Source of the DNA: Trichoplax adhaerens
Lineage: Eukaryota > Animalia > Placozoa
Direction: 5' to 3'
DNA length: 64,000 nucleotides
Assembly (NCBI RefSeq): GCF_000150275.1
Contig: NW_002060943.1
Coordinates: 9,171,270 to 9,235,269, forward strand
Shown: positions 1 through 64,000 of the stretch, piece after piece
How the letters are laid out: each line of letters begins with the position of its first letter
Position numbering within the stretch: position 1 is the stretch's first letter
Notes under the pieces: generated by a model
The model's database searches: none
Told to the model about the DNA's origin: nothing
The model's input: only the letters and a program-made list of their open reading frames with translations
Program-made: the position numbers and the translations under genes

Positions 1-689
1 GAATGGCACATGATTGATTTGACGTTGTGAACATTCATCTCATGGTACAAAGCGTTGGCTGATACAGTACACTAAAATACGACCATGATAAAATGCTCTA
101 CTTTAATGGCGTATTGTTACAATGAAAGGCTTTACCTTTTTAAGATTCAGCAATTGAAATGGTTGGCAGCAATCCAGTTGGACCGAGGTGCGTTTTAGAT
201 AGTCCTGTACTATTTCGAGCGACCTTTTCAACTCGAGCGGTGCTTTCGTCTACTGAATATTGTTGCAAGTTGTAACGTACTGTACAGTTGCAGTGCCTCC
301 ACGAAAGGTCATCGGAAGCGCGACACGCCGAACCAAACGTGCAAACGTGGCAACTTTTACAATATTTATTTTAATATCATTACTATTATTAATTAATTAC
401 TATTATTTTTTATTTCTATTCTACTGTATAGGATATACATATGTATTCTATTTGATTTTATTTCATTTTATTTTTCTATTTTATCAGCTTGACATTGAGC
501 CATCCAATGAAATTGCGTCTTCTTGCTCATTTAGCCAAGCTTTAAATCAGGTGTTCACCATTGTGCATAATTGACTGATAGGAGGTAGTCAAAAATCTCT
601 CTAGTTGAAGCTCAATCATCAAGGTCACGCTTCGTCTTCCAGATAGTGTCCACCAATGTTAGGAACACTGACATTTACAGTATATCGTA

Positions 690-1869
690 CTGTACAGTAC
701 TGCACAGAGCCACCAAGAACTTGCACTGTACACTGTACAATACCACGTGATCTTACCCATTGCAGATACAACCATTTTTGTATCAATTTGTACAAAATTG
801 ATCGCAAATGCATGGTTTTAATACTTTCGGTAAGTTCATGACGATTGGTCAGTACATTGTACTGTACTGCACAGAGCCACCAAGAACTGTGCACTGTACA
901 CTGTACAATACCACGTGATCTTACACATTGCAGATACAACCATTTTTATATCAATTTGTACTGTACAAAATTGATCGCAAATGCATGGTTTTTTACTGTA
1001 CTGTCGGTAAGTTCATGACGATTGGTCAGTACATTGTACTGTACTGCACAGAGCCACCAAGAACTGTGCACTGTACACTGTAAAATACTGTAGAACAATT
1101 TTTGCATCAATTTGTACAAAATTGATCGCAAATGCAACTGTCGGTAAGTTCATGACGATTGGTCAGTACATTGTACTGTACTGCACAGAGCCACCAAGAA
1201 CTGTGCACTGTACACTGTACAATACCACGTGATCTTACACATTGCAGATACAACCATTTTTGTATCAATTTGTACTGTACAAAATTGATCGCAAATGCAT
1301 GGTTTTTTACTGTACTGTCGGTAAGTTCATGACGATTGGTCAGTACATTGTACTGTACTGCACAGAGCCACCAAGAACTTGCACTGTACATTGTACAATA
1401 CCACGTGATCTTACCCTTTGCAGATACAACCATTTTTGTATCAATTTGTACAAAATTGATCGCAAATGCATGGTTTTAATACTGTCGGTAAGTTCATGAC
1501 GATTGGTCAGTACATTGTACTGTCTGTACTGTACTGCACAGAGCCACCAAGAACTTGCACTGTACATTGTACAATACCACGTGATCTTACACATTTGCAG
1601 ATACAACCATTTTTGTATCAATTTGTACAAAATTGATCGCAAATGTATGATTTTAATTAGACCTGACTTTTAATACTGTCGGTAAGTTCATGACGATTGG
1701 TCAGTACGTACATTGTACTGTACTGCACAGAGCCATCAAGAACTGTGCACTGTACACTGTAAAATACCACGTGATCTTACACATTGGAGATAGAACAATT
1801 TTTGCATCAATTTGTACAAATTGATCGCAAATGCATGGTTTTAATAGGTAAGTTCATAACGATTGGTCT
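690..1869. repeat. Tandem array of 7 degenerate copies of a 137-189 bp unit
   Basis: The anchor CACAGAGCCA recurs at 703, 870, 1047, 1184, 1361, 1537 and 1726. Units contain CCACGTGATC (6 of 7), a near-palindrome TCAATTTGTACAAAATTGA, GGTAAGT and ATTGG. The overlapping repetitive ORFs here are artefacts of the repeat. Confidence 0.95.
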
Positions 1870-1931
1870 TTTCAACCGTTTTACTTACAGTATAGAAGTT
1901 TTTACTAGTCAAGTATATCGAAGAAAATAGG

Positions 1932-2079
1932 ATCACATGGTAACAGTACTGTCTTCTTCCTGTACTGTAGTCCAGTAGTCCATGATCCACTCCATTACGA
2001 TGTTATACTGTACTGTACTAGTAGTCTAGCACACGAGTAGATCGCGCACGCGCACTGCCATCTGATGTTGCATAGCGAC
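1932..2079. promoter_or_regulatory. Candidate RFX X-boxes upstream of TTC23
   Basis: GTTGCATAGCGAC at 2067-2079 and ATCACATGGTAAC at 1932-1944 resemble the RFX X-box (GTTGCCATGGCAAC type). They lie in a CG-rich patch 350-500 bp upstream of the ATG of a cilia-related gene. Confidence 0.45.
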
Positions 2080-2431
2080 CAGAATGAAATTGCCCATAGC
2101 TTTATCGGTGGCTTTATGATGCCAAATGATACAAGCTACTCAAGATTGCAATATTGCAGTGCGTATGTAAATATACACACAACTACATTTAAATTGATGG
2201 CATCGTTGGTGTATCTATGAGACACTGGTATTATAAGTAAATTTGTACATTTCTGCCTACTACTACTGGAGTTTTATATCATACTATATATTTCTCTCTT
2301 TTTTACTCAGAAGTTGTAATATTGCATAAAACTGTATTAAAGCTTGCAAGGGATAATATGTGTTTCTACGCTTATAGATGTTAATTGATAGTGGAAATCA
2401 AGAGGAAATTAAACGTGTGACAAAAATTTAA

Positions 2432-5400
2432 ATGATGGAAGAGCGACGAGATGTAGGGAGTGACGAAAAGGCATATAATACCGAAGAAAAAAATGATGTA
2501 ATACTGTTGCCATTTATCCCCAGAAAAGGAGGTGATAATACTCATATGATAGCAGTCAATATTTTTATCAGAACATAATACCAAAATATTCTTATTTTAA
2601 AATATGTAGTCCTAATCGTAGCATTAATGATCGTAACCAATGAATCGATGAGAACATGCTGATTAGATTCTAATTACATGATTAAGAAATAGTCATAGCT
2701 TTGTTCGACATACCAAGCACTTCTACAATTTCCTCTTAGAAGTTTTTGGACATACCGTTAATTATATCACTAAACTCAAGTAGTTTTTAGGATTTACTAA
2801 ATTCGTATTTTGGATCGATGAAATCTAGATAAATTCATAATACATTTTTAAATTTCCAACAATTTTCACAATACGCACTATATTAATTATTAAAGCATTC
2901 AGGTATCAAATAACATTCAAAGAAATATTCATAATATGCAAAAAGATAACCTTAATATCAAATTAGAAAATATATGAGATAGGCGAGAATTATATCTGAT
3001 ATCAAAGCTTACTGTAGTTTTTATTTATGTAGCTGCTTATAAGACAGAAAATACCAATTCGCTAAAACCTAGTGACGAAGCCATTGATCAGAAAAGTCAG
3101 AAAAAAGGTATCATCTAATGTAAAAATTAATGTTAACTATCTTGCATTAACTTGTAGAATCCGGAGCCAAGATCAATAAGCTCATAAATTGATAACATAA
3201 AACTTTTACTGACACTAGTGTAAACATTATTCAATTTTATCTATAAATACTAATTCCACTGAATTGATTTATAGTAAAGAAAGTGAATATGATACCACCC
3301 CTGGATTTGCTAATAGACTTGGAGCGGAAGATCTTACATAATTTGAAGGATAGAAAGGTTATTATAAGCGAAGAAAGATTCAAAATATTAATTTTACGAT
3401 TAGCGAAATTAAATCTGAAGTTTAACTGTAGCTAGAGAATTATATTCTATATCTTCATATTTCACTATTGGACAGGGTATTATCATGAGCTCAATTCACT
3501 GAAATTGTATTGTAAATTTGTTGTAGAATGATACCTTAATAGACGATTTAGTCAGGTGTTGTGCACTAACAAGGATAATACATGGTGATGACAGCTATGA
3601 GCTTGCAGAGAATTACGTGCGATTAGCCCATGTATATTTGCAACTTAAAGGTACTATAACGAGATCATTTGTAACTATTTTATATGTGATAAGCCCGTAA
3701 AATTTTATTCTCTAGCCTGATCTTTTCTTGTTTTATATCGTTACTCTTCAATTCAAAGTTGACTGATTCGAACTAGCTATTGTATACTTAATCCAGTTTA
3801 AAATTGAGATCTTATTTATCACTCTGCAGCAGCGTCTTTAATTAGCCCAGATTAAACTTTATTAATAGCGGTAAGTATCATGTCTTGCTATTACAATTTA
3901 GTTTGATTTTAATATTAGGACTAGTGCAACAATCTATAATGCACGCGCAACGAGCAAATGATATCATTGTCCGTGGAAAACAACTCGGTTTAAATTTCAA
4001 TGATGATCGTAAATCGGTCCTACCCTTAACAATTGGAATCTACTACGTACTTGGAGTTGCATATTTACGTCGAAATAGATATCTGTGAAAAGGAATGATA
4101 AAAAATTTTAAATTTAAAGTTACTTGTTAATATTTTCAATCGATTAGTAACAAAGTTATATTATATTGCAACATTCCGCCTGTTTCGTACTTTCCTTGAT
4201 TTATTGATAACTATAAGGAAGCTAAGCTTGCTCTATTAAAAGCCGAAAGAGCCAATGGTGAATACAATAAACTAATAGAAGATAACGGCAGCGAATTCTG
4301 TGACGACATGGACATTAAGATCGCTAATACTTTAGGACGGTACGTAATTGTCATTGACTATAAGTACTATTTTAAATTCATTTCTGTTACTTTTTTAAGA
4401 ACGTAGCCAGTAATTTAATTAAAGCTGAAAATCATATTAATACCTACTTCTTTTATAACAGATTATGTGTGGCGCAAGGAAATGTAGGATTGGCTTTGGA
4501 ATGTTATGAAAAGCTAGTCGATATGATCATTAAACTTAAAGGAGACGGCGCTGTCCAGCTTATTCCTATTTACTGGGAGATTGGAAATATATCCTTAAGA
4601 GAAAACAATGTATTTGAACTTGTTCTCAAAAATATATATTGTTAATGAAAAATTTTCTTAACATGCGCCAAGCAGAGAAAATGCTCGCTAAGGGAAGTGG
4701 TAATATGAAAAAAGTGACAGAAGCTTATTTACAAGCTTATAACGTTGCTGTTGCACGGTAGGTTCTAAATTACTCAACTTTCCTTTACTTCTAAGATTTG
4801 ATATTCTTTTTTACAGCATTTACGACTTACGATAATTACTTAGCAATTTGTATATAAATACCTTATAACTGTTTCAAATATTACAATTAGCAGATACATG
4901 TAAAGGCATTTAAAATTAGATAAATAATAATTATCTACGGGAATAAATATTATATGCTACCCCATACTCGTATGATTAAGTATGCGTTCTATAACGACGT
5001 AACCTGAAGACTAGTAGAAATTACTTATTAAGAATTTGAATACATATTTTACAAATATTTCTGTAGTTATCCAGCTAAATCTCCTCAGATCGCCGACGCT
5101 TCTTATCGATTAGGGAAGGCATATCTATTGGAGAAGTCTACTGAATCAGAAAGTAACGTTCTAGAACTTTATTATCAATTATTGTGGATCGCTTTAACAG
5201 CAATTATATAAGTTTAGATTTTAAGACATTAATACAATTCAGCTTTAGCAGATGAATATCTTCAGCGAAGTTATGAAATTTATTCCAAACATGATGGATC
5301 AAGCTCGAACAAGTGCATAAAAATCCAGGTAATATTAGATCGTTGAATCTAATAATCGAATGATCAGCCTCTTTAAATAATTGAGTATTAAGCATGAAAT

Positions 5401-6419
5401 ACAACTACAATTTATTGATAATTAAATTTTCTTCCGTTGTAGGATGATATATGTCAACTCCTAGTGAAAAAGACGAAATACGGGGTAACCTATTATTGAA
5501 ATTACTAATCTATAAAAATCGAAAGCTATCGTACGTACATCAGCTAAGCTATCAACCGATCCTGCTTGTTCCTAGGAAGCGATTGTGAAATTGAGGCCCC
5601 TCGTCGAGACCAAGCGCAAAGCTTTCGGAGAAGATAGCATTGAGGTGAAAAAATAATTAATACTTTGTGATGTTTTTGCCATTTTTAAATATTAATATCA
5701 TATTTCATGAAGCTTACAGTATACCCTAAGTTTCAGCTAATTTTTTACGTATACTGGCAGTAAAACTCTTCACATATTGCAGGTTCAAATTTAGCATGAG
5801 ATAATCAAAAATATTATTTAAACACTTTTTAATATTGGACTTCATTAGGTAGCAAATTCATATAAACTACTTGGAATAGTAAATCTGTCTCAGGGTGAAA
5901 TGTTAAAGGCAATTAAACCACTTACTAAGGTTTTGTTTAAACTTTAAAAATAATATTAAAATCATAAATATTATAGTAAGAGACTTTGGTAGGGATCAAG
6001 ACTACCACTGCATTAAACGGTAACATAAAAGAATTAAAATTTCTTTAGTGTCTATATATATATCGAAATATCCTCGGATCGACTCACAAAAAGACCGAAG
6101 AAGTCGAAAGTATGGTCGAGATGATTGCTAAGTAAGTTTATATTGGAACACTCTGTATTTAGCAGATAATTTTGCACATCCTCAACATGAATATTATGTG
6201 TAGCTTGAATTATATTTGAAAAAATGTACAAATAGGTACAAAACAAATACAGTCTAGTGATTTTAATTATTGTCAAGCGCTCATACATGCGGGAACTGCT
6301 GGATATTTTATTTAAATTTGCCTATGTTTAGATCACCGATCGCACAAGCGAAAGGACTGAAATCAACCAAGAAGGACGTTTTAAAAGATAGACCTAGGTT
6401 TCAAAATATAGTAAAATAA
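2432..6419 (+). CDS. TTC23: Tetratricopeptide repeat protein 23 (TTC23/TTC23L family), about 15 coding exons
   Basis: Spliced exons give ...MIPPLDLLIDLERK...DDLVRCCALTRIIHGDDSYELAENYVRLAHVYLQLKGLVQQSIMHAQRA...YKEAKLALLKAER...ETKRKAFGEDSIEVANSYKLLG...CLYIYRNILGSTHKKT...NIVK*. This is colinear with TTC23 ([59 protein letters not shown]). Probable ATG 2432, stop 6417-6419. Two introns have non-canonical ends. Confidence 0.9.
4079..4210 (+). other. U12-type (minor spliceosome) intron, AT-AA ends
   Basis: Starts ATATCTGTG. Branch point TTTCCTTGAT at 4191-4200. With this donor the frame is restored only if the intron ends ...GATAA at 4210 (AYLRRN-S-YKEA). Confidence 0.7.
4589..4671 (+). other. U12-type intron, AT-AA ends (AT-AG alternative 6 nt further on)
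   Basis: Perfect U12 donor ATATCCTT at 4589 and branch point TTTTCTTAAC at 4653-4662. In-frame junction GGA AAT|GCA GAG AAA with the intron ending ...GCCAA. Confidence 0.75.
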
Positions 6420-7668
6420 GAGATATTCGTTTTATCGAGCATAAATCGAATTGGAAATTTTGCAAACAATCACAAAACGCGTAGATCTCGATTTGCAATC
6501 TTTTGATATGGCCAAATTTTATTGCATTTTTAGCTAATTAAACATCTTGATTAGTTTTATGTAATGCATATATCAGCTACAATTATAAATTTGACAACTA
6601 AGCTTATATTGTAATAAATTCGAATACGCACCTCCTTTCAATTTTAAATAAATAATAATAGTAGATAGTACTGTACATTCAGATCATCAATTCTAAAATA
6701 ACGTATTTATGTTACTTTAGATTGCGTAATAATACATTTGTTAAGATGATTCCAGATCCGAATTCGCATGGAAAAATATAAACGTAGTTGATATCCGATT
6801 ATTAATTATTTTATGGAATTACTAGAACTAACAATAAGTTATTTAATTAGAATAAACTGCTAAAGTAAATAAATTTTATTCGTTGTAAATAGATATACTT
6901 GCTATAGCAATCCGTTATCTGCTTAATAAATGAAATTGAATTACAGCTTGCAATTGCGATACATATCAGTGCTTCAGATAATCGCATTGTATAATATCTA
7001 TTTACAACTAAAACTGTAGACTTTCACCATTAGTGATACATTAATCGAAATAATTCTTAATTAAGGTAATAATTATATGCAAGCTATGATTTAAATGTTG
7101 TTGCCATATAATTATGACGAAGGCGCAATCATGGCTTTCTTAATTAACGATAATAATGGTAATGACAATGAGCGCAAATGATATAGTTTAATAATGTTCG
7201 AGTATAATAACGTATGATAGATAAATTCGGGGATACGGGATGATCATTATTGCGTTAGCTGCATGTTTTACTTTTCAAAGTTTAGTGATACTACTGTGTC
7301 AAGTATTAATACTTAATTATATACATGTCATTGGCACTGCCGCAAAAATCCTGTGAGTATGCAAGATAAATATGTGATACAGTATTCGTATGTACCATAT
7401 TTTAAGATGGCAAGTTTACCGTAATTCACAACTGTGCATATATAGGTGTTAACTCCTACAAAAGTATTTTCTTATACAAAAATTTAAATATAATGTAAAC
7501 CCTTATAATTCTTCTCGCGCAACTGTCACTGCACATAATTGCGGTAATACTGTATGAAATTTTAAATAGAATAACAACGACTTTCACATCATCAAGAACT
7601 CGAAGTACAAGTCAAGAACAGCGATAAATAATCTCAATAGCTATTTGTGGCTAATCACAAATTAAAAA

Positions 7669-10510
7669 TTAAACGAGAGGTTCTTGCATTTCATCGCTAT
7701 CGCTTTCAATACAATTATCGACTTCTTGAGTCTGAATGATGCTATGATCTTTCTTTATTGGCTTCCATGGTAATTCATCTTTGCTGGAGTTTTCCTGGTA
7801 TCTTAATCCATAAGTAATTCAGTGTATCAAAAAATATTCCGATTAAAATTTTATAATTCTCAAATGCCTCCTAGTTTACAAAGCACTACAAGTAAGGTGC
7901 TCCTGAACATTTCGTAAGGTAATATAAGCAGGTATTTGCTGCCGTAGCAACAAGTGTCTTTTAAATAGATCGAAAGTAGATTGACACAAGATGAGTTGTA
8001 TTAGTTTTAGAAATTGTCAATTCATTGATTACGTTACAATATCATTATTATTATTTGGTAGAAAATTGATGGAAACTGATCATACTACAAGGACTAAAGC
8101 AAGGATCTGTCAGTCTCTAAAAAAATCACTCAGAATAGCATGATAGGTGTGATATATATTATTTTCATATCATTATTACTGTTTTTTAATGCGATTTCAA
8201 GCTCTGTAATTCATAAGAATGGCAAAATATGTAACTTAATGTATGCTAGCTTACCTTCTAACCGGATCACTTAAATTCTTTTCCATTTTTACGTTAAACT
8301 CTTTACAGGCTTCTAATTGTTGATCTACCTTACTTAATAGATCAGTAATACCATCGGACTGACTGTCGGAATATCCATATTTCTTAGAATCTACCGACTT
8401 TTCGTGATGTTTGTTACATTCTTCTTTCTGGGAAGAAGTTTTATTTATGATGGCTTCATTTGGATTTTTATAGTCATAGTTGGCTTTGTTAATTGGTACT
8501 CTCAGTACCGCACCAATAACCAACCGATCTTGGGCCCATATTTTGTTATGCCGTCTTAGATTTTCGATCTAGGATATATTATGAATATTGTAGATTTTAT
8601 TTAGAACGGCTTGAATGAATATGGTTAACAAAGATCAGAATTGTATATTAAGAATTATACGTTGAAAGATTGAAAGACTTTAAAGAGAATGAAGATGAGG
8701 ATTCCGTCTGTAATACTCGTATAGGAAATATTGTTTTAAAAATATTTTACGATGAGCTATGTTATGGTTTAATATTCATTCAAGATTTACGCGGTATATA
8801 TTACTTTATTATGACACATTCTTGCATTTTATAGTCAATACATGTATATCATGGCATTCCAAGTATGGGATTTGCTAGTTCAGGAAATTCGGATTTTGGG
8901 ACTAAACTTGGGTCTTTAAGCGAGATATGCGTAGTTGTTTGCCGCAAGATGTAATGTATTGACTGATATCGTCAGTTTCATCCAGTTACGCTTGAAGATG
9001 CTTGTCTACTGCATCATGACGTTCGAGACGTAGCAGTAATCGATTTCGCCTTAGAATCAAACCTTGAATGCGGCAATTATAGTAAGATCACAAATACCGT
9101 CCAGTTTTTACTGTCATCATACAGAAAGTAAATTAGTTCAGTCTACATATTTTAACCAGATGATCGAACATATGCAGCTTTCGAGCCAATGGATACGATC
9201 AGATAGCGACATACTGGTAACGGATAAAACAGGGAAATGGGAATATGTATACACTGTACAGTAGTGTTCTACAGAAATGTAAGAGATTTCTGGGTTGGAT
9301 AGCAAAATAAGCGCTACGGTTCAATTGCTGTACACATCTTCGTATTATTACAGCAGATTTTTAAAGTTTATCGTTACCTACTTATAGCATAGTATGTTAT
9401 AGTATTGATTTTTACCTTATTTTTATCTTCCTATAGTCAGTATACAGTACAGTATAGTAATTTCCATATGTGATAATAACGTATATAAACAGTTGAGACT
9501 TCAGGATCGAGCAGAGATTTACACGGCAATCAGCCCCAAATTTTTGTTGCTTTTAAGTAATGATATCCGTATACTATAACTGTACAATAATTGGCTAACA
9601 CCGCATTTCTAGATTAGAAATAATGGAACTCACTGAGGAGTGTAATACCAGATAGTTGATCTATTCGAATTTGAACTGGAGATTTAGTAGTGAAATAGAA
9701 AGTAATTGGTGAACTTTCAATACGTTACGTATTCGATGTGATCTGTCACCTTTGGGCGACAAGTCAAGAAATACCAGAAAACTGTGATATCTATGGACAG
9801 GTGCTTGGTTGTATATCAGTACATTAAAAGTTTGATGATCCATTGATTGGGTTATTTACCCCATAATACGGCTAGGTACTACTCTGTTGTATCGTATCTT
9901 CAGGTGGTTGATTGGTAATTTCGTTTGTCAATTATCGCCCAAAACTGCGTCACAATTAATTGATTACCGTAGAAAAAAAAAACTGCTCGTCCTGATTGGT
10001 AGTAAGAATAGAATTCATTGATAAAACTGTATCTCTTTTTCTACGTGTATGTAAGCTTGTACGACTGCAGCTCAAAATTGCTGGCATCGTCAACGGTCGA
10101 TTGCATTGCCATCATCGACGCCTAACGAAATTCTCCAATAGATAGTTAGCTCTACAACACTGTAGACCAACGTTTTGGATCAATGGATGTCATTCAACGT
10201 ATTGATATTTACGGGATTACTAATGCATTATTGTAATCATAATCATTTTGGGGGTCAATTAAAGAATTCAATATCATTTTCAATGAACATATTACTGTAT
10301 TCTTTATGATCTATATCCTACCGTAGCGCCATATCGTAAAGCGATTCCTTGTAGTGTATCGTACTTGGAGATGGTATGTTGAACTATGACAGTCGATTGA
10401 TTGGACTCCTGACTTGAAGTGCTACCGTAACATGTCCTCCTAGATCCGTTTGCCAATGCTAACGATGTTTGCTCTGAAGCGCTAATTTGTGATGTGGTTA
10501 ACCCATCCAT
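7669..10510 (-). CDS. LYSMD2: LysM domain-containing protein (LYSMD1/LYSMD2 family), 3 exons
   Basis: Exon ~10322-10510 has RRTCYGST...QHTISKYDTLQGIALRYGAT. Exon ~8255-8568 has IENLRRHNKIWAQDRLVIGAVLRVP...DLLSKVDQQL. The probable last exon ~7669-7794 ends EMQEPLV*. LysM motif DTLQGIALxYG. The last splice junction and the LYSMD1 versus LYSMD2 assignment are uncertain. Confidence 0.85.
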
Positions 10511-10659
10511 GTCATAGTTGCCTTTCTCAGTAACAATTTTAGTTCAAGGAAAGCACCATCATTATGTCATCATCTCCAATCGGAAATTTCGCCAGGACTA
10601 AGACTCTTGGCTGTTTTTTATCGAGTGTATGTACAGTATAATCTTGTGATTGAATTGTG

Positions 10660-11345
10660 ACTCCAGTCTGGTCCGGCGCGGTACGGTACAGTACGGTAAG
10701 GCGTGGTCGCCCACCGTAACCATGATTACTATAGAAAATGTATCTTCAGAACTGCACCGGTCCGGTATTAGCTCAATGCATTCAGACCAGTGCTCATATA
10801 GTACAGTACAATCTTATAGTTGATTGTTGAATGCTTTATTAGTGGGGCTATTACTTTCTTTCTTTCTTTCTTTCTTCTCTAGTCACATAGTAGGACAGAA
10901 CGTCATATCCGGCACTCCAGTACTGTACTGTACAAGCAGTGTTTTAGACTACATCAAGGCCATGGTCTACACAAATAACAGAATAGAAAACCAGACCCTG
11001 GTACTGCATCCAATTCCTCTGTAGGTGTTAGTCATGGCTGCTACTCCCTAGTACAGTGTACAGTGTACAGTGTACAGTACTAGGGAGTCAACTGCAACTA
11101 CAGTATAAAACAAATTTCCAAGTTGCACGATACATCGTACTGTAGTCTACCATACATACTGTAGCATTGTACTGTAAGGTTGTACAGTACAAGACTGTAT
11201 GTTCAGCACTGCACCATACAGTACTGAACAGTACATACTGTACTGCACCCTTGAACGGTGCAGTACTGAAATGTACCGTACAACCGCACAGTACTGTACA
11301 CTGTACACTGTACACTGTACAGTACTGTACGCTGAATAGCGCCCA
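10660..11345. promoter_or_regulatory. Bidirectional promoter (LYSMD / WDR61) rich in GTAC/TACAG/CTGTA repeats
   Basis: Lies between divergent ATGs at 10510 (-) and 11376 (+). Contains a GC-rich patch at 10670-10720 and dense CAGTA/TACTG/TGTACAC runs at 11050-11330. Confidence 0.7.
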
Positions 11346-11375
11346 TCTTCAACTCCAAAGCAAAGTCGAGGAGAA

Positions 11376-14262
11376 ATGGCTGCCACGGTCGGTATTAATT
11401 CCAAGCTTACATTATATTTACATAACGAATATGCCCTCTGTAATATAGCTTACACGTATTTTACAGCAGTACTATTCCGGACAGATGTTTCGAAAATACG
11501 CGCACACTTTACCTTTAAATTAGTTATTTAGGCTCATACATGAAATACTAGAATATTTCTTTCTTTCTCTTTCGTACCAGTATGATTATAACAGCTTAGC
11601 ACCATCACTGGTCCATCAGGCTATACAACTTGTTACTTCTCTTGACAGTCCGCCTTATTAAAGTAGACTACTGTACGTTCATAATTTTTATCCAGAGAAA
11701 AAGTGATTGCCTGTTATAGCAGTAATTGTATTAAACTATGCCCATTTGACCGGACTCTTGTTAGGAAAGGATTTCATTTGCACTAATGCCGATGAAAAAA
11801 TCTTCTATATACACGTAAATCCTTGATGATCTTCATTGTATTTAGTTGTAGTCGTCAAAAATGTACATCCTACAGTATACTATTTCCAGAATAATTTTTC
11901 ATTTTTTACCATTGATTACTATCATCTATTTGGTACGATCACGCTAGTTTAAAAATAGTAAATAATCGATTACAGTACTGTGTGTTCGATCCTTGCCAAT
12001 GTAAAAAGTCTGGACATGATAGCTCCATTAAAGCGTTAACTGTTCCATGATGGATCGATCATACGTGTGCAATCTTGATGTATAATCAAATTACTAACTC
12101 AGATCATTTTCTTAATATTTTAGTATTCGCTATGTTATAAGAAGGAAAATGGTATGCTAAGAATATTCCTATTACTAACTTTCGCAAAACTTTACCAAAT
12201 TTACAATAAAACTTTCCTAAAAAGTCTAAAGTAGCTAATAAATGGCATGCTATGATTTAAATATTAGCTCATGAAGATAGCATTTGGACTGTGGCATGGG
12301 CGAGAAACGAAAAAGATCATTATGAGAATGTTGTCACTGGCTCCGTGGACGATAAAGTAAAGTGTTGGCGTTGGTAAGTTTTTCAAATATTGACTATGTA
12401 TACGTTTTTGACACAACCAATGCTGCTAGGCTATTATGGGAAAGATTTTGCTCCTGTGTTGCAATGTTTCAATAAAACTTGATACATTGATGGAAACAGT
12501 TGCTAAACCGTGTTACCTTTTCTAGGCAAGATAATAAACTAGAGCTGCAATGGATCTTTGAAGGCCATCAACTTGGAGTAATTTCCGTGGATATTAACCA
12601 AGAAGGCTCATGTAAATTAGCTTACTACATGACTCCATAAGTTGTGCCTACAAGAATTAGTTGATATTTCTGTAATTAACAATTTGGCTATATACATTTC
12701 GCTTTTATAGTAGCAGCAAGTAGTTCTTTAGATAGCCATATTCGAATTTGGGATCTAGAATTTGGTAAACAAATAAGAAGTATTGATGCTGGTGCAGGTA
12801 TACTTTCAAGAATTAACGCAAATAACTAATGTTGATGTTACTATGAGATTACACTGATATTGGCACTCCGAAACTACTAAATTTGTTAAAAAGCATTAAA
12901 TTATCTCTTAGTCGTGCTTGATTTGTAATTATTTTAGTGAAACAGCAATATTCGCCTTTATTTAATTACCTTAGTTGATACTTGGACATTAGCGTTCTCT
13001 CCGGATTCAAAATTTATTGCAACTGGTAGCCATTCTGGAGCAATTAACTTATATGCCGTGGAGAATGGAAATAAAGATAATACTTTGGAAACTCATGGAA
13101 AATTTACAATGAGCGTAGCTTACGTAAGTGAAATCTCAAGATTTCGAGATTGTAACGGATTCTAATATCACCTGTACCAAGGGACGTTATCTAGATCTAT
13201 ATATGAAATGATAGCAATAATTTATAGAATAGGGTTCTTTAGTTTCATTAAGCCTCAGTATAAAGCCGTTATTGAATTTATTGCTCACTCAAAATACAAC
13301 TATTAATTACTGTATTTAATTGTCACCAGCCTTATCTGTTTATAGAATATTAAACAGGTTCTACTATATTATCAATAAAGTATCCCAAATAACTATTTCA
13401 GAGTCCTGACGGACGCTACCTAGCAAGTGGGGCTATCGATGGTATAGTAAATATTTTCGATCTTCAAACAGGAAAACTTGCACATAAACTTGAAGGTAAC
13501 GATTTCGAAGATTTTACATATCTGTAATATGACCTCATCTTGTACTAGGCTGTTTTCGCCGTTAAGATAGCATTACTAAATGATCATCTTAAGTAACGTT
13601 GTTTTACATTAATTTCTATTTGCTGATTATCTTTAAACAATCTGTAGGTCATGCTATGGCAGTTCGTAGTCTTCAGTTTTCATTTGATTCGCAGTATCTC
13701 GCTACGGCATCAGATGATACTCATATTAAGTTGTATGATATCCATCAGGCTGCCTTAGTAGCTACATTTTCTGGCCATTCATCGTGGGTCCTAAGTATAG
13801 ATTTCAATCCAGATAATAAACAATTTGTTACTAGGTAAATGCGTGAATTTAGCCAAGAATGCTTGCTTCAATTTGTACTGTAATAGGATATAAATTTACA
13901 TTCGCTTGAAAGTAACCGTGCTGTCTTTATTCTGATAAAAATTAAAAAAAAGTTCTAGTGATAAGACTGTTAAAGTCTGGGATCTGGGCAGGCGACAATG
14001 TATCCATACCTTTCATGATCATACCGATCAGGTAAATTACTTGATTATTCAATCTTTTCTGAAATCCTGTGCTGGAAGTATTAATAGATAGACTGTTCAT
14101 TGTTAAAGACATTACTTCTCCTTTACTATCTATAAGGTAACTTACAATAGCATCTTTATCATTCAGGTATGGTCTGCCGCGTACAATGACACTGGTAATA
14201 AGATTGTTTCCGTCTCTGATGACAAAAATATTCATATCTATGAGTGTCCTAGTAATGTATAG
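11376..14262 (+). CDS. WDR61: WD repeat protein 61 (SKI8; SKI and PAF1 complexes), 10 coding exons
   Basis: MAAT|[20 protein letters not shown]...[15 protein letters not shown]...[13 protein letters not shown]...[16 protein letters not shown]...[20 protein letters not shown]...[12 protein letters not shown]...[35 protein letters not shown]. All introns GT-AG. Confidence 0.95.
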
Positions 14263-16157
14263 TAAAATATCTGTTACATTCGCTTACGATTATCACTTTA
14301 ACATATGGTTATTACAAATTATTTGCAAGATATTAAAACTTTTCCCCTTGTACCTAGTTCATATTCTGTTACCGCAGGATTTTGATTGTAAATTATTGAT
14401 AGATGGCAAATTCTATCGTTTTATTTTTGTTAATTGTAATAGGGTAGTTTGAATAAAACCAAGCAGTAACTATAAATTACTAATAATGACCTAGTTATAA
14501 AAATTCTTCTTGATATGGAGTAACGTGATTTTAAGCCAATGCAATGCAAAGTATTAATTGATTAGCTACAGTAAGTATTCCAGAAATAAGAAAGCTGTAA
14601 CCTTGTAATTATACATATGATCAATTCAGGGCTAGCCAGTGCCAACACAGTACATTTTTCTATATTAATACTTACAAGGGCTCTCTGCTCACTATAGTTC
14701 ATCATTTTTATTTCGTTATGAGCAGCATAAACGTGGATTTGAACTCATAACTAAATTCAGAGCTAACCTCAAAGTAAGATGTGTTCATCTGGCATTTTAA
14801 TAATGACATCAAGGATGATTTAATCTCCACTTACTATTTGTCACTCACTTAAAGCAAGTATAAGATATACTCTACTAAATGACTACAATCCACCCGGTCT
14901 ACAGTACAGCAAATTATAAAGATTTTGCACCGAGCATATTTAGTATAGCCTTTGCAGCGGCAGTAAGCTGATTAAGAAGTTAGCAATGCAATTTTATTTC
15001 GCCCAAAAGCCGTTGTACCAACTGCACAATTATAATAGGGCGGTTGCTATGATACCGTTCTCTTCGCATAACGCTTGGAAATTGTGATGGAGGGTTAGAT
15101 GAGTCCGCCACTGCGGACTCATTGCCATTCAGAGAATTACACGAAGGTTTTAGTAGAAAATTGATACTGTACTTTATTGTAGATTAATTATTTTTTATTT
15201 GAGTACAATGTTGTAGTATCTGTAGAGCAGCGTGTAGGCTGTCGCACAGTAACGTAAGAAAATAAGAACACTGCGACTATTGCAATTAGCAAAATCTGAG
15301 GTAGAAATCGGTAGTATTTATAGTATTAGAGATAGCATATAAGCGTACGCAGAGAGCAGCATTGTAGAAGTAGATACAACGTATGCTATAGTAGTTGATA
15401 TAACAGTAAAAACTGTAGAAAATAGCGAAGACTGTAAGTGCTATAAATAACGAAACATGACAAGCTATACTTGAATATGCAGTAGTACTGTACAATAAGA
15501 CCGTAAAGGTATCTACTGCATATTTAAGAACAATATGAAATGCCTATATTTAAAATATGCTAGAGCATAAAAATAAATAAATAAAATAGTATAAGTAACA
15601 ATTTCCTGAATAGTGTAATACATTTACAGTAGCATTGTAATCGTTTTAATAAATCTGAAAGTCTGACTGACTGTTTACCATGTTATGATAACTCAATCGC
15701 CGATACGAATCGATGAATTAAATTCCGATACTTTCATCTAAATTTAAATTATACAGTATTATTAAGCTGTATCAGGGTTCTGTTTGTTAAATGTACATCA
15801 ATTGAGTGTCTACTGAAGGAAAATGACTGTACTAGTGAATGCCAATCCATTCATTATTAATTTTTAGGGATTACCGGTCAATGTAAGCTTTTCAATAAAA
15901 CGATTAATTACGCCACTGATAAATAACTGCCAGTGCTTTTTTATTGCTGTATAATTATCACTTTTAGTTTGACTCTTAACTGAACCGCCCCACACCTAAT
16001 TTTTTTAACCTACACATGACAAGTGAACAGTAAAAAATAATTATACATAAAATATAAAATAAATATTACAGTACTACGCTGTGCGTACGCTTATACAGTT
16101 AACGATAAATAGTAAAATTCGTAGCCATTATTGCCAGTTACAGTACTGCTCTGGCGG

Positions 16158-19008
16158 TTAGGCCTTAGATTCTCTATACTTTACCGACTTCTGAGCTTTA
16201 CATGAACTATTTCCTGAATTCTTTATTATTACACCATTTCTATGAGAACTATTTGTTATGACACTAATTTTTGAGCACGATTCGCTATCGATCGCTCTAT
16301 CAGTTACTGACGGAGAAGCTGAATAAATTTGAGCTAATTTATTAGGAGTTTCACATATACTCGTTTCAGTGATATCACTATTGTTCTTTATATTAGGCTT
16401 GGCCGTTATCTGACTGTTCACCAAGCGGCTGCTTCTTGCTTGTAATTGATGATAAGATTCGGCGGTTTTCGCTGTACCAGTTACGGAGATGGATTGATTA
16501 TTGCCATCAGGTTGTCTCATTCCTTCTTTACTTACAGAAACAAGTTGATTACAACTTTCATAATCACGTAATGATACCGATGTGACGACAACCTTACGCT
16601 TCTCACAGCGAAAAGATCTATTATCTTTTAACTTTTTTCTATCAGCTCTTGCTAACATCAAGTTGTTTTGTATAGCATAAAATGCCTTTAGTAAATCCTT
16701 TCTGTTAAGGAAGTTTCTTTTACGTGCTAACATTAAACCATCCAATAACTTTATTATCCCTAAGTCAATTAGTCCATCTTGAATTTTTTTATCGTGTGCG
16801 GATAAGTTCCAGATTATTCCGGCGGTATTGACAACAATATCCAAATTGGAATGCAATAGCTGCTGCACTAATAATTTCAGGCAATTGCCTTTAAGTAATT
16901 TTTCACAATTTTCCGAGCTTTGTGTTAGATGTGTAGAAAGATTTCTCAGTAAGCCAGTTACGTATATAATTAGCTTTACTTCGTTGCTACAAATCAGTGA
17001 CATTATTAGGTCTATTCCGTTTACATAAGAAATTATCGTTTTTTTGCCCTCCTCATGTGCTGAAAAATTCCATAAAGCTGCCAGTAAACTTTTATGAGGG
17101 CTAGAGTCGGTAAGGCTTTTATTATTCAAGTATTCTAAAGCTTGTAAGAGGCTGGTCGCGATTCCAGCATCGTTTAGTGCTTGTCTCATGCAATCATTCG
17201 ATCCTTTCGCTAAGTTACAGCAAACAGTAGCCGCTAAAGAGATCAGTTTTAAGTATTTACAGTTCAGTTGAGCTTTTAAGGCATTCAGAGCATGTTTCGA
17301 TGTACAAAACTGCTCCTTACTCCATTGGTTCTTACATGTTAAGCTTATAGCGATCCTGTCGGCATACTAAGACGGTCAATGATATAAGACAGGTGAGTCT
17401 AAAATTTAGTTACTAAACGATATTGTTCAGATAATAAAAATTAATTACTATCTTACCGAATATATAGTTCTATTAAGTTCAGGTGAAGCCATCTTTTCGT
17501 CGAAAGGATGCATTTCGAAAAGTTCCAAAATATAATAGCTAGCACCAAGCTGTCGCATTCGATTTACTTCATTATCTTGCTGCAGAAAACCGATTAATTG
17601 CTGTAGTGCCATTTTGGCTTTCATTCTACATTCATTTCTCGGTTCATATGGTTGTTCGCCTCGAAAGTGACGTAAAGCATCACAATAAAGTCGTATTTGA
17701 TCCAAATGACGAAGGATTTGCGAATCAATTAAGCATGATTCATCTGACCGTGACTGCAAGTTAATGATATAGTGTAAAGCCTGAGATACTTTATTTCGAA
17801 TTACTTCTCTTTCATCTGGATCGTTGAAATAAATAAGAGCTTCAAAAATTAAATGGGACAATACAGTTTTTAGCATAGGAATCTCTGAACGGGAAAGGTT
17901 GCTTTTATCTGCCATTCTAAGCATATAATGTACTAATTTTTTACCATCATCATTGCCACGCATTTGCTTGCTAATAATTTCATCAGTACTAGTGCTAGTT
18001 TCATGGTTAGGTATTATTGAGAAGTCTCGTGTTTCACGCCGGCTGCGAACGAACGCTGTTGAAGTTTCATTTGTAGTCGTTTTTAAGTGTGTGATCGAAT
18101 CTTCCGGAAAACAACTAGTAGTAATCTCCGCAATATTATCACCGTGTGTATCGATTCCAGATACAGCACGGAGTTTATGTTCTACTGATACGCTACTTAA
18201 ATCTGAGACATAATTATCTGGCTTACTCGCGCTAGGATAGCGAAGATAGTGATCGTTTCCTGATAAATCTTGATCTTGACTTGTGATATTAGTATCACTA
18301 CTTTCTTGTAATTCTTTAGATTTCGAATGCAATTCATAATTCATGCACTTTCCATAATATGGATCATTTGATCCTGCATGTCTGTGATTGCTATCCGTAA
18401 TATTGTATTGCCAAACACTGCTATTGCTCCCATGCAAGGCAACATCGCTCAGAGTAGATGTAACGCGTGCTTTACCAGGCGGATATATTTCGTGGGAATA
18501 TGTCGCGTTATAAGTTTCATTGCTACTGTAATTATCATTTCCATATAAACAAGTCGTATTTTTGAGGGGTAGTATATTCTTATTATCTTTACCATTACTT
18601 TGGTGGCATCCAGGGCAATAATTCCGATATTTGTATCGATTTCCCCCATCGATATAATTGAATGATCCTTCTACTTCTGCGTATATCTTCATTTGTTCCC
18701 TTTCGGTTGGATCTCCCGTTGCCAAGTGCCGTTTACCTATCGAATGTAATTCCTCCTAATTTTAAGAATCAATTAACAAATCTAAATTAGTAAGATAAAG
18801 TTGATCTTAAAATATAACAGCTTTCAAGATAACAATCCTAAAACATTAAAATATACATATATGACGTATTCATATTTATGAATTATGAGCAGAGTTGAAG
18901 TTGATATTACGTTAAGACCGTGATTTGTCTATACTAAGGTTGTTTGTTGATCGTAGAAAAAATTACCGATTGCAACGAATCACTCTCCCACTCTTTTGCG
19001 TTTTGCAT
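16158..19008 (-). CDS. APC: Adenomatous polyposis coli-like armadillo-repeat protein (short form, ~849 aa)
   Basis: Exons 19008-18967, 18755-17457 and 17366-16158 are all phase 0. Motifs ILRHLDQIRLYCD, YADRIAISLT..QFCTSKHALNALKAQL, KSLLAALWNFSAH, GLLRNLS and CLKLLVQQLLHSNLDIVVNTAGIIWNLSAHDKKIQDGLIDLG match the APC pre-ARM and ARM region (LLEQIRAYCE; LSALWNLSAH; IVSNACGTLWNLSARNPKDQEALWDMG). Confidence 0.85.
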
Positions 19009-19729
19009 TGAGAATTTTTATTTCGCCTTCGGTTCTGCTACAAAAATTGAAAACGTTAGTACGATAGAGGTGTTCGCCCAGTGCTAATAGTACATACGTA
19101 TAGTTTCATGCCGTTCAATTTTTAACGAAACATCAGATAGTTATTACAACAGGCGTTGTACTGTATTATAATTAGTCAGCTTCGGAAATCAGTTCTTTTT
19201 TTGATATGTGGAACTACCCTAGCACACTTTACATACTGTACAATAAGTAGTACAATGTTATTACGATTATAATTTTATAAGTATTTGAATTAAATTGTGC
19301 AATGCAAAATTGACAGGGTAGTTTGTCACATTGAGTTTATAATTGCCACAAGATCAAACTAAATACTCTTAGTCCAGTCATTTTGGGATCGCAGTGAATT
19401 ATACAGTATTACAGTATCAGCTGTAGCTCTTAAGTCAATGTACAAAGTTAAGTGTTTGTCTATCTATTTACGCAAATACTTTATAAATTTACTTCTTGAA
19501 AGCTAACTGCACTGCATGCTCTCATACTGTTATTTTGAAGCAGATTCAATCTGATACCCGGTTTCTAGACAATTCTTAGGTGATAGGGGTACATACTGTG
19601 CAGTTTTTTTAAAGTACTCAACACAGGCTTGCAACTATCGAAATGTACAATGCAGTATTGTATGTGTTTGAGTTCTTCCAAGTCGAGGTTATCATACTCT
19701 GGTTTGTTCATATGTCAAATAAACAATAA

Positions 19730-19767
19730 CATGGACTACTAAATAATCCAGCATTTAGTAGTCCATG
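19730..19767. repeat. Short inverted repeat, CATGGACTACT family
   Basis: CATGGACTACTAAAT-aatccagc-ATTTAGTAGTCCATG, perfect 15-bp arms. Confidence 0.85.
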
Positions 19768-20562
19768 GCAATATCAGGGATTACTAGAATAGTATCCGTT
19801 TTGGCTTCGTAAAAGATTGCAACACTAGACCGGAAATTTCACCTCACAGTGTCAGTTGCTACAAGCAAGGCAGTACCATCAACTTTCAATTTTTTTTCAA
19901 CTTAGAAGTCCATGGTCGTACATTGCAATCAGTTAATTATAGATCAACTCTTCCCACTATCTCACGTAACAAACTCTGTTTATCGCATGATATTGCGATT
20001 GTATTACCGTAGAATATAGGGGAAAATATAGAAAAATGACACAGTTAAATACAAACATAATAAATAGTTATATTATTATACTATTATTACTCTGTAAATC
20101 TCGATTTTCTAAAGCTAGTTCAAAAACACAGTCGCTGATATAAATTAGGCACGAAGTAATTAATATTTCAAGGTATCATTAAATGCGATTGTGCAGTAAG
20201 ATGTTGTCAATGCTATACGCTACTAAAAGGCAATACGTATTGCAATGTCGCCTACCCATGGAAAGACGTATAGTATAAGATGGGAGTTTATCCCATCTCG
20301 TAACAGTAACAATGTCATTAACTAAGTATAGCAGTCAATAATTATATAATTGCACGAACAGTATAGTTAGATTAGATTCTAGTTCTGCACAATATGTAGA
20401 TTAGTTCTGATCATCAAGGCTTTCTTTTTACTTCTATGGTTCTGCTAGATTCGACCTCCGTACGCTCTACAGTTAGTTAAGCTTGTACACTTGTAGAGTG
20501 TACATTACATGTAATCCTAAAACTCAATTAGTAAACTTCCATCAGACGTATGTTTCGCTATT

Positions 20563-20606
20563 GCATGGACTACTAACTAGATATATCTGCATCTAGTAGT
20601 CCATGC
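20563..20606. repeat. Short inverted repeat, CATGGACTACT family
   Basis: GCATGGACTACTA-18 nt-TAGTAGTCCATGC, perfect 13-bp arms. Confidence 0.85.
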
Positions 20607-23600
20607 CTGTCGCAAAGGCTTACAGTACAATTCTGATATCCCCTACAACAAAATGTGTGCTTTTTCCTGCACATCGTCTACTCTTTCTTTTCGAACTCAT
20701 CATTTTACACCCATCTTGATTAATTATGATTCAGTCATGTCTGCTGGTATCGAATTTCTATCTTATCATATATCAGCGTAAACTGTCAATGATATCAAGG
20801 AATTGAATCAAGCTCTTGAAAACTAATAAAAACAGTACAATCATGTCACAATATCGCGAAGTTTTTTCCCAGTGTAAAAACATGGTAAAAAAATGGCAGG
20901 TGCTGATGTTCTGTACTGTGCGGTATATGTACAGTAGAAGCACTGGTTGGTAATACTGTCTGTATAGTTATATGTTTCATTACTCCCATACAAGTACATA
21001 CGCTATAAATGTTGAGCAAATAAACTCGCCGGTACAATTTCTTGGTATTAGTGATGAGAGATCTTGACGCCGCTTAGAAATTCATCCGTGTTAAAGAGAT
21101 AGCATCAATATATATGTATATCTCCGTTAGCGTAATCCAACGCTCGATTCCTATAATAAGTTCGAGGAAAAGTGTAGTATCAGTTAATGGAGTAAAGAAG
21201 GCTCATACCATTCCATTACATTGATCATATTCATGATGATTCATTAACATTAGGCACCTTCATTTTTACTGTACTGTTTGAAGGTAGTGGTATTATAATT
21301 CTTGTTCTCTCTCGATGTTACTCCTGCTTTCTAATTTTAAGATTCACTCTTTCAACTACCATCAATCCACGATAAAAATTGAGAGAGCCTTTTCCTTATC
21401 AGTGTCTCTAGCTTGTAAAAGTAGCCGTGACACGGAGTAGACTAAAGTGCTGACGCATCTGCTACAGCAAAATACGTAAACTCGTTAGGTTAGCGATTTG
21501 CGTACAAATAGTACATTATTTTAACGTACAGGTGTATAGTACACTGTTATACACGCGGCCTCGCTATGCTGGACAGTACAGTAGTTAGCCAAATGAGACT
21601 AGGTTATAGATTCCATCGCTCTCATCTTAGCATGGTGAGAGAAAACAAAAATTGAATAGACCCACTAACGACTAAAATTAATGTACAGTTTAACCGTACT
21701 TGTTATACATACTTTTGTTTATTAGCTCAGTCAGTGGTCGATCGTACAATATATATTCGTAAGTCCTTTCTAGTCTTGATGTCTTGATGTCTTGTCTTCA
21801 CAGCATGTCAACAGTATTGCCTATTAAGAAGAAGAATTATTCATATCAAAAAAGGAATAATACTCAATGACGCAATGCAGTATGATAATGATTGCTGGTA
21901 GTGCTATTATGAGTTTGATGGAGTTAGAATACTAGAATCAGCAGGTAGTCCAACATGTTGGAGTCTTTTTATCCTTGATCAGTATGTAACAATAGTCATA
22001 AGTAACATACTATGCTCGCTATTGTTTCATGAATAATTCACTTTACCAGCACATTTACTTTTAGACTAGCTTTCGCATAACGTTAGGACTGTACAGAAAT
22101 AAAAAAAAATGTACAATGCTGTTGAGATATCGTGACTACGCTACTAGTTCAGTAGAGGGATTTTCCATTTACACATTCCGTATCAGTTATGGATCAATAC
22201 AATCAAGGACCACTAGAATCTCATAATTCTAGTAGCTGAACTTCGTGTCCTCAAGTAAATTAAATGAATATACTGCAGCGCATATTTATTCTCATAGTGT
22301 TCAATTCATTAATTACTATATGGCTAACCGCTAACGGTAGTAATCCTAGTTAAGCAACTTTCTGAAAGTTCGGCTACAGTTTTACTCACTCTGGTCCTCT
22401 GTTGAAGCTGAAATTCTGTAGTTGTACTGTAGAGTAATTTTACGTAAATACATTTAGTAATTCATTATATACGAGTAAACGGATAAACTGCAACCTAAAT
22501 AAATGTATATAAGATTAATATTTATGTATATACATACATATACCAGAGTCTCTCCTCTATATTCTAAAATAGTTTAATTGACCATCATGCGTTTTAAAGA
22601 GTAATATGGAGATGGTTACATTGCATAGTGACCCCCTTTAATTAAATAAACAATTACAATACGTCATAAAACAGTACTGTGGATGTTTCGAAGCTTAGAG
22701 GATTAAGCAAAGGGCATTTTTTACCTTAGGTAAGGAGCGAAGAACTGAATAGGTGGTACTCTACGGAAGTGCAAAAGCACACAGATTAATATCCATAGCC
22801 TTAAATTATGGATCTGGGACGTTGTATCGAATACTATGATCTCAGTTTAATTTCTATCTTTAATAATAATGTATATAAGTAATATGCATAAAATCTATTA
22901 CGTTACATTGTATCAATTAGCTTTTATAAATGAAATATCTATATGTGATTTGAATAATAAAATTCAGTTATGTTACCGATTTGTAAATACTGCAATATCT
23001 TATAATCATAAATTGCATATTTGTCTTATATCTGACATCCTAGGCTATTCCTACATCGTCCCACACTATATTATAGTGAAGACAATAGTAATGATGATTA
23101 GTAAAGAACAATGAATGCTATATTATTCATCCGCAATGTTACGATTAGGCACAAAAAAGAGTATCGATAGATATAAATCTTTATAGATAAATACACATGC
23201 ACGCATATACGTGTATTAGGATACATAAATAACAGTATATTTGCTATATTACTTGTAATACAGCAAATTGTTCAGTGAATCAAGAGCGCAATAATGATAT
23301 ATCATGAGTTATTTCTAAGAAAATCGTTAAAGCTGAATTAATAGATACTTTAGACCTAAATAGGGATGATTACCCACTGTTATGCGCTAGGCATCACACA
23401 GAGGTAATGGCAAAAATTCTCAAGCTAAGATTGGTATCCAAAATCACCTGATGAAACAACTACAAAAATACGAATTGGCCCGAATATGTTTACATCTAAA
23501 TGTATCAAAAATTTAAAAGCGGGTCGTTCATATACTGTACTATATAATACTAGCCAGTCCCGGTTAGCTAGCTGCACATTGCCACTAATGAATTCCGTTG

Positions 23601-24629
23601 TAATTCCCGCTGTACTGTATTGATAAGTATTTGACTTAAATACTTTTTACTTAGTTTTTAGTATATATGCGTGTATATTCACAAGCACATTAACTTTTTG
23701 ACTTAAGCTCAACTCATCATAATGATAGCTACAGTTAAAAGAGCTTATACCGATAATGGAACTAAAGCTTTATACTTTTTAAGAGATATAAACTATTGGA
23801 TATAACTTTCTTTAGATATACATCCATATTTAATATTTTAGCAGAAATCTAGCAACTTTCGTACAATGAGTAGTTATATGCTATTAAGCGAGACATGTGA
23901 TTAGCCATCTCACGTTACTATGCATATTCTGATACTGTATGTGAAGCAGCTTATATAATAATACTTGTAACCATTTGATGCATTACCTATGCTTGACGCA
24001 ACTCTAGTATCTACATGCGCTGTGATCGTACATAATAGGCAGGTAGTATAGGTAGGCGAACATTAATAGATCAATTCGATCTAATTTATTCCGTAACAAT
24101 AATAAAGCTGTACAGTAGGATACATTCCTGGTTTAGAATTGAACCAAATTAGATGCATCACATATAGAGCAGTGATTCATTCGCAATATGCTTTGCCTTA
24201 TACAAAAAGTGTTCAAGTAAATCTACAAGCGCTCGTAGCATTTAAAGTTACTCCTTTATAGTTACGTTCGTGGCTTATAAGCCATAGACGAAGTAAGTAT
24301 TTGTCTTTCTTTTAATGATTTCATTTATAAATAATAGATGTACAGAGATTAGAGTTTGACTTAATATTAAATTCAAGTGACGACAGGATATTATTTTCGC
24401 TAGCAACCTGCAGCTTAAGCCAGTAAAGAATTAGTAATATGATATACTTTGTCATTTTAGTCCCATGATATCTGAAATTATCACCATTCCGTGAGTTTAG
24501 GAACTCAGAAATTATTGTACTGTAAGTAAAGGAAATAAAGAACATTCATGTTACATTTTACAGTATAAGTATATTAATCATTACAAGTAATATAACACAC
24601 ACCTACATTTATACTTACATATCTCTATT

Positions 24630-30442
<5,813 letters not shown>

Positions 30443-44730: not shown

Positions 44731-47344
44731 TTAGCTAGTTAAAAGAATAATTGATGACACCGTACCAAAGAGTCCTTCTAATAGAAGTGGAAGTTTACCG
44801 GCCCATAAGATAGAATTTGCTGGCATGTAATGAATGGCGTTGCAGAAGTCGCATCCACTACGTACCATACTTAGTATTGTTTTGATTTGTTCCTCTTGGA
44901 TTTCCCTAATTTTGATATTATGACTACGCTTTTCTTCAAAAGACATAGTATCCATCTCTTTCAGCCTGGCATCACTATAAGGAATGTTGAAACAGACTGT
45001 TTTAAATTGCATAAAATCTCACGTTTCGTCTTTTTGCGAATTTTTACCGTGGCGGTAGGTATTACAGTACTGTAGTGTATATTGAGTGTATAAGCAAAAG
45101 TGCTGCATTTATTGCTATTGTGCGCAGTCCTTTGCATTTACGTATTTCTACCGCTGTTTATTGATACTTCCAAGTCTACTTTTGCCACAATAATTAAGTA
45201 ATGCACTTGCGTTACTATGTACACACTGTACAGTAATGATTTTACCCTTAAAAACGACTTAAATTATACGCGTAGTCTCTCCAACATTTACGGACAATAT
45301 GTACAGTATATTCGTACGTAGAACCAGAACGTACGAATGCTTTTTATTGCACTGTATTGCATTATCCTTGATTACTGATTGCTAGCAGCACTGCCTTTGA
45401 AACATTTTACGGTAAACTACTGTTGTTGTACCGGCGCATCATGCTGAGAGAAAGATCAGACGGATCCAGGAATTAATAGTAACTGCCATTTTCCTGTATT
45501 AGTAATACTACTTTAGTAATAATACACACAGCATTATAACCCCTGGCAGGTCTGATCATGCCGCAAATATCGTTAATCAACAATAGGATTGTATGGAGCA
45601 CTGATGGGCATACACTCGCAACTTGCAAAATATAACAAGCCTGTCGGTTAGTAAGCGGCAGTTTGCATTGCATTTGGAGCATGCAAGGCAAACTGCCGCT
45701 TATTAATACGCAGATAGATAGCTAAATATTCACATTTCCTGTTTGGACACGGACAGCTACATGACAACTACAGTATATAAACATTATACCCGTATATATG
45801 GTACTACGACATAGCAGTTGTTGGTGAGCTCTTGCCGTTATTGTAATCAGAGATGGACAGCTGCAGTCGTAATAACTACGCATATACAACATACAGTACA
45901 CTCAAAATAAAAACAATACAGAAAAAGATGCACAACTCTATCTTAATTATTCATCAACACATCGTGCATATTCGTCAAGATTTGATTCTGTAGGACAAGA
46001 AAACTTTACTGTTCATATGAAAAATAACGTTGACACAAAAAAAGCAAAATACCGTAAACCGTATCGTAGTTTAAAAAAAACTATTTTTCAGAGTCGTATC
46101 AACTGCATTTCAGTATTAATTTTATTTACAAATATGCGTATACTTGCCTTTGACTGTCAGAAGCTTGATTGTTGGTCTTCTCCTTTAAGTTCGACCGTAA
46201 TGTCTGCTTTTGAGTCCTTAATTTCCAAAGCTTGAGTAATCCACGAAGAAAATTCATCATTAGCGAGCAAGCCCAGAGCCTTATACCGAATGCCCACCAA
46301 TATGCTGACTCCGCGAACTTAAAGAGATTATTGCCAGCACCCCATGCCAAGTGCTCAACAGGAAAGTATAACTGATCTGCAGCAGTTTTAATCAGGCCTA
46401 GGAGGCGGGATAATTGGTCTGTATCCTAATCACAGAATACATCATGTTGTATTTATTTCTTATAGATAGAATTACGACATAGTTATTTTATGTAGTCTTC
46501 TCAATGTACGGTATGAAGCATAGATATTTTTTCACATAAGTTGAAAATTCGTAAAAGATTGACTATCAGTCCTGATCTGTAGTTTATTTAGCTACAGGGA
46601 TTTGAACGTATTGTTAGTTGTTAGGTCACAGTAAGAACAGATTTTTTTGGATACTTTCTACACATGGAGCGGATTTTGTTCGTAATTGTGAAGTTAGATA
46701 TGAAAGTACAAATGCTCCATCTTCTCGATTGGCATTTAACTAGCATTGTGTCACAAGCTCAGCGAAGTGCAACATACGGCTAGAGTCAACTGATATTTAT
46801 AAGTACGTAAGCTATACTGCAATTTAACTTAGCGATGATTAGGTTTTCTCAATCGTTTAGATTTCAGAGGCATATAAATTAACAGGAAGAAATAAATTAT
46901 CTTGTATATTGTGCGTACAGTATAACACTGCGTATACTGTATACGCTAAGAATATTATACGATGTAAACAATAATGTACAGTACAGTGTTGTATAGTAGT
47001 GTACTGCATTTATATTTAGAGAAAATTAGTGATATGCCATCACATACAGTATTAATGGTTCAGGAATAAAAATTTCCTTTTAGGTAAAGTACAATAGAAT
47101 CCAAATGCGGAATCATGCTTACCTGGCTCTGCAAGAATCTTATCGTAAATTTCAATATGATCACATCGTCGAAAAGTCGGTAAATAGCTCTGGAATTGCT
47201 CAATGCAGCGGAAAAAGTCAAAAAGCGATTTTGAAAATCCTTATTATGTAATAAGGCTGCAATGAGCTTCGAACCATACTGGCAAGTTCGGATGATATAA
47301 TCTCGACTATAGTAACTCAGCAGCATGGAATTAATTTTATCCAT
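44731..47344 (-). CDS. PEX11G: Peroxisomal membrane protein PEX11 gamma-like, 3 exons
   Basis: SYYSRDYIIRTCQYG...FSAALSNSRAIYRLFDD; ADQLYFPVEHLAWGA...WWAFGIRLWACSL; DFCNAIHYMPANSILWAGKLPLLLEGLFGTVSSII. The second intron is GC-AG. Confidence 0.9.
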
Positions 47345-48862
47345 TTTTCTTGATAGGGCTACGAGCTAGGCAATGGCAACAAGCAACAAGTTAGGTGTGC
47401 GCTGTGTGGTGTCTGTATCTGACTAGACGTACTTGCCAAAGTGGCAGAAGTTCAACTCGGAGTAAAAAACTCTTATGTACAGCACAGTACACTGTGTAGA
47501 TCATACGAGTATACTCGTATGGTCGGGTCTACTTACTGTGTACAGTTGTACAGTACTGCAGTATCGATTTTTGGTACACGTCGCTGAAACTGCTCTGCCG
47601 GCGTATAGTACTGTACCAATAACTGCATTGGAGTCAAATATCCCTCCAAACTCCCCATTGATGTTTATTAACGAAATGTAACGAGGGCAGACATGCAGAC
47701 AGACTGAGTTTTTTGATAGAAGAAAGAAAAGCTAATCACTGGCATAACGTCGCTCGATACCACTGTTAACATTTCCATTTCGTCTCACAGTCAAAGGATA
47801 ACAACAGTCTTAAATCAATGTCAGCACTAGCAAATCAAATATTAACCAACATTAGTTAATTATACGCACAAAAACGACTGAGTGGTTAAAGGTTTTTCAC
47901 TTGCGGTACAGTACAGTACTGTATTACTGTAATGTTCCGTGAACAGGTGTAGAACAAGTATACTCGTAGAGCGAAATTTCAAGTTCAAGGCAAATTCGAA
48001 GGTTTATGCCAACCCTTTTTGTTCTTCTTGACTGATGGTGCTGTATAAATATCTCGCTGACTGTAGTTCAGCCGTGGAAATCTCCAGCTATTTCGTGTAC
48101 GACTCATGTGCATTGCGAAAATAGTCGCGACTCTTTCTAACCCAATACAGGCTTCTAAGATAAATTCTTAGATTCGTTGACTCCCACCCACACTCTACGA
48201 CCTAGATAGTGGAAAGCCCAGATAAATCATTTTATGCTACTGTATTGATTTAATGTGACAGCAATACTGGTCGAATATTCGCCACCCCAAATTAAGGATG
48301 TTAAACGGCGGCGTGTTAAAAATACAAGTTACTGCTGCAGCCTATGCGCCGTTTAACACGCTATCCCACCGATACCTAACGTAAAACGGGTAACAGTGAG
48401 GTATGTCTATTCTAACTGCTTCTTGCTGATCATTTCCTAGTCTCAGCTACCGAAGAATCCAACTCATATTACAGTACTGCTTACTGTATGACTAAAATTT
48501 TTGTCTAGTTACTCAACATGTCTTACTGTAGTATCCGTACAAGTGTCACCTTACTAATAAATCCTTACAATTTGCCCCCAATATTGAATAAATTAAATTA
48601 GCAAAAAAGGAAGACTTAAAAGCCTAAAACTATACGATATATAACTTAAAAAATACATATACAATACAGTAAACGCACATGCCCACAAGTTTGTAAATAT
48701 ATATCAGAGGCTTATAGGCCGGTTTCGCCACCATTATCACGAACTAGTCCGCAACACATGCATGCGTAAAGACCATAATAACAATAACAATATGGGTACT
48801 TGTCCTATGTCCGTGTATCTTACAATACTTTATTCAAATCATGACGTACAGAACAGCGTTAA

Positions 48863-50884
48863 TTAATCTCGTTGCATCATTTTTTGACGAGCTAGCTTCT
48901 TCTTGGAAACTTTCTTCTTTGTTTCCACTTCCTCGCCCTTAGGTACAACCTGTTCACGTTCAGTCAGAATCATTTCGACATGACAAGGCGAGCTCATATA
49001 CGCTGTAGAAACCAAGACATTTGCAAAAAATTAGAGGTAAATCTAATTTATATTTATAATTGAAACAGATAAAGAAGCGTTAAAATTACAAATCCTAACA
49101 CAAACTTTTCAAATATACAGAAATTAGAAGTTCGGCAATCGTAAAATAGCGTTATTCTTAGAGTGAGAATGCATGATTTTATTTTGAGGTAATGTTACTA
49201 GGGAAGCGAATTCCTAACTGTATGGTACTATCATCGTAATTTTTAGCTAATAGAATACTGCGCGTCACAGTACTTAAACAAGGGTCTATTAATCGAAAGT
49301 AGAAACAATGTTGATTAACATAGTTTAAATGGAAATATAGTACTTACGATTAATACGACCATGAGCACGGTAAGTCCTTCTTCTGATGTGAGTAGCTTGA
49401 TTAACTTGAACGTGACCTACCACTAAGGAATCAACATCTAAGCCCTGAGAAATATGATTACAGAACGGGTTAATTAACTACGATTACAATATCTTAGTTT
49501 TTATACTGCATCTGTTCATTATAGCTTTGCATAGTCTAACCTTAACGGCTGCATTACTCTCAGCATTCTTCAGTAGCTGCAGTAGAAACTCAGCACTCTT
49601 TTTTGGCCAACGACCTTGAGTAGTAATCTTATGATTTTTACACTGAACAAAAAAACATCAAAATTTTGAGATTTTTCACAAAATTTTACAATTATTACAT
49701 AATAATTGAACTGAACATATTAATAGATATTAAAGGTATTCTTGCCTAATAAACACTACTTATTACCTGGGCTTTTCTACCAACATCTCCTTTAAATCGT
49801 CGATAAGGTACTATTTGCTTCTTGTTCATCACATCTTTCAAAAATCTCATAGCTTTGTGGATATGCATGTTTTTTAAGGTCATAGCGGTTTCACGGGTAT
49901 TCTATTTACAAAAGTTCAAAGGCGTTAACGTTTTATCTTTAATTTCAAGTGGCGGCTACGACTACGCAACATTATAATTTCCGATACTCGAAATATGATC
50001 ACAATTCACCATGTAAATTAGTCAAAATTTTGAATTGTATTAATCACTTGTTGATGCTATCGTCTAAAATTATTTAGATCAAGGAAAACAATTCTAGATT
50101 ATGGTGACTTTGCACTAATCAACCAGATATATAGTAGAATTGTCTCATGTGTTATTCTGGATTTCTGCTATGGTAGTTACAATATTGGTGCACCAAAGGT
50201 AGAATGAATAATTAAGAACTACGAGAATGTTGTACACATCTATTAGCTATTTAGTAGAATTACTTATGCTGCTAATTCTACATGGTAGTGCATAAGTAAA
50301 TACCATAGCCACATCGTATACACTTACAATGTTGCCAAAGATCTATTAACTTATAATTCATCGTGATACATGCAATGTACTGTATAACGTCGTACACGGG
50401 ATCATACACCACATACTGTATTTTATATATTGTTTCAAAATGACATTACACCGAGCGATGACAACTTAGTGATCTTTACATATTACAGTAATAAGGAACA
50501 AATTTAATACATTAAAGTCAAACGATTGCCTTTTGTGTAAATATGATGTATATTTATTAACAATTACGGTGTAGATTTGGTGTCGTGCTTTACTGTGATC
50601 TACAATTTCTTCTAAATACATAGTCTATATTACATGTTACATACAAATGTATCACTTTGCTGAACGATTCTTACCTTAAAATGAACACGAAGATTATCCC
50701 CGCGTGCCTTGCAAGCTAGAATGGACGAACAGATTAAATCCGTTAAATCGTTATTAATTTACTATAATAAGGGCTACATGTAAGGCTGGATAAATACTGT
50801 GTATAATTATTCAAAGTTTAATATCCAAGTTTTTGGCTTATTACATTTAGATGGGTTTTCTGTTTCAGAGGAGTAGCGACCCAT
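48863..50884 (-). CDS. RPL17: 60S ribosomal protein L17 (uL22), 6 coding exons
   Basis: [27 protein letters not shown]|NTRETA...[26 protein letters not shown]|GLDVD...[13 protein letters not shown]|[14 protein letters not shown]...[13 protein letters not shown]. Confidence 0.98.
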
Positions 50885-51140
50885 GTTCCTATACTAGAGA
50901 CTATTAAAAACACTCTTCAGTATGCAAGAAAAATTAGCAAGAAACATAGCGTTCAGAAAAAGATTTGAAGTACACTTCAAGTTAACAAAAAGCAATCATT
51001 AGTTGCTTCAGCTAACAACCGTTGCATTCATCAATGATTAAAATAGAAAAAAAGATGTATAAGAAAAGTAACATTTGAAAAGTAATACCTAATTCTTGTC
51101 TTCTAATCTTCAGTTGAAGTAAAATTAGTCTAAGAAATAC

Positions 51141-51168
51141 CTCATGGAAGCACGAGGAGCGAAAAAGA
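51141..51168 (-). promoter_or_regulatory. RPL17 non-coding first exon with 5'TOP/TCT pyrimidine tract
   Basis: The minus strand reads TCTTTTTCGCTCCTCGTGCTTCCATGAG|GTATTT: a pyrimidine initiator followed by a GT donor, typical of ribosomal protein genes. Confidence 0.7.
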
Positions 51169-51362
51169 ACTCTTCTTTTTACAGTGCTGTCAAATACAGT
51201 ACTGTAAAGAAGTTTGTGTTGGTACTGTAGGTGCAGTACTGTACTGTATGTACAGTACGTGCAGTACAGTATAGTATCATCTACAGTAGTACAGTACTGT
51301 GCATTGTGTAGTATAAATTACAGGTACAGTACTGTACACTGTACTGTACAGTGTACAGTAAA

Positions 51363-51456
51363 GTACTGTACTGTAAAGGGGTTGGTCATGCGTACTGTAC
51401 TGTACTATAAAGAGGTTGGTCATGCGTACTGTACTGTAAAGAGGTTGGTCATGCGT
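51363..51456. repeat. Three ~30-bp direct repeats in the RPL17/upp divergent promoter
   Basis: GTACTGTACT(G/A)TAAAG(A/G)GGTTGGTCATGC occurs three times. Confidence 0.85.
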
Positions 51457-51992
51457 GCTATACTGTAAATCATTCCAAATCAACACAGTACCACCAGGGA
51501 CTACTGAAAGATTTACCACTGAAACCTTTTCAATGGTCCATAGCTTAACAGACCACTACAGTACTGTATTTCAGAGGTGTGATGAGCTCTTACAGTACAG
51601 TACATTGTACTATACAGTCAGTTCAATTGCTAAAAATCACGCCGTAATAACAGCAGTCTGTCTGTTCATCGCTGAATAAGGTTAAAATGTCAAGCAATAA
51701 ACACGTGACATGTCGCGTGCATTGACATTTGACAGTAGCGCTTTACAGTACTTTACTGTAGGTCACTACTCACTACAAACACGTTTATTTTCTCTTTAGA
51801 TATAGAAAAAGGGAAAAAATACAGTATGATTTGAACTAACATACTATTCAAATACTGTACCTTATACCAACATCTAGCTAGAGAGCTGAATTTTTTTATA
51901 TACAGTACTGTATGTTGATAGATTTAAACTTAGCCCCAACTGTCCATGCAAGAATTGTTAAGGTACAGTACAGTACAGTACAGTTCAGTACT

Positions 51993-52178
51993 GTACATTG
52001 TACTGTAAATATCACGTGGCATCTACTCTACCGTACTGTACATTGTACTGAACAGTACATTGTATAACGTACTCAGTACAGTATTTAGCTATCCAAAAAA
52101 TCTAAAGAATTAAATAAACATGCCGTTCCGTACAGTACGGTAGAGTAGATGCCACGTGATATTTACAGTACAATGTAC
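51993..52178. mobile_element. Foldback / MITE-like element: 49-bp perfect inverted repeats around an 88-bp spacer
   Basis: GTACATTGTACTGTAAATATCACGTGGCATCTACTCTACCGTACTGTAC (51993-52041) has its exact reverse complement at 52130-52178. No clear target-site duplication. Mobility is inferred, not shown. Confidence 0.55.
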
Positions 52179-52606
52179 TGTACTGTACAGTTGTGATTTC
52201 GCACGAAATCAGGTGGCAAGTCCAGCATTACATTACAGTACAGTACTATACAGTACTGTAGGTCACCGGGTGTAACGAGTACAGTACAGTACAGTATACT
52301 GTACTGTACTGTACTAACGAACATGCACTGTACTGTAGTGTACACTGTACTGTGACTGTAGTAGTGATACGTACTGATCATATTTAACGAGAGCATGTGG
52401 GAAATCTTAATTACAACCTTTCAATGAACAGGTGCAGTGGTGCAATTAAGGGTTTCTGCTGTTGTTAGCTCCTGGCCGAATTAACTTCACTGTTCAACTG
52501 TTGCTAAGTTTTGTATTTTGTGACCATATCATAATATTCTACTAGATTATTGTGTTATTAAACTTGTCGGTTGGCCTTTTTACGAAGCTATTTCACTACA
52601 TTAATT

Positions 52607-53284
52607 ATGATGGATGAAAATCACAACGGAAATATCCACGTTTTAGGCGATGAACCGTCCCTATTTAGCCAATTCTTGGTTGAAGTTCGAGATCATAAGA
52701 TTCAGAAAGATCGGGTTAAATTTAGACGTAATATAGGACGTTTAGGAGAAATTTTTGCCTATCACATCAGTCAAACTTTAGAATATAGCCACAGGCGTGT
52801 TACTACTCCTTTAGGAAATGTGGAAATGCCGTCTTTGATCAATGAACCGGTGATAGTCTCTATTTTGCGAGCTGGCTTACCTTTGCATCAAGGTATTTTA
52901 AATTACTTTGACAATGCAGATAACGGATTCGTTTCGGCATATCGAAAAGACCGTGAAAATCAGAATGGCTTTGAAGTCAAGGTTGAATATATAGCTTCTC
53001 CTTGTTTGAAAGATAGAGTAGTTATATTAGCGGATCCTATGCTAGCAACTGGATCGTCGCTATTGTTGGCGTATGATGCAATTTGTAAGCTAGGCCCACC
53101 TGCGCACATCCATCTAGTCAGCTTAATAGCAAGCAAAGTCGGACTACAAAATATTACTAGTAAGATTCCTTCTTCCATGCTGACTATATGGCTAGGTGCT
53201 ATCGACGAAGTACTTGATGAGAAGTCTTATATTGTTCCTGGACTTGGAGATGCTGGCGATTTAGCTTATGGCACTAAAATATGA
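52607..53284 (+). CDS. upp: Uracil phosphoribosyltransferase, bacterial (Bacteroidota-like) type, intronless
   Basis: Single 225-codon ORF from ATG 52607 with FRRNIGRLGEIFAY, TPLG, SILRAGLPLHQG, PRPP motif VILADPMLATGSS and uracil-binding C-terminus YIVPGLGDAGDLAYG. Confidence 0.93.
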   Translation: MMDENHNGNIHVLGDEPSLFSQFLVEVRDHKIQKDRVKFRRNIGRLGEIFAYHISQTLEYSHRRVTTPLGNVEMPSLINEPVIVSILRAGLPLHQGILNYFDNADNGFVSAYRKDRENQNGFEVKVEYIASPCLKDRVVILADPMLATGSSLLLAYDAICKLGPPAHIHLVSLIASKVGLQNITSKIPSSMLTIWLGAIDEVLDEKSYIVPGLGDAGDLAYGTKI

Positions 53285-55419
53285 ATTAATTGTTGATATT
53301 GTATAGAATTATATTTTTATATTTGACAACTCATTTACACGGTACTTCTTTTAAATTTGAATGAAACAAAAACTTACAGCATAGTATTGAATTTCCGTAT
53401 ATGCGAATCCTTACATACTACTTTACAAATTTAGAAACTTAGATTTATAATCATCGAGTATATGTGCTTATCCTCCACCGAAATTTGTCATTTGACTTGC
53501 ATATTAGCAAAAAATTTTCACGTGGTAGGAAGTATTGATAAGAGTATTATATATATATAGGTATGTACGTACAAGAATATTTATGGACTGTATGAATACA
53601 GTATACGAAATAATATACGATATGTTATACAGTATATCCATGCTATCGTGATTAAGATCAGATTTTAAGGTGTACTCATTGTACTGTACTGTGCTATAAA
53701 CACAGACCTGCTGTTATCTTTTTATGAACATTTACAGAAAAGTACCAATGGTTTTTAATTAAACAATAAGGACATGTAATCAACTGCTACCGATGCATCG
53801 GTGCTATGAAGTCTGCACAAAAAAAGAGGTAACTGATGAAGTACAGTAGTCATTCATCGTCCTCAAGAACAAATTTATTTTGAAATCACTGTATGGTTTA
53901 GGTAAATGCTGCTTCTCGATAATTTCAGAATATGAGACTTATATGAGTTGGCTTGAGATTCGTAGTGGAATAATAAATAGCCGAAGATACTAAAATCATA
54001 CAGTCATACAGTATAGTACTGCCCAGTATAACCACGCGGTTAATTGTAATTCCTGACTTAACAGTATTACCGTCATAAAGTTTTATATCGTGTAAATATA
54101 AACTAGCACCAACAAAATATTGGTCAATCTCCATACGAATTATTATCATTAAAGGACTGATTGACTGGCGAGATATGTTGGTATAAACCACAAATATTCT
54201 TCAGTACAATTTTATTCACTTCGTATGATAGAAGATGGAGATTTTACAAATGAAAAGTTATATTAGAACATCATTCACCACTACCTACGATAATAGCGGT
54301 GAAGATAAGTTCGTAGAATAAAATTTAATCGGGCACTTGTCAACTTGTTTCGTCCATAAAAATGTGACTTTGAAAGTGACGTGCTGTAAAATCAGCTACT
54401 GATGGGAGATCCTCATTAAATAGGGTAGAGGAGTTGAGGTTTATTCCGGAGAAACTGCCTGACAAAATACATTTTATTATGACAATGTACAATATAAGTC
54501 AAAACGACCAAGAAATATAATGGCTATATGCAAGTAATCCACAGAATACGCTCTATACAGTATTAGCGTGCCACATGCCACGCTGTACGAACAGAAGATT
54601 TACACATCAAACTTTAAAAGTAGCCTCCATATCTGTCGTACAACAGCAATTAAACTCATTCTTGTGGAACCTCCATTGGTCTGAGCCGCTAAATTAAAGG
54701 TTACAGCATAATTTGCAAGCTTTACCTAATGCAAAGGATTTGAGAGCTGAACTTAAAGCGAGCAGAACAGTTCTGTGCCTACAGTTACAAATTTACTACT
54801 TTCAACCTGATTTAAGTAGTGTTACTCATCTCCAAGGTCCAAGATAAAGTTGAAAATAAAGTTACATTTAATACAGTAATTTGAAATTTTTTAGCAACGT
54901 TAGTCTCATGTGTCCATTTTGTGAGACTAATAAAATTTTTCAACTGACTCACCGTAAAATTATGATATCTAATAACTTAATGCATCTTTAATATTGAGCT
55001 CTCTCGTATAATAATACTATAAAGAAGGCTAGAAGAAATGGAATTGGTCTTAGTAATTAATGAATTAATTGTTACAATGTATACTGTATACACTTGTACA
55101 GTAGACCATATATGTAAGGGTATATTATTTATTTATTTATTTACGTCGTATGTCTTCTGGCCTTATAACGATTAATTACTTTTAATTATAATTAGTCATT
55201 GCATGAAATGATCAAAATAGTATACTCTACTATCTTATGTAATATGATAAGTAGTATTTGTGAAATTTAAGTAATCGGAAGCAGGTTTCTTATTCTACTT
55301 ATTTTATTATTTAGGAAAATTAATTAATTAACGAAATAAATGACAGACAGACAGCGGCTAAAACTATAGTTTATTACTGGTTATTGGTTAAAACAGACAG
55401 TTAGGAATTAATACTACTG

Positions 55420-55780
55420 TAGAGTACAGTTCAGTATACTGTACTGTACTCTACTCTACTGTTAGTCATCATGTACAGTACTGTACAATGTACATACTGT
55501 ACCGTACGCTGTACAGTACAATATGTACTTTACAGTGTACAGTGTACAGTACTTTATTTGTTCACAGTACTGTGCATTGTACACGATTGACAATATCCCT
55601 TTGTGCAGTACTGTACTGTACTGTACTGTTCAGTGTCCAGTACTGCCTTTAGGCCAAACTATAGAGATAACAGAAAAATCTACAGTACAATACTGTACAC
55701 TGTACAGTACAGGGTCCTTCTCTTTTACTGTACTGTACACTCTATAGGCTGCACATTACTGCACATCTTGCACTGTGCGC
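55420..55780. promoter_or_regulatory. CAGTA/TACTG-rich tract at the ANKMY2 promoter
   Basis: Dense GTACTGTAC/TACAGTAC runs end ~50 bp before the ATG at 55834. Confidence 0.6.
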
Positions 55781-55833
55781 TTGCTAGACATAAAACCAAA
55801 GAAAATTCAGTCTCTCAAAGCAACTTCAAAATT

Positions 55834-58800
55834 ATGGATTTAAATGAAAATGAAAAAAGTCTAATTCAAGCAGTATCTAAAGGTAGGTATTTACTGTTAT
55901 AGGTTTACTGTATAATTACTGTACAGCATAATTAGTATGGTTATTTTTTGAGAAGATTGATTAAATCGTCGTTGTTGTACAATACCATTTGCTTCTTACA
56001 AAGAGCATGAATATGAATTATACGTTTTATAACACTGCCAGTATACAGTGTTATACACTACAGCAGTGCGTTATTAGGAGCAATATTCTTTACATTATAA
56101 TTTTGATGATCGTAGTACGGTACAATGTACAGCCGATTCTTTTGTATTTCCACTCGACTTTATTAGACCCGAATTACACATTTCTTAATTAATATTAATA
56201 ACCGATATTTATGATTAGCAATTAATGTGATATCTATGATATGTATATACTGTACAGTAAATGATTTCCTGTAGTAGCCTGGCCCTGCTAGGATGCGACC
56301 ATAAGTAATGTATTTGCTTCCATTACTATGTTAATTCAATCTTTCTTTGGAAAGGTGACGAAGGAATAGTTCGACAATTACTATGTGAATCCAACGTTTC
56401 CATTGATTGCTGCGACGAGGTAATATATACCCGTATTCTATTTAGACTCTAATATAATTGTACGTGCAATAATCCCTATCGATGATATTATTATGTATTA
56501 AAGTTGATTTCGATTTTCACGCAGTATCATGAGTAGGCCCTCCGAATACCGTATTGTAATGTCTCCATTTTGGCATTAATATAAGAACTAATCATACTGT
56601 ACGCCTCTCTAGTGAATTGTAATGCATTGCGTACGTATGCATTTTACAGGGCTTGAGGTACCCTATGAGTTACACCACTGAAATACATGTAGCGGATGTA
56701 ACTGTTTTAAAGATCACCAAAAACTGTTCAAATGCTGATTCAATTCTCGGCTTTTGGATACAGTAATAAAGGATGAAATAGTAGAAATTATAACAATAAC
56801 TTACTCGTTCTTTAAAATCTTACAAGCCTGCTATTAATGCTTATCTCTTTCATATTGAAACATTTTCAGACTGGCATGACCCCCCTGATGCATGCTGCAT
56901 ATAAAGGAAATGCAAACTTCTGTGATCTCTTAATAAAAAATGGCGCTAATGTAAATTGTAACAACCATGAATATCAGGTATGCTCGAATATTACTACAAT
57001 TCGTATTTGCAAAGGCTAATCATTTCAATATTATAATGTCGGTATCGAATACTAACCTTTCTTTTTCTAATGTATTTCATATATTTAAGTACACGCCTTT
57101 GATGTTTGCTGCCTTAGCCGGTAAGGCAATTACATTCCCAATTATGAAACTCTTTAGTTTACTTATAAAATTTACATGGAATAAGATCTAGTAATATCTA
57201 ATGTATAGCCTGTTGCTAAAATAAAGTTTTATATAAATTTATATACTGTACGTGTATACAGGCTCAGTGGAAACTGCTAAGGTGCTACTTGAAGCTGGTG
57301 CCTCGACAAAAGCTACAAATAAAGTCAATCGAACAGCGTCGCAACTTGGCGCCTTTGTTGGTTAGTGATTAACTAAAGTAGTAGCACTTTCATGTGCTGC
57401 AAATTTTGTATGAGTAGCACTTGCAGTATATTATTACCAAAGACTCTAAGTAATACGTATATACTAAACAAAAGTGATTTGTAGCCAAAATACATTTGTT
57501 ACTTCTATAATAAATGCAGTGTTATAATTATATTTAATTATATTATAATTTCTTATTGATTGTAAAGTTATTATCACGTCTAGTACATGATGTGCAATTT
57601 TAGTAAATTTTATGAATTAGTAATACAAGAGTTTGAGAATTAATCACTAAAGCAGTTACGCCTTAAATTTATTTTGCGTTAAATGATAGGTTGTATAAAT
57701 GTTATATTAAGTCTATTACTCTATGTACCTTATAATTATGATACAAATACCATTTTACATATCTAAACTCATAGGCTGGCTTTATATATCATCTAGATGA
57801 TGTTCAACGTGCTATGTTTAAACTAGTTCCTAAGATTTACGTATAATATAAATGTATAGCTGCACTTTACTGTTAGTGTTATCCAGAAATCTGTATCTTC
57901 CTTGAAAATAATTTTACTTATTTTAGTTTTAATTAGCAGCTATCAAGAAACGTTAGCAATTACTGTAAAACTTTTGATTCTAATAATTATATTGGATGGA
58001 AATTACGATTAAAGCATTAGAAATACATATTATTCGTTATACGGGTTAGGGTATATAATTGAAAACTTAAACTGGTTACTTAATATTTGTACAATTTATC
58101 AGAATTTAATAACATTAAACATCCAAATAATAGGGCAGCATCATGTTGTCAGCTTTATCAACAGCTTCGTGCCTTTTGAAGAATTGGAATATTTCACAAA
58201 GCCACACGGTATGAAATAACAACAAAGTATCTTATAATTTACAGCAAAATAGTTTCAAAGCTATAATGTAATATGACACAGACTCTCCTTAGTCACTCTG
58301 AAATAATATGAGGACTTAAGCGCGCTGTGATTTGTGTGCTGGTCAACAGGTATAATAACTTTATGATGTAAACAGTGCTGCATCAGAATTCACTTTTTAC
58401 CATATTTGATTATGTTCCTCAATGCCAATTAAAGACTTCACCTATAGGCAAGAGCTCACAATGCTTAGCCGGTTTCTAAAGTCTGCTCATAAAGTGTCTA
58501 TACTCAACCTTATTCAATTACATCTTCCTGCAATTTAATTAAAATAAAAACTGACTATCACTTAACTTTAATATTAGAATTGATTCTTACAGTTAAAAGC
58601 TTGTACTATGAAATTTAAATTACTGATATCAAAAGTCTAGCTTTACTAAATATGTTTAAATCACATGAACAATGAAATGCTTCGTAATATGATAGCGATA
58701 TAGGGTTCTTTTAAATTTGTTGCGGGTGCGAATACTGTATTTAATTATCTTCACAGGCTTAGAAACTGAACCGAAATTACCACCTTTAATGGCTCGAATT

Positions 58801-59999
58801 TTTCATAAATTACTACTAAACTCAAATATGAATCCTTGTCGCGTAAGTCTAAAAGTATTTTGCATAAGAAAGCTAAACTCATCGTCGAGTATAATTTTTT
58901 CCTGATTTCATTTTTTACTTCTTCGAATCACTCTTACCAGATCGTTATCTTCCTGATGGATAACAAAGATCTAGTCGACAACTGGGAGATTGCTGTATCG
59001 ATGTTAGAGCTGCTTTGTGAAAGAAGTATGAAAGCTCAAGAAACTAACGAAATCATGTCAATGAGAATGCATTATTTTTCATACATTATTAAAGCAGTCG
59101 TAAAACATGAAGATGGACCTATGGCATTTTTGAAACAGTACGCCATGTCATGTTTGCAAAATTTTCGGCTGTTTAAGTGCAACCTTTGTAGTGATTATTT
59201 GTCTTAAATAGTTTACTAAAGGGTAGTGAACCCAATGGTGTGCAAATAAGGATGGAGCAATTCATCCGGCAAGCGATTAGAAGTTTTCCATATCATGAGT
59301 CTACCTTATTTGTGCAGTTAGTGCGCAATATCGCTCCAGTGAAATTGGTAATGAAATATATACAGTATATTGCTTTTCCAAATTTATTAACCTGCAAGAT
59401 TAGTTGCATATATGTACCGGTGATCACTTTTGACCTCATAAATTACTTGTCTAATAGGGAGATGATCCTTCTTCTCTTTCCGTTTTAACGACTGGTATTA
59501 ATGGTCATCAAAGGTAGTAATTTCGGATAACAAATTAAAATTAACGTACAATTATTTCTTCCTGCACCTTAATATATCTAACATACTCAATATCACCTGA
59601 TAGTGCCGACTTCAGCGATTGTTGCTATACTTGCGGAGAGAAAAGAGCCAACATGAAATGTTCAGCTTGTAAAAAGGTTATTAATTTTCACATATTGCAT
59701 TGTAATAAGACTAATTAATTAACTTATAGAGTTAACAATGTGGAAGGCCGCGTCTTTCGTGATTTTTAATTATTTCGATTTCCGTATATATGTACTCTGT
59801 TTAGGTTAAGTATTGCGATCAAAGATGTCAGAAATTTCACTGGTTCACACACAAAAAATTTTGTAAATATTTTGCCGAAGAATTCTTACGCGAACAAAAA
59901 CTACAAGAAGCTGAGGAGAACATTTCACAATCTGCCAATACTTGCATAAGTGAAGCAAATATTTCTGGCGAAACCTCTGATCCCAAATCAGAACAATGA
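55834..59999 (+). CDS. ANKMY2: Ankyrin repeat and MYND domain-containing protein 2, 12 exons
   Basis: [12 protein letters not shown]...HEYQ|[11 protein letters not shown]...[15 protein letters not shown]...[13 protein letters not shown]...[39 protein letters not shown]; MYND finger CYTCGE....[27 protein letters not shown]; stop at 59997-59999. Confidence 0.95.
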
Positions 60000-62077
60000 T
60001 AGTCATTTTTACAATCGTGGAAATAATGTAGTATAAAACAAAAATGGTAATTTTTAAAATTGTACGTAGGCAAGCTTTTGTATTAAAGGCTGTCATCATA
60101 ATGTCATTTTTCATTCTTTGGCATATGGAATTTTAATTGCATTAGTATTATCTTACCTAGCCTATTTAAAATGAGTTCATAAACGTTATTTAGAGCCTTC
60201 AACTGCATTTATTATTATGGAGTAAAGTAGTAATATCTGCATGTAAGTACAATAAACTGACAATACATATTACTGTATGTATGTTTTCTGGTAGATAAAT
60301 TGTTGTAATCATGAATTATATAAATTGGTAATTTACTGCTGACGTCGGATGTAACACAGCAGTACATATTCTTTGTAATATTTCTGTGATTTGCTGTTGC
60401 CTCTTCAAATAAATCTACTGTAAATGTGATTGGTAACTTACATTTAATTGGTAGAGGATCCTCTATTTGCATAAATGGACTCAATTATGCATCGTTAGGT
60501 ATCGAATTTTTGATCGCCCTTAAAGATTTAAATGATTTGCTATTACTTCAATAGCCAACGTTGGATCACTCCAATACGAATTTAAACTACTTCGATCGCG
60601 AAGTTCGATATCTTATATGAAAGTTTTGCTTATTAAAGATTAATTTATAAGTTATTAATGCGTTGGTACCAGCATTAGCGCTTAACTTATCAACTTTATC
60701 AATTTATCCAGCTTTACTAGCCCAAGGTGACGATGCCAGAGTACATATCGTAACCCTTAATGATTAATGAATTAACTAGAGAAACTGCATACGAGCTATA
60801 TCATATACATTATGTAGCAACCAATTCAAGTTTCTGGTAAAGTACGTATTGTACATTAGGAATAGGCACTTAATTCCGGCTAAAATAAAGCTGTGAATAA
60901 CCAGCAAAGTATCGTACTTGTTCTTGAGAGATGATTACAGTATCAATTAAGATGAGAACAGAGGAAAGATATAATGATATCAATATAAAACCTGATATTA
61001 GTATAAGTAAAATTAATTTTCTGTATAAGGTACAGTATATCCAGAGAACTATAAATATTAAGATGTTTTGATACAGTACTGACACTACATTTATGAGTTC
61101 TTAATCAATTTTATATTACAACCACAAAATGGAGCTTGATTTTTGAATGATGAACGTAAAATCAAGAGAAGAAAGTGATTTACCTATTGGTGAGGTACTA
61201 TTACTATACTCATAATAACTAATAGTCTCCATAATACAACTTAAAAGTGCAGTAAAATAGAAATGGTAGTGCACATGATCTGATCTCAAATTCTACATAC
61301 TAAGCGAAAAGATATAGCATCTCTGTAAGTCTAAACTGTAAAATATCTACACAATAGTTTGAGTTCGGGTGCTATAGATTGCTAGCAGTTTGCATATGCT
61401 TTTCACTTGCTACCGTTGGAGTAAATGTACTAAGTGGCGATTGAACTGCTCAAACTTACAACGGAGTCTGTTTAGATGCTCAATCGGAATATCTTTTGAT
61501 TTGGTTGCAAGGATGAGTGTGCGATTCTTCATTACTATGCTGCATAGTTCTTAGATTCTTTGCTTCTTAACAGGTTTCATGCAATCATAGATACTTGTAT
61601 GAGTTTTGATAAGTTAAGAGTATTTGTATTTCACACGAATATTTTATTAATTTTTTTAAAGCCTGTAATAAGCATTGCTTGTACATTTCTATTCTTAACT
61701 CTATCATCGCTAGTAGTGGATGGCAAAACGATAATGATTGCTCTTATACTGACAGAGTAATCAGGTATATGATATAATCATGAAGATGCATTACTTCTTC
61801 CCTTATTACCTTATCCTCAGTTAACGAAGCAATATGCATAGTCAATCGTTTAATCATTAAGTGAGTTTAGATATGTTTTGAAAAAATAAATATTTTTACT
61901 TACCATACGATATAGCTTATTATACATAGGCACATCAATAGTTTTATCACAATATGTTACTAAAGGTAATCCTTTATGCGTCAAAAGATTCTCGTATAGG
62001 ATTCAATCATCATAAAATACATTTTAATGAATACGAAATAGTGACTACAAAATAAAGCACATTATACAAATTGAATA

Positions 62078-62129
62078 NNNNNNNNNNNNNNNNNNNNNNN
62101 NNNNNNNNNNNNNNNNNNNNNNNNNNNCN
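62078..62129. other. Assembly gap (N run)
   Basis: About 50 N characters. Confidence 1.
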
Positions 62130-62436
62130 CATGTTTTGGGCTGATTTTCTAAAATCACAGAGACTATATTTCAAAATACAGAACATAATGATCTATACAG
62201 CATCGCTGTGAAGGTGCATACTACTCTCGGGTGCTGCTCTATAAATGCTATGCCCTGATATATAGCAAAGTTTCTTTAATTACACTATATAATAAAATGA
62301 GATTATGAAGAACCGCTTAAAAGAGGCATGAGACAATGGACTGAACACAAAAGATTTTTTAGTAAAGATGAAGTTTCCAAATAAATTTTACAATTAAGTT
62401 TGTACTGACAAGGAAGGCACAATCACCATCCAGAAG

Positions 62437-63801
62437 TTAAACAAACGTTTCTTGATTCTCTTCATTTTCACATTCACTGCAATAACTGATATCTGACACC
62501 TTTCCAGAGGATGCATTAATATTCAGCTGAATGCTGATACTTTCGCTGTCGTCTAAATCTTCACTCTTAAAGGTAGACCCAATGCTCTCCTAAAAATACA
62601 GTATTAGAATATTTACACAAACTTTAGTAATGAGAATTAAAATTATTAGGGCTAAGATGAGCTTGGTGCGCATGTAATGTCTATAAAGAGATAAAGACGA
62701 ACGAAAAAATGATAACATTTAAAACACATGCCATTAAGAGATCGAACATACGGGGTTTCACGGTTAATACACATTTATGTAGATATATAACTCAAGGTAA
62801 ATAATAAATTATTTTCTCTGTGATATACTTCCTGAGAAAGAATGAATTAAATATCTATTATCTACATTTCTTGTAACTACTTTCAGGTAGTGATAAGCAC
62901 AACTGACTGTATACATGTCAAAACTGTTGTTACATCCAGTTAAAGTTCTATTAAATCTAAACTGCTTAGGATCGCAAATTGTGAATTAGGTATAATAGAG
63001 ATACATATTGTTTTTAGCCGTGCAAGCTTATAATGTTTTAAGCTTCCAATTACAAAAAATTAACGATTTCGTCTCATAGCCTAAACGCTTCTGAGTTCAT
63101 TTAAATACATGATAGATGAATTGTTAAAAATCCTCGCAATTCTTAACCAGTCTGTACGGTGAGGTATATAAAACTGTATCAATACATGTTATTAGTTTAA
63201 GGTAGCACGCCACTCAATAGGACTTATTTAAATGCTCATCAAACAAGAAATTATAAAGGTTCGAATTTATAGTTAATTCTTAAGTAAGTTTAGTAGTCGA
63301 TCATTAAAAGGATTGTAAAGCGCTAAGTTCCAGCAATCTCTATAGTATAGGTATTCTATTTCGCAGGCAACCACTTGCGAATTGAGAATAATTAGCCAGA
63401 GCAACTCAGTACTTTTATACATGTTTTCTATTACCTCAGTACCTCACTTCCTTGGTTGAATTTTTATAAAAAACTACATCTTGTTGAGCAACTTCAGAAA
63501 TAAAGTACGGTATGATAGTACTAAGCATATCGTTCAAGGCAATTAAATTATTTTCTAGATACCGTTTCTTCTTCGCAGTACGATTCTTCCAGCACGAAAT
63601 CGTCAGTAGGAGAAGCTTCATGAGTCGCTTCTTTAAACTGAACAGGAATTAAAATTCCGCTAGAGTTGAGCCAATCTGGTAAGCTACGGCTACGAATCAG
63701 CTTTGCTCTGATAGGTCTGATAAATAAACTACCATCACGCACTCCTTCGCGTTGGGGAAGCCATATGTGTGAACAATCTACATTGCCTTGTCGGCAATTA
63801 T
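62437..63801 (-). CDS. 3' exons of an unidentified gene (continues beyond the window), C-terminus ETFV*
   Basis: Exon 63801-63563 (..CSHIWLPQREGVRDGSLFIRPIRAKLIRSRSLPDWL...EEET) splices in phase 0 to exon 62589-62437 (ESIGSTFKSEDLDD...ENQETFV*). Both have GT-AG boundaries. Confidence 0.55.
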
Positions 63802-64000
63802 CTGCGATTTAATATTAGAAGAAAATAAATTTAGGATGACTTATGTTGTACCAGCGATCAATTGATCCGCATGGCAGGAATATTGCAATTTATGGACAGA
63901 ACATAAACGTAAATTTACAGACAGTAGTTAAGCTCAGTTAAGTCCTATTCTCGATTTACAGTGCGTTCACAAAGTAAAACAATATCGCAATATGCAAAAA

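What the first reader, a model, noticed from the sequence alone, without database searches (positions are those of the whole stretch)
4079..4671. Two U12-type introns in TTC23 that both appear to end in AA (AT-AA)
Seen: intron 4079-4210 starts ATATCTGT and has the U12 branch point TTTCCTTGAT. Intron 4589-4671 starts with the perfect U12 donor ATATCCTT and has branch point TTTTCTTAAC. In the first, an AC sits 1 nt further on but gives a frameshift. Only the AA end gives a gap-free match to vertebrate TTC23 (AYLRRNSYKEA vs ALLSLQKFKEA). In the second, the AA end gives EIGNAEKML vs ELAGVEQAL. Known: U12 introns are mostly GT-AG or AT-AC, AT-AA is rare, and the 3' site is set largely by distance from the branch point (10-11 nt after the branch A here). 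Inference: two such introns in one gene hint that this lineage's minor spliceosome tolerates or has drifted to AT-AA, which GT-AG gene predictors would miss.
Basis: partly seen in the sequence, partly recalled or inferred. Interest (0 to 1): 0.8.

Follow-up and report, generated by a model that had tools for sequence, protein, structure and literature searches.

The report
Two AT-AA minor introns, Trichoplax TTC23
The cilium gene TTC23 of the simple marine animal Trichoplax has two introns that transcripts cut exactly at the unusual ends AT...AA, likely by the rare 'minor' splicing machinery; this is a known but uncommon intron subtype, and the public gene model stops inside the first of them.

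Summary
Observation confirmed. The window is Trichoplax adhaerens TTC23. Spliced contigs from three studies join 4078→4211 and 4588→4672. One run shows the first junction through an inferred 4211A allele. A DNA-like run shows the same AA ends. None of the rival junctions is among the 15 of 16 joints shown. Both introns carry a U12 branch motif 10-11 nt from the end; none of the 11 GT-AG introns does. Intron A lies at the same codon and phase as human TTC23's GT-AG and TTC23L's AT-AC minor introns, and as a U2-type GT-AG intron in an unnamed animal. Intron B is absent from 2 of 2 loci of that kind. The public model reads into intron A and stops at 182 of 471 aa. AT-AA is a known subtype (4.5% of A-type animal minor introns), so tolerance needs no special spliceosome. 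Lineage-wide drift is untested, as no genome was held. The scan noted AT-AA before in Trichoplax XPO7 (two) and VPS52 (unchecked), which makes enrichment plausible. Verdict: new member of a known kind.

The parts
2435..6419 (+). TTC23/TTC23L-family gene, 15 coding exons, 471 aa when spliced as the RNA contigs show
   Evidence: joints and loose end; model; end-to-end alignment with homologues, named TTC23/TTC23-like
3919..4078 (+). exon before intron A; the GT at 4047 inside it is not used in the joints shown
   Evidence: contig pieces 3917-4078 in X4 and X5
4079..4210 (+). intron A, 132 nt, AT-AA, phase 2; donor ATATCTGT departs from the U12 consensus at +6 and +7
   Evidence: joint 4078→4211
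4192..4200 (+). U12-type branch motif of intron A (TTCCTTGAT); likely branch A at 4199, 11 nt from the end
   Evidence: the branch nucleotide is inferred from consensus
4211..4211 (+). first exon base after intron A, polymorphic C/A (Ser/Arg). C makes a competing out-of-frame AC acceptor; A removes it
   Evidence: table 3 (X1) and joint placement in X8
4211..4339 (+). exon after intron A
4462..4588 (+). exon before intron B
4589..4671 (+). intron B, 83 nt, AT-AA, phase 0; donor ATATCCTT
   Evidence: joint 4588→4672 in X4, X5, X8
4654..4662 (+). U12-type branch motif of intron B (TTTCTTAAC); likely branch A at 4661, 10 nt from the end
   Evidence: the branch nucleotide is inferred from consensus
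4672..4757 (+). exon after intron B; the in-frame AG at 4676-4677 is not used in the joints shown

Best explanation
Both introns are cut out of Trichoplax TTC23 transcripts at AT...AA ends, likely by the ordinary minor (U12) spliceosome, and each likely arose from an AT-AC intron by a single C-to-A change at its weakly constrained last base. Shown: the junctions, the motifs and the orthologous position of intron A. Inferred: U11/U12 read the donor and branch motif, the 3' end is set 10-11 nt after the branch A, and a terminal A stands in for C. A-rich, C-poor introns (A 37%, C 14%) make the change easy, and reading-frame selection keeps the exact position. No special spliceosome is needed. Intron A is ancient. 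Intron B is either ancient and lost elsewhere, or gained in placozoans.
For: Junctions in spliced contigs of three studies. U12 branch motif in place in 2 of 2 AT-AA introns and 0 of 11 GT-AG introns. Intron A is in the same column and phase as the minor introns of human TTC23 (GT-AG) and TTC23L (AT-AC) (flanks, alignment). Trichoplax has U11, U12, U4atac and U6atac genes and 121 annotated minor introns (PMC11347168 supplement). The optimum branch-to-3' distance is 11-13 nt (PMC3584512). The last base is tolerant in AT introns (PMC1635337). Single-base switching of non-canonical ends between human and mouse (PMC1557818).
Against: U12 dependence was not tested directly. Donor A departs from consensus at +6 and +7. 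At the animal average, two of two A-type introns ending AA has probability about 0.002. The scan's unchecked notes give a second Trichoplax gene with two (XPO7), which is hard to fit to the average rate. The AT-AC ancestry is not shown: no placozoan relative with AC at these sites was seen.
Confidence: 0.8

Rival explanations
1. The placozoan minor spliceosome itself has shifted, for example through the CC-variant U6atac or changes in 3'-site factors. AT-AA is then a favoured, common end in this lineage, hidden because gene models break at such introns. This adds to the U12 reading and does not replace it.
For: 2 of 2 here. Unchecked scan notes list 3 more AT-AA against 4 AT-AC introns in other Trichoplax genes; with this gene that is 5 of 9 against an expected 4.5%. 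In C-allele animals AA at +11 is the assembled form although AC is at +12. Trichoplax U6atac has a variant 5'-site-pairing motif (PMC2396436 section 16).
Against: The tally comes from findings picked for being odd, so it is biased and unverified. The U6atac variant concerns the 5' site and is shared with cnidarians, a sponge, amoebae, moss and oomycetes. The AC product would be frameshifted and likely destroyed by decay, so its absence shows no preference. Mutation bias alone could raise the share without any change in the machine. No third AT-AA intron was found in the window.
Confidence: 0.2
2. One or both introns are spliced by the major (U2) spliceosome despite A-type ends, like U2-type AT-AC introns.
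For: Donor A is off consensus. The same position is U2-type in L002 and L006. One run shows an A-starting, U2-like donor elsewhere in this gene (3364).
Against: Neither donor resembles a U1 site. Both keep a U12 branch motif at U12 distance, and neither has an AG or pyrimidine tract at the used end.
Confidence: 0.06
3. The AA ends are assembly errors, or the true ends are the nearby AC or AG sites.
For: An in-frame AG4677 scores only 4 bits lower than AA against a homologue profile. Contigs drop rare variants.
Against: Spliced contigs of three studies join at AA, and an independent unspliced run has the same AA ends. AC4211 truncates the protein and does not exist in the 4211A allele.
Confidence: 0.02

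Closest known systems
AT-AA (A-type, AT-AN) U12 introns of animals, e.g. human RASGRP4, MSH3, PIGB, PROX2 (PMC8280824 dataset rows; PMC1557818 tables)
   Same: AT start, U12 branch motif about 8-11 nt from the end, AA end
   Different: Two separate AT-AA introns in one gene. The 10 human rows fall in 9 genes, and the one repeat (ABHD18) shares a single donor. Donor A is looser than the human ones.
Human TTC23L AT-AC minor intron (chr5:34863055-34864436) and human/mouse TTC23 minor intron (GT-AG in human, chr15:99218714-99218897)
   Same: Same codon and phase 2 as intron A; U12 branch motif 9-10 nt from the end
   Different: Ends are AT-AC and GT-AG, not AT-AA. Each human gene is listed with one minor intron only, so there is no minor counterpart of intron B.
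Trichoplax XPO7 (two AT-AA) and VPS52 (one AT-AA) from earlier notes of this scan (unchecked)
   Same: Same organism, same subtype, same failure of public gene models
   Different: Other genes; not verified here

Membership tests
U12-type (minor) intron | 5' splice site RTATCCTT | tested here: met
   Intron B matches +1 to +8. Intron A matches +1 to +5 and +8, with T and G at +6 and +7, so it is only partly met there.
U12-type (minor) intron | TTCCTTRAY-like branch motif about 10-13 nt from the 3' end, no pyrimidine tract | tested here: met
   11 and 10 nt; 0 of 11 GT-AG introns of the gene have it
U12-type (minor) intron | Excised precisely in mRNA | tested here: met
   joints in X4, X5, X8
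U12-type (minor) intron | Position conserved with known minor introns | tested here: inconclusive
   Met for intron A. Not met for intron B in the 2 genomic loci that reach it or in the human lists.
U12-type (minor) intron | Host has U11, U12, U4atac, U6atac | not testable with these tools
   No genome held. Published coordinates exist for T. adhaerens (PMC11347168 Table S7 rows).
U12-type (minor) intron | Splicing depends on U11/U12/U6atac | not testable with these tools
   needs knock-down
U2-type intron with A-type ends | U1-type donor and pyrimidine tract, no U12 branch motif | tested here: not met
TTC23/TTC23L family | End-to-end similarity to TTC23 proteins | tested here: met
   365 bits against a profile of 28 homologues; names. 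No tree was built, so orthology to TTC23 or TTC23L singly was not tested.

The most novel reading that the evidence does not exclude
Placozoans have drifted to AT-AA as a common end of their A-type minor introns (a quarter or more, against about 4.5% in animals overall). Published surveys miss this because gene models break at these introns. Intron B may in addition be one of the very few newly gained U12 introns in animals.
Probability: 0.35. Interest if true: 0.55.

Novelty: new member of a known kind. Interest (0 to 1): 0.35.

Why it matters
It corrects a gene model: the public protein is 182 aa, the spliced one 471 aa. TTC23 is a ciliary EvC-zone protein in mammals (bioRxiv 10.1101/156059 passages), so Trichoplax has a full-length homologue that catalogues miss. 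One ancient intron position shows four states (U12 AT-AA, U12 AT-AC, U12 GT-AG, U2 GT-AG), a compact example of the known conversion path. The C/A polymorphism at 4211 is a natural test of whether distance or the terminal base picks the U12 3' end. If AT-AA proves common in placozoans, annotation-based counts of minor introns and their subtypes in early-branching animals are biased.

Tried and rejected
No whole genome is held, so the genome-wide count of 3' ends and the look at snRNAs and ZRSR2 could not be done. A scan of both strands of the window for donor, branch motif and open flanks gave 4 donor sites: the two here and two more. The minus-strand candidate 14868-14797 got no joint in 4 of 4 runs, and one contig of X9 runs unspliced through it; the neighbouring plus-strand gene shows 4 of 4 GT-AG joints. 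It is not supported, though coverage was thin. The minus-strand candidate at 37467 lies inside an open frame that runs on to a GT 19 nt further; I rejected it by eye and did not lay RNA on it. A homologue search with one downstream exon found nothing (length-limited). An alignment search gave 26 proteins, 23 of them TTC23-like and no further placozoan model, so how other Trichoplax models treat the junctions is open. Cluster members of P0001 could not be looked up. The metagenome scan gave 9 loci: 2 reach both positions (L002, L006, near-identical exons, so not independent), 1 is intron-free (L001), and 6 did not yield the downstream exons. Viral contigs gave none. Pfam gave only weak TPR hits below cut-off. 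PMC7367187 and PMC2846911 passages say nothing on Trichoplax. Second-intron read-through signatures in other animals' protein models were not seen. In PMC11347168 Table S8 the Trichoplax row has no 'minor' cell near the TTC23 and TTC23L columns by my count by eye; I could not count columns exactly. File 13 of the PMC8280824 supplements was not searched, and the per-intron databases behind PMC10639083 and PMC11347168 were not available; they may list these introns.

Full report
Organism and gene. An exon translated from 3527-3652 is 100% identical to TRIADDRAFT_52345 of Trichoplax adhaerens. A profile search with the same exon gave 46 proteins. An alignment of some of these retrieved proteins named TTC23 or TTC23-like from lamprey, hemichordate, sea urchin and vertebrates. 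Joining the exons as the RNA shows gives 471 aa, from 2435 to a stop at 6419, which aligns end to end with the family. No tree was built, so I call it a TTC23/TTC23L-family gene. No whole genome is held for the window.

The observation. I laid 4 of 20 listed runs on 2900-6700 (all are contigs, not raw reads). X4 (RNA on record), X5 and X8 (RNA by guess, but spliced), from three studies, all join 4588 to 4672, skipping 83 nt AT..AA with no ambiguous letter. X4 and X5 join 4078 to 4211, skipping 132 nt AT..AA. X8 skips the same 132 nt but is placed one base along with 3 ambiguous letters. The unspliced run X1 has A for C at 4211, and with that allele 4 letters fit either side, which matches X8. 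That X8 carries the allele is inferred. X1 differs from the window at no donor, branch or terminal base, so the AA ends are in at least two haplotypes. Of the 15 joints shown (16 found), 11 are GT..AG, 3 are these AT-AA joints and 1 is an alternative AT..AG seen in X4 alone. None is GT4047-AG4217, AC4211 or AG4677, the outcomes named as refuting. Against a profile of 28 homologues the AA/AA protein scores 365.3 bits, AG4677 361.0, GT4047-AG4217 330.6 and AC4211 112.1. Homology thus settles intron A but hardly intron B. Contigs drop rare forms, so minor use of other ends is open.

Class. Both introns have a U12 branch motif 11 and 10 nt from the end, and 0 of the 11 other introns tested do. The published optimum is 11-13 nt, and the donor and branch motif define the class (PMC3584512 passages). 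Donor B matches the consensus to +8; donor A departs at +6 and +7. T. adhaerens has all four minor snRNAs and 121 annotated minor introns (PMC11347168 supplement rows). Its U6atac carries a CC variant in the motif thought to pair with the donor (PMC2396436 section 16). This might relax +6 and +7, but that is inference, and it concerns the 5' end, not the AA. U12 dependence is inferred, not tested.

History. Human TTC23 has one listed minor intron (GT-AG) and TTC23L one (AT-AC) (PMC8280824 supplement rows). Their printed exon flanks translate to the column and phase (2) of intron A. Two genomic loci of an unnamed animal, L002 and L006, have a U2-type GT-AG intron at that codon, and a mis-predicted homologue, P0039, ends there in residues that spell a U12 donor. 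So one ancient position shows four states. Intron B is different: L002 and L006 are uninterrupted there, and no second minor intron is listed for the human genes. Whether human has a U2 intron there I could not see. Ancient-and-lost and placozoan gain both remain; a 2012 review knew one gained U12 intron.

How unusual. AT-AA is 823 of 18,226 A-type conserved minor introns in animals (4.5%; 1.1% of all) and 690 of about 6,670 in plants (PMC10639083 Table S1). The human list has 10 AT-AA rows in 9 genes (total rows of the sheet not seen). The last base is known to be tolerant in AT introns (PMC1635337 passage), and 14 of 24 non-canonical U12 introns differ between human and mouse, always by one base (PMC1557818). 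Tolerance is therefore general, and a C-to-A change in introns that are 37% A and 14% C is the simplest origin. That these two came from AT-AC is inferred. Two of two has probability about 0.002 at the animal average, but this gene was picked for being odd.

Lineage drift. I could not count genome-wide. A window scan gave two further candidates: one got no joint in 4 runs, and one looks exonic. Earlier notes of this scan, unchecked and equally selected, list AT-AA in Trichoplax XPO7 (two) and VPS52, and AT-AC in SERCA, Rab5, KIF28 and RAPGEF1. With this gene that is 5 of 9. It is a lead that raises my odds of enrichment to about a third, not evidence. Even if real, mutation bias could explain it without a changed spliceosome.

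Annotation. Paper searches for these introns (U12-type intron + AT-AA + minor spliceosome; TTC23 + minor intron; Trichoplax + U12 terms; Trichoplax / non-canonical splice / AT-AA) listed no paper describing them. I saw only listings for most hits, and passages or supplement rows for the ten papers cited; none was read whole. The per-intron databases were out of reach.

Verdict. The feature is real and well supported, a new member of a known rare subtype. It is useful as an annotation fix and as a pointer to a cheap genome-wide test. Interest 0.35.

Noticed in passing
window 3364-3526: Run X4 alone joins 3363 to 3527 (AT..AG, donor ATAAGC, U2-like, no U12 branch motif), 6 nt past the GT donor used by X5 and X8 and in frame. 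It is either an A-starting U2-type alternative donor or a strain allele with G at 3364.
   Followed up: partly
window 4211: C/A polymorphism at the first exon base after intron A (Ser/Arg). The A allele removes the competing AC and makes the exon start with the same four letters as the intron.
   Followed up: partly
P0048, P0049, P0050 at the intron A column: Hemichordate and sea-urchin-like homologues have K-Y-P right at the junction, so the exon after the intron can itself begin like a U12 donor; possibly a trace of how the intron arose.
   Followed up: no
window 660-1870: Head-to-tail repeat of about 170-190 nt, roughly seven copies by eye, upstream of the TTC23 gene.
   Followed up: no
window 13000-14445: Plus-strand spliced gene with 4 of 4 GT-AG joints in 3-4 runs; not identified.
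   Followed up: no
L006:10188-14845: By eye, several other intron positions are shared with the Trichoplax gene (those after 3650, 4757, 5328, 5929, 6131), while Trichoplax has extra ones.
   Followed up: partly

What the first reader, a model, noticed from the sequence alone, without database searches (positions are those of the whole stretch)
52607..53284. Intronless Bacteroidota-type upp inside an animal gene neighbourhood: horizontal transfer candidate
Seen: it is the only protein gene in the window without coding introns. It is flanked by intron-rich RPL17 and ANKMY2, lies ~9 kb from the nearest gap, and has the same TACAG/CTGTA upstream tract as the host genes. Known: eukaryotic UPRT/FUR1 typically carries IGKILIQ and GDFGDRY motifs. 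This protein instead has GFVSAYRK..FEVKVEYIASP and PGLGDAGDLAYGxK, which I recognise from Bacteroides/Flavobacterium Upp. Human UPRT has no demonstrated activity. Inference: a domesticated bacterial gene providing direct uracil-to-UMP salvage. The described placozoan symbionts (Rickettsiales, Margulisbacteria) are not Bacteroidota, so a food or biofilm donor is more plausible.
Basis: partly seen in the sequence, partly recalled or inferred. Interest (0 to 1): 0.8.

Follow-up and report, generated by a model that had tools for sequence, protein, structure and literature searches.

The report
Bacterial uracil-salvage gene in animal genome
An animal genome, likely a placozoan's, carries an intact, intron-free gene for a bacterial-type uracil-recycling enzyme that was likely acquired long ago from a bacterium; it would give this animal a microbial salvage enzyme that the animal version has not matched in test-tube assays.

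Summary
Confirmed. 52607-53284 (+) is an intact, intron-free uracil phosphoribosyltransferase (UPRT/Upp) gene with all catalytic and PRPP-binding residues and a confident UPRT fold. It is host DNA: its depth matches single-copy flanks in five DNA-type runs from five studies. One RNA run covers it with an unspliced 1.4-kb contig (modest evidence). Two unnamed close homologues (86%, 90%) exist; the next hits are 55-61% identical and, where named, almost all Bacteroidota. Eukaryotic FUR1-type proteins reach 34%, and grouping with them is rejected (AU p=0.004). Two careful trees tie it to one unnamed bacterial lineage (100/96, 95/98), backed by a shared one-residue insertion. A position just outside named Bacteroidia is not rejected (p=0.11), so 'Bacteroidota-type' is shown and the donor is not. 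The TACAG tract is shared head-to-head with RPL17. No contig bridges to neighbouring exons; animal UPRT/UCKL1 were not in the trees; activity is untested. Ten literature searches found no report of this transfer, though other placozoan transfers are published and Drosophila UPRT works in vivo. The scan had not noted this gene on other animal DNA; it holds other placozoan transfer candidates. A new, well-supported case of a known kind.

The parts
52607..53284 (+). Intron-free CDS of a Bacteroidota-type uracil phosphoribosyltransferase (225 aa from 52607, 224 aa from 52610)
   Evidence: AlphaFold2 model pLDDT 95, pTM 0.91; Foldseek TM 0.82-0.87 to solved UPRTs
52452..53891 (.). Stretch covered by one unspliced RNA contig: about 155 nt upstream and about 600 nt downstream of the CDS; likely the transcript, strand not shown
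   Evidence: run X19 record 12, depth 13.9; a contig of run X20 (same study) also starts at 52452
51170..52450 (.). TACAG/CTGTA-rich tract between the divergent 5' ends of RPL17 and upp; likely a shared promoter region (inferred)
   Evidence: 48 units per kb against 7 per kb window mean; repeat families D1-D8; high-copy elsewhere in the genome
51980..52191 (.). MITE-like inverted repeat inside the tract: 62-nt arms, 95% complementary, 88 nt apart; no clear target-site duplication seen
48863..51169 (-). RPL17 (uL22), spliced host gene, head-to-head with upp; ATG at 50884, one 5' UTR intron and five coding introns
   Evidence: RNA joints at depth 160-726; GT-AG ends and open spliced frame; Pfam PF00237
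55834..59679 (+). Intron-rich ankyrin and MYND-like gene (ANKMY2-like; name recalled), downstream neighbour with its own TACAG tract at about 55390-55760; 3' end not fixed

Best explanation
This is an intact, intron-free gene in the host's own DNA that encodes a Bacteroidota-type uracil phosphoribosyltransferase, likely acquired once from a bacterium before the host split from the carriers of its two close homologues, and predicted to convert free uracil and PRPP to UMP in the cytosol. Shown: intact frame, UPRT fold, conserved Arg87, Arg112, the DPMLATG PRPP loop, the YIVPG/GDAGD uracil pocket and Asp214 (numbering from 52610), host-level depth, and bacterial placement away from FUR1. Inferred: placozoan host, single old transfer, transcription from a promoter tract shared with RPL17, enzyme activity, and use in recycling uracil from RNA turnover and digested biofilm food.
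For: Depth of the contig over the gene against flanking single-copy contigs: 28 vs 30-36 (X1), 63 vs 54-65 (X5), 35 vs 29-39 (X7), 39 vs 37-42 (X10), 77 vs 64-77 (X2); five runs, five studies. Contigs run from the host TACAG tract through the CDS (X1, X7, X2) and on to 55418 (X5, X10). RNA contig 52452-53891 at depth 13.9 with no cover at 53967-55370 in X19. Homologues at 86% and 90%, then 117 listed hits at 55-61%; 72 of 73 named genome loci are Bacteroidota by title; best of 120 FUR1-type proteins is 34%. Careful tree: three-sequence clade 100/100 on a 0.6 stem, inside the Bacteroidota-type group (100/93, 100/94, 100/99), FUR1 clade apart at 100/100; union with FUR1 rejected, p-AU 0.0038. 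Sister to one unnamed bacterial group at 100/96 and 95/98; a 7-residue loop is shared by 2 of 3 (8 in the third) and 28 of 29 of that group, against 12 of 88 other top hits. Arg112 and Asp214 are invariant, Arg87 nearly so, in 86 aligned relatives; they match the residues named for catalysis and PRPP binding in PMC3570474 (mapping by motif and the E. coli alignment). 5-FU-resistant B. fragilis mutants map to upp (10.1101/820084), which suggests this bacterial type is active. Three of four CDS variants listed are synonymous.
Against: No listed contig bridges upp to exons of RPL17 or the ANKMY2-like gene; contigs break at the repeat tracts. In X20 the cover over the gene (depth 4-5) is no higher than intronic background (up to 7); both RNA runs are random-primed, contig-only and from one study. 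A position outside the named Bacteroidia crown is not rejected (p-AU 0.114, 33 rows, quick tree), FastTree left the group's sister unresolved, and bootstraps had not settled (0.896, 0.974). Codon use fits the host (GC3 0.31 vs 0.28-0.40) but 16 of 73 bacterial homologues fit as well or better. Animal UPRT and UCKL1 were not in the trees. The ESM Atlas top cluster (61 members) is 50% eukaryotic among 8 records with a phylum, and those eukaryotes are unnamed. No activity data.
Confidence: 0.74

Rival explanations
1. The gene is bacterial in origin but the transfer is older than placozoans: it entered an early animal or holozoan and survives in other, unsampled or more diverged eukaryotes.
For: The Atlas top cluster is 50% Eukaryota among 8 records with a phylum and has a 247-aa representative. 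Only the best 120 of 7,999 hits were listed, so eukaryotic copies below about 55% identity would be hidden. The stem leading to the group is long.
Against: No listed near-length hit has an EukProt or MMETSP source. None of the full-length 50%-cluster representatives joined the clade. The one EukProt hit, P0279, is an Upp-HAD read-through that pairs with a bacterial genome sequence at 100/99 and looks like contamination. No 'uracil' entry in the Amphimedon HGT supplements, the Mnemiopsis HGT text or the bdelloid paper's searched text and supplements.
Confidence: 0.12
2. The gene is a real transfer but is kept for an altered or non-catalytic role, such as another base substrate or a protein interaction, and not mainly for uracil salvage.
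For: Long stem relative to bacterial branches. Animals have other routes to UMP and Drosophila's own UPRT works in vivo (PMC4536494). Arabidopsis UPP has a reported moonlighting role (10.1101/2023.08.28.555145, search listing only). The ant XGPRT transfer is argued to be promiscuous (PMC13320244, passages).
Against: All catalytic, PRPP and uracil-pocket motifs are unchanged in the three sequences; no added domain, signal peptide or long extension; the model overlays solved UPRTs at about 2 A.
Confidence: 0.09
3. The gene is bacterial DNA misassembled into the host contig, or belongs to a bacterium that always accompanies the host.
For: No introns; no contig bridge to neighbouring exons; the homologues' source organisms are unnamed.
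Against: Depth follows host single-copy depth in five studies; contigs join the CDS to host-type TACAG tracts on both sides; no other bacterial-type ORF of 80 aa or more was recognised within the 2 kb either side, no operon context; variants in the CDS are shared across runs like those in the flanks; the contig is 13.3 Mb.
Confidence: 0.03
4. The gene is a fast-evolving, vertically inherited eukaryotic FUR1/UPRT or a retrocopy of one.
For: Intron loss by retroposition would explain the single exon; animal UPRT and UCKL1 were not sampled.
Against: 34% best identity to 120 FUR1-type proteins against 55-61% to bacteria, opposite motif sets, AU rejection.
Confidence: 0.02

Closest known systems
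Bacterial Upp, Bacteroidota type (NCBIfam NF001097/PRK00129; e.g. Parabacteroides distasonis upp WP_008780579.1, 53% identity)
   Same: Length, fold, catalytic and PRPP motifs, and the type-specific SAYRK, Y[IL][AS][ST]P and GDAGDL[AS][YF]G motifs.
   Different: Sits alone between spliced animal genes, has long apparent UTRs, a short N-terminal extension and a long branch; no operon.
Solved UPRTs of Sulfolobus solfataricus (1xtt, 3g6w), Thermotoga maritima (1o5o), Bacillus caldolyticus (1i5e), E. coli (2ehj)
   Same: Same type I PRTase/UPRT fold, TM 0.82-0.87.
   Different: 29-39% identity; no structure of the Bacteroidota type was found. Three residues follow the C-terminal glycine, the pattern that PMC3570474 links to lack of Sulfolobus-style GTP control.
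Eukaryotic FUR1-type UPRT (Toxoplasma 1upu, Candida 7rh8, fungi, Amoebozoa)
   Same: Same reaction and fold.
   Different: 26-34% identity, different motifs, separate clade.
Animal UPRT (human UPRT, Drosophila Krishah)
   Same: Same superfamily; Krishah supports 4-thiouracil incorporation in vivo (PMC4536494).
   Different: Animal UPRT lacks two uracil-site glycines and human UPRT is inactive in vitro (PMC4536494, PMC3570474); this protein keeps the microbial pocket. Not compared by sequence here.
Published bacteria-to-placozoan transfers (Driscoll et al. 2013, PMC3641634: BPL_N, DapF, MurA, RsmE, PhrB, GNAT, MhpC)
   Same: Bacterial-type genes on large host scaffolds.
   Different: upp is not among the 12; several of those are rickettsial or chlamydial, this one is Bacteroidota-type.
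Horizontally acquired XGPRT of Cardiocondyla ants (PMC13320244) and UPRT of metamonads (PMC11437800)
   Same: A bacterial salvage PRTase adopted by a eukaryote.
   Different: The ant gene is a purine PRTase from an enterobacterial symbiont; the metamonad UPRT is in protists. Neither was compared by sequence here.

Membership tests
Uracil phosphoribosyltransferase (EC 2.4.2.9) | Scores above curated family cut-off | tested here: met
   PRK00129 199.5 > 114; PF14681 135 > 27; TIGR01091 162.5 < 208.35
Uracil phosphoribosyltransferase (EC 2.4.2.9) | Type I PRTase fold with UPRT hood and arm | tested here: met
   pLDDT 95; the top Foldseek ranks are all UPRTs at TM 0.73-0.87, other PRTases at 0.39-0.49
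Uracil phosphoribosyltransferase (EC 2.4.2.9) | PRPP loop, two PRPP/catalytic arginines, catalytic aspartate and uracil-pocket glycines | tested here: met
   Arg87, Arg112, DPMLATG 142-148, YIVPG 207-211, Gly213, Asp214 (residue roles from PMC3570474 passages)
Uracil phosphoribosyltransferase (EC 2.4.2.9) | Converts uracil and PRPP to UMP | not testable with these tools
   needs assay or complementation
Bacteroidota-type Upp | Type motifs and membership of the discrete high-scoring group | tested here: met
   Motif census; 85 of 401 genomes score 178-265 bits, the next scores 104; tree
Bacteroidota-type Upp | Nested inside named Bacteroidia, so that the donor is a Bacteroidia lineage | tested here: inconclusive
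   Nested in the best trees but the outside position is not rejected (p 0.114); sister group unnamed
Eukaryotic FUR1-type UPRT | GKILIQ and GDFGDRY motifs; one clade with fungal and amoebozoan UPRT | tested here: not met
Animal UPRT / UCKL1 | Orthology with animal UPRT or the UCKL1 C-terminal domain | not tested
   no such sequences were returned by any search
Domesticated horizontal transfer | Present in host DNA at single-copy depth in independent data | tested here: met
   five runs, five studies
Domesticated horizontal transfer | Physical link to host exons on single molecules | tested here: inconclusive
   contigs join the CDS to host repeat tracts but break there; no long reads served
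Domesticated horizontal transfer | Transcribed as host mRNA | tested here: inconclusive
   one RNA contig over the whole gene in X19, background-level cover in X20; no strand or polyA information
Domesticated horizontal transfer | Shared and syntenic in related species | tested here: inconclusive

The most novel reading that the evidence does not exclude
Placozoans as a group are animals that regained a fully microbial uracil-salvage enzyme from a non-symbiont bacterium, switched it on by landing it head-to-head with a ribosomal-protein gene on a shared, transposon-derived TACAG promoter tract, and use it as their main route for recycling uracil from digested biofilm and for offsetting nucleotide drain by their Rickettsiales symbiont. 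They would then be natively 5-fluorouracil-sensitive and 4-thiouracil-labelable without a transgene.
Probability: 0.2. Interest if true: 0.7.

Novelty: new member of a known kind. Interest (0 to 1): 0.48.

Why it matters
If right, it adds a clean, apparently unreported transfer to the small placozoan list, from a bacterial group other than the described symbionts, and it touches an open point: whether animals salvage free uracil. The animal enzyme lacks part of the uracil pocket and is inactive in vitro but active in flies; a lineage that keeps a microbial copy allows a direct comparison. It also predicts cheap handles for an animal with few genetic tools: 4-thiouracil RNA labelling without a transgene and 5-fluorouracil counter-selection. 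The enzyme and the phenomenon are both known, so surprise is moderate.

Tried and rejected
No whole genome is held, so the host's other UPRT, UCKL1, uridine kinase and uridine phosphorylase genes could not be listed. Cluster membership for P0002-P0004 and the sister group could not be looked up, leaving them unnamed. A metagenome scan with the three-sequence alignment found 89 relatives (80 kept), all at 56% identity or less, so no context for the close homologues. Viral contigs gave one weak 27% match. Searches for the sister group's genomes found nothing above 65% in 146 genomes and 67% in 401 genomes; the Atlas gave only 'commonest Bacteroidota' for P0005's neighbours. EukProt P0279 and Logan P0280 (Upp-HAD fusions) were considered as other eukaryotic members and rejected because each pairs with bacterial genome sequences. 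Codon usage was tried as evidence of amelioration and does not discriminate. Runs X2 and X14, guessed to be RNA, show no splice joints and were not used as expression evidence. Missing cover in X5 and X10 beyond about 58,200-58,600 was not interpreted. No complex prediction was run: a UPRT oligomer would pass by likeness to solved structures. One search's sample could not be tied to named classes, so it is used only for the score gap.

Full report
Observation. The frame at 52607-53284 (+) is open for 225 codons, with tandem ATGs at 52607 and 52610. It passes the curated cut-offs of NCBIfam PRK00129 and Pfam UPRTase and misses that of TIGR01091. An AlphaFold2 model built on 86 relatives has pLDDT 95 and pTM 0.91. 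Its best Foldseek matches are all UPRTs (TM 0.73-0.87); other PRTases follow at 0.39-0.49. Numbering from 52610, Arg87, Arg112, the DPMLATG loop, YIVPG, Gly213 and Asp214 are present; Arg112 and Asp214 are invariant in the 86-row alignment. These correspond, by motif and by the alignment to E. coli Upp, to the residues proposed for PRPP binding and catalysis in PMC3570474 (passages read).

Neighbourhood. RPL17 lies head-to-head on the minus strand. Six RNA joints have GT-AG ends and give an open spliced frame, and three exons hit Pfam L22/L17e (one above cut-off). Downstream is an intron-rich gene with an ankyrin exon and a MYND-like exon (the name ANKMY2 is recalled). The nearest gap is 8,794 bp away. 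The TACAG/CTGTA tract fills 51170-52450, between the two 5' ends, so it is best read as a shared promoter region (inferred). It holds a 212-bp inverted repeat. PMC12221973 (section 8 and passages read) reports Mutator TIR-derived motifs at placozoan housekeeping promoters; the motif itself is in a figure I could not see, so identity with this tract is not shown. No call names the organism.

Is it host DNA? Twenty of 24 listed runs, from six studies, hold the stretch or part of it. I laid 8 of them. In five DNA-type runs from five studies the contig over the gene has the depth of the single-copy flanks: 28 vs 30-36, 63 vs 54-65, 35 vs 29-39, 39 vs 37-42 and 77 vs 64-77. Contigs start inside the TACAG tract and run through the CDS (52286-53559 in X1); in X5 and X10 they reach 55418, the tract before the next gene. 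None of the listed pieces bridges to a neighbouring exon, because contigs break at the repeats. Of four CDS variants visible in the truncated tables, three are synonymous. Contamination is unlikely.

Is it expressed? RNA run X19 shows spliced RPL17 and one unspliced contig over 52452-53891 at depth 13.9, with intronic pieces at 2-5 and no cover at 53967-55370. X20, from the same study, covers the gene in pieces at depth 4-5, no higher than its intronic pieces. Both are random-primed and contig-only. Expression is likely but rests on one run.

Relatives. Of 7,999 hits the best 120 were listed: the gene itself, P0003 (86%, full length), P0004 (90%, 153 aa), then 117 at 55-61%; the two with organism names are Bacteroidota. 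Of 73 named genome loci, 72 are Bacteroidota by title and one is labelled Ca. Delongbacteria; best identity 56% (pattern-seeded). Among 40 listed of 88 plasmid records, two Bacteroidales score 53% and 47% and the others 27-37%. In 401 sampled genomes, 85 score 178-265 bits and the next scores 104, so this Upp type is discrete. To obtain eukaryotic UPRTs I found a FUR1-type ORF in a viral contig and used it as query; the best of those 120 proteins is 34% identical to the window protein, and the motif sets are mutually exclusive (partly circular). P0003 and P0004 are unnamed. Their 9-14% distance lies within the range reported between Trichoplax and Hoilungia orthologues (PMC6067683, passages), so related animals are the simplest reading, but this is inferred.

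Trees. FastTree on 328 rows (full-length hits; 6 short or broken loci skipped, and loci L074-L078 and L117 onward left out) gives the three sequences 100 support inside Bacteroidota-type Upp with no resolved sister. The careful mixture-model tree on 75 chosen rows keeps them together (100/100, stem 0.6), joins them to P0005 and P0007 (100/96), nests them in the Bacteroidota-type group (100/93, 100/94, 100/99) and separates ten named FUR1-type proteins (100/100) (bootstrap not settled, 0.896). Forcing them with FUR1 is rejected (delta lnL 54.5, p-AU 0.0038). A 47-row tree with 14 members of the sister group gives 95/98. A 7-residue loop after SAYRK is shared with 28 of 29 sister-group proteins, against 12 of 88 other top hits (7 unparsed) and 0 of 72 named loci (34 unparsed). 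Against a firm donor call: a position outside the named Bacteroidia crown is not rejected (p-AU 0.114, 33 rows), and the sister group was not found in 146 or 401 further genomes. Its amino-acid make-up suggests a GC-rich genome (GARP/FYMINK 1.45 vs 0.85), which would imply amelioration, but codon use alone does not discriminate. The only EukProt hit among 27 longer proteins, P0279, pairs with a bacterial genome sequence and looks like a read-through of two bacterial genes. The Atlas top cluster is half eukaryotic among 8 labelled records, unnamed; it may be this protein's own cluster or may hide other eukaryotes. Animal UPRT and UCKL1 were not sampled.

Mechanism. Most likely a bacterial upp entered the germ line once, settled next to the RPL17 promoter tract, stayed intron-free and has been kept under selection. 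Its product would join uracil to PRPP to make UMP in one step. Support for activity is indirect: intact site, and 5-FU-resistant B. fragilis mutants mapping to upp (10.1101/820084, passages). A benefit from uracil in digested biofilm, or against nucleotide uptake by Grellia, which depends on host nucleotides (PMC6784892, passages), is speculation.

Prior knowledge. Ten full-text searches were run. Trichoplax with uracil phosphoribosyltransferase returns 0 papers; none of the 30 listed of 203 mentions Trichoplax. Driscoll et al. 2013 (passages; 5 of 6 supplements searched) list 12 transfers and do not mention uracil or upp. The 2026 metazoan HGT compendium has no 'uracil' in its text, but its dataset is on Figshare and could not be seen, so a listing there is not excluded; subscription journals are also not covered. 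The 2026 microbiome preprint treats Flavobacteriaceae as sporadic associates (passages). Human UPRT is inactive in vitro while Drosophila Krishah is active in vivo (PMC4536494, first part and passages), which weakens the idea that animals lack this route. Parallels are the ant XGPRT (PMC13320244, passages) and metamonad UPRT (PMC11437800, passages).

Verdict. A real, well-supported and apparently unreported transfer of a Bacteroidota-type upp into an animal genome; a known enzyme and a known process. New member of a known kind; interest 0.48.

Noticed in passing
window 51980-52191: MITE-like element with 62-nt arms (95% complementary) built from TACAG units, inside the RPL17/upp intergenic tract; may relate to the Mutator TIR promoter motif of PMC12221973.
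   Followed up: partly
window 1-2000, 10001-12000, 32001-34000, 51170-52450, 55390-55760: Five dense TACAG/CTGTA tracts; they are high-copy in the genome and at least two lie at gene 5' ends.
   Followed up: partly
window 51363-51467: Three near-identical 29-34-nt units in tandem (93-95% alike) near the RPL17 5' end.
   Followed up: no
window 44731-47365 (-): Three PEX11 exon hits; two are consecutive parts of one gene, the third at 44731-45018 may belong to the same or a second PEX11-like gene.
   Followed up: no
window 16158-18755 (-): Two long ORFs (435 and 402 aa) 81 nt apart with an Armadillo repeat, APC-like by recall.
   Followed up: no
window 58142-60000: Runs X5 and X10 lose cover over the 3' part of the ANKMY2-like gene while X1 and X7 keep it; could be a filter effect or haplotype divergence.
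   Followed up: no
window 54382: A 28-nt insertion relative to the window in runs X1, X5 and X2, downstream of upp.
   Followed up: no
L198:778-1536; L199:886-1533; L200:1491-2141: Eukaryote-type (FUR1-like) UPRT genes in three giant-virus bins; the L198 protein is 66% identical to amoebozoan UPRT.
   Followed up: partly
P0279 (EukProt), P0280: Upp-HAD 'fusions' that pair with bacterial sequences; probably read-through of adjacent bacterial genes in contaminated or frameshifted data.
   Followed up: partly
L003: A contig titled Ca. Delongbacteria carries an Upp that groups tightly (100/100) with Bacteroidales: a misbinned contig or a transfer between bacteria.
   Followed up: no
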